A DNA stretch of 64,000 nucleotides from an uncultured Candidatus Saccharibacteria bacterium (lineage in GTDB: Bacteria; Patescibacteriota; Minisyncoccia; UBA6257; WO2-44-18). The position numbers and the translations under genes were made by a program. The number at the start of each line of letters is the position of its first letter. Position 1 is the stretch's first letter. The notes below the pieces were generated by a model. That model worked only from the letters and a program-made list of their open reading frames with translations. It was not told the origin of the DNA and ran no database searches. The DNA lies in NCBI GenBank assembly GCA_964545345.1, contig CAZJFE010000001.1, positions 15,360-79,359 on the forward strand, written 5' to 3'. Positions 1 to 64,000 of the stretch are shown here, piece after piece.

Positions 1-99
1 TGCCCGAGCTATGCGGCTTGGGTGGAGAAAAATATTCGGATCGCTATTCAAAAAGAAATTCTTAGGGCCAAGGGATTAATCCCTCCGGAGTTGAACTGA
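1..99 (+). CDS. 3' end of an unidentified upstream gene (partial, 32 codons plus stop); stop overlaps the next start (TGATG), suggesting translational coupling to the NifU-like gene
   Basis: Open frame 1 runs from the window edge to TGA at 97-99; ATG of the next ORF at 99-101. Confidence 0.4.
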   Translation, partial: CPSYAAWVEKNIRIAIQKEILRAKGLIPPELN

Positions 100-587
100 T
101 GTCGGCCGATGAAGAATTGCTTCGCCATTATCAGCAGCCAAAGAATTGGGGTAGTTTTCCCGAAAAGACCAAGAGTGTATTGATTGGTCAGGATCGATCC
201 GAGCTTTATAATGATTTCCTGTCGTTGTCTTTTCGGTGGGCGATGCTCCCCTGTCCTGAATGTTTTGGCGCTGGTAAGGCGGCAAACTCCGCATACGGAA
301 GTTCTGATATTGAGTTCGTGAACTGTTCCGCCTGTCACACGTTCGGATCCATCTATTATATAGAAGCGGTCCACCACGTTTCAGTGGGTTGTGGCTGGTT
401 AATCGCTTCTTCTAGTTGGTTCTCCGAATACGCTGAATGTAGGCGGGTTGAAGAGATCATGAAGCTGAAAGTTGACGATATTATCAATCTATCTGGTCTT
501 CCTTGGGCGGGAGCCCATTGCGCCTCATTAATTGTTGGAGCGATAAAAGACGCTTTTGAATTGGGATTCAGTTGCCTTAAAGATTAA
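99..587 (+). CDS. NifU/IscU-like Fe-S cluster assembly scaffold with a Cys-rich insertion
   Basis: N-term HYQQPKNWG resembles IscU HYENPRNVG; GCGWLIASSS and LPWAGAHCASLIVGAIKDA match IscU GCGSAIASSS and PPVKIHCSILAEDAIKAA; extra segment CPECFGAG..CSACH between motifs. Confidence 0.75.
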   Translation: MSADEELLRHYQQPKNWGSFPEKTKSVLIGQDRSELYNDFLSLSFRWAMLPCPECFGAGKAANSAYGSSDIEFVNCSACHTFGSIYYIEAVHHVSVGCGWLIASSSWFSEYAECRRVEEIMKLKVDDIINLSGLPWAGAHCASLIVGAIKDAFELGFSCLKD

Positions 588-613
588 GGAGCTCAAATGA
601 GCTCCTTTTTATT
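588..613 (+). terminator. Rho-independent terminator after the NifU-like gene
   Basis: Hairpin ggagctc-aaat-gagctcc followed by tttttattt. Confidence 0.7.
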
Positions 614-895
614 TGCCGGATAATGCGGCAACTAGGCAACTTAGTATACTTGACAGAATCCGGCAATCGGTGTGAAACATGTTGTTTTGTTTAACACTTG
701 GATATTAGGAGATTTGTTTAACAGTTAAGTGTTAAACACCGTACCAGATTTGTGCGGGAATCTATAAATTTGTTTGGTGATAAACAAATCCTATGTAAAA
801 CAGGTGCCGTCATAGCTAGAAGAATTTGTTTATCGTCAAACAATGTTTCACAAACTTTTGTTTTTACAAGTTAAACAATATATAATTTTGGCACT

Positions 896-1285
896 ATGTT
901 TAGCGCTAAACAAATGACTGATAAACAAATTACCGGAAATGATGGCGAGAATTTAGCTTGCGATTTTTTAATCAGAAAGGGATATAAAATTATTGAGCGC
1001 AATTATCTGAAACCATGGGGAGAATTGGATATTATCACCAAAGATCGTAGCGGAGTACTGGTTTTTGTTGAAGTAAAAACGATGCGTTGTTTGCCGGCAA
1101 ACACCGTCTTACAACCTGAAGATAACTTAACTGACGCCAAGCTGAAGAAGCTCCGGCGAACCGCCGAGATGTTTGCCGGTAAACATCCAGAACTAATAGA
1201 TAGCGACCTTGGGTGGCGCATTGATTTAGTAGCGATTTGTTTAACGTCAAACAAAAGTAAAATTAGGCACTATGAAAATGTTTAA
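896..1285 (+). CDS. yraN: YraN-family (UPF0102) predicted endonuclease
   Basis: GENLACDFLIRKGYKIIERNY...GELDIITKD...LVFVEVKT matches the UPF0102/YraN signature; 129 aa. Confidence 0.85.
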   Translation: MFSAKQMTDKQITGNDGENLACDFLIRKGYKIIERNYLKPWGELDIITKDRSGVLVFVEVKTMRCLPANTVLQPEDNLTDAKLKKLRRTAEMFAGKHPELIDSDLGWRIDLVAICLTSNKSKIRHYENV

Positions 1286-1323
1286 CACTTTGTTTAACAG
1301 CGAATTCGGCAATCTTTGCCTTA

Positions 1324-1353
1324 TTGACAAAATGCGGCAAGATGTGCTATAAT
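1324..1353 (+). promoter_or_regulatory. Consensus sigma70-type promoter (TTGACA-18-TATAAT) upstream of the small Gly-tail membrane protein; an AATGCGGCAAG motif lies in the spacer
   Basis: ttgaca at 1324-1329 and tataat at 1348-1353; ORF starts 1411 with aaagggga SD. Confidence 0.65.
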
Positions 1354-1410
1354 CAAACCAGAGTGAAAGTTAAATAACCTCCTGAAATCAACCAAGAGAA
1401 AGGGGATCCC

Positions 1411-1701
1411 ATGGATCATGTTTACAGCTTTTTCTTCGGGGGATGGAAGAACATCCTGGGCTGTATCATCGTAATCTTCGGTCTCTGTTATTTGCAGTGG
1501 CCGGAGGAGACGATGGAGCACCTTCTGGTTGGGGTGGTACAGGTGAGGGATGTAGTTCTCGTACCGCTGTGGCCGGTGCTGAAGCCCCTGCTCCTGATCG
1601 CCGCCGCTATTGCTGCCTTCGTTGTCATGACGAAAGGCGTCACTGGTGGAGGAGGTGGGGGAGGCGGAGGAAAACCGTCTGGAGGGGGCAAGAAGAAGTA
1701 A
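1411..1701 (+). CDS. Small membrane protein (two predicted TM helices) with poly-Gly/Lys C-terminal tail
   Basis: Hydrophobic N-terminal 75 aa then GVTGGGGGGGGGKPSGGGKKK; own promoter, SD and terminator. Confidence 0.6.
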   Translation: MDHVYSFFFGGWKNILGCIIVIFGLCYLQWPEETMEHLLVGVVQVRDVVLVPLWPVLKPLLLIAAAIAAFVVMTKGVTGGGGGGGGGKPSGGGKKK

Positions 1702-1702
1702 G

Positions 1703-1737
1703 CCGCTTAGGTCCTTTCAGGACCGGGCGGTTTTTTA
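1703..1737 (+). terminator. Rho-independent terminator (also abuts the 3' end of the convergent TrmB-like gene)
   Basis: ccgcttaggtcc-tttc-aggaccgggcgg followed by ttttttat. Confidence 0.7.
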
Positions 1738-2514
1738 TCGTTCGGCTTTGTCGTAGAGCGTATAGAAGATACTGCGGAACATCTGTACTATATATTGGTC
1801 TTCTATCAGAACGACAAGAGGCGCCTTAGGCTGCCAGAGTACTACTTTATTAGCAAAGATATTGAACGAGGTTGTAAAAGGGCTAGCGCTTTTAAAAATT
1901 CTAAGCTCGCGCAATTCTTCTTTGGCCACCCCTTTGATCAAGTCAACTCCTTTGCCGGGTAAAACTAAACTTCGCACATTGATTTTCTTAGCGACGCGTC
2001 TTTTCGCCCACTCTCTTTGATGCTCCCAGGAAATGAAAGCCAAAATGTCGGAGGCGGAGCCAAAAAATTCTATCTGGTCTTTGGCTTCGTCTAAAATTTG
2101 TTGATATATCTTTAAAAATTGTTCTTTTCCTTCTAATACTCTTATTTTTGTCGGCGTGGCTCCTTGGCGGTAGAGAGCGAGTAGGTCGGGCATGGCTGAA
2201 GTCAGGTGTTGGCCCAAGTCCGACATAGCTTCCTGTTTTTGGCGCAGTTTTTCCAAAACTAGAGTCGGCGATTCCACGGTGAACGATCGGGAATATTTTT
2301 TATGCTCGCTAAATTTAGCTAGGCCGTGCTTTTCTAGCCCGGCAATCACCTTATAAACGTTCGGACGAGGCATGTTTAGGTGCTTGGCAAGTTCGGAGAT
2401 GGAACTCGGCCCAAGTAGTAGGGAAATGGTGTAGAGGTTTATTTCCAGTTCGCTAAGGCCGAGTTGGCGCAGAGAGTCGTATACATTTTCCTCTACTTGT
2501 TTTAGGTCGGCCAT
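1735..2514 (-). CDS. TrmB-family (sugar-responsive type) transcriptional regulator
   Basis: N-terminal wHTH LGLSELEINLYTISLLLGPSSISELAKHLNMPRPNVYKVIAGLEKHGL; ~259 aa with C-terminal effector-like domain typical of TrmB. Confidence 0.75.
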   Translation of the reverse strand: MADLKQVEENVYDSLRQLGLSELEINLYTISLLLGPSSISELAKHLNMPRPNVYKVIAGLEKHGLAKFSEHKKYSRSFTVESPTLVLEKLRQKQEAMSDLGQHLTSAMPDLLALYRQGATPTKIRVLEGKEQFLKIYQQILDEAKDQIEFFGSASDILAFISWEHQREWAKRRVAKKINVRSLVLPGKGVDLIKGVAKEELRELRIFKSASPFTTSFNIFANKVVLWQPKAPLVVLIEDQYIVQMFRSIFYTLYDKAER

Positions 2515-2568
2515 AGGCTTAAGTGTATATCTTATATATACACTATTAGTATATTAAGGTCAATAGCG

Positions 2569-2597
2569 TTGACAAATAGTTATATTTGGAGTATAAT
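2569..2597 (+). promoter_or_regulatory. Perfect consensus sigma70 promoter (TTGACA-17-TATAAT) driving the hammerhead/small-ORF transcription unit
   Basis: ttgaca 2569-2574, 17-nt spacer, tataat 2592-2597; divergent from the TrmB-like gene. Confidence 0.7.
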
Positions 2598-3010
2598 CCC
2601 CGCAAGAAGTTGAGGGTGGGTTTGGTGGAGTGAGTCATGGTGATGAAGTGGAGCTATGCGGATTCGGCCGGGGCTTTATCAAAAATACATAATTGCCCGA
2701 CGGTGTTCCGAGATCCCATAGCGCTGCAGCATTACCACGTGGAGTACGTTACAACGAACTTCATCATCATGACTCACCTCATCAAATCTTGATGAGGCAG
2801 CACCTTTGAATAGGGAGGCCTAAAATGTGGAACATGTAAAGGCGTAGAGAGCGACCAGAAGAGATGGATCCACAGACCTAAAGAAAAGGGACCGGCAATA
2901 AAAAGTCGGGGAGGTGGGGTAGTAGAGATTGCGAAACCCCACCTCCAGGTTGTTTAACAATTCAGGGTTGCAAGTTACCCCTACCGGACCCTCTTGGACC
3001 GGAAAACTTG

Positions 3011-3066
3011 CTCTGTCCTCGGGTGTGCACCCGGGCTGATGAGCCAGAAATGGCGAAACAGATCGT
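3011..3066 (+). ncRNA. Type III hammerhead ribozyme motif (copy 1)
   Basis: cugUC cleavage site (C3017), stem I hairpin cucgggugugcacccggg, CUGAUGA core 3036-3042, stem II g-cca-GAAA-ugg-c, GAAA 3055-3058, stem III cag/cug; all conserved core nucleotides present. Confidence 0.7.
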
Positions 3067-3099
3067 TCTTCAAACAAAATCAAATTAAGGAGGTAGAAT

Positions 3100-3222
3100 A
3101 TGTTCCTTTTCGGCTACTTCGTTGGCGGGATGGTGGGGTGGGTAGTGGCCAAGCACCACCAGAGGTGGGAGCGATGGTTCTGGCTTCGGGTGGCCCGCCT
3201 GGCTCGCGGGAAGGCTGACTGA
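3100..3222 (+). CDS. Small ORF (40 aa) encoding a hydrophobic TM segment with Arg/Trp-rich cationic tail, 35 nt downstream of hammerhead 1 and behind a strong SD (aaggagg)
   Basis: MFLFGYFVGGMVGWVVAKHHQRWERWFWLRVARLARGKAD; SD 3087-3093, ATG 3100; below the 60-aa cutoff of the ORF track. Confidence 0.4.
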   Translation: MFLFGYFVGGMVGWVVAKHHQRWERWFWLRVARLARGKAD

Positions 3223-3317
3223 TAGTACGCGCGGAGAATAACCGCGATAAAAAACCGTTGGCTACCAACGTTAGCGGGGACCCTGGCGAAAAAATAAACC
3301 AAGGCGCTACCGCAGTG

Positions 3318-3372
3318 GTCTGTCCTCGGATGTGTGTCCGGGCTGATGAGCCAGAAATGGCGAAACAAATTT
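3318..3372 (+). ncRNA. Type III hammerhead ribozyme motif (copy 2)
   Basis: Same core as copy 1 (cugUC, CUGAUGAG-cca-GAAA-ugg-CGAAAC); stem I cucgga-ugugug-uccggg carries a compensatory change (gga/ucc versus ggg/ccc in copy 1) preserving pairing. Confidence 0.65.
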
Positions 3373-3398
3373 CGAGATTGAGCAGAAGGAAGCTAGGA

Positions 3399-3494
3399 AT
3401 GAGTTCCTTAAAAACAGAGGCACGGGTGGGCGCAGCCACCTTGGTGTCTAAAGAGGATCGGCTAGAGCTTTCCGGTTACGGGCGCTCTAGCTAA
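3399..3494 (+). CDS. Small ORF (31 aa, hydrophilic) downstream of hammerhead 2 with an upstream gaaggaag SD; may be non-coding
   Basis: MSSLKTEARVGAATLVSKEDRLELSGYGRSS; same architecture as the first module (ribozyme, ~35 nt, SD, ATG). Confidence 0.2.
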   Translation: MSSLKTEARVGAATLVSKEDRLELSGYGRSS

Positions 3495-3697
3495 TCCGGG
3501 GGTTTCGCCCCTCCGCGTTCTGTTTGGTCGAGCTCGCGTTGCAACGCGAGCGGCCATGCAGACGTCTTAGGCCGGCCGCCTAGGACTGACGGAAACAGCG
3601 GACGTAGGCATATCAGTGCGCGCACATTGATATACCTACTGCTCCCTCCCATTAATTTTAGATGGGTGGAATGGGATCAATTGCGAGACTTACTAAA

Positions 3698-3735
3698 GGT
3701 AGGTGGAGCCAGCCACTCCACTTACCCCTTTTATT
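3698..3735 (+). terminator. Strong Rho-independent terminator ending the ribozyme-containing unit
   Basis: 11-bp stem ggtaggtggag / ctccacttacc (one G-U) then ccttttatt. Confidence 0.65.
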
Positions 3736-3931
3736 CAGTTCATAAAAGCCTAGCTTTTGTGGATTGATAGAGGGTCATTGAAAAAGGAGCTGTGCTCACC
3801 GAGCGCGCATACAAACCAAAAGCCGAATGGTTATGGTGTATGCCGTTGATGTGGGCAGTGCTTGCGGGCTCAACTCGCGCAGCTTCTTTCTTCAACCCCC
3901 TTTCAGGAGACCCCCTATGTTCTAGACGCGC

Positions 3932-3964
3932 AACCCGCTCTTATTCTATGGGCGGGTTTTTTGT
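3932..3964 (+). terminator. Rho-independent terminator upstream of the YvcK-like gene
   Basis: aacccgc-13 nt loop-gcgggtt then tttttgtt. Confidence 0.5.
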
Positions 3965-4011
3965 TGCCGGTTGTCGGCTGTTCGCCGATCAATTACTATA
4001 TATGTAACAAA

Positions 4012-4965
4012 ATGAAGGCCTCGAAAAAGATCGTAGTAATCGGCGGGGGAACCGGAATTTTCCCGGTATTACTCGGGTTAAAGAAGTATTTTCAGGACAT
4101 TACCGTGGTGGTAACAACCGCTGACGAAGGAGGGTCCTCCGGGATCCTTAGGGAAGAATTTGGTATTTTGCCTCCCGGAGATCTTCGCCGCGCCTTGGTC
4201 GCCCTTTCTTCTTCCGATAATAAAATCTTGTCGGAACTTTTTAATTATCGTTTTCAGGAGGGGAGCGGTCTTTCCGGGCACAGCTTTGGAAACCTCCTGA
4301 TCACCGCCTTGGAACGGATTACCGGAGGATTTGATCGGGCTATAGAAGAGGCGGGGAAAATACTTTCGGTTCAGGGAAGGGTGTTGCCGGTTTCTCTGCA
4401 GAAGTGCTTCCTGATGGCCGAATTGGAGAATGGAGAAATCATAAAAGGGGAGAGGAACATTGATATCCCGAAACATGATGGTCATTTGCGTATCAAGAAA
4501 GTTTGGTTGAAGCCGGAAGCGAAAATTAATCCACAGGCGCAGAAAGCGATCCTGGCCGCGGATGGGATTATCATTGGCCCCGGTGACTTGTATACGAGTT
4601 TATTGCCAAATCTGCTGGTAAACGGAGTTTCTCAAGCCCTTAGAAAATCTAAAGGTAGGAAAATATATTTTGTAAACTTGATGACTAAGTTTGGAGAAAC
4701 GCACGGTTTCCGCGCTTCAGACTTTTCTAAAACGATTGAGGAATATTTAGGAAGAGATGTTTTGGATTACGTGGTAATTAATAAAGCCCAGCCCTCGCTG
4801 ATGCGCTTTAAGCCATACGCGAAAGAGAACTCCCAATTTGTGGAAGCTGATCTGAATAATTTTGATCGCAGACCGATTCCGGTAGTAGTTGATCTATTAA
4901 GGAAGAGCGGGTTTATCCGCCATGATCCTGAAAAGGTGGCAGCAGCGATCAAGACGCTAATTTAG
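4012..4965 (+). CDS. YvcK/CofD-like family protein (UPF0052, gluconeogenesis-factor-like)
   Basis: KIVVIGGGTGIFPVLLGLKKY...VVTTADEGGSSGILREEFGILPPGDLRRALVAL is the YvcK signature; start moved to internal ATG 4012 because the N-terminal extension overlaps a terminator. Confidence 0.8.
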   Translation: MKASKKIVVIGGGTGIFPVLLGLKKYFQDITVVVTTADEGGSSGILREEFGILPPGDLRRALVALSSSDNKILSELFNYRFQEGSGLSGHSFGNLLITALERITGGFDRAIEEAGKILSVQGRVLPVSLQKCFLMAELENGEIIKGERNIDIPKHDGHLRIKKVWLKPEAKINPQAQKAILAADGIIIGPGDLYTSLLPNLLVNGVSQALRKSKGRKIYFVNLMTKFGETHGFRASDFSKTIEEYLGRDVLDYVVINKAQPSLMRFKPYAKENSQFVEADLNNFDRRPIPVVVDLLRKSGFIRHDPEKVAAAIKTLI

Positions 4966-4967
4966 GG

Positions 4968-6014
4968 ATGAAGTACAAATTTTTTACCAGCTCTGAAAAA
5001 GCATGGCAGGCGATGCAGGAGGCGGCGGAGTCGGCCAAGAAATCAATTTTCCTGGAAAGTTTTATTTTGACCGATGATCATAAGACGCATAAGTTTTGGC
5101 AGGTCTTGAAAGCGAAGGCCAGAGAGGGGGTGAAGGTAAAAATAATTGTGGATCGGGCGGGGAGTTTTTGGTTTGGCACGATTGATCGCGAGGCCTTCGC
5201 CAGAGCCGGCGCTGAAGTTTTGATCTACAACCGTTGGATTAATCACACACACAGGAAACTGCTGATCGTGGATGAAGCAATTGGTTTTATTGGCGGCGTG
5301 AATATCCGCGGCGAATACGCGGACTGGCTAGATTTGCATTTGCGAACCACCGGACTTCTAGTCAAGCGGCTACTTAGCTCTTTTTCTCAAATATACTTTT
5401 TGTCCGGCGGCCGCGATGAATCGGTAACCGGTTTTCGCAGATGGCGAATTCCTAAGCTGAACGAATCTATTTATCGAGCGAAAACTTGGTTGATTGAGCG
5501 TTGGCCGCTCCATGATAAACGCGCTTTCGTTAACTATTACAAGAAAAAATGCGCTGAGGCGCAGAAAAGCATCAGAATCGTCACACCTTATTTTGTTCCA
5601 CAACCCTGGTTATTCAGGTCTCTGAAAAGAGCGGCCAAGCGCGGGGTGGCAGTAGAAGTTATTTTACCGGCGGACACCGATCACGCGTTAGTTCATCTAG
5701 CGCATCGATATATCATGAAAAGTCTGAGCCCAATGATTAAGTTTATGATGATGCCGACCATGAACCATGCCAAGGTTCTGTTAGTGGATGATCAAGAGGG
5801 GCTAGTCGGATCTAATAATATTGATGGTCAAAGTTTTAATTTTAACTTGGAGGCCAGTGTAGTCTTTCAGCGAAAAGACATGATAGGGGATCTGCGGACG
5901 ATTTTGGATGATTGGAGAAAAAAATCCACCCCATTTTCAGGGGCGGATTTTAAGTGGCGCTGGTACGATCGGATATTAGAATTCCTAGTAGGGCTAGTCT
6001 ATCCGATACTCTAA
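4968..6014 (+). CDS. Phospholipase D-family protein with two HKD motifs (cardiolipin-synthase-like)
   Basis: [19 protein letters not shown] and [20 protein letters not shown] are HxK(x)4D motifs. Confidence 0.8.
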
Positions 6015-7036
6015 ACGACGGTAGTCGCGACTTCTTTGACTCTTTTTTCCAGCGCCTGCAGTAGTTTTTTGTCTTCTACTAATTTTGCTTTTACGTTTTC
6101 AATGCCGACGCCTAATTTTTCTCCCTCAAAGCTGTAAGAGGCGCCCGCTTTTGTCATAACGCCGTATTTCAAAGCGGCGTTAGCGACATCGGCTTCATAG
6201 GACATCCCGGTGCCATACATAATATCAAACTCGGCGATTTTGAAGGGCGCCGCCACTTTATTTTTAACCACTTTCGCTCGGACACGATTACCGACAACAT
6301 CCTCACCTTTTTTAATTACCGCCTCTTTGCGAACATCAATTCTAACTGAAGAATAGAATTTCAACGCCCGCCCTCCGGGGGTGGTTTCCGGGTTGCCGAA
6401 CACGATCCCGATTTTTTCACGTAGCTGATTGATAAAGATCACCATTGTGTTGGATTTAGCCGAGATTGCCGTTAGCTTGCGCAGGGCCTGGGACATCATC
6501 CGTGCCTGTAACCCCATGTATTGCGCGCCCATTTCTCCTTCAATTTCTACTTTCGGGGTAAGAGCGGCCACTGAATCTACGACGACCACATCAATAATCC
6601 CGGAGCGCACCAGACTTTCCAGGATGTTTAGCGCTTCTTCGCCATTGTCCGGTTGGGAGATCAACAATTCCTTTGTTTTCACTCCCAATTTTCCGGCATA
6701 TTCCGGGTCCATGGCGTGCTCCGCGTCAATAAAAGCGGCCTTGCCTCCCTTTCTTTGGGCTTGAGCAATAACGTTTAGAGCCAAGGTAGTTTTACCGGAA
6801 GACTCCGGTCCATATATTTCCACGATCCTTCCTTTCGGTAATCCGCCTACCCCAAGAGCAAGATCTAGGGAAAAGGATCCGGTGGGAATAGATTCCACGT
6901 TGAGCTTTTTCGCGTCACCCAACTTCATAATCGCTCCCTCGCCGAACTTTTCCTGCAAAGACGACAGCAGACTATCCATGTCTACTTTTCCGCCCGCTTT
7001 TTCCGCTCCCTCCTTGGCCTCTTTTTTATTGGTCAT
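6011..7036 (-). CDS. recA: Recombinase RecA
   Basis: [19 protein letters not shown] (Walker A), [24 protein letters not shown]2-loop [25 protein letters not shown]. Confidence 0.97.
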
Positions 7037-7076
7037 ATTTTTTTATTTACGAATATAGAAAATTTACCAAACTTTT

Positions 7077-7730
7077 TTATTTCTGTACATCTTCGGCGGC
7101 CACGGGCTGATAAATGATCTGTTTGACCATCTTCGCTTCCCGACCCAAAAATCTTCGGGCCGCGATCTCAAAAGTATTTAGGCCGGAGTGAAGGTCGTAG
7201 CTGGCGCTAAAACCTCCATCTTTATCGGCGATTACCTCCTCGCCATTAACGAAAACTTTGTCCTTCGGTTCAATTTTACCCCGAAGCTCATATTGTGGAA
7301 GGATTGAGATAACCGTGGCGCTGAGCGGGTTACGAACTTCTAGAGGCGGTATGCCAATCAGCTCGTAGGCATTGAAGCCCAAATAAATTATTACAAACAA
7401 CCCGGCCACGCCAACCCAGAGCCATTTTTGCGGATTGCCTTTGAGAGCGAAGCGATTTTCCGGTAGCTTATCAGATGACCCGGAAGACTTTATTTCTGCC
7501 TCTTCTCTATACAAATCCCACAATTCATCGGTCTGACATTCCAACGTGACCTCTATTTTTTTAAAATATCCGCGAGCGTAGGGGGCGGCCGGCAGTTTAT
7601 GCCATTCGCCAGCTAAAATATTTTCCAAGTAATGTCGGGGGATGTTGGTGAGGAAAAATATTTTTTCCAAATTCAAACCCCGCGCGTCCAGTTTTTCTAT
7701 GATTAACTCTCGCAGGGTTTTTTGCTCCAT
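7077..7730 (-). CDS. rodZ: RodZ-like cytoskeleton protein (XRE-type HTH, TM segment, C-terminal DUF4115-like domain)
   Basis: N-terminal LRELIIEKLDARGLNLEKIFFLTNIPRHYLENILAGEWHKLPAAPYARGYFK resembles the RodZ HTH; central TM WLWVGVAGLFVIIYLGF. Confidence 0.65.
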   Translation of the reverse strand: MEQKTLRELIIEKLDARGLNLEKIFFLTNIPRHYLENILAGEWHKLPAAPYARGYFKKIEVTLECQTDELWDLYREEAEIKSSGSSDKLPENRFALKGNPQKWLWVGVAGLFVIIYLGFNAYELIGIPPLEVRNPLSATVISILPQYELRGKIEPKDKVFVNGEEVIADKDGGFSASYDLHSGLNTFEIAARRFLGREAKMVKQIIYQPVAAEDVQK

Positions 7731-7793
7731 CTCTTTTCCCCCGCATTATACCAATCCGGCTTGTCTGTTAGCAACTAGTCAGGGCTAGAGTAG

Positions 7794-9899
7794 TTATGCT
7801 TCATTGCTGGGATCCTCAACCGGCATCTCTGGGTTAACCGCGAAGACTTCTCTTGGTTTGGCGCCTTCTCCCGGACCGATTACTCCCTTCTCCTCCATGA
7901 TATCCAGCAAACGAGCGGCGCGGGCATAGCCGACTTTCAAACGGCGTTGGAGTAGTGAAGCAGAAGCTTTCTGCGCCTCGGTCACTACCCGAATCGCTTC
8001 TTGATACAGCTCATCATCAGCTTCATCACCATCATCCATATTCTCCAGGAAGTCGGTCGGTTCATTTTTCATTGGCAATCCCTTGCCTTCCGGAATTTCC
8101 GCTGTCATGTCGGCGAGTTCATTATTTTCTTCAATGAATCGCGAAACACTCTTAATCTCTTCTTCTGATATATAAGCGCCCTGAATACGTTTCGGTTTGG
8201 AGAATTCCGAAGAGATGAAGAGCATATCGCCACCGCCCAGAAGTTTCTCCGCTCCCGCCATGTCTAAGATGGTACGCGAATCTACCTGACTGCCGACCTG
8301 CATGGCCATTCTAGAGGTAATGTTGGCTTTGATTAGGCCGGTAACAACTTCCACTGAGGGACGCTGGGTGGCTACCACTAGGTGAATTCCGGTGGCGCGG
8401 GCCATTTGGGCGAGTCGTACGATGGATCCCTCAATTTCCTTTCCATAGGCCGCCATTAAATCGGCCAGCTCATCAATAATCATCACCAAATAGGGTAGCG
8501 GCGGAGAATTTTTTTGGTTGTAGGATCGAATATCGCGGGCTCCGGCGTTCAAGAGAATTTCATAACGGTTTTCCATCTCTTTAATCGCCCAGCGGAATAA
8601 ACCGACAGATTTTTTGCCCTCTGTTACCACCGGAGCAATGAGGTGGGGAAGCCCGCCATAAACAGAAAGTTCCACCCTTTTCGGATCCACCATCGCCAAT
8701 CGTAAAGTGGCGGGGGAGTTTTTATATAGGAGTGAAACGATTAAGGAGTGAATGCCCACACTTTTCCCGCTACCAGTGGCTCCCGCGATCAATAGGTGAG
8801 GCATCTTTTCAATGTCGGCCATGATCGGCTCACCACTGACGCCGCGCCCGACGACGAAGGCCAGCGGACCGGAATCTTTGAATTCCGGATAGGCAATCAG
8901 ACTTCCCAATCGTACGATTGCCGCTGATTTATTAGGCACTTCAATACCAACAAGCGATTTTCCCGGAATCGGAGCTTCAATGCGGATTGGGTGAGCCGCT
9001 AACGCGAGCGACAGATCGGAGTTGAGTGAGAGAATTTTAGTCACCTTTACTCCTTCGGCCGGCTTTAGCGTGTAGCGAGTAACCTTCGGGCCAATATTGA
9101 TTTCCCCCATTTCCACCGGAATGCCGAAGCTATCCAAAGTTCGTTTGATTATATTGGCGTTGGCTCGTAAGTCGCCAGAGGTGGGTTTTTCTACTGAAGA
9201 TTTCAGCAAGGAAGCCGGCGGGGCTACATAGTTGCCGTACTCTTTGATTTTTAATTCTACTTTCTTTTTTGCCGGCGCCGCGGATTCGGTTACCGGTAAG
9301 TCCTCTTCTTCGCCTTCTTCTTCGTCCATCTCCTCTTCGTCATCCTCATCAATGTCATCATCTTCTTTGCCGCCTCCCGTCATCCGGAGTTCTTTAACCG
9401 GCTCAACGGATTTTTTGGTTAGGCGCTCCTCCTTTTCTTCTTCTGAGAGACGACGGAATTTTATTGAGGCGTTAAAAGTCAGCAGCAGTGAGGCGGCCAA
9501 AAGGAGAAAGGCCACTATAATGGAAGCCGTATAACCAAATGGCACTTCCAGAAAACCGACGATCTTTCCGGCCATGCCGCCACGGCCATCAAGTAGAATA
9601 TCCAAAAGTCCCAGGCCGGATACGATAAACATTATCGCTCCAATCACGCTGGTGGTGATAAACATTCTTTGCCTTGAGAGGAAAAAGGTGGCGGCGACGA
9701 TGATGGCGATGGTCGGCAACAGGTAATAACCCCAGCCAAACATTTTGTCCAGAACCAAGTAGGCGAATTCACCAACCGGGCCGGCTTTGTGGAATGCCGA
9801 AAGCAATAGGAGCGCCGCCATGCCAAGGAGAAAGATAGCGATGATGCTGTTTTTGGTTTCCGGGCTGACTCTAGGGGTTTTTTTATCGCGTTTTGCCAT
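7794..9899 (-). CDS. ftsK: DNA translocase FtsK/SpoIIIE
   Basis: N-terminal TM helices, acidic linker, motor domain with HLLIAGATGSGKSVGIHSLIVSLLYK Walker A and C-terminal gamma domain. Confidence 0.95.
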   Translation of the reverse strand: MAKRDKKTPRVSPETKNSIIAIFLLGMAALLLLSAFHKAGPVGEFAYLVLDKMFGWGYYLLPTIAIIVAATFFLSRQRMFITTSVIGAIMFIVSGLGLLDILLDGRGGMAGKIVGFLEVPFGYTASIIVAFLLLAASLLLTFNASIKFRRLSEEEKEERLTKKSVEPVKELRMTGGGKEDDDIDEDDEEEMDEEEGEEEDLPVTESAAPAKKKVELKIKEYGNYVAPPASLLKSSVEKPTSGDLRANANIIKRTLDSFGIPVEMGEINIGPKVTRYTLKPAEGVKVTKILSLNSDLSLALAAHPIRIEAPIPGKSLVGIEVPNKSAAIVRLGSLIAYPEFKDSGPLAFVVGRGVSGEPIMADIEKMPHLLIAGATGSGKSVGIHSLIVSLLYKNSPATLRLAMVDPKRVELSVYGGLPHLIAPVVTEGKKSVGLFRWAIKEMENRYEILLNAGARDIRSYNQKNSPPLPYLVMIIDELADLMAAYGKEIEGSIVRLAQMARATGIHLVVATQRPSVEVVTGLIKANITSRMAMQVGSQVDSRTILDMAGAEKLLGGGDMLFISSEFSKPKRIQGAYISEEEIKSVSRFIEENNELADMTAEIPEGKGLPMKNEPTDFLENMDDGDEADDELYQEAIRVVTEAQKASASLLQRRLKVGYARAARLLDIMEEKGVIGPGEGAKPREVFAVNPEMPVEDPSNEA

Positions 9900-9974
9900 T
9901 TTTTGTTCTGTTGTACCGGTTGTCTATCATTATAATGGTTTTGCAAAGTTTCCGACATACTTTAGTATAGAAAC

Positions 9975-10550
9975 GTGGCCAATATTCCTAAAAAATTAGT
10001 TATCGGTTTTGATATGGACGGCGTTATTATCAATAACTATAAAAACAAAATTTCTCTCGCTAAGAAATTCGGGTTTGATTTGAAGCTGGAGGATACCCCG
10101 GCGGAGCGATTTCACGCTGTAGTGCCGGAAGTAATTCTCAACCAAATGCGCCCTCTATTGTATGACGATCCGGAGACGGCGCTGAAAGCTGAAACCGTTC
10201 AGGGCGCCATTGACGGGTTGAGGCGAGTTCGGGAATCGGGGATTCCTTATTTTTTGATCTCTCGGAGGAGGAACTGGGCGATGGCTGTCCGTTCACTTGA
10301 GCATCATGATCTTTGGCCAAGGTTTTTCAATCAGAAGAATGCCTTTTTCGTTTTTGAGCCGGAAGACAAAGACGAGCGGGCCAAAGCCCTAGGAATAAAT
10401 CTTTACGTAGATGACCAGCCGACTGTTTTAGAAAAGTTAGTTTCGGTAGAGAGCCGGATTTTGTTTGATCAATTCGGAATCTTTGGTAAGCCAAACTTCC
10501 CGCATAAAAAAGTTTCTTCTTGGGGGGAGTTGTTACCTAACATATTTTAA
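9975..10550 (+). CDS. HAD-superfamily hydrolase (nucleotidase-like)
   Basis: HAD motif I GFDMDGVII; 191 aa. Confidence 0.6.
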   Translation: MANIPKKLVIGFDMDGVIINNYKNKISLAKKFGFDLKLEDTPAERFHAVVPEVILNQMRPLLYDDPETALKAETVQGAIDGLRRVRESGIPYFLISRRRNWAMAVRSLEHHDLWPRFFNQKNAFFVFEPEDKDERAKALGINLYVDDQPTVLEKLVSVESRILFDQFGIFGKPNFPHKKVSSWGELLPNIF

Positions 10551-11884
10551 TGAAGGAGGTAATTTTCAAAGCTTACGATGTTCGTGGCCGTTATCCCGAC
10601 GAGATCAATGAAGAGGCGGTTGCGGAGACTGCTTCTGTCTTAGCGAAGCGTTGGAAGAAGGGGAAAGTCTTGATTGGCCACGACGCCCGACTAAGCTCCC
10701 CCTCTCTATACAAAGCGATTTCCCGGTCGCTTGTCGTTGGCCGTAAGTCGTTGGTCGTCGTTTCCCTCGGCGAGTGCACCACTCCGATGTTTTATTTCTG
10801 GTGCCACAGATTAAAATCACCCGGAATTATGATTACTGCTTCTCACAATCCCAAAGATTTTAATGGCTTGAAAGTCGTTGGACCCACCGGGGAGGTTATT
10901 AGTGGCTCGGAAATTAAGAAATGGATCCCGTTAGAAACCGCGCCCGCGCTTGCGCGCCCCGGAGGGGCTGTGGGGCGGGCTGTTTCTAACGGGATGGATT
11001 ATTTAAAACCCTATGTTGGTTTTCTAGAAAAGAAGGTGAAATTAGCCGGTCCGCTGAGTGTGGTTTTTGATTGCTTCAACGGCGTGACTGGCATTGTGGT
11101 TAGTAAACTAAAAGCAAATGGTTTGAAAGCGAGAGTTTTGAATCACCAGCCCGATGGGCGTTTCCCCGCGCATGGGCCGAATCCGATGTTGTCGGACGCT
11201 TTAAGTCAGCTGAAAAAAGAAGTTAAAAAACAAGAAGCCGATTTCGGAGCGGCTTTTGATGCCGATGGCGATAGGGTTTTCTTTGTTGACGACCGCGGAA
11301 GGGAAGTCCCTAGCGACGCGGTGTTGGGTTTGATTAGTCAGGCATTCCGCGGACCAATCGCGGTGGACGTTCGCGCCGGTTATTTGGCGAAAGAGTTGAT
11401 GGGAGCCGGCGGGAAAAGGATTATTGAATCCCGGGTCGGGCATTATTTCTTCAAAAAGCTTATGAAGGCCAAGAAAGCCGGATTCGGCGGTGAGATGTCC
11501 GGGCATTACTATTCATCTTTAGCGCCGGGTAAGTTTTTTGATTCGGGAATCGCCGCGGCGCTTTATTTCGCCAACGAAGTATCCGAGCTGAAGAGATTAG
11601 GCGGTAAGCTTTCTGATTGGTTGGATAGTTTACCGAAATATTATCGTTCCGGTGAGTCAAATTTTGTCATTCGAGATAAAAATGAGGTGATTAAGGAAGT
11701 TAGTCGGAGGTACTCCAGGATGGCTAGGAAGATTTCCAGAAAGGACGGGTTGAAAATGGAATTTGCCGATTGGTGGTTTATTATTCGCCCATCGCAAACC
11801 GAGGATTTTCTCCGATTGAACTTGGAGGCGAAAGATAAAAAAGTTTTTCAAAAACGACTTGCCGAACTGCGCCGGTTTTTCTAA
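10550..11884 (+). CDS. Phosphohexomutase (phosphomannomutase/phosphoglucomutase/GlmM family)
   Basis: Active-site TASHNPKDFNGLK, metal loop FDADGDR, 444 aa. Confidence 0.85.
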   Translation: MKEVIFKAYDVRGRYPDEINEEAVAETASVLAKRWKKGKVLIGHDARLSSPSLYKAISRSLVVGRKSLVVVSLGECTTPMFYFWCHRLKSPGIMITASHNPKDFNGLKVVGPTGEVISGSEIKKWIPLETAPALARPGGAVGRAVSNGMDYLKPYVGFLEKKVKLAGPLSVVFDCFNGVTGIVVSKLKANGLKARVLNHQPDGRFPAHGPNPMLSDALSQLKKEVKKQEADFGAAFDADGDRVFFVDDRGREVPSDAVLGLISQAFRGPIAVDVRAGYLAKELMGAGGKRIIESRVGHYFFKKLMKAKKAGFGGEMSGHYYSSLAPGKFFDSGIAAALYFANEVSELKRLGGKLSDWLDSLPKYYRSGESNFVIRDKNEVIKEVSRRYSRMARKISRKDGLKMEFADWWFIIRPSQTEDFLRLNLEAKDKKVFQKRLAELRRFF

Positions 11885-11920
11885 ACTCACAGTAGTTTCT
11901 TTAGAGAAAGAGGAGGCTAG

Positions 11921-12706
11921 GTGAAAATCTTCGACGGCCGTTTGTTGTCCAAGAAAATTCTGGAAAAGTTGAAATCTTGTCCGAAACCGGCTCAACAGCT
12001 GGCGATTCTCGTGCCGCACACTAACGACAGTCCTAGTGAGGGGTTTCTTGCGGAAGTCCGCGGTTCTGCTCAATCACTGGGATTAAGGGTTAGAGTTCAT
12101 TACAAAACTCCGTTTGCCACAACCGATGAATTCATCAACGACTTAAATCGCTTGGCGGCGGATCCGGAAGTCGGTGGAATAGTTTTGATCTTGCCTCTGC
12201 CGGAAGGCGTTGATCGTGAGAGGGTTTTGAAAGCAATCTCTATCGGTAAAGATATTGATGCGTTGAATCCTGACAACAGCACGGTCGTTTCTCCCGCGAG
12301 TTTGGCGGTGAAACATATTTGGCAAGAATTATATAACGACTTAGACCCTGATGTTTGCTGGGAGATGGCGGTGGTGGGCCGAGGTTTGTTAATCGGGAAA
12401 CCAATTGCCGAAATGTTGAGGAAAGAAGAGCAAAATGTAACGGTTTATAACAGCAAAACTCCGCTGGAAGGATTGAAGAAAGCGATGATGGTGATTTTGG
12501 GGACGGGAGTTCCGAAGTTGGTGTCTCCTAGTATGTTGCAAGAAGAAGCGATCGTGATTGATTTCGGATATCCCGGAGATTTTGATCACGCTCACCCGGA
12601 GGCGGATAAAATTTCTTGGTATGTTCCGGCTAAAGGTGGCACTGGACCCCTGCTAGTGGCCTGTTTGTTGGAAACCTTCTACCAATTGACAGGAAGTCTC
12701 AAATAA
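11921..12706 (+). CDS. FolD-like paralog (methylene-THF dehydrogenase/cyclohydrolase fold), divergent N-terminal motif; GTG start
   Basis: VVGRGLLIGKPIAEML and PAKGGTGPLLVACLLETFY match FolD; N-terminal substrate/Lys motif region is diverged relative to the second copy at 38346. Confidence 0.6.
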   Translation: MKIFDGRLLSKKILEKLKSCPKPAQQLAILVPHTNDSPSEGFLAEVRGSAQSLGLRVRVHYKTPFATTDEFINDLNRLAADPEVGGIVLILPLPEGVDRERVLKAISIGKDIDALNPDNSTVVSPASLAVKHIWQELYNDLDPDVCWEMAVVGRGLLIGKPIAEMLRKEEQNVTVYNSKTPLEGLKKAMMVILGTGVPKLVSPSMLQEEAIVIDFGYPGDFDHAHPEADKISWYVPAKGGTGPLLVACLLETFYQLTGSLK

Positions 12707-12794
12707 GTTATTATCTTCCCGGTTCGTAAAGAGGCAATTCAGTCCATCGTGGATTGATCGCCTGAGCTTCGTACGTTGATTCAAGGAGGAAGAA

Positions 12795-13280
12795 ATGGGT
12801 ACTGGTAAGAGACTTTGGAAGCTCGTTGCCGTTCTCGTTATTGTTTGCTCTCTCTCAGGATGCATGGGTAGCGCCGGAGGTCTCGGCTGGAGTCTGACTC
12901 CTTATGGAGGTATCGGCGGCAACACCGATCGCAGCTATCAGAAGGGCTTGAGTTGGCAGGCTGGTGTCTCGGTCACCTTTTTTAACCAGTTCCCTGGCGC
13001 TCCGGCGGTTCCACAGTTCCCCGGCTACTACCGAAACGATGTGCACGTAGATAATACCAACAACAACAGCAATACCCAGAGTCAGACACAGAATCAGTCC
13101 CAAAGTCAGTCGCAGTCTCAGGAGCAGGGCCAGAGTCAGACGACCCTTCCTCCGCCTTCGGGTGGCGATGGAGATGATGACGAGGACTGCGAAGGCAAGG
13201 ATCACGGGCATGGTCATGATCATCATGATGACGATCACCCTGGTCATGGACACGGTCACGATTGTGACGACGACGATTAG
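12795..13280 (+). CDS. Lipoprotein with Gln/Ser repeat linker and His/Asp-rich C-terminal tail (putative metal-binding)
   Basis: Signal peptide with lipobox LSGC; QSQTQNQSQSQSQSQEQGQSQ; tail KDHGHGHDHHDDDHPGHGHGHDCDDDD; SD aaggagg. Confidence 0.7.
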   Translation: MGTGKRLWKLVAVLVIVCSLSGCMGSAGGLGWSLTPYGGIGGNTDRSYQKGLSWQAGVSVTFFNQFPGAPAVPQFPGYYRNDVHVDNTNNNSNTQSQTQNQSQSQSQSQEQGQSQTTLPPPSGGDGDDDEDCEGKDHGHGHDHHDDDHPGHGHGHDCDDDD

Positions 13281-13294
13281 TTTAATAACAAGCT

Positions 13295-13323
13295 CGCCCC
13301 TCAGAAGAGGGGCGGTTTTTTAT
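13295..13323 (+). terminator. Rho-independent terminator between convergent genes
   Basis: gcccctc-agaa-gaggggc then ggttttttat. Confidence 0.7.
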
Positions 13324-13325
13324 CT

Positions 13326-13892
13326 CTAAAATAGTGTCGCCGGCAGAATTTCTTCTTTCCAATTGAACTCGGCTTTTGTCGGTTGATCCGAATTTCTTTG
13401 GGGTACCATCAGGTGCCCCTGTTTTTTTGCTAAATCGTATAATTCTTTGGTGATTTTTACGTCGTTTAAACAATAGGCCGCCAGCTCATCCAGTTTGCCT
13501 TCATTATATAAGCGGATTGCTTCTAAGCCGGTGGAGTGGGTTTTCCCAACGCCTAAATTAGTTTTTGCCAGGGCGTCTAAACTAATCCTATGGCCCAAAA
13601 CCAATTCAATCTCATCTAGCAAATCCAAACGTGGCAATGCAAAGATATTAAATTTGCAATGTTTTTCCAAAACCGGCAAATCAAATCGATTGATACTAAA
13701 GCCAATTAAAAGCCCCGCTTTTTGAATGAGCGAGGCGAGTTTGTCCATTTCGTTTTCTGCAAACGAAAGGTACTTGTCTTGATTATAGGAGTAGACGCCA
13801 ACGAAAGAGACATCCAATTTCCCTACATTATGGTGACCGCCGACATCGGCAAAGCTATTTTTGGTTTCAATATCAATTACTAATTTATCCAT
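13326..13892 (-). CDS. DEDD-family 3'-5' exonuclease (DnaQ/RNase T-like fold)
   Basis: Exo I motif VIDIETKN, later YCLNDVKIT (Exo III-like Y..D); 188 aa. Confidence 0.6.
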   Translation of the reverse strand: MDKLVIDIETKNSFADVGGHHNVGKLDVSFVGVYSYNQDKYLSFAENEMDKLASLIQKAGLLIGFSINRFDLPVLEKHCKFNIFALPRLDLLDEIELVLGHRISLDALAKTNLGVGKTHSTGLEAIRLYNEGKLDELAAYCLNDVKITKELYDLAKKQGHLMVPQRNSDQPTKAEFNWKEEILPATLF

Positions 13893-13908
13893 AATTCAAC
13901 GGAGTCGC

Positions 13909-14394
13909 CTAAACGTGCTTGTCGGCAACGCTAGAGGCGGCATAGCTATCCGGCTTGGTTTTGACTTCAAAGTTATTAGCGCGGATCATTCCGACCAGTT
14001 CTTGGATCATCTTTTTGGTTTCGCCATTTTGCCCGATATCAACGTGAATCGCGAAATCAAATTTAGGGGCATCGGAAAAGGCCGCGAGTCCCTCTGAGAA
14101 TTTATGGGCGGCATCAAGGGAAATAAGCACCTCTCGGGTGATGCGATCCCGCAGCGAGTGAAATTTAACTACATCGCCGCTTCTGGTCCAGAAATAGCGA
14201 GCTCCCTTGCCGATCCGATGCACGACGATTGCCGTGACGAAATCCGCTTTTTGGTCGGCATTGGCTTGTGAGTCGGTACCGATTGTAACCCGGTAATCCG
14301 AAAGCCGGTCATGCTTCATAAAGTCCACAATTTGCTGGAGCACTTGATCGGCGCTAAGCGGGAACGGGATACTGCTATTGAAGTATTTATCCAT
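13909..14394 (-). CDS. YkuK/DUF458-family RNase H-like protein
   Basis: VTIGTDSQ...FVTAIVVHR pattern typical of DUF458; 161 aa. Confidence 0.45.
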   Translation of the reverse strand: MDKYFNSSIPFPLSADQVLQQIVDFMKHDRLSDYRVTIGTDSQANADQKADFVTAIVVHRIGKGARYFWTRSGDVVKFHSLRDRITREVLISLDAAHKFSEGLAAFSDAPKFDFAIHVDIGQNGETKKMIQELVGMIRANNFEVKTKPDSYAASSVADKHV

Positions 14395-14453
14395 CGGTTA
14401 TAAACTACCCCTTTCTGCGTGCTTTGTAAAGAAGCTATATATAATATATATGT

Positions 14454-15623
14454 ATGCGTAAAGTTTATCTAGACCATGCCGCCTCAACGCCGGTTGATCC
14501 AAGGGTGGAGGCATCCCTTCGCCCTTATTTTGGCAAATATTTTGGCAATCCCCATTCAATTCACCAGTTTGGTCAAGCAACTTCCCGGGCCGTTTTTGAG
14601 GCGCGCAAGGATTTGGCTCAGGCAATCGGCGCCTCTCATGAAGAGATCGTTTTTACCGGTTCGGCTACCGAAGCTAATAATCTGGCGATCCGGGGTATTT
14701 GGAAGGGGCTGAGGGGTCGCGCCAATCTCAAAAAGCCCAGGATTATTACTTTTTCTTTGGAGCATGAATCTATATTGAACACCTGCAAAGATTTAGCCAG
14801 TGAAGGAGTGGAGACAATCGTCATTCCTTCCGATCGCCAGGGGTTTATAGATCTCGCGAAATTTAAAAAGGCGCTAAACGCCGATACTTTTTTGGTTTCC
14901 GTGATGCACGCCAATAACGAGGTTGGCACTATCCAGCCAGTAGCCGCCATAGCGGCTGAAATTAGAAACTGGAAACTGAAAACTAAAAGCGACATATTTC
15001 CGGTTTTGCACACCGACGCTGTCCAGTCTTTTCAGTATTTGAATTCGGACGTGAACGGTTTAGGAATTGATCTTATGACACTTTCTGCCCATAAAATTTA
15101 TGGACCGAAGGGGGTCGGAGCTTTATATGTCAGGGAATCCATTCGGGCGATGATGCGCCCCATCATCACTGGCACAGGACAGGAAGGAGGTCTGCGTTCA
15201 GGCACTGACAATGTTCCCTATATGGTGGCGTTCGCCAAAGCGGCGGGGTTGGCGGTTAGTTTGAGGGCTAAAGAATCCGCGCGAGTTCAGGTTCTGCGTG
15301 ATTATTTTTGGAAACAACTAAAGAAGCTCGGACCCAAGGTTTTACTAAATGGATCGCTGGAGAATCGGCTTCCCAACAATTTGAATATTTATTTTCCCGG
15401 ACACAAAGCCCATGATTTATTAATTCAGTTGGATTTGTTGGGTATCGGAGTTTCTCCCGGGGCGGCCTGTTCATCCAGGGTTTCCAAGGGATCTTATGTA
15501 TTGGAAGAGATGGGATTTCCACCGGCGCGCACTTCTGGAAGTCTAAGGTTTAGTCTTGGCAGAGCGACTAAAAAAGCCGATATTGATTATACAATTTCTG
15601 TTATAATGAAAGTATTGGGATAG
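14454..15623 (+). CDS. Cysteine desulfurase (class V aminotransferase, NifS/IscS-like)
   Basis: YLDHAASTPVDPRV N-term, PLP-Lys region SAHKIYGPKGVGALYVR, active-site loop SPGAACSS. Confidence 0.9.
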   Translation: MRKVYLDHAASTPVDPRVEASLRPYFGKYFGNPHSIHQFGQATSRAVFEARKDLAQAIGASHEEIVFTGSATEANNLAIRGIWKGLRGRANLKKPRIITFSLEHESILNTCKDLASEGVETIVIPSDRQGFIDLAKFKKALNADTFLVSVMHANNEVGTIQPVAAIAAEIRNWKLKTKSDIFPVLHTDAVQSFQYLNSDVNGLGIDLMTLSAHKIYGPKGVGALYVRESIRAMMRPIITGTGQEGGLRSGTDNVPYMVAFAKAAGLAVSLRAKESARVQVLRDYFWKQLKKLGPKVLLNGSLENRLPNNLNIYFPGHKAHDLLIQLDLLGIGVSPGAACSSRVSKGSYVLEEMGFPPARTSGSLRFSLGRATKKADIDYTISVIMKVLG

Positions 15624-15632
15624 TGTTGGTAA

Positions 15633-15661
15633 TTGCAATGAGCTCTTTTTAGTGGTATAAT
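15633..15661 (+). promoter_or_regulatory. Sigma70-like promoter (TTGCAA-17-TATAAT) upstream of clpB
   Basis: ttgcaa 15633-15638, tataat 15656-15661. Confidence 0.55.
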
Positions 15662-15684
15662 TTCAACTAATTTCACACTCATTT

Positions 15685-18309
15685 ATGCCATCATTTAATC
15701 GTTTCACTATCCGAGCCCAAGAAGCGCTTCAGAGCGCGCAGGAACTTGCCGCCCAGAGAAGCCATGGAGAATTCAGGGTGCTTCACCTCCTGCACGCGCT
15801 ATTACAAGATGAACAGACCCTAGTTCGCCCTATTTTAATCAAGGCGGGTATTAACGTTGAGACATTACAGAGGGAGATAGAGTCAGAGATGAAGAAAATG
15901 CCGAAAATAGTTACGGCCGCCAGTGTTGGTCAGCTTTATCTTTCACCGGAATTGATGCAGGTATTGGAAAAGGCGGGGAAAATAGCTATTTCGCAGAAGG
16001 ATGAATTTATTTCCTGCGAGCACCTGCTTTTGAGCATTATGGATGCTTCTTCTGCCGCCCAAAAACTGCTGGAGAAATTTGGTTTGAAGCGAGATTCGGC
16101 TTTTCGAGTGCTCGCGCAACTGCGCGGATCCACCCGGATTACCGACGAGACCCCTGAAAGCAAATTCCAGGTTTTAGAAAAATATGCGGTTAATTTAACT
16201 GAAAGAGCCAGAGATGGGAAGCTGGATCCGGTTATCGGAAGACAAGAAGAATTAAAGCGTTTGATCCAGGTTCTGAGCCGTCGCACTAAGAATAATCCGG
16301 TTTTGATCGGCGAGTCGGGTGTGGGCAAGACGGCAATTGTTGAGGGGTTGGCTCAGCGGATTGTCGCCGGCGATGTTCCGGAGACCCTTAAAGATAAAGA
16401 GATAATCATGCTTGATCTGGGATCTTTAATCGCGGGAACCAAGTTTCGTGGAGAATTTGAGGATCGATTAAAAGCTTTCGTAAAAGAGATCCAAAACGCC
16501 GCGGGTCGCTTGATCCTATTTATAGATGAGATTCATATGATAGTAGGCGCCGGTTCAGCCGAGGGAGCGATTGATGCTTCAAATCTTTTAAAGCCGCCAT
16601 TGGCGCGAGGTGAGTTGCATGCTATCGGCGCGACGACGATTAGAGAGTATCAGCGGCATATTGAGAAAGACCCGGCCTTAGAGCGTCGCTTTCAGCCGAT
16701 AATGGTAGAGGAACCAACCGCGGATGATGCCATGGCTATTTTGCGTGGCTTGAAAGAGAAGTATGAGATGCATCACGGTCTGCAGATCAGCGACGAAGCC
16801 ATCGTTACCGCCGTTAATCTATCCTCTCGCTATATCACCGATCGGTTTTTGCCGGATAAAGCGGTGGATTTGATTGATGAAGCGGCGGCGGCTCGTCGAT
16901 TGGAGACCGAAAGTTTGCCATCGGAGTTGGATAAAGCTCGGAGAGAAATTACCAAGCTGGAAATTGAGCAATCCGCTATATCCCAAGAGCCATCTCCTAA
17001 AAATAAAAGCCGCATTAAGGTGATCAACGCGACCCTCGCTAAGCTTAAAGAAAAGAATGACGATTTGTCCGCTTCCTGGCATGCCGAGAAGTTGGCTTTT
17101 GAGGGTCTGCATAATTTGCGCAAGAAGATAGAAGATCTTAAGAGGCAGGCAGAATTAGCTGAAAGGGAAGGTGATTTAGAGGCCGTGGCACAGATTATAT
17201 ATGGAAGCTTGCCTCAAGCCGAGAAAGATTATAAGAGTTTTACTAAAAAACACTCAAAGTCTTCTAAAAATGAGGGTTTTATTAAAGAAGTGGTGGACGC
17301 GGAAGATATTGCCGCGGTAGTTTCCCGTTGGACCGGTATCCCGGTTAGCCGAATGTTGGAATCTGAAGCCCGCAAGCTCTCCAGAATTGAAGATGCTTTA
17401 ACTAAGCGAGTTGTTGGCCAAGAAGATGCTATTGGAGCGGTTTCCAATGCTCTCCGTAGAGCTAGGGCCGGTTTATCTGATGAAAATCGCCCGTTTGGGT
17501 CATTTATGTTCTTAGGTCCAACCGGTGTAGGTAAAACTGAGTTGGCTAAAGCTCTGGCGGAGTTTATGTTTAACGATGATAAGGCGCTTATTAGGATTGA
17601 TATGTCGGAATACATGGAGAAACATTCCGTGGCACGCCTCATCGGTTCCCCGCCTGGATACGTTGGTTTTGAGGATGGCGGTCAACTTACCGAGTTGGTG
17701 CGGCATCGTCCGTACAGCTTGATTCTCTTTGATGAGATTGAGAAGGCCCATCCGGAAGTCTTCAACATTTTGCTTCAAATATTGGATAACGGGCGTCTGA
17801 CTGATAGCAAGGGCAAGGTGGTTAACTTCAAGAACTCCATCATTTTGCTTACCTCTAATGTTGGCAGCCATTATTTTAAGGCCATGTCCGGAATTGGTTT
17901 TTCCGGGGCGTCTGATTCAAGAGAGAGTCCTCAGGAAGATGATTTTAAAGGTAAGGTGTTGGATTCCCTGAAGCGCACTTTTAAGCCGGAATTTTTAAAT
18001 CGGCTGGACGAATCAATTATTTTTCATCCGCTGACTAGGAAGGATATCGCCAAGATTGTTGATTTGCAGATTGAGAAGGTAAGAGAGCGGTTAAAAGAGA
18101 GAGAAATTACCTTGAATGTTGAGCCGTCAGCCCGTCAATATATAGTAGACAATGGATTTGATCCGGAGTACGGAGCTCGGCCGATCAAACGGCTGATTCA
18201 GAAAGTGATTTTGGATAAGCTGGCCGACAAGATTATCGGCGGTGAAATTAAAGATGGAGATAAAGTTAAAATTGATTTCTCTCAATCCGCAATTAAGGTT
18301 AGCGTTTAA
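15685..18309 (+). CDS. clpB: ATP-dependent chaperone ClpB
   Basis: Clp N domain, two AAA+ modules ([18 protein letters not shown]; [17 protein letters not shown]), long coiled-coil middle domain. Confidence 0.97.
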
Positions 18310-18964
18310 GGCGATCTTATTTTTGGGATTTTTGACCCTGGCTCGATTGGGCGATTTTTCTTTGTTCCCGACCCTACTTTTCATCATTGGAGCGGTAGTT
18401 TTGTATGCTAGGCCGCTTTTCCGAACGGTTGAAAAGCTTGGGGATTTTCTTGTGCTGATGTTCAGCGCGTTGGTCTTTAATCTGGTTTTTATTGATTCTC
18501 TGGATTTTTTCTTTTCCGCCGCCTGTTATTCGCTGCTTTTCTTTTTGTTGGTTGGTATCAAGGATTTGATTCTAATCAATCGTAGTTTTTGGTCTGTCGT
18601 TTTGAATTTCGGATTGGCTTATCCGATCTTTCTGATCTTTTTTCAGGGTCATTTCGCCGGAGTTTGGTGGAAGGCGCCTATTTTGTTTTTCTTGACCCTT
18701 TTACTCAGTAAAAATGTTCTTAAGAGGAGTATGGCAACAGCCCCTTTTTCTTTATTGGTTGTAGAAGTGGCTTGGGCGAGTAGTTTTTTACCGATTGGCT
18801 TTATCGGTTTGGCAAATCTGAACCTGCTTTTTTATGCCGTCACTCTTTCGCTATTTGATTTCCGTGAGCGGGGATTATTAGACAAGAAAAAAATCCTTTC
18901 GTTGCTTTCAATATTTATCGTCTTATCCTTAATTATTTTAGGACTCTCCAGCTGGAGCTTTTAA
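18242..18964 (+). CDS. Polytopic membrane protein of unknown function (start uncertain; probably downstream of the clpB stop at 18309)
   Basis: Highly hydrophobic 240-aa frame overlapping the clpB 3' end; no recognisable motif. Confidence 0.45.
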   Translation: MKLKMEIKLKLISLNPQLRLAFKAILFLGFLTLARLGDFSLFPTLLFIIGAVVLYARPLFRTVEKLGDFLVLMFSALVFNLVFIDSLDFFFSAACYSLLFFLLVGIKDLILINRSFWSVVLNFGLAYPIFLIFFQGHFAGVWWKAPILFFLTLLLSKNVLKRSMATAPFSLLVVEVAWASSFLPIGFIGLANLNLLFYAVTLSLFDFRERGLLDKKKILSLLSIFIVLSLIILGLSSWSF

Positions 18965-19182
18965 TCTTCTTAGCATAAAGAGAGTGAGGTTTTTGCGTAA
19001 TTCCGAACGAGATTCCGAGACGTAGCCCCGCGCGAATAGAGATTTTTTCGGGGACCCTTTAGGGCCGGGAAAATATCGTGAGATGAGCGCGTTTCGGCCG
19101 TCGAAGGTCGAGAGAGGAACTTACGCAAAGACCGAGTGAGCCCTTGATAGTTAATATCCGGTTCGCTAAACTGGGTATCACT

Positions 19183-19872
19183 ATGTCGTTGGATCAAAAA
19201 GCGGTAGAAATTTGTTATGCGTTAGTTCGGGTAGCGGCTCAGATCCGGCGTCCTGAGTTGCGCGCCAGGATTGAGAAGCAGGCCTTTGTTTTTCTTGAAA
19301 ATGTCTCTTCCGGCGATTTCTCCTCGGCGATCAACAACAGTTCAGCGATATCCTCGCTTCTTAAGATTGGCCAAGCCCTTTATGAGGTTGAATCAGTAAA
19401 TGTTTCCGTGATTAGCGGGGAACTGGAATTTGTTAATTCGGCAATGCGGCAATCACTTGGTTTAAATGGTTTGCCTGATTGGCAGAGGATTTTTCCAGAA
19501 CCAGGCAATGTTAAAACTAAACAAGGCAATTCGGCAAATAATCCGGCAATTAGCCGATCAATGAGCGATCTTAGGCCGCCGCAGTCCGGGGTTCCTAATG
19601 GGAACGTTCAACAATCCGTGGACACAACGACCTCCGAGTCTAATGGAATGAACGGAAACGGTTTTGCGGCAACAATGCGGCAATCGGCAATTTTGGAAAA
19701 AATCAGGCAATCCGGCAATGGTCAAATTCAACTGAAAGATATCATTGCCGCATTTCCGGAAACTAGCGAAAGGACTATGCGCTATGATTTGCAAAAACTG
19801 TGCAGTCAGGGCTTAGTTGATCGCGTAGGAAATGGTGGGCCTGGAAGCTATTACGCGCTGCGTAATAAATAG
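19183..19872 (+). CDS. Hypothetical protein with C-terminal DeoR/wHTH-like domain; coding sequence dense in AAT(N)CGGCAAT repeats
   Basis: C-terminal IIAAFPETSERTMRYDLQKLCSQGLVDRVG resembles a DeoR-type HTH; internal repeats MRQS, GNS; ATG 19183 preferred over the TTG at 19144. Confidence 0.5.
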   Translation: MSLDQKAVEICYALVRVAAQIRRPELRARIEKQAFVFLENVSSGDFSSAINNSSAISSLLKIGQALYEVESVNVSVISGELEFVNSAMRQSLGLNGLPDWQRIFPEPGNVKTKQGNSANNPAISRSMSDLRPPQSGVPNGNVQQSVDTTTSESNGMNGNGFAATMRQSAILEKIRQSGNGQIQLKDIIAAFPETSERTMRYDLQKLCSQGLVDRVGNGGPGSYYALRNK

Positions 19873-19970
19873 GAATTACCCTCGTTATACCCTATGTAAT
19901 GACTTTGTGTGAGGCTCAGTCATTCCAGGGTTAATTAAGGGTATTTTTGATGGTGTTGAACCTGGATAAG

Positions 19971-19998
19971 CCTCCCACATTTGGGAGAGTTTTTTTAT
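19971..19998 (+). terminator. Rho-independent terminator
   Basis: cctccca-catt-tgggagag then ttttttta. Confidence 0.65.
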
Positions 19999-20170
19999 TC
20001 CTCACGATAAAGAACTCAGATTCATTACTTGGTAGTAGTTCGTCACAAAGATTGGTTTTCTGTTCTTGGTCGATTCTTCTTCGCGAAAGCGTGGGGGGAC
20101 GAATGGGAAACAATTTAGTAAATCAGTAAAATACAAAAATAATTGTTAGAAAAAAAGGTTAATTAATAAA

Positions 20171-23100
20171 ATGGGAAATTTAACAAAGAAATTTGCTTCA
20201 GTTGCCGTTTCCGCGGCTACTGTTGCATGGCTTTCGGGCTTTTCCATGTTGGTTCCTGTCGCTCACGCGCAGACCAGCTTGCAAGGCCAAATTGACGCTT
20301 TGTTAGCTCAGATCGCTGCCCTTCAGGCCCAGCTGGCCGCAGGTAGCTCAAGCTCTGTCGCCGCCTGCTCTTTCACTCGAGACCTCACCTTGGGTGTAAA
20401 AGGAGACGACGTAATGTGCTTGCAGAAATACCTCAACAGCACTGGCCAGAAAGTTTCAACCAGCGGACCAGGTTCTCCTGGTAGTGAAACGTCATACTTC
20501 GGTTCATTGACCGCGTCGGCTGTTGCCAAATGGCAGGCCGCTAATGGCGTTGCTCCGGCTGCTGGATACTTCGGCAAGATCTCTCGAGCTAAATACTCAG
20601 CGTTAGCAGCTGCGGCTCCGGCCCCAGCTCCTGCTCCTGTTCCTGGAACACCAGCCCCGGTTCCTTCCGGTTCTGGTCTAACTGTATCTTTGGCTGCTGA
20701 TCAGCCAGCTGCCGGTCTTTTCGGCGAATCATTCTCCAGTCGGCCGTTCACGAAGTTAACTCTTCGCGCTTCTGCTGATGGTGATGTCACCGTTAAAGCT
20801 TTGGTAATTGAGCGTCAGGGTCAAGGTGCTGATGCCGCTTTCTCCGGCGTAATTGGCTTGGATGAAGATGGTATCCGCATGGGTGTTTCCAAGACTCTTG
20901 GTTCCGATCACCGCTTGCGCTTAACTGAGACCTTTACGGTCAAAGCTGGTCAAACTCGCACTGTCACCATTTCCGGTGATTCCGATGCTGATCAGAATGA
21001 CTACAATGGTCAATTGGTAAGCTTAGCTTTGGTTGGTGTTGAGGTCGCTGGTAGCACCGCAGTCAATGCTTCCTTCCCCTTGGTTGGAAACAACATGACT
21101 GTTAACTCTACATTGTCTATCGGTAGCGTAACTTTGGCTCGTGGAGCTTTGGATCCTGGATCCGGTCAAACTAAAGAGATCGGTTCTACTGGCTATCGCT
21201 TCTCCGGCTTGAGAGTAACTGCTGGAGCCAATGAAGACGTGTTAGTTCGCTCCGTTAAGTGGAATCAATCCGGTTCCGCTGGTACTGGCGACCTAGCCAA
21301 CGTTAAAGTTGTCTTTGATGGCGTAACCTATGCCACCACTCTTAGCGAGGACAATAAGTACTACGTCGCTAAATTTGGTGACGGTATCAAAATCTTGAAA
21401 GGCCTCAACAAAGAGATGCACGTTCAAGGTGATGTTATCAACGGTTCTGCCAGAACTGCTGACTTTGATCTGTACCGCTACGCAGACTTGCGAGCTACCG
21501 GTTTGACTTATGGATACGACATCTTGCCTACAGCTACTGAAGTAGCCGCTAGCGCGGATGACGGTAACTTCCATGCAGCCGAGCCGAACTTTGATGCTTT
21601 CCAGGCCCACATCGGTTCTGGATCTATCGATGCTCAAAACGCTCCGTCTGTGGGAGCCCAGAACATTGCTATCAACTTAGCTAACCAGCCTCTCGGTGGT
21701 TTCATCGTTGACGTTAAAGGTGAAGACATTACTGTCGCCGCCATTAACTTTGATATGGCTACTGCGGGTGATGCAACGGCTATTGATTCCAACGACGTCA
21801 CCAATATCACTTTGGTTGATGAAGATGGTAAGGTAGTTGCCGGTCCGGTTGACGGTGTTGCTGGTGGTAACAATGCCATCCGCTTCTCCGACACCATTAC
21901 TTTCAAAGTTGGTCGCAAAGTTTACTCCTTGAAAGGTAAGCTAGGCACCGATTTCATCAGTAATGACACGGTTGCCGCTTCTACGACTCCTAGCTCTGAC
22001 TGGACAACTGTTAAAGGTGTAACCTCGGGCGTAACTGTTACCCCGACTCCTTCCAGCGCCGTTACTGGCAGCACAATGACTGTTAAGGCATCTTCCTTGA
22101 CTCTCACTGTCAGCCCAGAAACTAATGCTGGTGGCAGCGATGCTAGCTCGACCGCGCAAAACGTGGTAGCTGGTACTGCTGATTACGTCTTTACCAAGTA
22201 CGTCTTGGATGCTAGCGGCTCCGGCGAGGACCTGAAGATTACCAGTATGTCTCCTCGTTTGGGCTTGAGCGCGGTTAACACTGGCGACGATGTTACCAAT
22301 TGCCAATTGTTAGATGGCAGTGTTGCTCTCAACACTGGCACCAACATTGTCAATCCGACTAACAGCGCGGCCAATGCCGACAACGTTGCCTTCGTATTCG
22401 ATGTCCCGTTAGTGCTCGCGAAAGGAACCATCAAGACCTTGTCTCTCAAGTGCAACTTGATCTCCGGAGCGGACGCTGGCCAGCAATGGCGCTGGGGTAT
22501 CGCTGATGCGGCAGGTAATATGGTCAGCACAGGATCTGTTTCCGGTCAGAGTGTGACCGAGACGATCACTGCCGACAACGGCCGCATTATCACTGGTGTT
22601 GGTGGTGGAACCTTGACGATTGCTCTTGATTCTGCCAGCCCAGCAGTGAAGTTGGTTGCTTCCGGCGCGACAGATCAGACCTTAGCGGTCTTCCGCTTGA
22701 ACGCTACCAATGAAGATATCCGATTGGATACAATTGGTTTGCAGCTCGCTACTTCTACAACTAACGCGGCTGATGGAACTGTTGGTAATGCTTCCAACTC
22801 TCCGAGTGACTTGAGTAAGGTTACTTTGTGGAATGGATCCACTAAAGTTGGTGAAGCTACCTTCAGCTCAACTGATTACGCTACTGGTACTTTGTCCGGC
22901 GTCACTGTTCCGAAGAATGGCCAAATCCTCCTGACTGTTAAGGGAGATATGGCGAACATCGGAACGAACTTGACTGCCCGACCTGGTCACTTGGTAATCA
23001 TCAACTACGATGCTCAATCTAGCTCTGATGAAACCAATCTAGGAGCGGTCGGCGTAGGTCTTTCCTCTGGAACGACTATCGCCGCTGCGGGTGCAGATAG

Positions 23101-23971
23101 TGGCTCTTCTGGCGCTCGTTTGGTAAGGACTGTTCCGACTGTTGAGAAACAAGCCTTGCCATCGGGATCGAAGTTAGCTAACGGCTCAAGAGACTTGTTC
23201 CGCTTCAAAGTTACTGCTCCTTCGGGCGGCAACGGTGTTGGCTTGTACAAGTTCACCTTTGACGTCAGCACTTCTTCCGTGAGCACCTTTGACAATGATC
23301 AGGACGCCGATAAGCTTTCCGCTTTCCGCGTCAATGACTTCATCGTCAAGTGTTACTCGGATGCCGCCTTCAGCGTTGCTTCTTGCGGATCTGCTGACGG
23401 TTCTGGCCAGTTGAACAACGGAGACTTCGCTACTTCTTCGGTTCACGAAGATTTAGGTGGAGATCGTTCCGGCTTGGATATTGCCGCGGCTACTGTTCCG
23501 ACCATGGTTGAGGTTTACTTCAACCCGGCGAACACTGCGGATACTACCCAAGACAACCACGCTGATCCTTCTGAAGCGATCCGCGTCCCAGCTGGTGAAT
23601 CTCGCTACTTCGTCTTGAGCGCGACAGTCGTCGGTTCCGGTACTTCTTCTCCGCAGGTCAGCACCAAGCTTCTTGGTGATGGTCAGTGGTTGAAAGTCCG
23701 GTACACTCCGAACGATCTGTCCACTACGGGCGACAGCGATGACGGTACTACCAATGAGGACGTCACAATCGCTGGTGACAACTGGACAACTGGACGGTAT
23801 GTCTTCGCGACTACTGCCGCGTTGGCCGACACTGGTGATGACGACAACTTCATCTGGTCTGCTCACTCCACGAACACTAGCCAATCCAATGTCGACTACG
23901 ACTGGTTGAACGGCTTCTTGATTCCTGGATTGCCGACCGGTGGAACCACGGCTGAAACTTTGACCCTCTAA
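20171..23971 (+). CDS. Giant secreted cell-surface protein (1266 aa) with N-terminal peptidoglycan-binding-like domain, Pro/Ala linker and long Thr/Ser/Gly/Val/Ala-rich beta-type region (putative S-layer or adhesin)
   Basis: Sec signal peptide ending AHAQ; coiled segment IDALLAQIAALQAQLAA; PG_binding_1-like LTLGVKGDDVMCLQKYLNSTG...AVAKWQAANGVAPAAGYFGKISRAKY; APAPAPAPVPGTPAPVP linker; low-complexity remainder. Confidence 0.75.
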   Translation: MGNLTKKFASVAVSAATVAWLSGFSMLVPVAHAQTSLQGQIDALLAQIAALQAQLAAGSSSSVAACSFTRDLTLGVKGDDVMCLQKYLNSTGQKVSTSGPGSPGSETSYFGSLTASAVAKWQAANGVAPAAGYFGKISRAKYSALAAAAPAPAPAPVPGTPAPVPSGSGLTVSLAADQPAAGLFGESFSSRPFTKLTLRASADGDVTVKALVIERQGQGADAAFSGVIGLDEDGIRMGVSKTLGSDHRLRLTETFTVKAGQTRTVTISGDSDADQNDYNGQLVSLALVGVEVAGSTAVNASFPLVGNNMTVNSTLSIGSVTLARGALDPGSGQTKEIGSTGYRFSGLRVTAGANEDVLVRSVKWNQSGSAGTGDLANVKVVFDGVTYATTLSEDNKYYVAKFGDGIKILKGLNKEMHVQGDVINGSARTADFDLYRYADLRATGLTYGYDILPTATEVAASADDGNFHAAEPNFDAFQAHIGSGSIDAQNAPSVGAQNIAINLANQPLGGFIVDVKGEDITVAAINFDMATAGDATAIDSNDVTNITLVDEDGKVVAGPVDGVAGGNNAIRFSDTITFKVGRKVYSLKGKLGTDFISNDTVAASTTPSSDWTTVKGVTSGVTVTPTPSSAVTGSTMTVKASSLTLTVSPETNAGGSDASSTAQNVVAGTADYVFTKYVLDASGSGEDLKITSMSPRLGLSAVNTGDDVTNCQLLDGSVALNTGTNIVNPTNSAANADNVAFVFDVPLVLAKGTIKTLSLKCNLISGADAGQQWRWGIADAAGNMVSTGSVSGQSVTETITADNGRIITGVGGGTLTIALDSASPAVKLVASGATDQTLAVFRLNATNEDIRLDTIGLQLATSTTNAADGTVGNASNSPSDLSKVTLWNGSTKVGEATFSSTDYATGTLSGVTVPKNGQILLTVKGDMANIGTNLTARPGHLVIINYDAQSSSDETNLGAVGVGLSSGTTIAAAGADSGSSGARLVRTVPTVEKQALPSGSKLANGSRDLFRFKVTAPSGGNGVGLYKFTFDVSTSSVSTFDNDQDADKLSAFRVNDFIVKCYSDAAFSVASCGSADGSGQLNNGDFATSSVHEDLGGDRSGLDIAAATVPTMVEVYFNPANTADTTQDNHADPSEAIRVPAGESRYFVLSATVVGSGTSSPQVSTKLLGDGQWLKVRYTPNDLSTTGDSDDGTTNEDVTIAGDNWTTGRYVFATTAALADTGDDDNFIWSAHSTNTSQSNVDYDWLNGFLIPGLPTGGTTAETLTL

Positions 23972-24000
23972 GACTTGAGACTTAGTAGGTTAGGCACAAA

Positions 24001-24030
24001 CCCCCGCTTGAAAAAGCGGGGGTTTTGCTT
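24001..24030 (+). terminator. Rho-independent terminator after the giant surface-protein gene
   Basis: cccccgctt-gaaaa-agcggggg then ttttgcttt. Confidence 0.75.
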
Positions 24031-24044
24031 TAAAATAGGTAATT

Positions 24045-24833
24045 ATGAGAAAACAGCTTCTATTGATCGTCTTAAGCCTGTTAGTTATCGTTGGCGGTGG
24101 TGCCGGTATTTATTTTGGAGTTTTCAGCGAGGACCCCGTCGTTACATCGGAGGAAGTTCCGGTTGTTGATGGTTCACAAACCGGTTCAACGACCGATCCC
24201 GAAATCGTGGAGAATTCTCGACCTAAATATCAGGGGCAGGCACTGCGTTTTATTGGCAGTGACCCGGTGGTTAAAACTTTGGCTGCCGAGATTATAGCGG
24301 AGAAAAAGGTGGAACTGAATAAATTTGCCGAGATCGCGGAGAAAAATCCTTCCGACAGTTTGGCCTGGCTGAAGATCTCGGAAATCAAGAAGTTTTTCAA
24401 CAACTACAAAGGATCCGTCGATGCTTTGGAATACATCAAACTGACATCCCCGGATGATTTCCTGGTGAATCTTAACCTTGGTAATTTGTATGGTTTTTAC
24501 CTTAAGGATTACAAGAGAGCGGAGCAGAATTTCGCAAACGCTATGAATCACAGCGGCGGCGATCAACTGGTGGCAGCCATCTCCGCTTTAGCTGATTTGT
24601 ATAAAGATTTTTATAAAGAAAAGTATGATCAAGTTGATGATCTGTTGTTGATCGGCATTGAAGCAATCCCCAGCGACGTTAACTTAGTGATGAAGCTGGC
24701 CTTTTACTACAAAGAAGTAAACAACAAAGAGGGGGCCATTCAGTCTTTTGAAAGACTCCTGTCCATGCCCGGCCTAACGGGCGCGCAGCAGCAGGCTTTT
24801 GAAGCAGAAATAGCGGCGCTGAAGAAGGCCTAG
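24045..24833 (+). CDS. Membrane-anchored protein with TPR-like helical repeats
   Basis: N-terminal TM LLLIVLSLLVIVGGGAGIYFGVF; C-terminal helical repeats (LGNLYGFYLKDYKRAEQNFANAM, LAFYYKEVNNKEGAIQSFERLL). Confidence 0.55.
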   Translation: MRKQLLLIVLSLLVIVGGGAGIYFGVFSEDPVVTSEEVPVVDGSQTGSTTDPEIVENSRPKYQGQALRFIGSDPVVKTLAAEIIAEKKVELNKFAEIAEKNPSDSLAWLKISEIKKFFNNYKGSVDALEYIKLTSPDDFLVNLNLGNLYGFYLKDYKRAEQNFANAMNHSGGDQLVAAISALADLYKDFYKEKYDQVDDLLLIGIEAIPSDVNLVMKLAFYYKEVNNKEGAIQSFERLLSMPGLTGAQQQAFEAEIAALKKA

Positions 24834-25945
24834 GATAGATAAGCGGTTTTGGTTTGTTCAACCATTTTGGCTAAATTGAGTTGTTCTTTTAAGAACAACT
24901 GGCCTTCTTTGGCGAAATACTGCGCTTTCTCTTTGTTTTTAAGGTAGAAATCAATTGCTCGCGCGAGCTCGTCGGGTTGTTGGGGTTGCATTACTAACCC
25001 TCGGCCATCAACTATCTCTGGCATTCCCCCCACTCTGGTGGTGATCACCGGTACTCCGGCCGCCATTGCTTCGAGTAGCGTGTATGGCAGTCCCTCTTTG
25101 ATTGAGGACAGTAAGAAAATATCAAATGCCTTTAAATATGGAGCGGCGGGAGCCAGGCCAGGTAAGATAAAGAATCTATTTTCCAAACCCCTCTTTTTTA
25201 TCACTTTCGTAAGCCGGTCTTTCAAATAGCCATCACCAATGATGAAAAATTTTGCTTCCGGATTTTTTACCAAAGCCGCGGCATTAATAAAGTCGTGATA
25301 ACTTTTCTCCGAAACCAATCGGCCGATGGAGCCAATCCAGATGCCTTGGTCAGATCCTGATTGGGACAAGGTGGCGATTGTTTTTCTGGCCGTCCGGCGA
25401 TCTAGGAACCTGAGATTTTTCCAATCCAACCCGTTGTAGACAGTGATCAGCTTCTTTTCTTCACCTACTTGGTGTCTGATTGCTAGCTTCTTGTCATATT
25501 CAGAAACGTTAATTATTTTATCCTGAAAACGGGCGGCGATTTTGTGAAGGAGTATATACAACTTCCTTTTAGCAAAGTTTAGGTCGTTGTCAGGGTTAAA
25601 AACCCAGCCGTGCGCCGTGAAGATAACTTTTTTTACTCCGGCGAGTTTCGCGGCCACCGCTCCAATAACTCCCGCCTTTGAGCTGTTGAGATGGACGATA
25701 TCCGGGCGCTCTTTTTTTAACAAGAAGAAAAGTTCGGCCAGAGCCAGCCAGTCGTTGGCGAACAAAAAGTGTGGCCTCAGCTTATTAGACAGGAATCGGA
25801 CCCCTTTATTGCCGCCAGTTATTATCTTGGTTTCATGGCCGGACTTAGTAAACTCTTCCGCGAGATCGCGGACGTACTTTTGGGCTCCGCCAACGTCGTC
25901 TTTTGTAACTAGATAAAGAATTTTCATCCCCTTTAATTCTACCAA
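24830..25945 (-). CDS. Glycosyltransferase family 4 (GT-B)
   Basis: GT4 C-terminal signature SSIKEGLPYTLLEAMAAGVPVITTRVGGMPEIV. Confidence 0.85.
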   Translation of the reverse strand: MVELKGMKILYLVTKDDVGGAQKYVRDLAEEFTKSGHETKIITGGNKGVRFLSNKLRPHFLFANDWLALAELFFLLKKERPDIVHLNSSKAGVIGAVAAKLAGVKKVIFTAHGWVFNPDNDLNFAKRKLYILLHKIAARFQDKIINVSEYDKKLAIRHQVGEEKKLITVYNGLDWKNLRFLDRRTARKTIATLSQSGSDQGIWIGSIGRLVSEKSYHDFINAAALVKNPEAKFFIIGDGYLKDRLTKVIKKRGLENRFFILPGLAPAAPYLKAFDIFLLSSIKEGLPYTLLEAMAAGVPVITTRVGGMPEIVDGRGLVMQPQQPDELARAIDFYLKNKEKAQYFAKEGQLFLKEQLNLAKMVEQTKTAYLS

Positions 25946-25958
25946 TTTATAAGATAAT

Positions 25959-27116
25959 ATGAGACCAATGTCAAAGCTACGTCCCCGGACCGCTATTTTT
26001 AGCTTGGCCTACGATCCGTTCGTTGGCGGAGCGGAGATTGCGGTTCGCGAGATTGTTCGCCGTCTCCCCGGATCGGATTTCGTCATTTTGACCAGGCGGT
26101 TTGATAATGGTTGGCCGCCGATTGAATTCTCGGACAATTATTCGGTTGTGCGTTTAGGGCGCGGCCGTTCTGATGGGAATTATTATGGCGGTTTTTTTAG
26201 GAAAATCTCCTACATCTTTTCGGCCTATCGGTGGGCGGCGCGAGCGCACGCGACCGATCCCTTCACAGCAGTTTGGGCAGTGATGGCGTCTTATGCCGGT
26301 ATCGCCGCGCTGTTTTTTAAGTTGCGTCATCCTGAAGTGCCGCTGTTACTCACCCTGCAGGAGGGAGATTCGGAGATTCATATACTTAGCCGAGTTGGGA
26401 TATTTTATCCGCTTTGGAAATTAATTTTTAAAAAAGCAGATTATGTTCAGGCCATCAGTAACTTTTTGGCTGATTTTGCTAGACGTCACGGCGCGCGTTG
26501 TCCGGTAGAGGTGGTGCCCAACGGCGTTGATTTGGAAAGCTATGAATTATCTGCTGTTAAATCCAAGGGAAATTCTTTCAATGTCGTCACCACCTCGCGT
26601 CTTGTTACAAAAAACGCAGTTGATACTTTGATAAAATCCGCTGAGTACATAGATTCTCATGTCAATTATCTAATTTACGGTTCCGGTCCGGATCATGATC
26701 GACTTGCCGGCCTGGCGAACGCGGTGAGTGGAAAGAATCCTAACGCGACAGTGCGCTTTTTGGGTCATGTAAGTCCGGATGATATACCGGAAGTTTTGGG
26801 TGCGGCTCAAGTTTTTGTCCGGGCTTCACGATCAGAGGGGCTGGGCAATTCTTTTTTAGAGGCCATGGCGGCCGGTGTTCCGGTGATTGGCACCAGGGTT
26901 GGAGGAATACCAGATTTTTTGATCGATGAGGAGACCGGATTGTTTGTTGAGGTTGATAATCCTAAGGATCTTGCTGAGAAGATTCTAAGTTTGAAAAATG
27001 ACCCGGCTTTGCGGGAGAGGTTGAGCCACAACGGAAAGAAGTTGGTCAAAGAAAAGTATTCCTGGGATAACATTGCGTTCAGAATGGAAAACATTTTCAA
27101 AAAATTATGCGTGTAA
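25959..27116 (+). CDS. Glycosyltransferase family 4
   Basis: RSEGLGNSFLEAMAAGVPVIGTRVGGIPDFL. Confidence 0.85.
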   Translation: MRPMSKLRPRTAIFSLAYDPFVGGAEIAVREIVRRLPGSDFVILTRRFDNGWPPIEFSDNYSVVRLGRGRSDGNYYGGFFRKISYIFSAYRWAARAHATDPFTAVWAVMASYAGIAALFFKLRHPEVPLLLTLQEGDSEIHILSRVGIFYPLWKLIFKKADYVQAISNFLADFARRHGARCPVEVVPNGVDLESYELSAVKSKGNSFNVVTTSRLVTKNAVDTLIKSAEYIDSHVNYLIYGSGPDHDRLAGLANAVSGKNPNATVRFLGHVSPDDIPEVLGAAQVFVRASRSEGLGNSFLEAMAAGVPVIGTRVGGIPDFLIDEETGLFVEVDNPKDLAEKILSLKNDPALRERLSHNGKKLVKEKYSWDNIAFRMENIFKKLCV

Positions 27117-28222
27117 CCATTGCGACAGGAATTTACCCTCCAGATTTAGGCGGACCAGCCAAGCATGCTGAGGCGATGCGTAAATTTTTGGAATCCCGAA
27201 ACTGCAAGGTGGCAGTGGTCGCATTTGGCGCTAGTCGGGAAGGAGTTTGGGGTGTGCCTCGTTTTCTGCCATTCGGATTACGTCATTTCGTTTATTTCCT
27301 ACGCTGTCTGACGGCGGCCTTTGTTTCTGATCTGATTTACGCGCAGGATGCGGTCGGCGTGGGATTACCGGCTTTGCTGGCGGCGAAGTTATTACGCCGG
27401 AAATTCGTAGTTAGGGTTGGGGGTGATTTGGTTTGGGAGAGGATCAACGAAAGAGCGAGGCGTTCAGTATCCTTAAAAGAACTCTATGTCGGCCGCCAAT
27501 ATCTTTGGAAGGCGCCTGTTTATTATTGGTTGACCCGTTGCGTGTTGAGTTTCGCGGACGCCGTGATTGTTCCTGCCGCTATGCTGAAAGATTTGTACTC
27601 GCGGCAGTATAATATTGATTCGCGAAAGATTTTTCATTTTCCGAACCCTGAGCTGGTTCCGGAATTTGTAAAGGAAATGTCGCGCGTGGAGACTGACCGT
27701 ATTTTGTTCGCGGGCAGATTTGTCACTTATAAAAATCTGGATTTATTGATGCGAGCTTTTGATCAGGCGAGGCGGCGATCTGGCCGAGGCCAGTTAGTAC
27801 TAGTCGGTGATGGTCCGGAACGTCATCATTTGGAAACCCTCCGGAATCAGTTGAGCGCAAAAGATTTCATAGAAATCCGCTTTCCTATTTCACGGGAAGA
27901 GCTGGCCCATCTGATCAGCGATTCGGGGGTTTGTGTTGGCCCGGCTCTGACGGAATTTAATCCTAATTTTATTTTGGAGTGTCTGGCTATGGAGAAGCCG
28001 GTTCTAATCAGCGCGGAGAATGGCCTGTCGGTGAGATTGCCGGTTTCGTGGATTTTTGATGCTCGGAGTGAGTCGGAACTTGTTCAGAAAATTGAAAAGA
28101 TGCTTGACGGCCGGCAATATCAAAATGCAATTTTAGAATTGGAAAAGATTCCTCCGACGCCGGCATGGGAGGAAACGGCCGAAAATATTTTCTCAACATT
28201 CACAAAACTATGCGGATATTAA
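27107..28222 (+). CDS. Glycosyltransferase family 4-like
   Basis: N-terminal IATGIYPPDLGGPAKHAEAM, central FAGRFVTYKNLDLLMRAF; GT-B fold pattern. Confidence 0.7.
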   Translation: MRVTIATGIYPPDLGGPAKHAEAMRKFLESRNCKVAVVAFGASREGVWGVPRFLPFGLRHFVYFLRCLTAAFVSDLIYAQDAVGVGLPALLAAKLLRRKFVVRVGGDLVWERINERARRSVSLKELYVGRQYLWKAPVYYWLTRCVLSFADAVIVPAAMLKDLYSRQYNIDSRKIFHFPNPELVPEFVKEMSRVETDRILFAGRFVTYKNLDLLMRAFDQARRRSGRGQLVLVGDGPERHHLETLRNQLSAKDFIEIRFPISREELAHLISDSGVCVGPALTEFNPNFILECLAMEKPVLISAENGLSVRLPVSWIFDARSESELVQKIEKMLDGRQYQNAILELEKIPPTPAWEETAENIFSTFTKLCGY

Positions 28223-29223
28223 TGCTTTCAACGGATGCTCAGGTTTGCAATGAAGGGAGCGCTGTGCGCGCCCGTGTTTTGGAGTATGGCAAATTGTTTG
28301 AGGAACTCCATGTGATTGTTTATACCCGCCCCGGAAAGAAAGAGGAGGTAATAGGCAACGTCCATCTCTGGCCAACTAATAATCGGTTAAAATTTGGGTA
28401 TTTCGGAAGGGCGCTGAAGCTCGGGAAGAATCTTCTCAAAGCGGGAGGCGATTGGGTGGTTTCTTCACAGGATCCATTTGAGACTGGCTGGGTAGCTTAT
28501 CAATTGAAGAAGATCTTTGGTGTCCCTTTTCAAGCCCAGATCCATACCGATTTTTTAAGTCCTTACTTTGTTTTGGGATCGTTCAAAAACCGAGTTAGAG
28601 TTTTGCTGGCTCAGTGGTTAGTAAAGCGCGCTGACCGTGTGCGGGTTGTTTCCGATCGCATTAAAAGATCCCTGATTGCGCTCGATTCTAATTTGGAGAA
28701 AAAGACTATTGTCTTGCCGATATTCGTAGATGTGGAGAAGATTCGTGCTACAGCCCCTGATTTGGGACTACAGAAGAGATATAAATCCAACGGTGAATTT
28801 CTGATTTTGACCGTTGCCAGAGATGCACCAGAAAAAAGTTTAAGCTTAGCTGAGAAAATCGTTGATGCATTGAAGAAAAATAATCCGAAGCTTGATTGGC
28901 TACTGATCAGCAATGCATCATCGGCGCTTCCTTACTATAAAATTGCTGATTTATTTTTACTAACCTCTAACTATGAGGGCTACGGAATGGCGGCGGTGGA
29001 GGCGGCCGCGGCCGGTATTCCAGTAGTGATGACTGATGTCGGCGTGGCGTTGGGGGCGACTTTTCCTGTTGGCGATAAAGCAAAAGCTGTAGAGATAATT
29101 GAAGGTTTGATAAAGAATTCTGAGAAGCGCCGGCAGTTAGTTGAGAAACAGAATGAGTTTTTCCGGAATTGGCCGACTAAGCAGCAATATTTAGAAAGGT
29201 ATAAAGCCAGCTTAACTTTTTAA
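28210..29223 (+). CDS. Glycosyltransferase family 4-like (start at internal ATG 28210, 13-nt overlap with previous gene)
   Basis: TSNYEGYGMAAVEAAAAGIPVVMTDVG. Confidence 0.75.
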   Translation: MRILMLSTDAQVCNEGSAVRARVLEYGKLFEELHVIVYTRPGKKEEVIGNVHLWPTNNRLKFGYFGRALKLGKNLLKAGGDWVVSSQDPFETGWVAYQLKKIFGVPFQAQIHTDFLSPYFVLGSFKNRVRVLLAQWLVKRADRVRVVSDRIKRSLIALDSNLEKKTIVLPIFVDVEKIRATAPDLGLQKRYKSNGEFLILTVARDAPEKSLSLAEKIVDALKKNNPKLDWLLISNASSALPYYKIADLFLLTSNYEGYGMAAVEAAAAGIPVVMTDVGVALGATFPVGDKAKAVEIIEGLIKNSEKRRQLVEKQNEFFRNWPTKQQYLERYKASLTF

Positions 29224-29224
29224 T

Positions 29225-29252
29225 ATGAAATCCCGTTAGAAATTCTACTCAA
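29225..29252. repeat. Outer inverted repeat A (28 bp, atgaaatcccgttagaaattctactcaa); perfect inverted copy at 37064-37091
   Basis: Exact 28/28 reverse-complement match read directly from the sequence. Confidence 0.9.
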
Positions 29253-29317
29253 TAAAGTTATAAAGAAAATATGATAATTATCCAAAGAAAATTAAGGTTT
29301 AGCCAAAGGTCATTGTT

Positions 29318-29343
29318 TGGTCAATATTTCTAACGGGATGAAA
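29318..29343. repeat. Inner inverted repeat B (26 bp, tggtcaatatttctaacgggATGaaa) containing the start codon of the GT gene; perfect inverted copy at 36972-36997; 14-nt core complementary to repeat A
   Basis: Exact 26/26 reverse-complement match; ATG at 29338-29340 lies inside the repeat. Confidence 0.9.
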
Positions 29344-30405
29344 ATTTTATTTATTACTCAAAAAGCGGATAAAAATGATGACGTGCTTGGGGTCTATCAT
29401 CGTTGGATAGAGGGGCTTGCTCAACATTTCGAGAAAGTTTCTGTCATTTGTTTATACAAAGGGCAGACGGCGCTTCCGGAGAATGTATCAGTCTATTCTT
29501 TGGGTAAAGAACTGGCTGTCAGTTCTCAGTGGCAGTACGCGCTTCGCTTCCTGAAATTGATCTGGCAATTAAGGAATGATTATGACCGGGTTTTCGTTCA
29601 TATGAATCCGGAATATGTGGTTTTAGGCGGATTATTTTGGAAATTATCCAGGAAAAAAGTTGTGCTTTGGTATGCTCACTATCTGAGCAATTTGAAACTA
29701 AGAATCGCGGTTTTGTTGGCGGATCGGGTCGTTACTTCAATTCGTTTAGCGTTTCCCTTTCCGACAAAAAAGTTACAGGTTTTACAACAAGGGATTGACA
29801 CTATGCTTTTCTCTCCAGCTAAAACCGCTCAGTCGTCTTCTGATAACTTGAACGTATTATTCTTAGGCAGGATCGCTCCGGTAAAGAATTTGGATGTTCT
29901 CGTGAGGGCCATCCAGCTCGCGCGTCAGCGGATTCCGGTCAAACTTTCAGTAGTGGGGGCGCCGACTCTGGGGCGTTCCGCGGAGCGTGGTTATTATACG
30001 GGGATTAAAAAATTAGTGGACGATCTGGGCTTAGCCGGCTTAGTGAACTTTCATAATCCGGTGGCGAATAAGGATACGCCGGCAATTTACCGGAAGCATG
30101 ATTTGTTTGTTAACCTTACGGTAACCGGAAGTTTTGATAAGAGTACGCTGGAAGCGATGGCTTGTGGAATTCCAGTGCTGATAAGCAACCTTGCCTTTCG
30201 AGATATCCTGGGACCAGAGTTGAGCAACCAGTTGATGTTTAAAGAAGGAGACCATCGGGATTTAGCGGACAAAATTTCTCAAATCGCCGCGCTGAGCGTT
30301 GAGGATCGGGAGAAGCTTGGAGGAAGATTAAGAGAGATTATTGTGAATCAGCATGACCTCGGTAGGTTAGTGATTCGCCTTGCCGAGACCATTAAGACTA
30401 TTTAA
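29338..30405 (+). CDS. Glycosyltransferase family 4
   Basis: FLGRIAPVKNLDVLVRAIQLA...DKSTLEAMACGIPVLISN; ATG 29338 preferred over TTG 29317. Confidence 0.8.
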   Translation: MKILFITQKADKNDDVLGVYHRWIEGLAQHFEKVSVICLYKGQTALPENVSVYSLGKELAVSSQWQYALRFLKLIWQLRNDYDRVFVHMNPEYVVLGGLFWKLSRKKVVLWYAHYLSNLKLRIAVLLADRVVTSIRLAFPFPTKKLQVLQQGIDTMLFSPAKTAQSSSDNLNVLFLGRIAPVKNLDVLVRAIQLARQRIPVKLSVVGAPTLGRSAERGYYTGIKKLVDDLGLAGLVNFHNPVANKDTPAIYRKHDLFVNLTVTGSFDKSTLEAMACGIPVLISNLAFRDILGPELSNQLMFKEGDHRDLADKISQIAALSVEDREKLGGRLREIIVNQHDLGRLVIRLAETIKTI

Positions 30406-30410
30406 TCCAA

Positions 30411-31808
30411 ATGATTATTGATGAATCAGATCGCAAACACAGTTTCCTCCACTATTTTCTAAAGGGGGAGGCAACTAAAAGAGTTTTTGACGGCATTTCA
30501 ACGGCGGTAGGTTTGGTTAATTCCTATTTCATTATTTCTAATCTTTCGGTTTTTCACTTCGGATTGTATCAGTTGATGCTCTCGCTGGTTTCCATATTAG
30601 ATAATTTCAATTTGGATGTGATTGATGGCGTAGTACAAATAGACATGCGAAGAAGCTTCAATGTCGGCAACCGGTCTGCCGCTAAACGTCTTTATTGGGA
30701 CTACGCCAAGATCAAGTTAGGTATTTCTGTGGTTTTCGCGACAGCCGTGTTTTTTGGATCTTCTTTGATCTCCAAATATTACGGCGAGGATCTGGGATTA
30801 TTTATCCGGATATCCAGCTTCCTTTTGATTTTTAGAGCCCTTCAATCATTGGAGACAATGCTTCTAAAGTCCCTGCTCACTTTTTCTTATTGGTCCTATC
30901 CGGCCATTCGTGAATCCGCTAAGTTGTTGTTTGTTCTCGGGTTTTTGTTTTTTTCCGGCCAATTCACTATCACTCAGGTTATCACCGCTCACGTGATTGC
31001 TGACGGCGTGGCGGTTGTGGTGATGACGCTGACGCTTTTTATTAATAAATATCGCAAAGCTTTTATGGGCGTGGTGATGGAATCCAAATCGTTAGTATGG
31101 GGGGTTGTCAGCACCTACGGGAAATGGGCAATGTTACGCTACCTATTCTCCAAAGTCAGCAAAAATTCCACTCCTTGGCTGATTAAATATTTCATTAACA
31201 CCGAAGCAGTCGCCTTCTATGCGTTAGCAGTTAACCTAATCGCGTTTATTGAAAACTTTTTCCCGATGGATGGTTTAGCCCAAATATTGGCTTTCAAGGC
31301 GGACAACCTAGGGCAGATTTCTTCTATCTTTAAGAGGGCGGTTAAGTACGCGTTTTGGTTAGGGGTGATATTTATGATTGGCGGGGCGGTGGTTGCCGCG
31401 CCGGTTGTGGTATTTATCTTTCCAAAGTATGGACCAGCGATGCCGGTTTTCTACGTTATGCTTCTCGCTTTGCCGGTGTTTGGACTCTATAAGATTTTAA
31501 AGAGTACCCTGACGGTTCTCAGAGAGCAGAAGATTTTGACCATGAGGGTCTTTAATGAGGCGGTGTTGATCCCCGCCACTTTAGTTATTTTCTTGCCGTT
31601 CTTTCGGTTGGTTGGAGCCGGCTTCACTTACGCCTTACTGTATTTGGAGCGTTCTTGGTTTTTCTACAGTCAATTGGTCAAAAAATACCCGGATTTCAAA
31701 ATTAAGCCCTGGCAGTTTCTAAGATTTGACCGAGCTGATCGCGATCTGTTAGAAAGGGTGATTGCCGATCCCTGGAGAAAGGCGAAGAACTTAATCGGGG
31801 TTGAATAA
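30411..31808 (+). CDS. Oligosaccharide flippase (Wzx-like, MOP superfamily) membrane protein
   Basis: 465 aa, ~12 predicted TM helices, embedded in glycan cluster. Confidence 0.65.
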   Translation: MIIDESDRKHSFLHYFLKGEATKRVFDGISTAVGLVNSYFIISNLSVFHFGLYQLMLSLVSILDNFNLDVIDGVVQIDMRRSFNVGNRSAAKRLYWDYAKIKLGISVVFATAVFFGSSLISKYYGEDLGLFIRISSFLLIFRALQSLETMLLKSLLTFSYWSYPAIRESAKLLFVLGFLFFSGQFTITQVITAHVIADGVAVVVMTLTLFINKYRKAFMGVVMESKSLVWGVVSTYGKWAMLRYLFSKVSKNSTPWLIKYFINTEAVAFYALAVNLIAFIENFFPMDGLAQILAFKADNLGQISSIFKRAVKYAFWLGVIFMIGGAVVAAPVVVFIFPKYGPAMPVFYVMLLALPVFGLYKILKSTLTVLREQKILTMRVFNEAVLIPATLVIFLPFFRLVGAGFTYALLYLERSWFFYSQLVKKYPDFKIKPWQFLRFDRADRDLLERVIADPWRKAKNLIGVE

Positions 31809-31810
31809 CT

Positions 31811-32971
31811 ATGGGGCAAAAAAGAAAAATTTGTTTGTTTTCTGGCAAGCGCGGCGGGTTCGGCGCTTATTTGCCGTTGATGCGATTAATTGACGCTGAC
31901 CCGGACCTGGAATTACAGATTCTTCTGGGCGATATGCACGCTTCAAAAGAATTTGGCCAGACCGTTGATGAAGCCAGAAAGTTCTTTCCGGAAGCGAAAA
32001 TAGAGGTTATTGAGATGGGCGCCGGTCGCGGTGATAGTCCGGTAGTTCGGGCGGAGAATTTGGGAATGTGTCTGCAGAAAGCTCCGGCGATTTTAGAGAA
32101 GCTAGGGCCGGATTTGGTTTTAGTCCATGGCGACAGGGCGGAGCATTTAATGGTGGCGCTGGCGGCGCTCAATCTTGGTATTCCGGTGGGCCACACTCAA
32201 GGAGGAGAGGTCTCGGGGAACATTGATGATGTTCAGCGGCATGCCATTACCAAGCTGGCCCATCTGCATTTTCCGGAGACGGAAGCCGCCGCCGATCGTT
32301 TGAAGAAACTTGGAGAAGAAACTTGGAGGATTAACGTGGTCGGTTCTACTTACATAGATCGGATCGCGAAGAAGATGTATACACCAACTTCGGAAGCCAG
32401 AGCAAAGTATGGTTTGGAGCCAGAAGAAAAATATTTCTTGGTAATTTTCCACCCGGACACTTATCTTTCTCGTGAAGAAAATTATCAGGCGGCTAAAAAT
32501 ATTTTGGCGGCCATGAAAGATTCGGGATATAAGGCGGCTATCACCTATCCTTGCTCCGACCCCGGCTATCAGGGGGTTTTAGACGCGATGGCGGAAGTTA
32601 AGAATGATCCGCAATTTTTAATTTACAAAAATATAGATAATTTAGATTTTTTGGGATTAATGGCTGGCGCGCGGGCGATCTTGGGTAATTCCTCTTCAGC
32701 TATCGTAGAGGCGCCATATTTCCAGTTGGCGGCCGTTAACGTTGGAAAGCGTCAGATGGGACGTGACCGAGAGGAAAATGTAGTTGATTGTGAGGCGACC
32801 GTTGACGGCATCAAATCCAAGATAAGATTTGTTTTGGAGGATTCAAGTTTCCGGGAGAAATTGAAGCAATGCGGCTACCGGTTGGGAAACGGGCAAGCCG
32901 CCGAAAAAATCCTCGCTGTGTTGAAGACCGCCGAAATCAACGAAAAGTTGCTCAAAAAGCGCCTTGTCTAA
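31811..32971 (+). CDS. UDP-N-acetylglucosamine 2-epimerase, hydrolysing type (NeuC-like)
   Basis: N-term KICLFSGKRGGFGAYLPLMRLI, HGDRAEHLMVALAALNLGIPVGHTQGGEVSGNID, 386 aa; family typical of nonulosonic-acid pathways. Confidence 0.75.
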   Translation: MGQKRKICLFSGKRGGFGAYLPLMRLIDADPDLELQILLGDMHASKEFGQTVDEARKFFPEAKIEVIEMGAGRGDSPVVRAENLGMCLQKAPAILEKLGPDLVLVHGDRAEHLMVALAALNLGIPVGHTQGGEVSGNIDDVQRHAITKLAHLHFPETEAAADRLKKLGEETWRINVVGSTYIDRIAKKMYTPTSEARAKYGLEPEEKYFLVIFHPDTYLSREENYQAAKNILAAMKDSGYKAAITYPCSDPGYQGVLDAMAEVKNDPQFLIYKNIDNLDFLGLMAGARAILGNSSSAIVEAPYFQLAAVNVGKRQMGRDREENVVDCEATVDGIKSKIRFVLEDSSFREKLKQCGYRLGNGQAAEKILAVLKTAEINEKLLKKRLV

Positions 32972-33000
32972 AGACGTCTTTCTTGTTAATTTATTAACTA

Positions 33001-34167
33001 ATGAATTCCAAGCCAAAAGTTTTGATTTTAGGCGGCGATGGCTATTTGGGTTGGCCGACAGCCATGCATTTTGCTCGCCAGGGGTATCAGGTTGCGATTG
33101 CCGATAATATGTCCAAGCGTGTCTGGGAGGCCGAGCTCGGCACGGCGCCGCTTTGGAGCATCCCATTGGTTCATAAGCGGGTTCGTTTATGGAAGGACAA
33201 AGCTGGTCATGAGATAAAACTTTATATTGGTGACATTGCGCAGAATCATCGTTTTGTTTACAAAATGTTTGAGGAATTCCGTCCGGATGCTGTAGTGCAT
33301 TACGCGGAACAGCCATCCGCTCCTTATTCCATGCACAGCCGAGAGAAAGCGGTGAACACTCAGGTCAACAATGTGGCCGGCAACCTGAATGTTTTATTCG
33401 CGATGCGGAAATATACTCCTGATGCTCATTTGGTGAAGCTGGGAACTATGGGCGAGTATGGAACTCCGAACATTGATATTGAGGAGGGTTGGTTAGAGAT
33501 TGAGCACAAAGGCAGAAAAGATAGGGTGTTGTTCCCGAAGAAGCCGGGGTCGTTTTATCACTTAAGCAAAGTACACGACAGCCACAACATTGAATTCGCC
33601 TGCCGAATCTGGGGATTGCGAGCAACCGACCTGAACCAAGGCGTGGTCTATGGTCTTGAGACAGAGGAGACTAAGATGCATCCCGAACTTCTTACCAGTT
33701 TCCATTACGATGATGTTTTCGGTACCGCGTTAAACCGATTTTGCGTTCAGGCGGTTGCCGGTGTACCGCTCACGGTATATGGTCAAGGCGGACAAAAGCG
33801 CGGATTTTTAAATATTAGAGACACTTTGCAGTGTGTTCAAATCGCAGTTGATAATCCGGCGAAATCGGGAGAATTCCGGGTGTTCAACCAGTTCACCGAA
33901 GTTTTTTCAGTGTTGGATTTGGCCAAAACTGTTCAGCAAGCTAGCGAGGCCTTAGGTATCAAGGTTTCCATCAACAATATTCCTAATCCACGAGTAGAGG
34001 CCGAACAGCATTATTACAATCCGAAAAATGATTCATTGCTTAAGTTGGGATTAAAGCCCCGCAATCTCTCTAATGAGCTGATCAATTCCATGCTGGTGAA
34101 TATCCAAAAATCCAAGGATCAGATTGAGCACCACACGATTTTGCCGAAGATCACTTGGAAACAGTAA
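33001..34167 (+). CDS. UDP-sulfoquinovose synthase (SQD1/Agl3 family, extended SDR)
   Basis: Near-colinear match to remembered SQD1 blocks: GGDGYLGW, HYAEQPSAPYSM, VKLGTMGEYGTPNIDIEEG, FYHLSKVHDSHNI, ATDLNQGVVYG, FGTALNRFCVQA, NPRVEAEQHYYN. Confidence 0.85.
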   Translation: MNSKPKVLILGGDGYLGWPTAMHFARQGYQVAIADNMSKRVWEAELGTAPLWSIPLVHKRVRLWKDKAGHEIKLYIGDIAQNHRFVYKMFEEFRPDAVVHYAEQPSAPYSMHSREKAVNTQVNNVAGNLNVLFAMRKYTPDAHLVKLGTMGEYGTPNIDIEEGWLEIEHKGRKDRVLFPKKPGSFYHLSKVHDSHNIEFACRIWGLRATDLNQGVVYGLETEETKMHPELLTSFHYDDVFGTALNRFCVQAVAGVPLTVYGQGGQKRGFLNIRDTLQCVQIAVDNPAKSGEFRVFNQFTEVFSVLDLAKTVQQASEALGIKVSINNIPNPRVEAEQHYYNPKNDSLLKLGLKPRNLSNELINSMLVNIQKSKDQIEHHTILPKITWKQ

Positions 34168-34883
34168 TGTCTAATAATCCGAAAGTTTTAGCGATTATTC
34201 CAGCGAGAGGCGGTTCCAAATCCATTCCCCATAAAAATATTGTTTCGTTAGCGGGCAAACCACTTTTGAGTTATGCGGTTAATGCGATCAAAGCGAGCAA
34301 ATCCGTGAATCGTCTGATCGTGGACACCGATGATCAGAAAATCGCCGATGTGGCGAAAGTTTTGGGGGCGGAGGTTCCGTATTTACGACCGGCCGAGCTT
34401 GCCACCGACACCGCCGCCACGATGCCAGTACTGCGTAATTCGTTGGAATGGTTAGCGAAAAATGAAAATTATTTCCCGGATTATATACTGTTGGTTCAAG
34501 CCACTTCCCCGTTTATTAAAACCTCCGAAATTGAAGCCGCGATTGATCTGATAAAAAAGAATTCCGAAGCCGACTCTGTTACCAGTGTTATTGAGGTGCC
34601 AAACAATTTTCATCCGATTAACTCCCGACTGATCACCGATGATGGCTGGTTGCAATTCGTGGATTCGGTTGAGCGGGCGAAATATAACCAGCGGCAGTCC
34701 AAGCCGAAGCGATACGCGATCGGTAATCTCTGGGTCTTTACGCCCGAAGTGATACAAAAAAAAGATATTCCGATCGGTGATCACTGCTTGCCACTGATTA
34801 TTAAGCCGATGAGCGCTTTTGACATTGATACTCCGGAGGACCTAGAGGTCGCCGAAGCGCTTTTACCAATCGCTTTACGATGA
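34167..34883 (+). CDS. N-acylneuraminate (CMP-nonulosonate/CMP-Kdo family) cytidylyltransferase
   Basis: LAIIPARGGSKSIPHKNI...YLRPAELATD; TAATG overlap with previous stop. Confidence 0.8.
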   Translation: MSNNPKVLAIIPARGGSKSIPHKNIVSLAGKPLLSYAVNAIKASKSVNRLIVDTDDQKIADVAKVLGAEVPYLRPAELATDTAATMPVLRNSLEWLAKNENYFPDYILLVQATSPFIKTSEIEAAIDLIKKNSEADSVTSVIEVPNNFHPINSRLITDDGWLQFVDSVERAKYNQRQSKPKRYAIGNLWVFTPEVIQKKDIPIGDHCLPLIIKPMSAFDIDTPEDLEVAEALLPIALR

Positions 34884-36235
34884 GGACTATTTTTTTAACT
34901 GCTTTCACTAATTTTGTTGTCCGAAATATTTTGGACACGGAAGTTCTGGGCATTTTGAAGTCCGATCCGAATTTGAGGATTGTTATTTTAGCCCCTGATG
35001 AGGAAAGAGATTATTTGGCCAAGCATTTTTCTTCCAACAATGTATTAGTTGAGGGGGTCAGGATGTTGCCGGTTGGCACCACGAAAGCTCTGATTAGTTT
35101 TATCTGTCGGTCTCTAGTTAAGACTTATACCACCGAGATGTTCGCCAAACTGCGCTATAGCCGTCTGGAGTATTTTTGGTACTATTTTCTCGTTAACGTA
35201 TTAGCTGGGCGAGTTTGGTTCATGAAGTTCATGCGTTTTCTAGACAATCTTCTGCTCACTAAGGATCGTTTTGCTACTTATTTTGAAAAATATCAGCCAT
35301 CGTTAGTTTTTTCTACCGACATCACCGATCGGAGCACCGGGGAGAGTGATATTGATCTGATTCGTGAGGCGAAGCATCGGGGTGTTCCGGTTGTTGGTAT
35401 GGTACGTTCCTGGGATAATCTTACTTCCAGGGGGATTATTCGGCAGGTCCCGGACAAAATAATTCTGCATAATGAAATTTTGAAGAATGAGTGTGTGAAA
35501 TATCACGGTATAACGCCGGAGAAGATTATTGTCACGGGTATACCCCATTACGACAACTACCTGAAAGTTAAAAAACTTTCTAGGGAAGAATTTTACCGAC
35601 CCCTTGGCCTCGATCCTAATAAAAAGACTGTATTTTTTGTAGTGACGGCCGATGGCTTCCTGGAAAAGCAGTTTGGCGGCCGCAAGCCGACTATTAATCG
35701 GCATATTTTGGAGCAATTAACCAAATTAAATTCGGACAAATATCAAATTCTAGTTCGCTTCCCCTTAATCGGAACGGTTGATCTTGGAGATTTCAAAACA
35801 CCGGCTAATATGGTTTTTGATCATCCGGGGAAACTGTTTGGCAAGGGAGAGTTGGATCGTGACTCGGATTACCACCTGATTAATTCTTTGTATCACTGCG
35901 ACGTTGGTATTCCTGGTCCCTCAACCATTGCGGCCGACACTCTAATTTTTGATAAACCACTAATAGTGGTCGGTTTTGATAAAGAAAAAGATTTGCCCAT
36001 GGAGGCGAGTATGAGAAAGTTTCTAGCTTTGGAGCATCTTCGGCCGCTTACCGATCTTGGCGCGGCTAGGATCGCCAATGACGAATCGGAGTTGGCCGAT
36101 CTGCTGAATAAGTATTTAGAAAATCCTAAGTCCGACGCGGAAAATCGCCAAAAGGCGATTGAGGCAATTTGCTGGAGATTAGATGGCCAGGCGAGTGAAC
36201 GAGTGGCGCAGTCTATTTTGTCGGGGTTGCGCTAG
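34880..36235 (+). CDS. Uncharacterised GT-B-like putative glycosyl-/phospho-transferase, paralog 1 of 3 (motif RSWDNLTSRG; DHPG; FDKPLIVVGFD)
   Basis: Shares N-terminal MRTIF/MRTIL, RSWDN(L/V)T(S/T) and C-terminal FDKPVI blocks with 41282-42622 and 62882-64000; family not identified. Confidence 0.5.
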   Translation: MRTIFLTAFTNFVVRNILDTEVLGILKSDPNLRIVILAPDEERDYLAKHFSSNNVLVEGVRMLPVGTTKALISFICRSLVKTYTTEMFAKLRYSRLEYFWYYFLVNVLAGRVWFMKFMRFLDNLLLTKDRFATYFEKYQPSLVFSTDITDRSTGESDIDLIREAKHRGVPVVGMVRSWDNLTSRGIIRQVPDKIILHNEILKNECVKYHGITPEKIIVTGIPHYDNYLKVKKLSREEFYRPLGLDPNKKTVFFVVTADGFLEKQFGGRKPTINRHILEQLTKLNSDKYQILVRFPLIGTVDLGDFKTPANMVFDHPGKLFGKGELDRDSDYHLINSLYHCDVGIPGPSTIAADTLIFDKPLIVVGFDKEKDLPMEASMRKFLALEHLRPLTDLGAARIANDESELADLLNKYLENPKSDAENRQKAIEAICWRLDGQASERVAQSILSGLR

Positions 36236-36977
36236 GATCTTTTTGAATCACGTAGCAGACGTTGTAGGCCCAGCGGTATTTCAATAATTGTTCCAGTTTT
36301 GGAAATCTTTTTGCAATCCGGAACACTATCTCCCGCAGTTTTCCTTTCCAGCCGCGGAAAACTTTCGGGGTAACCAAGTACTCTATTCCTAGAACTTTAA
36401 ATCCGCGGAAAATAGTTTTTTCCAAAATTCCTTTTGGCAAGAGAGCGATGTGATTATTTTCCGGACGATAGCTGGCGAAATATCCTTTGCGCATTAAGAA
36501 ATCTACGCTTGGTCGGGATAAAACGTGGGGCGTGGTAAATAGGAAGATGCCGCCGGGCTTCAGAACTCGGTTTACTTCTCGAGACGCGTAAAAAGGGTTT
36601 TCTAAATGAGGAATTACGCACCAGGCGGTTACCGCGTCAAAGGTATTATCGGCCCAAGGAAGTTTTTCAGTGCTTAACTCGGCTAACTTATATTCTTTCA
36701 CTAGCGGCCTAACCTCAGCCGGGAGATATTCTAAAATGTCGTGCGCGTACAGGTTTTTGAAGCCCGCGTTATCTAGTTGCTGTAGAAACAGCCCGCTGGC
36801 AGTGCCCAGATCCAAAACCTTAGCTTCTTCTTTTTTCCACCCGAGGTCCTTAGCGTAAGAGTTTAGAACATCAATTCCAAAGTTGTAGCGGACGTTTTTA
36901 CCGGCGCAATTTTTCAACTTTCCCGCCACTTCGTCTTTGTGACTGCCCCGCAACTCCTCGGTTGTAAAATATTTCAT
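36213..36977 (-). CDS. Class I SAM-dependent methyltransferase (paralog of 39128-39817)
   Basis: VLDLGTASGLF motif I; FDAVTAWCVIPHLENP; start codon embedded in inner inverted repeat B'. Confidence 0.75.
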   Translation of the reverse strand: MKYFTTEELRGSHKDEVAGKLKNCAGKNVRYNFGIDVLNSYAKDLGWKKEEAKVLDLGTASGLFLQQLDNAGFKNLYAHDILEYLPAEVRPLVKEYKLAELSTEKLPWADNTFDAVTAWCVIPHLENPFYASREVNRVLKPGGIFLFTTPHVLSRPSVDFLMRKGYFASYRPENNHIALLPKGILEKTIFRGFKVLGIEYLVTPKVFRGWKGKLREIVFRIAKRFPKLEQLLKYRWAYNVCYVIQKDPSATPTK

Positions 36978-36997
36978 CCCGTTAGAAATATTGACCA
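36972..36997. repeat. Inner inverted repeat B' (reverse complement of 29318-29343), contains the minus-strand start codon of the methyltransferase
   Basis: Exact 26-bp match. Confidence 0.9.
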
Positions 36998-37063
36998 GAC
37001 AACGATTTTATAAAATAGATTTGTTTCATATCATTATATTACCCTTTAGTCCTCCTGACTCTG

Positions 37064-37091
37064 TTGAGTAGAATTTCTAACGGGATTTCAT
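37064..37091. repeat. Outer inverted repeat A' (reverse complement of 29225-29252)
   Basis: Exact 28-bp match. Confidence 0.9.
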
Positions 37092-37133
37092 TGTAATTTA
37101 GACAAAAATAAGTTTAACTGAAAATTAATCAAA

Positions 37134-38342
37134 ATGAAAGATAAAATCCTCTCAAATCTGCTTAAAAACGAGCTTCAAAGGCAGAAAGACACGCTTAATC
37201 TTATCCCATCAGAAAACTATGTTTCTTCGGATATTTTATCAATTTTAGGCTCCCCATTAACGAACAAATACTCCGAGGGTTATCCGGGTAAACGCTATTA
37301 TCCGGGAAACCAGTTTTATGATGAAATTGAGAGGTTGGCGCAAAACCGGGCTTTGAAATTTTTTGGTCTCAAGCCAACCGAATGGCGGGCTAACGTCCAA
37401 CCCTATTCCGGTTCTCCGGCGAATCTGGCCATCTATTCTGCTTTGTTGGAAAAAGATGATGTTATTTTGAGTCTCCGCTTGGACGCGGGCGGTCATTTGA
37501 GTCACGGCCACAAAGTTAGCGCCTCGGGGAAATTTTTCAAAGTGGTTCATTATGGGGTGGGCGATGATGGCTTAGTTGATTATGAGCGCTTGGCGGAACT
37601 TGCCAGAGAAAGCAACGCTAAAATTATCGTTTCTGGTTTTACCGCCTATCCTCGGAAGGTAGATTTTTCAAAAATAGGGAAAATCGCGACTTCTGTGGGC
37701 GCCTATCATTTGGCCGACATTTCTCATATTGCCGGTCTAGTTGGGGCTGGTCTTCATCCATCACCTTTCGCGCACAGCGATGTGGTAATGACTACTACCC
37801 ACAAGACTTTACGTGGCCCCCGCGGAGCGGTCATTTTTTCTCGCTCAGAGTTAGCCGATCGTATTGATCGGGCGGTATTTCCGGGAATGCAGGGTGGGCC
37901 GCACAACAATGTGATCGCGGCCAAAGCGTTGATGTTTTTTGAGGATTCCACTTCTGCTTTCAAAAAATATCAGCAGCAGATTGTAAAAAACGCGACTGTA
38001 TTAGCCAAAGGATTAACCGGTAAGGGTTTTGATCTGTTGACCGGCGGAACGGACACCCATCTGATGCTTATTAATTTAAAGCCGGTGGGTCTAACCGGAA
38101 TGGAGGCGGAAAAGATTTTGGAAAAAAATAATATAAACGCGAACCGTAATTCCTTACCCGGTGATCCGTCGCCGTTCAACCCAACCGGTATCCGCATCGG
38201 CATTCCGGCGGCTACTACCCGGGGGATGAAGGAAAAAGAGATGGCTAAAGTTGCCGAGTTGATTCATCGGGCGCTGGTTAAAAAAGAGAATGTTTTGAAA
38301 GAAGTCGTGGCCCTTTGCAAAAAATTTCCTCTGCCTTACTAA
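37134..38342 (+). CDS. glyA: Serine hydroxymethyltransferase
   Basis: PLP-Lys motif TTTHKTLRGPRGA, 402 aa. Confidence 0.95.
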   Translation: MKDKILSNLLKNELQRQKDTLNLIPSENYVSSDILSILGSPLTNKYSEGYPGKRYYPGNQFYDEIERLAQNRALKFFGLKPTEWRANVQPYSGSPANLAIYSALLEKDDVILSLRLDAGGHLSHGHKVSASGKFFKVVHYGVGDDGLVDYERLAELARESNAKIIVSGFTAYPRKVDFSKIGKIATSVGAYHLADISHIAGLVGAGLHPSPFAHSDVVMTTTHKTLRGPRGAVIFSRSELADRIDRAVFPGMQGGPHNNVIAAKALMFFEDSTSAFKKYQQQIVKNATVLAKGLTGKGFDLLTGGTDTHLMLINLKPVGLTGMEAEKILEKNNINANRNSLPGDPSPFNPTGIRIGIPAATTRGMKEKEMAKVAELIHRALVKKENVLKEVVALCKKFPLPY

Positions 38343-38345
38343 CTT

Positions 38346-39128
38346 ATGGTTATTGATGGGAAAAAAATAGCTGGGCAAATTATCGCCGAGCTGAAGAAGC
38401 AGTTGGCGCCGCAAAAAGAGCTGGCGGCGATTTTAGTTGGCGAAAACCCCGCCTCGGCTAGTTTTTTGCGGCAAAAGGAAAAGATCGCGAAAGATTTGGG
38501 AGTTAATTTTCAGCTCCACAATTTGAGAGCCGACTTATCCCAAGGTGAACTGATTGTTGAGTTGGGTAAGTTGATTTCCAGTGATCAGGTCGGCGGATTC
38601 ATTTTGCAATTGCCTTTGCCGGAAAAATACGACCGTGACGAGGTTTTGGCAGCTTTGCCCTCAGAAAAAGATGTTGACGCGCTCACCGGCAGAGGAAAAG
38701 CGGTGCCGCCGGCAGTTTTAGCGGTGCAAGATGTTTTAAAAGAAGTTCGTTTTTCTTTAGCCGACAAAGTGGTTGGGGTTGTGGGCCGGGGTTTACTGGT
38801 TGGTCGACCAATTGCCGAGTGGCTTAGCGGTCAATGCCGGGAAGTAATCATTTTTCACACCAAAACCGATTTGAGTCGGATTGCCGATTGCGATCTGGTG
38901 ATTTCCGGAGCCGGCAAGGCCGGTTTAATTAAACCGGATATGCTCAAGCCAGGCGCTGGATTGATTGATTTCGGTTTTGACATGGTTGACGGCAAAGTTC
39001 GCGGCGATTTTGATCCAGCGTCGTTAGTCGTTAGTCGTTCGTCAGTCAGTTTTTACACTCCCACCCCAGGCGGCACCGGGCCTATTCTGGTTGCCGAATT
39101 GTTCAAAAATTTCTATACTCTTAACTAA
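38346..39128 (+). CDS. folD: Bifunctional methylene-THF dehydrogenase/methenyl-THF cyclohydrolase
   Basis: IDGKKIA...ILVGENPASASFLRQKEKIAKDLG, VVGRGLLVGRPIAEWL, PTPGGTGPILVAELFKNFY. Confidence 0.9.
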   Translation: MVIDGKKIAGQIIAELKKQLAPQKELAAILVGENPASASFLRQKEKIAKDLGVNFQLHNLRADLSQGELIVELGKLISSDQVGGFILQLPLPEKYDRDEVLAALPSEKDVDALTGRGKAVPPAVLAVQDVLKEVRFSLADKVVGVVGRGLLVGRPIAEWLSGQCREVIIFHTKTDLSRIADCDLVISGAGKAGLIKPDMLKPGAGLIDFGFDMVDGKVRGDFDPASLVVSRSSVSFYTPTPGGTGPILVAELFKNFYTLN

Positions 39129-39817
39129 TGGAGTATCTTACGCCCGAGGAAATTAAGGCCAATAAAGAGGGCCTACAGGGCAAGTTTAAGCTTAAAACGA
39201 CTCAACACCCAGGGACTATTAAGGGGCGTTGCAGGGGCATCTTTCTTGACGCTGTCGGTGATAAGAATACGAAGATTTTGGATTTCGGGGTTGGTTCCGG
39301 GGCGTTCCTTAAGTCAATCCAAGAAAGTGGTTATCAGCATCTCTATGGTTGTGACATTGATGACTATCTCGCTCCGGAAGTGAAGCCGCTGATAAAAGAA
39401 TTTAAAACTTTTGACGCTAGCTTTGGAAAATTTCCTTGGCCGGACCAATCTTTTGATGTTGTAACCGCTTGGGAGGTTTTTGAGCACTTAGAGAATCCGC
39501 ATCAGGCGCTTCGGGAGGTGGATAGAATCCTAAAACCGAAAGGATTACTGGTGATGTCCCTGCCGAATATTTTTCATATTATTTCCCGGTTAATTTTCCT
39601 GAAGCGCGGTCTTTTCCCGCGCTGGAACGAAACCAACAATCATATTTCCATGTTCCCGCACGGAATTTTTGAAAAAACTTTCCTGAAGTACTTCAATTTG
39701 GAGAAAGAAGGATATGTTTTTTCTAAAATCAATCTCCCTCTTTTGAGTTCTATCAAATGGTTGCCTGAAAACCAGTGGTTTGGTAATTGGGTGTACTACG
39801 TTCTTAGAAAAAAGTAA
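39128..39817 (+). CDS. Class I SAM-dependent methyltransferase (paralog of 36213-36977)
   Basis: ILDFGVGSGAF; FDVVTAWEVFEHLENP; aligns along its length with the minus-strand paralog. Confidence 0.75.
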   Translation: MEYLTPEEIKANKEGLQGKFKLKTTQHPGTIKGRCRGIFLDAVGDKNTKILDFGVGSGAFLKSIQESGYQHLYGCDIDDYLAPEVKPLIKEFKTFDASFGKFPWPDQSFDVVTAWEVFEHLENPHQALREVDRILKPKGLLVMSLPNIFHIISRLIFLKRGLFPRWNETNNHISMFPHGIFEKTFLKYFNLEKEGYVFSKINLPLLSSIKWLPENQWFGNWVYYVLRKK

Positions 39818-40860
39818 TGAAGATATTTTTTCTCAATCACGATCTAAGCCCATACACCGGCGCTGGGCGATTTTTTATTTTTCTAACCTCAACCCTGAAA
39901 CATTTGCTTCCCGACCTTTCTATTAAGGTCGCCACTTCAGAAGATTTGATTTCTATAAACAAAATAAAATTGCTTTGGAATACTCCGAAGATTTTGAGCA
40001 TAGCCAAAGGTTCCGACCTGATTCATGCGTTGGACGGCTGGCCATATGGTTTTTTGGCGGCGATCTGCGCCCGGTTATTGCGTAAGAGATTGATAATCAC
40101 GGCAGTCGGGACCGGTGGCGTGAAGCCGTTGTATAACTTCTGGCAGCGCCCTTTGTTGAAATGGGCCTACCGACGAGCTGATAGATTAGTAGCTGTGAGC
40201 CGCCACACGCGGGACGAAATCTTTAAAGTGATTCCAGGTTTGAATATTGAGGTGATTAACCACGGAGTGGATGCAACCAAGTTCAACTCGTTAGTTGCAA
40301 GTGGTGAGTCGTTAGTTCCTCGTCCTTATATTTTAAGTGTTGGCGCTTGGAAGCGGCGTAAGGGCTTTGAGTATTCAATCGCCGCATTTGATTTGCTGAA
40401 ACAGCAGCGTCCAAATCTTAGATACGTTATTTTATGCAATCCCCCGGCCGGGATTAAGGAAAGATATCCTCAAGTTTCATTCGTCGGCGGATTTTCGGAG
40501 AGCGCCTTGGCCGCCTTATACAAAAATGCCGAGCTATTCATTTTATTGCCTCAAGATGATAATAAAGATATAGAAGGATTTGGCCTTATTTACCTTGAAG
40601 CCGCCGCCGCTGGGCTACCGGTGATCGGGGCGAAGAGTACCAGCGCCGAGGATGCGGTTTTGAATGGCAAGAACGGAATCTTAGTAGACGGTCAGAATCC
40701 ACGGGAGGCCGTCGCGGCGATGGAGAAGATATTGAGCAATTCAGAGTTGCGGACTCAGATGAGTAGGGAATCTGTAGAGTTTGCGAAAACTATGACTTGG
40801 GAAAAAGCCGCGCAAGCATATTCCAACATATACCATGAACTTCAAAGTAGAAACTCTTAA
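39817..40860 (+). CDS. Glycosyltransferase family 4
   Basis: EGFGLIYLEAAAAGLPVIGAKSTSAEDAV. Confidence 0.8.
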   Translation: MKIFFLNHDLSPYTGAGRFFIFLTSTLKHLLPDLSIKVATSEDLISINKIKLLWNTPKILSIAKGSDLIHALDGWPYGFLAAICARLLRKRLIITAVGTGGVKPLYNFWQRPLLKWAYRRADRLVAVSRHTRDEIFKVIPGLNIEVINHGVDATKFNSLVASGESLVPRPYILSVGAWKRRKGFEYSIAAFDLLKQQRPNLRYVILCNPPAGIKERYPQVSFVGGFSESALAALYKNAELFILLPQDDNKDIEGFGLIYLEAAAAGLPVIGAKSTSAEDAVLNGKNGILVDGQNPREAVAAMEKILSNSELRTQMSRESVEFAKTMTWEKAAQAYSNIYHELQSRNS

Positions 40861-41281
40861 AAAGGCAGACAAAAAATCTTTAGCGGAGATGAATAATCTT
40901 ACCGCTCAATTGAGTTTATCAGCGACCGCGCCTAAGCCGATGACTTTGGTGGAATTGAAACAGATGCTGGCGCAGAAAGATTTTTACCAACTGGTAATCC
41001 GCAGTAAGGGAGTGATCGTTGCCGGACTGAATGTCTATATGACCCGCATCCCGACGGGGCTGATTGCTGAAGCGGAGGACTTGGTAGTAGATGAGCCATA
41101 CCGAATGTGGGGGTTGGGCAGAATTTTAATGGAGAAAGCGATTGAGTTCGCAAAAAAGCACAAAGCCAAGCACATCAGTCACCGTACTAATCCGAAACGG
41201 CTGGATGCCAATAAGTTGTACCGGGCAATGGGTTTCAAGCAGATGGAAACCAATTTTTATCGGATCAATCTAAACTACTAA
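40835..41281 (+). CDS. GNAT-family N-acetyltransferase
   Basis: Acetyl-CoA loop RMWGLGRILMEKAIEFAKKHKAK and LYRAMGF; 148 aa. Confidence 0.65.
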   Translation: MNFKVETLKKADKKSLAEMNNLTAQLSLSATAPKPMTLVELKQMLAQKDFYQLVIRSKGVIVAGLNVYMTRIPTGLIAEAEDLVVDEPYRMWGLGRILMEKAIEFAKKHKAKHISHRTNPKRLDANKLYRAMGFKQMETNFYRINLNY

Positions 41282-42622
41282 ATGCGTACGATATTAATTT
41301 CCAGCTTCAACCCCTTTATCTCCCGCAATCTCTTCTGCGGGGATTTTTTGACCGGTTTGAAATCTACTCCGGACGCTAAAGTTATTTTGATAGTTCCGGA
41401 TTATAAGAAATATTTTTTTGAGAAAAATTTTGGGGGTGGCAATGTCTCCATTGAGGGAGTATTAGTTGCCTCTCCCAGCAGACGAGAAGTGCTTTTTAAG
41501 TATTTGGCGAGTTCATTAGTTTGGACCCGAACCATCTTTATTCATAAACGGGAGAAGTTAGCCAAGGATGGAAAGATTTTAAGATTTTTATCGGCCCTAT
41601 TTTTAATGGCCATTGGCGGTTTGCGAATACCGAGAATGATTTGCCGGGCCGTGGATTACCGGTTAGATAAACTGGAAAAGTTCCGGATGCTTATTGATAA
41701 GTATTCCCCGTCTCTAGTTTTCGCGACCGATGTTTTCAATGATGATGACGTTCGTTTATTGCACGCCGCTAGGCGCGCCAAGATTCAAACAGTTGGAATG
41801 ATTCGCTCCTGGGACAATGTCACCACCAAAGGACTTTTTAGAGCTAAGCCGGATAAGTTGGTAGTCCATAACGAAATTATCAAAAAAGAAGCAACCGGTT
41901 ATTGCGGTATGGGCGCGAAGGATGTTTCGGTCGTCGGCCTGCCCCAATTTGATGTGTATTTTAAAGGCGGGCATCAACCGCGAGAAGAGTTTTTCAAAAA
42001 AATCGGCTTGGATCCGAATAAAAAACTAATCATGTTCGCGCCTTTCGGGAATCGGTTTTGGGATTTGGATTGGCAGATTTTGGAGATCCTAAAAAAGACC
42101 GGTTATCAGATACTAGCGCGGATGACACCGCAGGATTTAGTGGATTTATCCAAATTTCAGCTAGCTCCGAATGTTTATATTGATTGGCCCGGTCAGCGAT
42201 TTCACGAAAATAAAGCTCGGGATGCCGAGTTGGGCCAGGAAGATTTACAATGGCTTTCCGACTCGCTCTATTATTCTGATCTGGTAGTTACTTGCGGGGC
42301 GACGCTGGGAATGGACGCGGCGGTTTTTGATAAGCCGGTAATCATGATTGGGTTTGATGGTCGGGAGAAGCGGTCGTATATCAGGAGTGTGGACCGATTT
42401 TTGAAATTCAATCATCCACAAATTGTTTATCGGACCGGTGGATTCAAGGTAGCCCGAAGTGAAGACGAACTTCATAAAATGATGGACGAATATCTAAAAA
42501 ATCCGGCCTTGGGTTGGGAAAATCGTCAAAAAATGATCCAGGAATTTTGTGTTTACTTAGACGGCAAGTGTGGAGAGCGCCTCGGACGTTTCATCTTATC
42601 TCAACTGAAACGAGAGAATTAA
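41282..42622 (+). CDS. Uncharacterised GT-B-like putative transferase, paralog 2 of 3 (RSWDNVTTKG; FDKPVIMIGFDG)
   Basis: Aligns along its length with 34880-36235. Confidence 0.5.
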   Translation: MRTILISSFNPFISRNLFCGDFLTGLKSTPDAKVILIVPDYKKYFFEKNFGGGNVSIEGVLVASPSRREVLFKYLASSLVWTRTIFIHKREKLAKDGKILRFLSALFLMAIGGLRIPRMICRAVDYRLDKLEKFRMLIDKYSPSLVFATDVFNDDDVRLLHAARRAKIQTVGMIRSWDNVTTKGLFRAKPDKLVVHNEIIKKEATGYCGMGAKDVSVVGLPQFDVYFKGGHQPREEFFKKIGLDPNKKLIMFAPFGNRFWDLDWQILEILKKTGYQILARMTPQDLVDLSKFQLAPNVYIDWPGQRFHENKARDAELGQEDLQWLSDSLYYSDLVVTCGATLGMDAAVFDKPVIMIGFDGREKRSYIRSVDRFLKFNHPQIVYRTGGFKVARSEDELHKMMDEYLKNPALGWENRQKMIQEFCVYLDGKCGERLGRFILSQLKREN

Positions 42623-42654
42623 CCTTCAAGGAACATCTCAGTTTTCCCAAAGCG

Positions 42655-42790
42655 GAGGCCACACTACTTTTGGGGGGTTGTCGGAGCGAAGCTAGCTTGG
42701 TTTCTGAATAGCTGAGCGAGACAGAGGGAGCCGGCTCGCCGGAAGCCGGCTACCCGTCCCCCAGAAGTAGTGTGGCTGAAGCGGGTTATT
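42655..42790. other. GC-rich nested inverted repeats between convergent genes (possible bidirectional terminator or small structured RNA)
   Basis: ggccacactacttttggggg pairs with cccccagaagtagtgtggc ~75 nt away; internal palindromes aagctagctt and gccggctcgccggaagccggc. Confidence 0.4.
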
Positions 42791-42820
42791 TTGTTTCCGC
42801 GAAGGTTAGTTACCGAGTCC

Positions 42821-43786
42821 TTATTGCGAGCGAGCTTGCTGCCACTCAATAGTCCTCTTTAGCCCTTCTTCAAATTTGATTTTCGGATCATAACCGAACC
42901 ATTCTTTGGCCTTAGAAACATCAGCGTGAGTATGTTTCACGTCTCCCAGGCGAGGCGGGCGCGATTCCAGACTCAGCTTCCTGCCGGTATGTCTTTCAAT
43001 TATTTCTCGAACTTCATTTAAAGCAGTGCGTTCGCCGTGCGCAACATTGAAAGCTTCTCCGGCAAACTTTTTGTCGGATTGCATGGCGAGGATATTGGCG
43101 GCGACAACATTGTCTACATAACAAAAGTCCCGTGATTGCGTGCCGTCTCCCTCTAAGAATCCCTTTTTCTTTTCCGGGAAATATAAAGCTTCTAACCAGC
43201 CGGCAATAACGGTTGAATATGGGGAATCGCCATATTGCCCCGGACCAAAAACGGTGAAGTAGCGCAACGCTACCGTGTCTAAGCCATAAAGATTACTGAA
43301 AACCTTACAGAATAATTCCCCGGTATATTTTTGAAGGGCGTAGGGAGATTTTGGGTCGCAGGGATTTTCCGATTCTTTGGTCGGCATTGTCAGCGCCCCG
43401 CCGTACACGGATGAGGAAGAGGAATACATTACTCGTTTCACTCCGTGATTTTTGGCGGCCTCCAGTACGGCTACCGTTCCGGTGATGTTTGCTTCGGTGG
43501 TCAGGGTCGGATTTTCCACTGAAAAAGAAACTCTGGGGACGGCGGCGAAATGGAAAACATATTCCGGTTTGTGGGTGGAAAAGATTTTTTCCAATAGAAC
43601 AGTATCGGTGATGGAGCCCTCATAGAATTTCATGCCTCCATCAATGGCGTCACGTCGGCCGGTGGCGAAATTATCTATTCCGATAATCTGGGTTTGCGGG
43701 AATTGATTTTTAAACTGGCGTACAAAATTACTGCCGATGAATCCGGCGGGTCCGGTAACTAGAATAGTCCTAGGGTTATTAGTCAT
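42821..43786 (-). CDS. NAD-dependent sugar epimerase/dehydratase (extended SDR; UDP-hexose 4-epimerase or UDP-glucuronate decarboxylase-like)
   Basis: ILVTGPAGFIGSNF Rossmann motif; catalytic SPYALQKY (YxxxK); 321 aa. Confidence 0.8.
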   Translation of the reverse strand: MTNNPRTILVTGPAGFIGSNFVRQFKNQFPQTQIIGIDNFATGRRDAIDGGMKFYEGSITDTVLLEKIFSTHKPEYVFHFAAVPRVSFSVENPTLTTEANITGTVAVLEAAKNHGVKRVMYSSSSSVYGGALTMPTKESENPCDPKSPYALQKYTGELFCKVFSNLYGLDTVALRYFTVFGPGQYGDSPYSTVIAGWLEALYFPEKKKGFLEGDGTQSRDFCYVDNVVAANILAMQSDKKFAGEAFNVAHGERTALNEVREIIERHTGRKLSLESRPPRLGDVKHTHADVSKAKEWFGYDPKIKFEEGLKRTIEWQQARSQ

Positions 43787-45690
43787 TAGTTATTAGTCCG
43801 AAGGATTTTGTAGATCAGGACGCCCTCGTTTTTGTAGACCAATCTTAGTCCGGGATCAGATGATAAATCAATAGCGCCCAGTTGCTTCTCCCAGGGGCCA
43901 AAATAGACATAATCAGCGTCGATATCTTCCCAGCTCGTCCTTAATTTCAGGTAATCTTGCGACAATTTGGTCATTCTCTCGGCGCGCGCTTCCTTTACGG
44001 AAGTTTTATCCCCACCGCTCATAAATTCGTTGTAGGTTCCATATTTGCTGGTGAAGTAATTGCCGTAGAGATGCCAGATGCTGTCATTTTGATTACTACC
44101 TTCATCGGGGAAGCAATCAAAGCCGGAGCAGGTCCTCGGGTAAGTCCCATAGAGACGGTTTTCAAAATTTACCGGGCTGACGCCAAAAAGCTTATGCGCA
44201 GACAAATATCTATTTTCCATTTCCTCCATCGGCATTGTGCTGGTGAAGCCGGTCGGCAGATAAGGACGCGCAGAAGTGTATGTGGTCAGATATAGAGCAT
44301 TCATCACAGAAGGGGTTATGACGCGCGGTTCGGGAGGAAGATTCTCGTTGATCCAGTCCCAGGATTTGGCGATGCCATTATCAAATTTGTAATAGTCCCA
44401 GAGGAATTGTTGTTGGTTGCGATAAATAGCGATCGGATTCGCGATCTTTTTGATAACCAAAACCGCGGACAAGGCGATTAGAGAAATCAGCAGAACCTTT
44501 CGCCATTTTTGTTTATGAGCCAACCGATTTAGTAGTTCAAATATCACTACGCCTAGAACTATAAACACAATTGGGCTTGCCACCTTATACCAGGTGTGTG
44601 GAACAGGAACGTAGCCAATTACTAATTGCACATTCCAGGCGATGAAGAATGCCGCGATCAGAGTTGTGAGAAATACCGCTTTGAGTCGATCAGTTTTCCG
44701 GTAGAGCCAGATCACTAAAGCAATCAATCCGGCATAGACTAGGTAATCCGGCCAGACCTGCGTTGCAAAAAACCTCCCCTGGGCGATCCCTAACCGGAAA
44801 GTGTAATCTTCCATATTTGGCAGCTGCGAAAAATCCCAATAGTTAACGAAATAGGGCAGAGCAAAGACGATCAGCGTGGTCCAGAAGATAATCAAAAGTT
44901 TCCACCGGTGGAGCCGTTCTATTTTCGTCACTAGGCAGTAGGTGGTTAACAATCCCAAGACGATCACCCAGTAAACCCAAAAATGGAAGTAGACGTAGAA
45001 TAGAGTTGAAGAAACGACGGCGGCGACCACGGCTGAAATTTTTGACGGCTTAGTCCAGAACCAATAAGTCGCGGCGACGGCGCCGAGAAGGAACGGCGTG
45101 GTCATCAAAGGGTTATCAATTAAATGAAATGGCAGTTTATCAAACTGGGTTTGGACTAATGGGATGAAGTTCTTCAGGAAAAATGCCGAAAAATCATTCC
45201 AGCCGGACCAATCATAGAACGGGAGCTTCAGTGGAATTGGCGTTAATACTCCAACAAGGCCAAAAAATACCGACCAGATTTTTGATTTGGTGAATAGCCA
45301 GCTGATTAAAACGAAAAGTATGAAGATCAGTGCCGGGAAGCGCAGTTGAAGCATTAGATAGGCCCGGTTGATGCTTCCGTGAAAAGAGTTTAGATATATG
45401 GAGAAGATTGTCGGCGGTAGTAAATTAGCAACTGTTGGTCCGTTCACGGTGGCTGATACATCTGAGGGCGGGAAGTGGCCATCATATATTTCCCGCGCGC
45501 GTGGTAGGTAATGGTAAAGGGAATTGCGGTAGGTTTTGAATTGAGCGAGCACGAAACGCTGCCCTTCATTAATAAAGTTTTTACGAATGGCAAGGGATGG
45601 AGCGACATAGAGTACGCCAACCAGCGCCGCGAGGCCAACCACGAGAAGTATGAACTTATAACTATAAACTTTGCTCAATATTTTTCGCAT
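43786..45690 (-). CDS. Large polytopic membrane protein with C-terminal extracytoplasmic domain (putative GT-C-type glycosyltransferase/polymerase; unassigned)
   Basis: 634 aa, >10 hydrophobic segments in N-terminal 400 aa, soluble C-terminal ~200 aa; glycan-island context. Confidence 0.4.
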   Translation of the reverse strand: MRKILSKVYSYKFILLVVGLAALVGVLYVAPSLAIRKNFINEGQRFVLAQFKTYRNSLYHYLPRAREIYDGHFPPSDVSATVNGPTVANLLPPTIFSIYLNSFHGSINRAYLMLQLRFPALIFILFVLISWLFTKSKIWSVFFGLVGVLTPIPLKLPFYDWSGWNDFSAFFLKNFIPLVQTQFDKLPFHLIDNPLMTTPFLLGAVAATYWFWTKPSKISAVVAAVVSSTLFYVYFHFWVYWVIVLGLLTTYCLVTKIERLHRWKLLIIFWTTLIVFALPYFVNYWDFSQLPNMEDYTFRLGIAQGRFFATQVWPDYLVYAGLIALVIWLYRKTDRLKAVFLTTLIAAFFIAWNVQLVIGYVPVPHTWYKVASPIVFIVLGVVIFELLNRLAHKQKWRKVLLISLIALSAVLVIKKIANPIAIYRNQQQFLWDYYKFDNGIAKSWDWINENLPPEPRVITPSVMNALYLTTYTSARPYLPTGFTSTMPMEEMENRYLSAHKLFGVSPVNFENRLYGTYPRTCSGFDCFPDEGSNQNDSIWHLYGNYFTSKYGTYNEFMSGGDKTSVKEARAERMTKLSQDYLKLRTSWEDIDADYVYFGPWEKQLGAIDLSSDPGLRLVYKNEGVLIYKILRTNN

Positions 45691-45779
45691 AAGTTTATTC
45701 TACCAATGCCTATTGCCTATTGCCTAATCCGTAGATTTCTGCTATAATCCTCGGCAGTTCTAACAAAAGGAGATCGGCC

Positions 45780-46451
45780 GTGGACAAGACTTCCGAAGGC
45801 AAACTGCTGGAGCTGGTGACTAGAATTTCTTCTGATCCCTTTCCGATTAAGGATCTGGTGCTATACCTAGTTGGTCAGACAGCAGACAATCAGTGGAGTG
45901 TGATTGGTCGAGCAGAAGAACTTTACGCTCGTCACTGGGGCTGTCTTCCAAAGATTTGCCTGGCAGAAAGTCAATTTCCACCCGAGAAAAGAAAGTACCC
46001 AAATTTCGCGGTTGATTGGAAGAACATCATGACGCGCAGAGGACTTCGCGTCGACTCGTTTACCACCTTCCGCTTTCCCGAAGGTCCTGTTGAGCATACC
46101 GGCACAGAGATGATGGGTTTGGTGGCTCACGCCAAGGAGCAGAGTTGGGAAGATGTTGTGTTGATCGCCACGCCCTGGCATCAGCTGCGCTCCTTCCTTT
46201 CGGCGGTGGCTGCCACGAAGAAGATCGGTTATCCATTGCGCCTCTGGAGTTGCCCCGGAAACGCCTTGTCTTGGACCGAGCAGTCGGTTCACTCCCAGGG
46301 CGTGCAGACCGGCTCTCGCGCTGATTTCATCCACGCCGAGTTGGACAAGGTCAAGGCCTATTCCGCCCGAGGTGACATCTCTACGATTGAGGAGGGCATT
46401 GAGTACCTCAACTGGCGAGACGCTCAGGGCTGGGAAGACGCCCCAAAATAA
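45780..46451 (+). CDS. DUF218 (YdcF/SanA/ElyC-like) protein; noticeably higher GC than neighbours; GTG start
   Basis: VVLIATPWHQLRSF resembles the DUF218 V-x-V-T-S-x-x-H-x-x-R motif; LVLYLVGQTAD resembles the N-terminal LG motif. Confidence 0.45.
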   Translation: MDKTSEGKLLELVTRISSDPFPIKDLVLYLVGQTADNQWSVIGRAEELYARHWGCLPKICLAESQFPPEKRKYPNFAVDWKNIMTRRGLRVDSFTTFRFPEGPVEHTGTEMMGLVAHAKEQSWEDVVLIATPWHQLRSFLSAVAATKKIGYPLRLWSCPGNALSWTEQSVHSQGVQTGSRADFIHAELDKVKAYSARGDISTIEEGIEYLNWRDAQGWEDAPK

Positions 46452-46458
46452 ACTAAAA

Positions 46459-46486
46459 GCCCGCTTTACCGCGGGCCTTTTTTGTT
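46459..46486 (+). terminator. Rho-independent terminator
   Basis: gcccgc-tttacc-gcgggc then cttttttgtttt. Confidence 0.7.
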
Positions 46487-46499
46487 TTAATATCTGTAC

Positions 46500-47222
46500 A
46501 TGTTTAACGGGAAGCGGGTGTCGGTGGTTTTTGCTACTTACCGCGAAAAAAACTCCGTGCGAGCCGCTATTGAGGACTTCTATAATACCGGGATGGTTGA
46601 TGAGGTGGTGGTGGTGAGCAATAACGCCGAGCCGGGTACCGATGAAGAGGTCAAGAAAACTAAGGCCCGCTTGGTTTACCAGCCACAACAGGGTTATGGT
46701 TGGGCATTCCGAAAAGGCATCGCCGAAGCGACCGGCGACCTAATCGTTCTTTGCGAGCCGGATTCCACTTACACCGGGAAAGATTTAGGAAAGTTTTTAG
46801 AATATTCAAAAGATTTTGACGCGGTTTTTGGAACCCGCACCAATACCAGCACGATCGTGCCCGGTGGTGATATGCGCACCCTACGAAGAATTTGCAACGT
46901 GATTTACGGAAAAATTATTCAAACTCTTTACGGCACGACTTCCCTGACCGAAATCGGTTGTACTTATAAACTGTTTCGCAAAGAAGCTCTGCGGAAGATT
47001 GAACCGTTTTTTGTCTCCACTAACCCGCTATTTGCTACCGAGTTGATTTTGTTGTCTTCCGTGCACGGGCTGAAATTTGTGGAGATCCCGGTTCACTATG
47101 GGAATCGGGTCGGCCAATCCACGATCATCGCGAATTGGCGTAAATTGGTGAAATGGGCGATTAAATTACTGGTGTTTATTATCGGTTTCAGAATTGCCGC
47201 GCTACTTGGAAAACATAAATAG
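46500..47222 (+). CDS. Glycosyltransferase family 2 (polyprenol-phosphate sugar transferase-like) with C-terminal TM helix
   Basis: VSVVFATYREKNSV, ...LIVLCEPD..., C-terminal hydrophobic segment; 240 aa. Confidence 0.75.
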   Translation: MFNGKRVSVVFATYREKNSVRAAIEDFYNTGMVDEVVVVSNNAEPGTDEEVKKTKARLVYQPQQGYGWAFRKGIAEATGDLIVLCEPDSTYTGKDLGKFLEYSKDFDAVFGTRTNTSTIVPGGDMRTLRRICNVIYGKIIQTLYGTTSLTEIGCTYKLFRKEALRKIEPFFVSTNPLFATELILLSSVHGLKFVEIPVHYGNRVGQSTIIANWRKLVKWAIKLLVFIIGFRIAALLGKHK

Positions 47223-48458
47223 ATGATGAAGGTAAACAAAACTTGTCGAGAGTGTGAAAGCGCCGACCTGGTGAAGTTTTTGGATTTGGGATTACAGCCG
47301 GCCGCTAATAGTTTTTTGAAGAAAGAAGAATTGAGCAATCCGGAGCTGAAGTTTCCGCTGGAAGCTTATTTTTGTCGGTCTTGTAATGCCGCCCAGCTAG
47401 TTCATGTGGTTGATAAGAGTTTATTGTTCCGGAATTATGTTTATTTCTCTTCCGGGATGCCAAAAGTTTCCCCGCATTGGCAGGCCTACGCAGAGCACGT
47501 GATGGCGAATTATTTGCCGGCCAAGAATGAATTTGTTTTGGAAATCGGCAGTAATGATGGCGTGCTGTTGAGGTTTTTCCGGGATCGCGGATATAAGGTT
47601 TTAGGCATTGACCCGGCGGAAAATATCGCTAAGGTCGCTGAAGCAATGGGTGTGCCTACCTGGGCAGACTTCTTTGGCGACACGGTAGCGGCTAAAGCGG
47701 TTGCCGCCCACGGACAGGCGATGGCGATTCTAGCCAATAACGTAGTGGCGCATATTGATGAGCATCAGGATTTGGTTCAGGGAGTGAAAACTTTATTACA
47801 TCCCAAAGGGGTGTTTGTCTTAGAAGCGCCGTACTTGATTGATATGTTTGAAAACCTAACTTATGACACAATCTATCACGAACATCTGGGATTTTTGGCC
47901 GTTCGCCCGCTTCAGAAACTTTTTGCCAAATATGGGTTGGAAGTTTTTGACGCCCAAGTGGTGCCATCACAGGGCAAATCAATTCGGCTGTTCACCTGCC
48001 ACCAAGGAGCTTATCCGGTTAAGCAATCGGTAATAGATTTGGTTAAAAAAGAGTTGGATCTGGGGTTAGATAAAGAAGAAAGCTACCAGGAACTTGGTCG
48101 GAGAGTGGCGGCTTCAAAAGAAAAACTGATGGCGTTGTTACAGGATCTGAAAAAGCAGGGCAAAACCATCGCCGCCTACGGCGCTCCGGCTAAAGGCAAT
48201 ACCCTTTTGAATTATTGCCAGATCGGGGCGGATACCTTAGATTACGCCCTGGAGGATTTACCGACTAAAACCGGCCTTTATACGCCCGGAACGCACATAC
48301 CGGTTGTGGATCGGAAGTATTCCGAAGCGCATAGGCCGGATTATTATCTGATGCTGGCCTGGAATTATCAGAAGGCAATCTTGGAGAAAGAACAGGAATT
48401 TTTGAAGAACGGCGGGCATTTCATTATCCCCGTGGGAGATGAAATAAAAATTATATGA
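47223..48458 (+). CDS. NDP-sugar C-methyltransferase (TylCIII-like; N-terminal Zn-ribbon plus SAM-MTase)
   Basis: CRECESADL...CRSCNAAQL zinc ribbon; LEIGSNDGVLL motif I; YHEHLGF. Confidence 0.7.
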   Translation: MMKVNKTCRECESADLVKFLDLGLQPAANSFLKKEELSNPELKFPLEAYFCRSCNAAQLVHVVDKSLLFRNYVYFSSGMPKVSPHWQAYAEHVMANYLPAKNEFVLEIGSNDGVLLRFFRDRGYKVLGIDPAENIAKVAEAMGVPTWADFFGDTVAAKAVAAHGQAMAILANNVVAHIDEHQDLVQGVKTLLHPKGVFVLEAPYLIDMFENLTYDTIYHEHLGFLAVRPLQKLFAKYGLEVFDAQVVPSQGKSIRLFTCHQGAYPVKQSVIDLVKKELDLGLDKEESYQELGRRVAASKEKLMALLQDLKKQGKTIAAYGAPAKGNTLLNYCQIGADTLDYALEDLPTKTGLYTPGTHIPVVDRKYSEAHRPDYYLMLAWNYQKAILEKEQEFLKNGGHFIIPVGDEIKII

Positions 48459-49492
48459 GCTCAGATTCAAAGAAAATTTTAGTATGTGGCGGCTGCGGAT
48501 TCATGGGTTCGCAGTTCATCCGCTACCTGCACAATAAGTATCCGAACTACCAGATCTACAATCTGGATCTTTTAACTTACGCCGGTAATCCGGAGAATTT
48601 GAAAGATCTGGCGGTCAGCGATCGTTACCATTTCGTCCACGGCGATATCGGCGATAAACCGCTGATAGAAGATCTGATGGCTAAGCATAAGTTTGATGTG
48701 GTGATTAATTTTGCCGCGGAGAGCCACGTGGATCGCTCTATTTTAAATGCTTTCCAGTTTATTAAAACTAATATTCAGGGCGCCTACGTTTTACTGGAGG
48801 CCGCCCGGCATTACAAAATTCCCCGATTCGTTTATGTATCCACGGATGAAATTTACGGCGATGTGCCGCATGGCGTGAAGACTGATGAAAATTATCCGCT
48901 TCAACCGACTAATCCTTACGCTGCCTCCAAGGCCGCCGCGGATTTGATGGTGCAGTCGTATATCAAAACTCACCGAGTGCCGGCAGTTATTATCCGGAGT
49001 TCTAATAATTACGGGCCTTATCAATATCCCGAGAAGCTCCATTCCTTGGTGATTACGAATTTGTTGGAGGGCAAAAAAGTTCCTGTGCACGGGAAAGGCC
49101 TGCACTTACGAAGTTGGATTCACACCCAAGATTTTTGTAACGCGTTGGATTTGGTGATGCACAAAGGCGATGACTATAAAGTCTACAATGTGGCCGGAGA
49201 GGAGAGAAGTAACATGGAAGTTATACGGGCAGTAGCGAAGGTGGTAGGGAAAAATCACGATGAACACCTTGAGCACGTAAGCGACCGGCCCGGCGCTGAT
49301 TTTAGGTATGCGCCGGACCACTCCCGTATTTCCAAGGAGTTGAAGTGGGAGCGTCAGTACTCGTACGACAGCGCTCTGCAGGAAATCGTGGCTTGGTATG
49401 ATAAGAATCGGGACTGGTGGCAAAAGATTAAGTTAAGGGGCGAATTCCAAGACCACTACCAGAAACAAAGTAAGGGCCAGTATGATTTATAA
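48455..49492 (+). CDS. rfbB: dTDP-glucose 4,6-dehydratase
   Basis: KILVCGGCGFMGSQF, YVSTDEIYGD, catalytic NPYAASKAAADLMV. Confidence 0.9.
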   Translation: MSSDSKKILVCGGCGFMGSQFIRYLHNKYPNYQIYNLDLLTYAGNPENLKDLAVSDRYHFVHGDIGDKPLIEDLMAKHKFDVVINFAAESHVDRSILNAFQFIKTNIQGAYVLLEAARHYKIPRFVYVSTDEIYGDVPHGVKTDENYPLQPTNPYAASKAAADLMVQSYIKTHRVPAVIIRSSNNYGPYQYPEKLHSLVITNLLEGKKVPVHGKGLHLRSWIHTQDFCNALDLVMHKGDDYKVYNVAGEERSNMEVIRAVAKVVGKNHDEHLEHVSDRPGADFRYAPDHSRISKELKWERQYSYDSALQEIVAWYDKNRDWWQKIKLRGEFQDHYQKQSKGQYDL

Positions 49493-50345
49493 AAAAATAT
49501 TGATTATCGGCGCCGACGGTCAGCTGGGTTTTGATTTGATGCATTCTTTTGGAGAGAAAGCGGTTGGTTTGACCCATAAAGATATTGAAGTAAAAAACGC
49601 TCAACAGGTTGAAGAGGTTATCGCCGCTCATAAGCCAGATGTGGTTATCAATACCGCGGCTATCGTCAAGTCAGAGTGGTGCGAGTTAAATAAAGAGGAG
49701 TGCTTGGCGGTGAACGCGGTTGGCGCGGGGAACGTCGCCGCCGCGGCCAACAAAATAGGAGCGGCGGTCATTCAAATTAGTACCGATTATGTTTTTGATG
49801 GTTCCAAAGATTCTTTTAATGAAAGTGATCAGCCGAACCCGTTGAATGTTTACGGAGAATCTAAATTGGAGGGCGAGCGCTCGGTTCGTAAAAATAATCC
49901 GAAATATTACATTGTCCGCTCCGGATGGTTCTTCGGGAAAAATATTCCCCATAAAGGACTGGATTTTCCCCGGGCGATGTTGAAACTGGCGAAAGAGAAG
50001 GGCGAAGTTCGGGTTGTTAGGGATCAGTTTGGTTGCCCGACTTATACTCGCGATTTAGCAGGTAAAATTAAGGAATTGTTACATCGCAATGCTCCGTTTG
50101 GCGTTTATCATGTTACCAATCATGGGCGGACGTCTTGGTATGGGTTCGCGAAGAAAGCTTTTGAGTTGGCGAAGGAGAAAGCGAAACTGATTCCGATTAC
50201 CACCGCGGAAAGCGGTTCTAAAATTCAGCGGCCAAAGGATTCTATTTTAGAAAATCGCAATTTATCAGAGGTCGGGATCCCGCTTCTACGTTCCTGGGAG
50301 GAGGCGCTGGCAGAATATTTTCGGGAAATTAATGAATCTATTTAG
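49482..50345 (+). CDS. rfbD: dTDP-4-dehydrorhamnose reductase
   Basis: KILIIGADGQLG, YVFDGSK, NVYGESKLEGE; 287 aa. Confidence 0.8.
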   Translation: MIYKKILIIGADGQLGFDLMHSFGEKAVGLTHKDIEVKNAQQVEEVIAAHKPDVVINTAAIVKSEWCELNKEECLAVNAVGAGNVAAAANKIGAAVIQISTDYVFDGSKDSFNESDQPNPLNVYGESKLEGERSVRKNNPKYYIVRSGWFFGKNIPHKGLDFPRAMLKLAKEKGEVRVVRDQFGCPTYTRDLAGKIKELLHRNAPFGVYHVTNHGRTSWYGFAKKAFELAKEKAKLIPITTAESGSKIQRPKDSILENRNLSEVGIPLLRSWEEALAEYFREINESI

Positions 50346-50997
50346 CAAACTTAACGAATATTGGAAGAAGCAGGGTTCGGAATTTGATTCTTTTTATTCC
50401 GCGTCCGCTTTTTCACCGAAGAAAATAGTAGGCGCTTTTTTGGACCGCAGATCCGAAATTTTACAGAAGATGCTCGGTGATATTTCTGGAAAAAAAATCT
50501 TGGATTTGGCATGCGGATCCGGCATACAGATGGTGGATCTAGCGCCACGTTGCAAAGAAATTATTGGCGTAGATATTTCTGACGAATTATTGGCAATCGC
50601 AAAAAAAGAGCTAGAGAAGTTGAAAAACAATAACTGGAGTCTAGTTTCCTCGGATGCCACACGCCTTCCGCTGAAGGATGGAGAGATTGATTTGGTTTAT
50701 TCTCTGGGGCTTTTGGATTACGTGGAAGATATCCCGGTAATCTTGAGGGAATGTAGAAGGGTTTTACGAGATGATGGCAGTATAATCTTTACTGTTCCAA
50801 GGCGACCATCTCTGTTTGCCTTTTTCCGAACTCAACCGGGTATTTGGCTTAGAAGAAAACTTTTTAATCTCCCTCCAATCGCTAATGCTCTCAAAAAATC
50901 CGAATTAAATAATCTGCTTGCCTCAGTTGGTTTACGGATCATTAGCGCAAAGTCTCTTTGGTCAACTATGTGGATCGTCAAAGTAGAAAAATTATAA
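50332..50997 (+). CDS. Class I SAM-dependent methyltransferase
   Basis: ILDLACGSGIQ motif I. Confidence 0.7.
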   Translation: MNLFSKLNEYWKKQGSEFDSFYSASAFSPKKIVGAFLDRRSEILQKMLGDISGKKILDLACGSGIQMVDLAPRCKEIIGVDISDELLAIAKKELEKLKNNNWSLVSSDATRLPLKDGEIDLVYSLGLLDYVEDIPVILRECRRVLRDDGSIIFTVPRRPSLFAFFRTQPGIWLRRKLFNLPPIANALKKSELNNLLASVGLRIISAKSLWSTMWIVKVEKL

Positions 50998-50999
50998 AC

Positions 51000-51716
51000 A
51001 TGGATTTCAGCTTGATTATTACCTGTTATAACGAAGCTCCGCACTTACGGGAAAGTTTTGAGATTTTGAAACGCGTCTTAAAAGAGACCGGTTGGCGGTC
51101 AGAGTTTATTTTTGTCGAGGATTTTAGCACTGATAGCACGAGGGACGTTATTGATTCAATATTGAAAGAAAATCCTGATTTGAATATTAAAAAGATTTTT
51201 CACCAAAAGAATGAAGGACGTGGGCAATCGGTGAATGACGGCATTCGGGCGGCTATTGGGAGGGTCGTTGGTTTTTTGGACATTGATTTAGAAATTGACG
51301 CGCATTATTTAGTTCCGGCCGTTGTCCTGATCCGGGAAAAACAGGCAGATTTTGTGATGGCGCGCCGTATTTACAAATATTCTATTTTTAGCTTTACTCG
51401 CGCTATCGTCAGCCGTGGTTATAATTTTTTGATGCGATTGTTGCTGGGCTTGCCGTTTTCCGACACCGAGGCCGGTTTTAAGTTTTTTGATAGAGAGAAA
51501 ATCCTGCCTTTACTTGATAAGCTTCAAGATAAGCGTTGGTTTTGGGATACGGAAATCGTCGCTTGCGCCCACAGAGCAGGATTAAAGATAATCCTTCTAC
51601 CAACCTTATTTATTCGAAGACCAGATAAAAAAAGTACTGTTAGGTTGTTGCGCGATAGCTGGATTTATTTCGTTAGTTTGCTTAAATTTAGGAAGCGATA
51701 CCGCGCTTCTAAATGA
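51000..51716 (+). CDS. Glycosyltransferase family 2
   Basis: FSLIITCYNEAPHL, VEDFSTD; ATG 51000 immediately after previous stop. Confidence 0.75.
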   Translation: MDFSLIITCYNEAPHLRESFEILKRVLKETGWRSEFIFVEDFSTDSTRDVIDSILKENPDLNIKKIFHQKNEGRGQSVNDGIRAAIGRVVGFLDIDLEIDAHYLVPAVVLIREKQADFVMARRIYKYSIFSFTRAIVSRGYNFLMRLLLGLPFSDTEAGFKFFDREKILPLLDKLQDKRWFWDTEIVACAHRAGLKIILLPTLFIRRPDKKSTVRLLRDSWIYFVSLLKFRKRYRASK

Positions 51717-52846
51717 AAATACCTTTTAATAAGCCATATTTTGACGATCGCGACCAAAAGGCGGTTTCAAAGGCCCTAGAGGAAGGACATGTTACCGGGG
51801 ATAGTTTCTATGGACAAAAACTCGCCCAGAAACTGCAGGTAATCCTTGGAGTCAAATATGCTCTGCCTACTCCTTCTTGCACCGCCGCCTTGGAGTTGGC
51901 GATCTTATCCTTGGATATCGGGGCGGGCGATGAGGTTATTTTGCCCAGTTTCAATTTTGCTTCCGGAGCAGTAGCGATCTTGCATTCCGGCGCCCGACCG
52001 GTTTTTGCCGATATAGAGAAAGAAACTTTTTGCATTGATCCGAAATCAATTGAACGAGCCATAACCCCCCGCACTAGGGCAATAATGATTGTCCATTATG
52101 CAGGGCACTCTTGCGATATGAGCGCCATTTTGAAGTTGACGCGCAAATATAAACTCAAAATTATTGAGGATGCCGCTCACGCCATTGGCGGAAAATATAG
52201 AAATAAATCACTCGGAACCATTGGCGACATAGGTTGTTTCAGCTTCCATGGCACTAAAAACATCGTTACCGGAGAAGGGGGCGCTTTTGTTACCAATGAT
52301 CAAAAGGTATTTGAAAAAGCAGAAATCATGCGGGAAAAAGGCACAAATCGCCCGGCTTTTTTACGCGGAGAGGCGGACAAATATGGCTTAGTATCCATTG
52401 GTAGCAGCTATCTTTTAGGGGATATTCTATCGGCTTTGGCCACTTCCCAACTGAACAAGTTGGAAAAAATTACAAAGCTACGCAGACAACACGCCAAATA
52501 TCTAATTGGTTCATTAGCTGACCTCAAGGCGAAGATCAATTTGCCGGTGACGAAATCTTATGCGGACAGCTGTTGGCACATCTTTGCTCTGCTAGTTGAT
52601 CCCGCTAAACGTGACCAATATATCAAAGAATTAAAAATTCGCGGTGTTGATGCCGCCGCTCATTATTTGCCCCTTCATTCTTCCCCGCTCGGTAAAAAAA
52701 TGGGGTGGGATAAAAAGGAACTGCCGATCACCGATCTGGTGTCCGCTTCCATGATCCGTTTGCCATTGTACCCTTCTCTTACTAAAAAAGAATTGAATTA
52801 TCTGTCCAAAATCTTCCATGAAGTTGCTACCAAGATTCTTCAATAG
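51713..52846 (+). CDS. DegT/DnrJ/EryC1/StrS-family PLP-dependent sugar aminotransferase
   Basis: IIEDAAHAIGGKY, FSFHGTKNIVTGEGG (PLP Lys). Confidence 0.85.
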   Translation: MKIPFNKPYFDDRDQKAVSKALEEGHVTGDSFYGQKLAQKLQVILGVKYALPTPSCTAALELAILSLDIGAGDEVILPSFNFASGAVAILHSGARPVFADIEKETFCIDPKSIERAITPRTRAIMIVHYAGHSCDMSAILKLTRKYKLKIIEDAAHAIGGKYRNKSLGTIGDIGCFSFHGTKNIVTGEGGAFVTNDQKVFEKAEIMREKGTNRPAFLRGEADKYGLVSIGSSYLLGDILSALATSQLNKLEKITKLRRQHAKYLIGSLADLKAKINLPVTKSYADSCWHIFALLVDPAKRDQYIKELKIRGVDAAAHYLPLHSSPLGKKMGWDKKELPITDLVSASMIRLPLYPSLTKKELNYLSKIFHEVATKILQ

Positions 52847-53405
52847 CCCGGGTTTCTATAATTTGATCCAGTGGATCTTAGCCCCCATCGGTAGCTTAGA
52901 GATTCGGGGAAAATTATTTGAATTCTCTAAAAATGTTAATGGTCGGATATTGGATATTGGTTGTGGCACCGGGAAATATGCCGGCGTTTTCCTTGATAAG
53001 GAATATTCTGGAGTTGATATTGATGAGGCGTATCTTGATCACGCGCGAAAAAAATATCCGCGTGGAAAATTTTTCCAGGTGAGCTCTATTAAATTGCCAT
53101 TTGAAGACAGTTATTTTAACTTCGTTTTTTCGGTTAGCACCTTTCATCATCTTACAGACGAGGAGGTTGCGATCAGCATTGCAGAGATGCGCCGGGTCTG
53201 TAGGCCGGGTGGATTGATGGTAGTAATTGACAACATTTATCCAACTGGGTGGAACTTTTTAGGATACGCGCTATTCAAGTTGGATAGGGGTAGAAACCAG
53301 AGAACATTTCAAAAAATGAGCTATCTTATGGGCCGGCATGGATTTTCCGGAGCGCCCTTCTTTGGTTTCCCCTATGAATATTCTGTTTTTCAAGCTTCTA
53401 AATGA
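52818..53405 (+). CDS. Class I SAM-dependent methyltransferase
   Basis: ILDIGCGTGKY. Confidence 0.7.
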   Translation: MKLLPRFFNSPGFYNLIQWILAPIGSLEIRGKLFEFSKNVNGRILDIGCGTGKYAGVFLDKEYSGVDIDEAYLDHARKKYPRGKFFQVSSIKLPFEDSYFNFVFSVSTFHHLTDEEVAISIAEMRRVCRPGGLMVVIDNIYPTGWNFLGYALFKLDRGRNQRTFQKMSYLMGRHGFSGAPFFGFPYEYSVFQASK

Positions 53406-55762
53406 TTAACGCTTTCAATCTCATAGACAAGTTTTTAAACAAGACCTCCGGTCAGCTAATCTTTGCTTTGTTGTTGACCGCGATCATCCTCCTCCCATTT
53501 TTATCAGGTGGTTGGGTAGCCGGTGATGATGCCACGAAACTTATAATTCCTCAGCTCAATTTCTATAAAAATGCCATTTCCAGCGGCCAGAGCCCATTTT
53601 GGAATCCTAACGTAGCGGTCGGATTTCCTAATTTTATAGATATCTCCCACCCTTTTTCTCCGGTTGTATTACTGTCGCTTTTACTTTCTCCGGTTACCGC
53701 GCACTATTGGTGGCTGTTTGTTTTATTATCGGCAACTTTCTTTCTGACCATTTTATTCCTTAAAGAGCTGGACCTCGGTGTTTACCCGGCCTTGATTGGA
53801 GCGATGGCTTATTTAATTTCTTCAATTTGGTTTACCCAAAGCGTTTTTGTGGTGACGGCGATTTTCTCTCAGGTTTTGATTTTCTGGTTTCTTCTAAGGA
53901 TTAGCCGTGGAGCAAGTCGCCGGTTCGGAGTTTTGGTGGGCGCGATTTGCGTTTTGGCGCTCGCCAATAACTGGTTATCTATCGGTTATTGGATAAATCT
54001 TTATTTATTTTTTGCAAGCTTGGCTTTCGCCGTCTTCCTGTTCCTGAAAAATCGCGATTCCGGAAAGCGAGTTTTTATATTTTTTTTCGCAATCTGGTCG
54101 TTGGGTACAGTCGTCGGACTCCTCCAGATTATTCCAACTTATATTCTATCTCAATTCTCCGGGAGAGGCGGGGGATTAGATGCCGGATCGGCCGCCGGCT
54201 ACGTTATCGGTCTGAAAGAATTATTTAATTTTCTCCACTTCACTCCCCGCCGTGGATTAGACGCTTACCTGTACATGGGTATCGCGCCGTTGATCTTTTG
54301 GATTTTTTCATTTCGCGTCAAAGGTGATTTTATAAGATTTTTCCGATGGCTGTTTTTTCTGGTGTTTTTTATCGCCGTTTCTCATTCCCAGATTTTTTGG
54401 TTAATTCAAAAACTGCCGTTGTTTAATTTATTTCAGGGCGCGAGCCGGTTTCTTTTTATTGCTAATCTGGCAGTCGCAGTTTTAGTCGGCTATGGGGCGA
54501 AATATTTTTTCAATAACGCCAATCGCTCACCCGTCATTCCCGTTCTGATGTCAACCTTGTTAGCATTCGGTTCGGCTATTTTGTGGAGTTCCAAATTGGT
54601 ATTACCGGTTGCATCCTCGTTGGTTCTAATCGCTCTATTTATTCTGATTTCTAAATACGTAAGAAAAGAACTGTTGCCGCTGCTTCTTACTTCCATAGTC
54701 GTCATAGATTTTATTTTTGCCTTTTCCTATTTCCAAGGTCCTGGGTTGACTAGCATTGCTTCATACATTGATCCGCCGGCAACCGCCGGATTTTTCAAGA
54801 GCCATCCTGGTAGAATTTTGCCGCTTTTTGTTGACGATTGGGATAATCAATATTTCTATCAACTTTTCCAGACATCAGCGCCACACTCCGAAGATGCCCC
54901 CTACCTTTTTGCGTTAGAGAGAGAAACTTATCAACCTAATTATCAAAATCTTGACGGTATTGAAAATCTTGAGGCGAACGAACCGCTTCTCAACACGTCG
55001 ATGGCGAGACTAATGGCGCTTCTCGGAACGAGGCAATTGGCTAACACCGGCGGCGAGGAAAAATTGGATAAAACCTACGAAGTTATTACCGAGTTAACCG
55101 GCGAAACCAAGATTGAAGAAGGCCAGGAATTATTAGGCGTTGTCTATACCGATATTTCAGTAATGGAGAAGTTTAGAGTCTTAAAAGAACGAATTCCGCT
55201 TATAAATTTTTTGGGCATAAAATATCTTCTTGCCGCCTATAACTTGGAAGAAGAAAAAATTCCTGGTTTCATACCGGTTTCTTATATTGAGCTTTATATT
55301 ATGGGCAAAGATAAGCCGTCGATGCCGATGATTATTTACGACAATCCCTACGCCAAGCCGATCGCCTACTTCTCAAAAGTTTCTGGGTATAAAACTGATC
55401 CGGAAGTGATCCACCGGGCCTTTAAAGACGGTGGATTCAAAGATATTTTCGTGGAATGCTCGGACTGTCCGACCAAAAAATTTACAACGCAGGGGAAAAT
55501 CGGGCTGGCAAAAAAAGAAAACGGGCGAGTGGAGCTACTGACCGAGTCCCCAGCCGAACAGTTCCTCGTCTTTACTCAAAACTATTTACCGGGATGGCGG
55601 GCTTATATTGATGGTAAAGAAGTTGAAATTTATAAAGTGAACACTGTTTTCCCTGGTGTATTTGTGCCGACGGGGAAGCATAAGGTAGAATTCGTTTACG
55701 ATTACTGGAGCTTGTTTAATCCTAAATGGCTTTTCTTGAGCAGCAACTCAATCGCAAAATAA
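53402..55762 (+). CDS. YfhO-family GT-C membrane glycosyltransferase (paralog 1)
   Basis: Multi-TM N-terminus; C-terminal FLVFTQNYLPGWRAYIDGKEVEIYKVNTVFPGVFVPTGKHKVEFVYDYW typical of YfhO. Confidence 0.7.
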   Translation: MINAFNLIDKFLNKTSGQLIFALLLTAIILLPFLSGGWVAGDDATKLIIPQLNFYKNAISSGQSPFWNPNVAVGFPNFIDISHPFSPVVLLSLLLSPVTAHYWWLFVLLSATFFLTILFLKELDLGVYPALIGAMAYLISSIWFTQSVFVVTAIFSQVLIFWFLLRISRGASRRFGVLVGAICVLALANNWLSIGYWINLYLFFASLAFAVFLFLKNRDSGKRVFIFFFAIWSLGTVVGLLQIIPTYILSQFSGRGGGLDAGSAAGYVIGLKELFNFLHFTPRRGLDAYLYMGIAPLIFWIFSFRVKGDFIRFFRWLFFLVFFIAVSHSQIFWLIQKLPLFNLFQGASRFLFIANLAVAVLVGYGAKYFFNNANRSPVIPVLMSTLLAFGSAILWSSKLVLPVASSLVLIALFILISKYVRKELLPLLLTSIVVIDFIFAFSYFQGPGLTSIASYIDPPATAGFFKSHPGRILPLFVDDWDNQYFYQLFQTSAPHSEDAPYLFALERETYQPNYQNLDGIENLEANEPLLNTSMARLMALLGTRQLANTGGEEKLDKTYEVITELTGETKIEEGQELLGVVYTDISVMEKFRVLKERIPLINFLGIKYLLAAYNLEEEKIPGFIPVSYIELYIMGKDKPSMPMIIYDNPYAKPIAYFSKVSGYKTDPEVIHRAFKDGGFKDIFVECSDCPTKKFTTQGKIGLAKKENGRVELLTESPAEQFLVFTQNYLPGWRAYIDGKEVEIYKVNTVFPGVFVPTGKHKVEFVYDYWSLFNPKWLFLSSNSIAK

Positions 55763-58062
55763 TCCTCTTTTCCTTCTCGCTTCTACTTGCGGGCGCGATT
55801 TTTTATCCGGCGCTTTTTAGCGGAAAAGTGATGGGGACAGACGCGATTGAGTTGAATATTCCGCAAATGGCTTTCTATAAACAGGTTCTCCAAAACGGTG
55901 GTACGCCCTTTTGGAATCCTAATGTCGCCGTTGGTTTTCCCAATTTCATTTCTATCCAGGGTTTTCCTTACTCGCCGGTCAATTGGTTATTGTTCGCTTT
56001 TTCTCCGATCACCGCTCATTACATTGGTATTACTTTAACAATTGCCCTGGCCTTGTTTTTCGGCGCGCTCTTCCTGCGGGAACTCGGCATAAGTATTTGG
56101 GGATCTTTGATCGGCTCACTAGCTTATGTAGCCGGCAATATCCACTTTGACCGAGATGTTGTTTTGGCGACCGCGGTAATGATTCAGGTAATTGATTTCT
56201 GGGTGCTAATGAAGATATATAAAGCCCCGGATTTTCGTTTCTCGCTGAAATATTATGTTTTCGGGGCGTTAACGGTTGGTTATGGCTGGCTGATGACTTC
56301 TTATTTCCCGACCTTATATATTTTCACCGGCCTGGTTGCTTTCGCTCTTTTCTTGGGTTCCCAAAGCGTGGATCGTAAGGCAGCTCTCAAGAAGTTATTT
56401 CTGGCTTTATTTATCGTTTTTGCCATCGGCACAATTATCGGACTGTTGCAGCTTGTGCCCACCTATGTGCTTACGCAGTTCTCCCAACGCAGCGGCGGAT
56501 TTGGGGCCGAAGCTCTGCAAGGATATTCCATCAATTGGTACGAACTTTCTCACTTCTTCTTCCTGACGCCGCGCCGTGGGCTGGACGCCTACTTATTCAT
56601 AGGTATTGCTCCGTTGATCTACCTGATTTTTTCTTTTTGGAACAAAAAACCAATGGCGGAATTTTTCCGGTGGTTTTTCCTGATTGTCCTATTAATTTCT
56701 ATCAAACACTCGCCATTATTTTGGCTGCTTGCTCAGCTGCCGATTTTTGACCTTTTTCAGGGCGCGGCCCGGTTTATGTTGGTTGGCATGCTCGGCGCTG
56801 GCGTATCGGTCGGATTCGGGTTTGATTATCTCGCCAATCTGATTGCAGAAAATAAAACCAGTGAGATTAGAAAGAAATTTATGGTCTTAGCTACTGCTAT
56901 CGCCGCCCTCCTACTATTAGTCTGGAAACTTTATCCAGAATCAGTGTTGCTATCGGTTGCCCTATCTTTCGGGGCGCTTTTACTGATCGCAGCCCCGCTT
57001 TTATTTAATCAATGGAAGATTTTTTTGCCGACAATGATTTTGTTGGCCGTCATTGAATTCGTCATAATTTTTTATAATTTCAACCAAACAATAACTTTTG
57101 ACAAAGAATCTTATAAAAGCGGCCCCCCCGTTGTTGAATATCTTCAAAAAAATACCGGGCGGCTCTTGCCCATTTTCGTAGATGACTGGGATGATGTCTT
57201 TTTCTACAACTATCTAAGCCCAAGGACTCCTAATCCTGAATGGGAAGAGAATCCACAGGGGCTTGTTAACTTCAAATACAAAACCCTTTATCCTAATTAC
57301 CACCTTCTTCACGGCATCGCTAACCTGGAGGTTAACGAGCCGCTTCTTAATGTCGCTGTCGGTCGCCTGATGGCTCTCGTCGGTCCACGCCAGCTGGTCG
57401 CCTCTGGCGGAGAGGAAAAGCTGGATAAGTTGCATGCTACGCTGGGTAAAGTAGATAATTCGGCTCGGGCCAAGCTCATCATTCTCTTGGATCGGTCTGC
57501 CCTTTTGGACTTTTTGGGCATCAGATATCTATTGAGCATGGTTGATTTACGTTCAGTTGAGAATAATTGGCCAAATCTGCAGTTAGTCGGGACCTATGGG
57601 ATCAGTCTCGCAGATGATGCCCCTAGAAACTTACCTGTTGGTTTGTATGAGAGCAAAACCGTTAAACCGCTTGCCTATTTTGCCCAGCGTCCGATTTTCA
57701 AGTCTGACGAGTCGGAAATATATCAATTATTTAAAGGGGGGAATTTTCGGGATATCTATGTTCAATGCGCTGACTGCGGGCAAACATCTTTTGATGGATT
57801 AGGGAAGGTGAATATTGGAGAGGAAAAGGCAGGTATAGCAAAAGTTAGCACCAATTCCCCAAAAGAACAGTTTCTGGTTTTTACTCAAAATTATTTACCG
57901 GGCTGGCGGGCGTTTGTAGATGGCCAGGAAGTTGAAATGTATAAGGTGAATACAGTCTTCCCCGGAATCTTTGTTCCAGCGGGGGAACACAAAGTAGAGT
58001 TCCGTTACGATTATTGGCAGATGTTTAGCCTAAAACTTATTTTCGGCCAAAATAATGAATAA
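55726..58062 (+). CDS. YfhO-family GT-C membrane glycosyltransferase (paralog 2, tandem)
   Basis: FWNPNVAVGFPNF shared with paralog 1; C-terminal NYLPGWRAFVDGQEVEMYKVNTVFPGIFVPAGEHKVEFRYDYW. Confidence 0.7.
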   Translation: MAFLEQQLNRKIILFSFSLLLAGAIFYPALFSGKVMGTDAIELNIPQMAFYKQVLQNGGTPFWNPNVAVGFPNFISIQGFPYSPVNWLLFAFSPITAHYIGITLTIALALFFGALFLRELGISIWGSLIGSLAYVAGNIHFDRDVVLATAVMIQVIDFWVLMKIYKAPDFRFSLKYYVFGALTVGYGWLMTSYFPTLYIFTGLVAFALFLGSQSVDRKAALKKLFLALFIVFAIGTIIGLLQLVPTYVLTQFSQRSGGFGAEALQGYSINWYELSHFFFLTPRRGLDAYLFIGIAPLIYLIFSFWNKKPMAEFFRWFFLIVLLISIKHSPLFWLLAQLPIFDLFQGAARFMLVGMLGAGVSVGFGFDYLANLIAENKTSEIRKKFMVLATAIAALLLLVWKLYPESVLLSVALSFGALLLIAAPLLFNQWKIFLPTMILLAVIEFVIIFYNFNQTITFDKESYKSGPPVVEYLQKNTGRLLPIFVDDWDDVFFYNYLSPRTPNPEWEENPQGLVNFKYKTLYPNYHLLHGIANLEVNEPLLNVAVGRLMALVGPRQLVASGGEEKLDKLHATLGKVDNSARAKLIILLDRSALLDFLGIRYLLSMVDLRSVENNWPNLQLVGTYGISLADDAPRNLPVGLYESKTVKPLAYFAQRPIFKSDESEIYQLFKGGNFRDIYVQCADCGQTSFDGLGKVNIGEEKAGIAKVSTNSPKEQFLVFTQNYLPGWRAFVDGQEVEMYKVNTVFPGIFVPAGEHKVEFRYDYWQMFSLKLIFGQNNE

Positions 58063-58075
58063 TTAATTAAGAATT

Positions 58076-58876
58076 ATGAACTCACTGGTAAAATTCAAAA
58101 AGGATCCGGTTCGTCTAGTTGATGGCAGGCCGCTTTTTATTTCCGATACAGAATTCTCCGGATTGCATAGCGATTTGCATACCGGCTTTATTAATCGTCT
58201 AAAAACCGCTCTTAAAAAAATCCCCCAGCTCTATGCTTTCATCTTTTATTTTCTGGCTCCGGCTTTTTTCTTGGGGAAACAACCGAAATCAATCTTCCAA
58301 TACGCTGGCGGCGGAAAATTGATTATCGATATTGGCTCCGGCAACCGGCGTTTGGGTCCTAATGTGGTCAATGTTGATATCCATCCCTGGGAGCAGGTGG
58401 ATATTCTGGCGGATGCCCACGATTTGCCCTTCGCTGACAACTCTGTTGATGGCTTGGTCTTTTCCTGGGTGCTCGAGCATATGAAGGATCCAATAAAGGT
58501 GGCCAGTGAATTCCGTCGAGTGCTGAAGTCCGGTGGCTATCTTTATCTCTCAACCAATTTTATTTTTCCATACCATCCTTCTCCACGAGATTATTATCGC
58601 TGGACCTCCGAAGGTCTGCGCGAATTATTTAGCGACTTAGAAATAGTTGAATTAAAACCAACGATTGGTCCAATGGCGGCCTTCTTGTCGGTATTTCAGG
58701 AATGGGCATCCCTGATTTTGTCTTTCAATAGCCAATGGCTGAAGGATTTTCTGTGGATATTGCTGGTGGTTACGACTTCCCCGTTAAAATTGCTTGACCT
58801 GCTCTTCATTCATTACAAATTTGCGGAGAATATCAGCGCCGGCTTCTACTTGATTGCCCGTAAACCCCGCACTTAA
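58076..58876 (+). CDS. Class I SAM-dependent methyltransferase (type 11-like)
   Basis: LIIDIGSGNRRLGPNVVNVDI; DGLVFSWVLEHMKDP. Confidence 0.7.
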   Translation: MNSLVKFKKDPVRLVDGRPLFISDTEFSGLHSDLHTGFINRLKTALKKIPQLYAFIFYFLAPAFFLGKQPKSIFQYAGGGKLIIDIGSGNRRLGPNVVNVDIHPWEQVDILADAHDLPFADNSVDGLVFSWVLEHMKDPIKVASEFRRVLKSGGYLYLSTNFIFPYHPSPRDYYRWTSEGLRELFSDLEIVELKPTIGPMAAFLSVFQEWASLILSFNSQWLKDFLWILLVVTTSPLKLLDLLFIHYKFAENISAGFYLIARKPRT

Positions 58877-59040
58877 AAAGCGCTCCACTGCCAGATGGTT
58901 TTTCTTAATCTCCGGTTTGTTTTTTGCATAGAACTTAATTTTCTAGAAAGATTACTTTACCGCGGGCAGTGAAATTTCACCGGCGCCTCTTAAGTGACGG
59001 GGTTGATTTTTCGAATCAAAATAGTTTAAATTGGCTGTAC

Positions 59041-59919
59041 ATGAATAAGGCGGTAAAAATTGGCCACAAGGAGGTGGGGCCGGGCAAGCCGGTTTTTGTG
59101 ATTGCCGAGATTGGCATAAATCACAATGGTGAGCTGGAGACCGCCAAAAAATTGATCAGAACCGCCGCTGAGGCAGGTTGTGACGCGGTAAAATTTCAGA
59201 AGCGTACTCCGGAGATTTGCGTGCCGAAAGATCAGTGGGACAAAATGCGCGAGACCCCCTGGGGCTACATCAGCTACATTGATTACAAGAAGAAGATGGA
59301 ATTCGGACCGGCCGAATACAAAGAAATTGATCAGCTTTGCAAGGAGTTGGGAATTTTGTGGTTTGCCTCCTGCTGGGACGAAGAGAGTGTCGCTTTCATG
59401 GAGCAATTCAATCCGCCTTGCCACAAAGTTGCCTCGGCTTCCTTAACCGACCGCGGTTTGTTGGAATCTCTGAAGAAAACCGGCAAGCCAATTATTCTTT
59501 CCACCGGGATGAGCTCTGTGGCGCAAATTGATAAGGCGGTGGAAGTTTTGGGCAAAGACAATCTCGTTTTGATGCACACCGTCTCCACTTATCCGGCCGA
59601 GCATCATCATTTGAATTTGAATGCTGTTCAAACGCTGGCCGATCGGTATGAAGTCCCGGTTGGTTACAGCGGACATGAGAAGGGTGTCGTGCCGTCCGTT
59701 GTCGCTACCGCCTTGGGCGCTTGCGCCGTGGAGCGTCATATTACTTTGGACCGGACTATGTGGGGCACTGATCAGGCGGCTAGTTTGGAACCGAAAGGGC
59801 TGAAGATGTTGGTAAAAGAAATTAGAATCTTAGAGCAAGCTCTTGGTGACGGAGTTAAGCGGGTGCTTGCCGAAGAAGTTCCGATTGCCGAAAAACTTCG
59901 CCGGAAAAAGGACTTCTAA
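59041..59919 (+). CDS. NeuB-family sialic-acid-synthase-like TIM-barrel protein, apparently lacking the C-terminal SAF domain
   Basis: PVFVIAEIGINHNGELETAKKLI signature; ends ~LEQALGDGVKRVLAEEVPIAEKLRRKKDF, 292 aa versus ~340-350 for NeuB/PseI; next gene is on the opposite strand. Confidence 0.7.
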   Translation: MNKAVKIGHKEVGPGKPVFVIAEIGINHNGELETAKKLIRTAAEAGCDAVKFQKRTPEICVPKDQWDKMRETPWGYISYIDYKKKMEFGPAEYKEIDQLCKELGILWFASCWDEESVAFMEQFNPPCHKVASASLTDRGLLESLKKTGKPIILSTGMSSVAQIDKAVEVLGKDNLVLMHTVSTYPAEHHHLNLNAVQTLADRYEVPVGYSGHEKGVVPSVVATALGACAVERHITLDRTMWGTDQAASLEPKGLKMLVKEIRILEQALGDGVKRVLAEEVPIAEKLRRKKDF

Positions 59920-61832
59920 GCTTTGTAGAAGAAACCGAATTTGTATTGGCCGGATTTAAATCCACACGCTCTAAGAAACTTGGCATTCATGTTGGCGATT
60001 TCCATCTTTTCTTTAAGAAACTTTTGATACTCGGCGGGCAGATTGCTTTTAAGTTTTCCGATGATTTTCAGATTCTTTTTAAATCCTACTCCGATTATTC
60101 CACCCTGCTTCGCGTATAAGGCAAAATGGGGCAAAAGGGCGGAGCTTACAAAAACCCGGACATCGCCAGCGACGGATTGAGCGAAAGACCAATCTGGGCT
60201 TATCTCGCTTTGGTTGTTGGTGAAAACTATTTCTTGGCCGGAGAATAAAGTTAGCTTTCCTTCGGCGGCAATCGGTTTTCCAAAGGTTTTTTCCGAGAAC
60301 TCATTTAGGACGTCATAGCCAAGATATAATCCAACGCGCACCATTTCCTGCAATTCCAATGATTTTTCTGGCCGCCAATTTTTGCGCAGGTTTTGTAGTC
60401 GAGCTAAGAAATCATCTGATTCCTTTTTTCGCCCGATAATTTTAGCAGTATTTTCTAGGGCGTAAGCGAAAGATCTCGTATAGCGGAGCGCGCATTGAAC
60501 ATCCAGAGGATTTTTCTTAAGGATCATTATTAAACGGATCATTCGTTCGGGTAGCCAGTCCACCACGTTCGCTAAGTTGCGAAGCGATCGCACCTTTTTA
60601 TTTGGGTGCTTTGGGAGCGCGGCGCGGCCGTGTAGCGGCTTGATTTTTAGGTCGTCCAGCCAGAGTATCTTCTGGAAGACTGCTTCGGGCATGATCATCA
60701 ACCCGCCCTTAGCCACCTTTTGGATATTCGGCCCATCGGGATTATGCCAGGCATAGGTTTGGTTTTTCTTTAAAACGACAATCGGGTCAATATCGCTCAC
60801 GCCCGGAGCGCTGACCGAGCCATATTCATAGGCGCCGAGGACGTCCGGATTTTTTGATAGACCTTTGACCATCTCCCGACGAGCGGAATCGTAAATTTTC
60901 AATGGGATTTTTTTCGGATGGTTTGCGAATTTGGTCCGTGATTTTTCCAGATCTTTTTTCCACTCGTCCAGCATTTTTAATGCCGCTTGGTAATAATTCT
61001 TTCCTAGGATCTTTTCGGCTTGAGGAAAGTTTCTACGGGCCAGTTCCAACTTTTTCAGAAACGGATGCTTGATCAAATCAAAAGAAAACTTTTTATACAC
61101 AAAAATCCCCTTGGCCTGTAGGTATACGCTAGGCATCAGAAGGAGCATCGCCACGAACCACTTCAGTTGATATTTGGGTGAACCGGGTTTGTTGGTAATT
61201 CTCCCGGTGGCGGCGATATCTTTGAATATCTGATAATAGTGTTCAAAGTTTTCCAGGTCTTCCCGGCGCGAGTCTCGGATGTGGAAGTTTATTTTATTTT
61301 TCCCGGATAAGACCTTCGCATATCGGAAGACTTCCACCGGCATAAAGCGTTGATGATAATAATTTAAATTGGCTTCATTGCAGAAAATAAAACCATGGTG
61401 TTCCAGGGGGTCGGCTTTTTTTAATAAACCACGAACAGCAGAGATCTTTTTTCGCAATGTCTCAAGTTTTTCCGGATTTCCGCAAACGCTACCCCGAATC
61501 AATACAAAAGTGTCTAAGTCACTGAATCCTTCGGCCCAATCCATCGTGGCGACACTGCCATGAACGATTAGCGAGGCCACCTCTTTTTTTAGATTTTTCT
61601 CAAAGTATTTCTTCAGTTCGGTCAGAATTGGGGCATATTTTGTTCCTCGATACTCTCTCAATTCCAATTTATTAATTTCTATTTTCTGTTCAACTGTCCA
61701 CGTCTTACTAAATGTTGGCCAGAGCTTCTTGTATCCTGTGGCGATCCGCCCCGCTTCTTTGGGGTTTGATGCTGGCGAATTTAAGAAATGATTAAGCGCG
61801 TAAAAAAGCTCATTTTGCTCCTTCTGGTGCAT
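59916..61832 (-). CDS. Protein with two nucleotidyltransferase (Pol-beta superfamily) motifs, function unknown
   Basis: LIVHGSVATMDWAEGFSDLDTFVL and YEYGSVSAPGVSDIDPIVVL each fit hG[GS]-x9-13-DhD; 638 aa. Confidence 0.5.
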   Translation of the reverse strand: MHQKEQNELFYALNHFLNSPASNPKEAGRIATGYKKLWPTFSKTWTVEQKIEINKLELREYRGTKYAPILTELKKYFEKNLKKEVASLIVHGSVATMDWAEGFSDLDTFVLIRGSVCGNPEKLETLRKKISAVRGLLKKADPLEHHGFIFCNEANLNYYHQRFMPVEVFRYAKVLSGKNKINFHIRDSRREDLENFEHYYQIFKDIAATGRITNKPGSPKYQLKWFVAMLLLMPSVYLQAKGIFVYKKFSFDLIKHPFLKKLELARRNFPQAEKILGKNYYQAALKMLDEWKKDLEKSRTKFANHPKKIPLKIYDSARREMVKGLSKNPDVLGAYEYGSVSAPGVSDIDPIVVLKKNQTYAWHNPDGPNIQKVAKGGLMIMPEAVFQKILWLDDLKIKPLHGRAALPKHPNKKVRSLRNLANVVDWLPERMIRLIMILKKNPLDVQCALRYTRSFAYALENTAKIIGRKKESDDFLARLQNLRKNWRPEKSLELQEMVRVGLYLGYDVLNEFSEKTFGKPIAAEGKLTLFSGQEIVFTNNQSEISPDWSFAQSVAGDVRVFVSSALLPHFALYAKQGGIIGVGFKKNLKIIGKLKSNLPAEYQKFLKEKMEIANMNAKFLRACGFKSGQYKFGFFYKA

Positions 61833-61840
61833 TAACAGGA

Positions 61841-62560
61841 TTATGAACGGCCGGTTAGCGCCTTTGCAAGCGCCTTAAGATCCTTCGGCTCATCAAGATC
61901 CATTGATTTTACGGCGTCGGTGATTACTCCGCAGATCGGACCGGCGAAAATATTTCCGGTTTTTATATTTTTAACGCGAATGGCATCCACTAGTCCGTTC
62001 TGCCAATAGACTTGCGGCAGAATTTGCCGAGGCACATCCGTTCCGAGTTTTTTGTAATGCTTGGTGGGCATTAAGGGCTGCATCTTATTTTCTCCGTCAA
62101 AGAGCCACATCTTGTACGGGTTGTGTGGGAGAGGAGAGGAAACGGTTTTTACCAGCGAACATTTTTCTTTTAACGCTACGGAAATTACCTCATCAATATC
62201 CTTTGCGGTGCGAAGCGGGGAGGTTGGCCGCAGGTTTACTAGTATTTCTGGTTCCCAACCTCGATGTTTTTTCACCCACGCTAAGGCATGGCGCATAAAC
62301 TCAATATCTATGGATTTATCTCCGGAAATTTCCGCCGGACGTAGAAATGGCACGTCCGCTCCATGTTTTTTTGCCACCGCGGCGATTCTTGGGTCATCGG
62401 TGGAAACTATAAAAGCATCAAGCAGCTTTGATTTCTTGGCGGCGGCGATCGTGTAGTAGATCAAAGGCTTGCCCGCTACTAAAGCGATATTTTTATGCGG
62501 GATACTTTTAGATCCGCCGCGAGCGGGGATAATTCCTAAAACTTTGATCTTTTTTTTCAT
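61841..62560 (-). CDS. N-acylneuraminate (CMP-nonulosonate family) cytidylyltransferase, second paralog
   Basis: LGIIPARGGSKSIPHKNI...FLRPAEISGD. Confidence 0.8.
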   Translation of the reverse strand: MKKKIKVLGIIPARGGSKSIPHKNIALVAGKPLIYYTIAAAKKSKLLDAFIVSTDDPRIAAVAKKHGADVPFLRPAEISGDKSIDIEFMRHALAWVKKHRGWEPEILVNLRPTSPLRTAKDIDEVISVALKEKCSLVKTVSSPLPHNPYKMWLFDGENKMQPLMPTKHYKKLGTDVPRQILPQVYWQNGLVDAIRVKNIKTGNIFAGPICGVITDAVKSMDLDEPKDLKALAKALTGRS

Positions 62561-62566
62561 TTGTTT

Positions 62567-62830
62567 TTAGTGCCAATCGTTATGAATGTAATATTGACCA
62601 TCCTCGCAGAGGTACATATTTTTCTTACTCCCTTCATCAATGCCGGAATATTTGCAGAGCTGGTTGCCGATTTTTATCTCAGGTAGCTTCTCCCCGAAGT
62701 ATGTAGCGTCCGCCTGAAGGTTGAGCCGCTGTTTTTCCTGATGATTGATGGCAGCCGCGTAAATCCACGAGGCAATCAGGATAAACATTGCCGTAGAAAG
62801 CGCCCAGATTTTTTTCTTGTCTCCGCTCAT
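62567..62830 (-). CDS. Small membrane-anchored hypothetical protein
   Basis: 87 aa; N-terminal TM IWALSTAMFILIASWIYAAAI; Cys pair in C-terminal part. Confidence 0.4.
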   Translation of the reverse strand: MSGDKKKIWALSTAMFILIASWIYAAAINHQEKQRLNLQADATYFGEKLPEIKIGNQLCKYSGIDEGSKKNMYLCEDGQYYIHNDWH

Positions 62831-62881
62831 CTCTTTTATTGATAATTAAGCATTTTTATGGCATTATGACAAGACATTTAG

Positions 62882-64000
62882 ATGTCTGAAACTATTTTCC
62901 TCTTTCTTAAAAACGCCCTCTTTATCGCCGATTTACTGAAAACTAACTACATCAAAGAACTCGCCAGTAAGTACCGCGTGGTAGTTTTCAGTAACGTGGA
63001 CGATCTGGAGATGGATCGGCGCCTCAAAGAACTCAATGTGGAGCGGGTATTTTGGAAGCTTCAAAATTCGCGGTTGTTTATGGTCACCAAATTCCTGCGT
63101 ACCGCCTGTATGCATGAGTTTGATAAGGTTTCCAGCTTACAGTTTTATTACGGCAGTCCGGCTTTCCAAAACGATAAGCGGGCTAAATTGCTCCGCCTGA
63201 TTTCTTGGCCGTTCGCTCCGATTTTGACCGTCAACTTTTTCACCTGGGTAGAGAAATTATTTTTACGGCGGTCAAAGTTGTTTGATGAGTATTGCGCGAA
63301 ATACAATCCGGCGCTGATCATGACCGCCACACCCGGCGTGCAGGTATACGACGCGGAGGCGATTCTCTATGGAAAGAAAAAAGGCATTCCGACACTCGCC
63401 ACCAACTTGAGTTGGGATAATTTAACCTCCTTCAAATGTGTTCGTTCTCGGAAGCCCGACTATCTTTTTGTCTGGAATCAGGTCTTAAAAGACGCGGCGG
63501 TAAAAATTCACCGTTTTGATCCGGAGAGGATTTTCATCACCGGCAGTATGCGGTTTGATCGCTATTTTGATGGCGTTCATCCGATTCCGGCGCGCGAAGA
63601 GTTTTTGAAATCCAAAAATTTGAATCCTGCCCACCCGACAATCTTGTTTGCTTCCGGAGGGCGCGCGCCGCATCAACCAAAAGTTTTGGCGAAGATTATC
63701 GCCGCTCGCGACGAGAAAAAGATTCCTTATGTTAATTTTTTGGTCCGGCCGCATCCGTTTGATGACCCCGAGTTTTATCGTCCGTTGGCGGGCGCGAAAG
63801 ATTTATGGATTGAGCGATTATCGCGACCGATTGAAAATCCATTCATAAATCTGAAGGCAAGCTTGGCCCACACCGAAATCAACATCAATCATAAGTCCAC
63901 AATTTCTTTGGAATCGTTTATTTTTGATAAACCGGTGATTAACTTTATGGATCCTGGGGCGACCTTCCAAAACAAGCATTATTTTGATGAGAGCTCTTAT
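62882..64000 (+). CDS. Uncharacterised GT-B-like putative transferase, paralog 3 of 3 (partial, runs off the window end)
   Basis: ATG 62882; LSWDNLTSFK, RPHPFDDPEF, FDKPVINF blocks shared with the other two paralogs; no stop before 64000. Confidence 0.5.
   Translation, partial: MSETIFLFLKNALFIADLLKTNYIKELASKYRVVVFSNVDDLEMDRRLKELNVERVFWKLQNSRLFMVTKFLRTACMHEFDKVSSLQFYYGSPAFQNDKRAKLLRLISWPFAPILTVNFFTWVEKLFLRRSKLFDEYCAKYNPALIMTATPGVQVYDAEAILYGKKKGIPTLATNLSWDNLTSFKCVRSRKPDYLFVWNQVLKDAAVKIHRFDPERIFITGSMRFDRYFDGVHPIPAREEFLKSKNLNPAHPTILFASGGRAPHQPKVLAKIIAARDEKKIPYVNFLVRPHPFDDPEFYRPLAGAKDLWIERLSRPIENPFINLKASLAHTEININHKSTISLESFIFDKPVINFMDPGATFQNKHYFDESSY

What the first reader, a model, noticed from the sequence alone, without database searches (positions are those of the whole stretch)
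33001..34167. SQD1-type UDP-sulfoquinovose synthase inside a bacterial surface-glycan island
The protein aligns block-for-block with the remembered SQD1 signature (GGDGY-GW, HFGEQRSAPYSM, VKLGTMGEYGTPNIDIEEG, FYHLSKVHDSHNI, ATDLNQGVVYG, NPRVEAE-HYYN). SQD1/Agl3 enzymes make UDP-sulfoquinovose, for sulfolipid in phototrophs and for N-glycans in Sulfolobus. Here it sits between a NeuC-like epimerase and a CMP-sugar cytidylyltransferase, flanked by glycosyltransferases and a flippase. This points to sulfoquinovose-containing, sulfonated cell-surface glycans in this organism.
Basis: partly seen in the sequence, partly recalled or inferred. Interest (0 to 1): 0.6.

Follow-up and report, generated by a model that had tools for sequence, protein, structure and literature searches.

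The report
SQD1-like sulfo-sugar synthase wired to sialic-acid-type genes
A groundwater Patescibacteria (CPR) genome carries a real homolog of the plant and cyanobacterial sulfoquinovose synthase, but it belongs to an uncharacterised sister lineage that is never linked to sulfolipid genes and is instead tightly linked to sialic-acid-type (nonulosonic acid) genes, which suggests a sulfonated nonulosonic acid on the cell surface, a sugar that has not been described.

Summary
The ORF at 33001..34167 (+) is real. It aligns end to end with crystallised Arabidopsis SQD1 (513 bits, 57% identity, one gap). The catalytic residues Thr, Tyr, Lys and His and the TMGEY motif are kept, but SQD1/Agl3 Arg101 (Agl3 R101A is inactive) is Pro here, and Asp267 is Asn. 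This "P-type" defines large uncharacterised lineages; all validated synthases sit in one nested R-type clade. Among loci with at least 5 kb of flank, R-type loci have SqdX nearby (13/34) and never NeuA/B/C. P-type loci never have SqdX (0/78) but have NeuC (23), NeuA (23) and NeuB (20) within 5 kb. NeuA is the immediate neighbour in 21 loci. Five NeuA homologs chosen without regard to SQD1 all sit next to a P-type gene, one of them beside flagellin genes. In seven mostly CPR loci a PAPS reductase (a sulfite source) lies within about 1.1 kb of the P-type gene. Best reading (about 0.5): this is the first enzyme of a conserved module that makes a CMP-activated sulfonated nonulosonate, which TagB/BFO_1060-like enzymes transfer. 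A sulfolipid role is rejected. The window itself lacks a PAPS reductase and the module-type NeuB.

The parts
33001..34167 (+). P-type SQD1/SqdB-family extended SDR (388 aa): predicted UDP-hexose 6-sulfonate (UDP-sulfoquinovose-type) synthase. Pro105 replaces SQD1 Arg101 and Asn271 replaces Asp267.
31811..32971 (+). NeuC/LegG-type hydrolysing UDP-sugar 2-epimerase, in the 'NeuC-S' clade that travels with P-type genes. It ends 29 nt before the SQD1-like gene.
   Evidence: TIGR03568 328 bits, above the 235.9 cut-off; PF02350; clade; within 5 kb in 23/78 P-type loci against 0/34 R-type loci.
34155..34883 (+). CMP-nonulosonate-type cytidylyltransferase ('NeuA-S'). The likely true start is the ATG at 34167, which overlaps the SQD1-like stop codon (TAATG).
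   Evidence: PF02348 104 bits; PseF model 157.6 bits, below the 205.7 cut-off; junction; clade; reverse association 5/5.
34880..36235 (+). TagB/PF04464-like, BFO_1060-like soluble transferase (451 aa, no TM segment): candidate CMP-nonulosonate transferase. Its ATG overlaps the NeuA stop codon (ATGA).
   Evidence: PF04464 42 bits; NF046086 46.9 bits, below the 200 cut-off; no TM segment. BFO_1060 belongs to the T. forsythia Pse/Leg-derivative transferase family (PMC5420450). The same protein type neighbours the module in L111, L171, L172, L083 and L087.
41282..42622 (+). Second PF04464/BFO_1060-like transferase paralog.
30411..31808 (+). Polytopic membrane protein (465 aa, at least 8 hydrophobic segments), probably a Wzx-like flippase. 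It ends 2 nt before the NeuC-like gene.
   Evidence: No Pfam or NCBIfam hit here. Proteins of similar size and position in L086, L087 and L089 have a faint PF01943 hit.
24830..30405 (.). Five GT4 glycosyltransferase genes (24830-25945 on the minus strand; 25959-27116, 27107-28222, 28165-29223 and 29317-30405 on the plus strand). They are candidate users of a UDP-sugar. None is an SqdX ortholog.
   Evidence: The best match to SqdX is 26% identity, 67 bits.
58969..59919 (+). The only NeuB-family (PEP-condensing nonulosonate synthase) gene in the window. It is not in the module-type 'NeuB-S' clade.
   Evidence: PF03102 269 bits; TIGR03569 256 bits, below the 399.65 cut-off; tree.
61841..62560 (-). 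Second CTP_transf_3 cytidylyltransferase. It clusters with 'second-set' NeuA copies from other loci.
37134..39128 (+). SHMT plus an island-specific second FolD paralog. They recur next to the module in related CPR loci, and a role in it is possible but untested.

Best explanation
The gene encodes a P-type member of the SQD1/SqdB/Agl3 family of extended SDRs. It is most likely the first committed enzyme of a conserved sugar module, not a stand-alone sulfoquinovose supplier. Proposed route: (1) the SQD1-like enzyme oxidises a UDP-hexose (UDP-Glc or UDP-GlcNAc) at C4, eliminates water across C5-C6, adds sulfite at C6 and re-reduces C4, giving a UDP-6-deoxy-6-sulfo-hexose; (2) the NeuC/LegG-type hydrolysing 2-epimerase releases the free manno-configured 6-sulfo sugar; (3) a NeuB-type synthase condenses it with PEP into a 9-deoxy-9-sulfo nonulosonic acid; (4) the PseF/NeuA-type cytidylyltransferase makes the CMP-sugar; (5) TagB/BFO_1060-like transferases attach it to a surface glycan or protein, and a Wzx-like protein exports it. 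Shown: family membership at the fold and sequence level; conserved catalytic residues; the Arg101Pro/Asp267Asn class signature; the operon structure; the two-way, cross-phylum gene linkage to NeuC, NeuB and NeuA; the absence of SqdX; and PAPS reductase beside orthologs. Inferred: the use of sulfite, the identity of the UDP-sugar, the serial (as opposed to parallel) connection to the Neu genes, and the product. In this window the module is incomplete. It has no PAPS reductase and no module-type NeuB, so sulfite and the condensing step must come from elsewhere in the genome (possibly the NeuB at 58969) or from the host or environment.
For: Family: 513 bits and 57% identity to SQD1 over the full length. 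T149, M150, E152, Y153, Y186, H187 and K190 correspond to SQD1 T145, M146, E148, Y149, Y182, H183 and K186.

Class: all 120 best homologs carry Pro (one Thr) at the Arg101 position. Across 149 P-type and 37 R-type sequences only six class-specific positions emerge, including R101P and D267N. The R-type is a single clade nested among P-type lineages.

Context, loci with at least 5 kb of flank: P-type loci (n=78) have NeuC 23, NeuA 23, NeuB 20 and SqdX 0 within 5 kb. R-type loci (n=34) have NeuA/B/C 0 and SqdX 13. Fisher p=8.9e-5 for NeuC and 2.7e-8 for SqdX. NeuA lies within 100 bp in 21 loci although the gene order differs between phyla.

Dedicated paralogs: where a locus has two Neu sets, the copies next to the SQD1-like gene form their own NeuC, NeuA and NeuB clades, and the window's NeuC and NeuA belong to these clades. 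L111 has a five-gene operon NeuB-NeuC-2HacidDH-NeuA-SQD1P beside a separate canonical NeuB+NeuC pair.

Reverse test: five NeuA-S homologs (46-54% identity, contig GC 0.36-0.63), chosen only for contig length, all sit in a cluster with a P-type SQD1 homolog. In L171 the module follows flagellin-FliD-FlaG-FliS-FliT, and the only transferase-like gene there is BFO_1060-like.

Sulfite: a CysH lies within about 1.1 kb of the P-type gene in L001, L002, L083, L086, L087, L093 and L102. The L001 CysH scores 184 on NF002537, above the 154 cut-off. L083 also has a TauE-family gene.

Operon: stop and start codons overlap at the SQD1-like/NeuA and NeuA/transferase junctions.

Precedent: Pen/Pal 5,6-ene-forming SDRs feed CMP-pseudaminic acid synthesis (PMC8987622).
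Against: No P-type protein has been assayed as far as I could find. Arg101, which is required in Agl3 (PMC4388408), is missing, and a template-based prediction places it in both the NAD and the UDP-SQ pockets (PMC7281551).

As far as I know, NeuC-type enzymes are known only on 2-acetamido sugars. The serial route would therefore need either UDP-GlcNAc as the SQD1-like substrate or a relaxed NeuC. Neither has been tested.

Gene linkage cannot distinguish a serial pathway from two sugars that are always used in the same glycan.

About two thirds of P-type loci (Solirubrobacterales, Terriglobia, Chloroflexi) have no Neu genes and instead have a GT2 or GT4 nearby. The enzyme's product can therefore be used without the Neu module.

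The window has five GT4 genes in the same operon, no CysH, and only a non-module NeuB 25 kb away.

No sulfonated nonulosonic acid turned up in the searched literature.
Confidence: 0.5

Rival explanations
1. Parallel supply. The enzyme makes UDP-sulfoquinovose, and one of the adjacent GT4 (or other) glycosyltransferases transfers it directly into the surface glycan. The NeuC, NeuB and NeuA genes make an ordinary nonulosonic acid for the same glycan. The linkage reflects co-inheritance of one glycan island.
For: There are five GT4 genes in the same operon, and SqdX/SQD2 are GT4 enzymes. P-type genes in Solirubrobacterales and Chloroflexi lack Neu genes and have GT2 or GT4 neighbours. The window lacks the module-type NeuB. 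Sulfolobus sets a precedent for SQ in protein glycans (PMC4388408).
Against: This view does not explain why a distinct NeuA/NeuB/NeuC paralog set co-evolves with the SQD1-like gene alongside a second canonical set. It does not explain why all five NeuA-S homologs sampled at 46-54% identity carry a P-type gene. Compact modules such as L171 (flagellar context) and L111 show only BFO_1060-like transferases and no recognised UDP-sugar GT. None of the window's GT4s is orthologous to SqdX.
Confidence: 0.3
2. Sulfite-independent dehydratase. P-type enzymes have lost sulfite addition (Arg101Pro) and act as UDP-hexose 5,6- or 4,6-dehydratases, supplying a 6-deoxy sugar for a 9-deoxy nonulosonic acid. 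This would be analogous to Pen/Pal or PglF/LegB at the head of the Pse and Leg pathways.
For: Agl3 makes UDP-glucose-5,6-ene when sulfite is absent (PMC4388408). Pen/Pal are a precedent (PMC8987622). The Arg required in Agl3 is missing. Most non-CPR P-type loci show no sulfur gene nearby. The module occupies the slot that a dehydratase holds in Leg-type clusters.
Against: PAPS reductase sits within about 1.1 kb of the gene in seven loci, and TauE in one. These are hard to explain in CPR genomes without a need for sulfite. His183 and the TMGEY signature, which distinguish SQD1 from true dehydratases ([ST]DE), are invariant. Non-CPR bacteria would normally have cysH elsewhere in the genome.
Confidence: 0.12
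3. Classical sulfolipid (SQDG) synthesis, as in cyanobacteria, plants and Alicyclobacillus.
For: Family-level homology only.
Against: An SqdX ortholog is adjacent in 13/34 R-type loci with sufficient flank and in 0/78 P-type loci, and is absent from the window. The gene lies in a glycan operon with a flippase-like protein and transferases. The organism is a CPR bacterium; my own knowledge, untested here, is that CPR bacteria generally lack de novo lipid synthesis.
Confidence: 0.02
4. A catalytically dead or decaying paralog, because of the Arg101Pro change.
For: Agl3 R101A is inactive.
Against: Pro at this position is fixed in at least 149 sequences across several phyla. More than 130 columns are invariant among 17 diverse members, including all catalytic residues. 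Pro is the majority state in distant family clusters as well (71/92). The gene is intact and translationally coupled to its neighbour.
Confidence: 0.03

Closest known systems
Arabidopsis SQD1 / cyanobacterial SqdB (UDP-sulfoquinovose synthase, EC 3.13.1.1; PDB 1QRR, 1I24)
   Same: Same length and fold; 57% identity with one gap. The GxxGxxG motif, T145/Y182/K186, His183, the TMGEY motif and the aligned Arg263/Arg327 are all conserved.
   Different: Arg101 is Pro and Asp267 is Asn. The protein lies outside the R-type clade that holds SQD1 and SqdB. It has no SqdX/SQD2 partner and no sulfolipid context. Its partners are NeuC, NeuA, NeuB and, in relatives, CysH.
Sulfolobus acidocaldarius Agl3 (UDP-sulfoquinovose synthase for N-glycans)
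   Same: Use of the product in a protein or cell-surface glycan and not in a lipid; the same modified dehydratase chemistry is expected (PMC4388408).
   Different: Agl3 is R-type, and its Arg101 is needed for activity. It is only distantly related (SQD1 and Agl3 share about 40% identity according to the paper). In Sulfolobus, SQ itself is incorporated, and no Neu-type genes are involved.
Legionaminic / pseudaminic / sialic acid pathways (LegB-C-H-G-I-F; PseB-C-H-G-I-F; NeuC-B-A), including Pen/Pal of B. thuringiensis
   Same: An SDR with 4-oxidation/dehydration chemistry at the head of the pathway, followed by a NeuC/LegG-type hydrolysing epimerase, a NeuB-type PEP condensation, a CMP-transferase and a TagB/BFO_1060-like transferase. 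One locus (L171) has a flagellin context.
   Different: The module core has no aminotransferase or acetyltransferase. The head enzyme is SQD1-like (TMGEY, His183) and not of the [ST]D[EK] dehydratase type. PAPS reductase is embedded in CPR versions. The NeuB and NeuA members score below the NeuB, PseI and PseF equivalog cut-offs.
Tannerella forsythia nonulosonate transferases Tanf_01245 / TFUB4_00887 / BFO_1060
   Same: The window proteins at 34880-36235 and 41282-42622 are about 450 aa, soluble and TagB/PF04464-like, and lie directly downstream of the CMP-sugar genes.
   Different: The similarity is weak (about 47-48 bits against a cut-off of 200), and the acceptor and donor are unknown.

Membership tests
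SQD1/SqdB/Agl3 UDP-sulfoquinovose synthase | Extended-SDR fold with an N-terminal GxxGxxG NAD-binding motif and full-length similarity to a solved SQD1 structure | tested here: met
   GGDGYLG at residues 11-17; PF01370 77 bits; SQD1 513 bits over residues 6-388; 57.3% identity.
SQD1/SqdB/Agl3 UDP-sulfoquinovose synthase | Catalytic Thr145/Tyr182/Lys186, His183 and the [ST]MG(E)Y wall that distinguishes SQD1 from [ST]DE dehydratases | tested here: met
   T149, M150, G151, E152, Y153, Y186, H187 and K190; invariant in the 17-sequence P-type alignment; signature as given in PMC8987622 Table 1.
SQD1/SqdB/Agl3 UDP-sulfoquinovose synthase | Arg101 (EQRSAP motif); Agl3 R101A is inactive | tested here: not met
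   Pro105 (EQPSAP) in the window and in all P-type relatives; mutant data from PMC4388408.
SQD1/SqdB/Agl3 UDP-sulfoquinovose synthase | Score above the curated NCBIfam equivalog cut-off (NF041015, 575 bits) | tested here: inconclusive
   The window protein scores 477.7. However, Arabidopsis SQD1 scores 484.7, Nostoc SqdB 478.8 and Alicyclobacillus SqdB 484.3, so the cut-off excludes validated enzymes too.
SQD1/SqdB/Agl3 UDP-sulfoquinovose synthase | Placement inside the clade that contains experimentally validated members | tested here: not met
   In the NJ tree the R-type close family (SQD1, cyanobacteria, Alicyclobacillus) forms one clade of 40, and the window protein sits in a separate P-type clade of 35. 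This is a distance tree without support values.
SQD1/SqdB/Agl3 UDP-sulfoquinovose synthase | Genomic link to a sulfite supply | tested here: inconclusive
   There is no CysH, Sat, CysC or TauE in the 64-kb window. CysH lies within about 1.1 kb of the ortholog in seven related loci, and TauE in one.
SQD1/SqdB/Agl3 UDP-sulfoquinovose synthase | [quoted passage not shown] | not testable with these tools
   This needs an enzyme assay.
Sulfolipid (SQDG) pathway | Sulfoquinovosyl-diacylglycerol synthase partner (SqdX/SQD2) | tested here: not met
   The best window match to Nostoc, Rivularia or Alicyclobacillus SqdX is 26% identity, 67 bits. SqdX is adjacent in 0/78 P-type loci against 13/34 R-type loci.
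Nonulosonic acid (Neu/Leg-type) biosynthesis module | Hydrolysing UDP-sugar 2-epimerase (NeuC/LegG) | tested here: met
   The gene at 31811-32971 scores 328.4 on TIGR03568, above the 235.9 cut-off.
Nonulosonic acid (Neu/Leg-type) biosynthesis module | NeuB-type PEP-condensing synthase | tested here: inconclusive
   The window's only NeuB (58969-59919; PF03102 269 bits) is 25 kb away, scores below the TIGR03569 cut-off (256 against 399.65) and is not in the module-type clade. A module-type NeuB with a SAF domain is adjacent in most related loci.
Nonulosonic acid (Neu/Leg-type) biosynthesis module | CMP-nonulosonate synthetase | tested here: inconclusive
   PF02348 at 104.5 bits is met. The best equivalog model, PseF TIGR03584, scores 157.6, below the 205.7 cut-off. 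The substrate is unknown.
Nonulosonic acid (Neu/Leg-type) biosynthesis module | Aminotransferase and N-acetyltransferase steps (these define Leg/Pse as opposed to Neu/Kdn types) | tested here: not met
   None is present in the conserved core of the module. The window's WecE-like aminotransferase (51713-52846) belongs to a separate dTDP-sugar block.

The most novel reading that the evidence does not exclude
P-type SQD1 homologs are the entry enzymes of an undescribed nonulosonic acid pathway. In it, a UDP-6-deoxy-6-sulfo-hexose (possibly the N-acetylated form) is hydrolysed and epimerised by a dedicated NeuC, condensed with PEP by a dedicated NeuB and CMP-activated by a dedicated NeuA. The product would be a C9-sulfonated (C-S bonded) sialic-acid-like sugar displayed on cell surfaces, and in at least one lineage on flagellin, in CPR bacteria, Alphaproteobacteria and others. 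CPR genomes keep a private PAPS reductase solely to feed this pathway.
Probability: 0.45. Interest if true: 0.85.

Novelty: new variant of a known kind. Interest (0 to 1): 0.66.

Why it matters
If the module works serially, it defines a new class of acidic surface sugar: a sulfonated nonulosonate combining the two best-known anionic sugar chemistries. It would also give a new biological role to the SQD1 reaction outside photosynthetic membranes and archaeal N-glycans. It would explain why genome-reduced, host-dependent CPR bacteria retain an isolated PAPS reductase. It would also flag thousands of database entries currently named either 'UDP-sulfoquinovose synthase' (KEGG or Prokka style) or 'NAD-dependent epimerase/dehydratase' (PGAP) as a distinct functional class. 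Even under the conservative reading, this is the first evidence-based case I could find for sulfonated surface glycans in CPR. The R101P/D267N split also gives a simple sequence rule separating sulfolipid-type homologs from glycan or nonulosonate-type homologs. The hypothesis is directly testable with four recombinant enzymes and LC-MS.

Tried and rejected
(1) NCBIfam NF041015 as a membership test. The window protein is below the cut-off, but so are SQD1 itself and cyanobacterial SqdB, so the test carries no information.

(2) The exhaustive search of 50%-identity representatives. P-type and R-type proteins are about 60% identical and collapse into the same clusters, so it could not separate them. 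It did show that Pro is the majority state in distant clusters.

(3) An exact-sequence look-up of the window protein's contig found nothing, although P0001 is in the protein collection.

(4) The SQD1 crystal-structure paper (PMC23906 / its DOI) is not held. The roles of Arg101 and Asp267 therefore rest on a template-based prediction in PMC7281551 and on covariation. The salt-bridge idea is weak, because in distant clusters Arg is not paired with Asp.

(5) The 'heptagonal box' text in PMC8987622 gave no information on the wall containing Arg101.

(6) tRNA and Rfam scans of the window found nothing.

(7) Five literature searches linking sulfoquinovose, sqdB or sulfonation to Patescibacteria, CPR, nonulosonic acids or neuB found nothing relevant. 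The Haloquadratum genome paper mentions sqdB and neuB in unrelated contexts.

(8) GT4 neighbours as SqdX orthologs: rejected. NCBIfam gives only generic sub-threshold GT4 hits.

(9) c5/c6/c7 next to the Solirubrobacterales P-type genes. I considered the 565-aa c5 protein as a possible sulfoacetaldehyde acetyltransferase (a sulfite source). Judging by its sequence, the sizes of c6 and c7 and the gene order, it looks like ilvB-ilvN-ilvC housekeeping synteny. This was not tested with profiles.

(10) Structure prediction and fold search were not run. At 57% identity and one gap to a solved structure they would add nothing, and the tools return no coordinates for measuring distances.
Full report
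**1. The observation**

The ORF listing gives a 388-aa ATG ORF at exactly 33001..34167 on the plus strand. Against all PDB sequences the best hits are the three Arabidopsis SQD1 entries, at E about 6e-153 and 513 bits, covering residues 6-388. The next hit, CDP-tyvelose 2-epimerase, scores only 42 bits. My pairwise alignment gives 57.3% identity over 382 residues with a single one-residue gap.

In NCBIfam the only strong hit is NF041015, 'UDP-sulfoquinovose synthase', at 477.7 bits. GalE scores 43.6 bits.

Five of the six quoted motif blocks are present letter for letter.

The neighbours are as described:
- The NeuC-type hydrolysing 2-epimerase at 31811..32971 scores 328 bits on TIGR03568, above the 235.9 cut-off.
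- The CTP_transf_3 cytidylyltransferase lies at 34155..34883.
- Five GT4 genes lie upstream.
- The 465-aa polytopic membrane protein at 30411..31808 is probably the flippase.

From 25959 to 36235 the plus-strand genes are separated by at most 93 nt. The SQD1-like stop codon overlaps the next ATG (TAATG), and the cytidylyltransferase stop overlaps the following ATG (ATGA). GC content is uniform (0.45-0.47), so the island is not compositionally foreign.

**2. The organism**

The closest homologs come from Patescibacteria/Parcubacteria-group MAGs, including a 96%-identical protein on a 258-kb groundwater contig that is syntenic with the window. A truncated deposited version of the same protein is already named 'UDP-sulfoquinovose synthase [Parcubacteria group bacterium Gr01-1014_19]'. 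The bare annotation is therefore not new.

**3. The deviation**

The motif difference falls on SQD1/Agl3 Arg101. In Agl3, the R101A mutant (primer AEQ[A]SAP) was inactive, as were H95A, M145A, Y182A and K186A (PMC4388408). The window protein keeps the equivalents of every other tested residue, and of SQD1 T145 and H183. At the Arg101 position it has Pro105.

This is not an error:
- All 120 best database homologs have Pro (one has Thr).
- A scan of species-representative genomes returned 36 P-type and 36 R-type loci.
- Every cyanobacterial and Alicyclobacillus locus is R-type.
- The Patescibacteria, Saccharibacteria, Rhodospirillales, Solirubrobacterales loci and some Terriglobia and Chloroflexi loci are P-type.

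Comparing 149 P-type with 37 R-type sequences gives only six class-specific positions. Among them, R101P is accompanied by D267N. In a distance tree the R-type close family (including SQD1) is one clade of 40, nested among P-type lineages. Among more distant family clusters, Pro is the majority state (71 of 92), with the T-M-E-Y...Y-H-x-x-K signature retained.

A template-based prediction for a diatom SQD1 lists the equivalent Arg in both the NAD and the UDP-sulfoquinovose pockets (PMC7281551). The change is therefore inside the active site.

I could not obtain the SQD1 structure paper. The idea that Arg101 and Asp267 form a salt bridge is only an inference from covariation, and it is weakened by the lack of that pairing in distant clusters.

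Control: the NF041015 cut-off (575 bits) is also missed by Arabidopsis SQD1 (484.7), Nostoc SqdB (478.8) and Alicyclobacillus SqdB (484.3). The window protein's sub-threshold score therefore says nothing.

**4. Context separates the two classes**

I used as references the SqdX genes found directly downstream of sqdB in Nostoc, Rivularia and Alicyclobacillus. An SqdX ortholog is adjacent in 14 of 36 R-type genome loci and in none of the P-type loci. The window's best GT4 match to SqdX is 26% identity.

After adding 80 metagenome loci and requiring at least 5 kb of flank, the counts within 5 kb are as follows:

| Neighbour | P-type loci (n=78) | R-type loci (n=34) |
|---|---|---|
| NeuC | 23 | 0 |
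| NeuA | 23 | 0 |
| NeuB | 20 | 0 |
| 2-hydroxyacid dehydrogenase | 11 | 0 |
| Membrane GT2 | 20 | 0 |
| SqdX | 0 | 13 |

Fisher p is 8.9e-5 for NeuC and 2.7e-8 for SqdX.

The cytidylyltransferase is the immediate neighbour (within 100 bp) of the P-type gene in 21 loci, although the order differs. It is upstream in Alphaproteobacteria-like loci and downstream in the window.

**5. A dedicated module**

In loci that carry two Neu sets (L001, L087, L088, L083, L086, L111), the copies beside the SQD1-like gene form their own clades in NeuC, NeuA and NeuB trees. The second-set copies cluster elsewhere. The window's NeuC and NeuA belong to the module clades.

L111 shows a self-contained plus-strand operon, NeuB-NeuC-2HacidDH-NeuA-SQD1P. 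It lies next to a separate canonical NeuB+NeuC pair and is followed by three BFO_1060/TIGR04396-type proteins.

The module NeuB proteins (PF03102 + SAF) score 276-304 bits on the NeuB model, below the 399.65 cut-off. They are a divergent subfamily closer to NeuB/LegI than to PseI.

Reverse test. I searched with the window cytidylyltransferase:
- Hits down to about 63% identity lie on the same contigs as P-type genes, judged by matching contig lengths.
- Five further hits at 46-54% identity, chosen only for long contigs and spanning GC 0.36-0.63, all sit in a cluster containing NeuB+SAF, NeuC and a protein 62-64% identical to the window protein with the EQPSAP motif.
- In L171 this set directly follows flagellin, FliD, FlaG, FliS and FliT. 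The only transferase-like gene there is BFO_1060-like.

BFO_1060 belongs to the Tannerella forsythia family whose members Tanf_01245 and TFUB4_00887 are required for transfer of Pse and Leg derivatives. They are about 445 aa, have a TagB-like domain and have no TM segment (PMC5420450). The window's 451-aa, TM-free PF04464/BFO_1060-like gene at 34880..36235 and its paralog at 41282..42622 fit that description, although the scores are weak.

**6. Sulfite**

In L001 (Saccharibacteria), L002, L083 (Uhrbacteria), L086 (Vogelbacteria), L087 (Paceibacterota), L093 and L102, a 225-232-aa PAPS-reductase gene lies within about 1.1 kb of the P-type gene, usually directly upstream of it and after NeuC. 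The L001 protein scores 184 bits on NF002537 (cut-off 154) and ends in ECGLH. L083 also has a TauE/SafE-family gene two genes downstream. No R-type locus has this arrangement.

It is my own knowledge, untested here, that CPR genomes generally lack sulfate assimilation. In such genomes a PAPS reductase inserted into this operon is best explained as a private sulfite supply for the SQD1-like enzyme. This is the main reason to think P-type enzymes still add sulfite despite lacking Arg101.

The window and its 96% relative do not have this gene. tblastn of CysH against the whole window gives only noise, and Pfam annotation of the remaining ORFs shows no sulfur-assimilation genes.

**7. Mechanism**

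The best-supported model is serial:
1. SQD1-P makes a UDP-6-deoxy-6-sulfo-hexose.
2. NeuC-S releases the manno-configured sulfo-sugar.
3. NeuB condenses it with PEP.
4. NeuA-S makes the CMP-sugar.
5. TagB/BFO_1060-like enzymes transfer it.

There is a precedent for an SDR with 5,6-ene chemistry heading a nonulosonate pathway, namely Pen/Pal (PMC8987622).

Arguments for the serial model:
- The two-way linkage across phyla.
- The existence of dedicated paralogs beside canonical sets.
- Compact modules whose only transferase is of the CMP-nonulosonate type.

Arguments against:
- Linkage cannot prove seriality.
- NeuC-type enzymes are, to my knowledge, known only on 2-acetamido sugars, so either UDP-GlcNAc is the real substrate or NeuC-S has relaxed specificity.
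- About two thirds of P-type loci lack Neu genes and have GT2 or GT4 neighbours instead, so the UDP-sulfo-sugar can be used directly.
- The window itself has five GT4s in the operon and only a non-module NeuB, 25 kb away.

**8. Comparison and novelty**

The protein works like, and is homologous to, SQD1/SqdB/Agl3. It fails one tested defining feature (Arg101) and lies outside the validated clade, so I file it as a P-type SQD1-family enzyme and not as an established UDP-sulfoquinovose synthase.

The module resembles the Neu and Leg pathways but lacks the amino and acetyl steps and is headed by an SQD1-like enzyme.

The library searches found no paper connecting sulfoquinovose synthases with CPR bacteria or with nonulosonic acid genes, and no description of a sulfonated (C-S) nonulosonic acid. 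The library is incomplete, so this is absence of evidence only.

Rating: new variant of a known kind. The predicted product would be a new sugar class if confirmed.

Noticed in passing
window 37134-39128 and 11921-12706; L081, L088, L089: The island contains SHMT plus a second FolD paralog; the other FolD lies in the housekeeping part of the window. The SHMT+FolD pair recurs next to the P-type module in three other CPR loci. This hints at a dedicated one-carbon supply (formyl or methyl decoration?) for this glycan.
   Followed up: partly
L010, L015, L035, L087, L088, L089, L094, L105, L109, L111, L112, L170-L172, L174: A D-2-hydroxyacid dehydrogenase gene is a frequent fifth member of the SQD1-P/NeuB/NeuC/NeuA module (11 of 78 P-type loci; 4 of the 5 reverse-test loci). 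It is absent from the window, and I could not assign it a role in the proposed pathway.
   Followed up: partly
window 47223-52846: A separate dTDP-sugar block: a C-methyltransferase (PF08421/PF08484), an RmlB-like dehydratase, RmlD, a methyltransferase, a GT2 and a WecE-type aminotransferase (NF008687, 416 bits against a 375 cut-off). This suggests that a C-methylated 4-amino-4,6-dideoxy sugar is made in the same island.
   Followed up: no
window 53402-55762, 55726-58062 and 43786-45690 (minus strand): Three large polytopic membrane proteins (8-11 hydrophobic segments). One has a YfhO-like C-terminus and the others have no family hit. They may be glycan polymerases, ligases or membrane glycosyltransferases.
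   Followed up: no
P0008 (TSC83072.1) compared with window 33001-34167: The deposited 'UDP-sulfoquinovose synthase' of Parcubacteria bacterium Gr01-1014_19 is identical to the window protein except for an N-terminal truncation and an internal 38-residue deletion. The deletion removes HLVKLGTMGEYG...FPK, which includes the catalytic Thr. This looks like an assembly or gene-model artefact in that record.
   Followed up: partly
L013, L018, L019, L025, L028, L030, L032, L040 and other loci (Solirubrobacterales and other Actinomycetota MAGs): In these lineages the P-type gene is divergently paired with a membrane-anchored GT2 (in 20 of 78 P-type loci) and followed by what look like ilvB-ilvN-ilvC. 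The GT2 may be a polyprenyl-phosphate sulfo-sugar transferase, which would be a different use of the same enzyme class.
   Followed up: partly
L171 1-5552: In one non-CPR contig (GC 0.54) the SQD1-P/NeuB/NeuC/NeuA/2HacidDH set directly follows flagellin, fliD, flaG, fliS and fliT. This suggests flagellin glycosylation with the module's product.
   Followed up: partly
L089 7811-9922, L172 8842-12288, L173 8704-12974, L083 2431-3441: Radical-SAM genes (B12-binding or SPASM types) and several SAM methyltransferases recur around the module, including directly upstream of the P-type gene in L089. This suggests further C- or O-methylation of the sugar.
   Followed up: no
window 20171-23971: A 1266-aa protein whose only recognisable domain is a PG_binding_1 domain lies at the upstream edge of the island and is conserved in the 96% relative (L081).
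   Followed up: no
window 59916-61832 (minus strand): A 638-aa protein with a Pol-beta-type nucleotidyltransferase domain lies between the NeuB-like gene and the second cytidylyltransferase. Its function is unknown.
   Followed up: no
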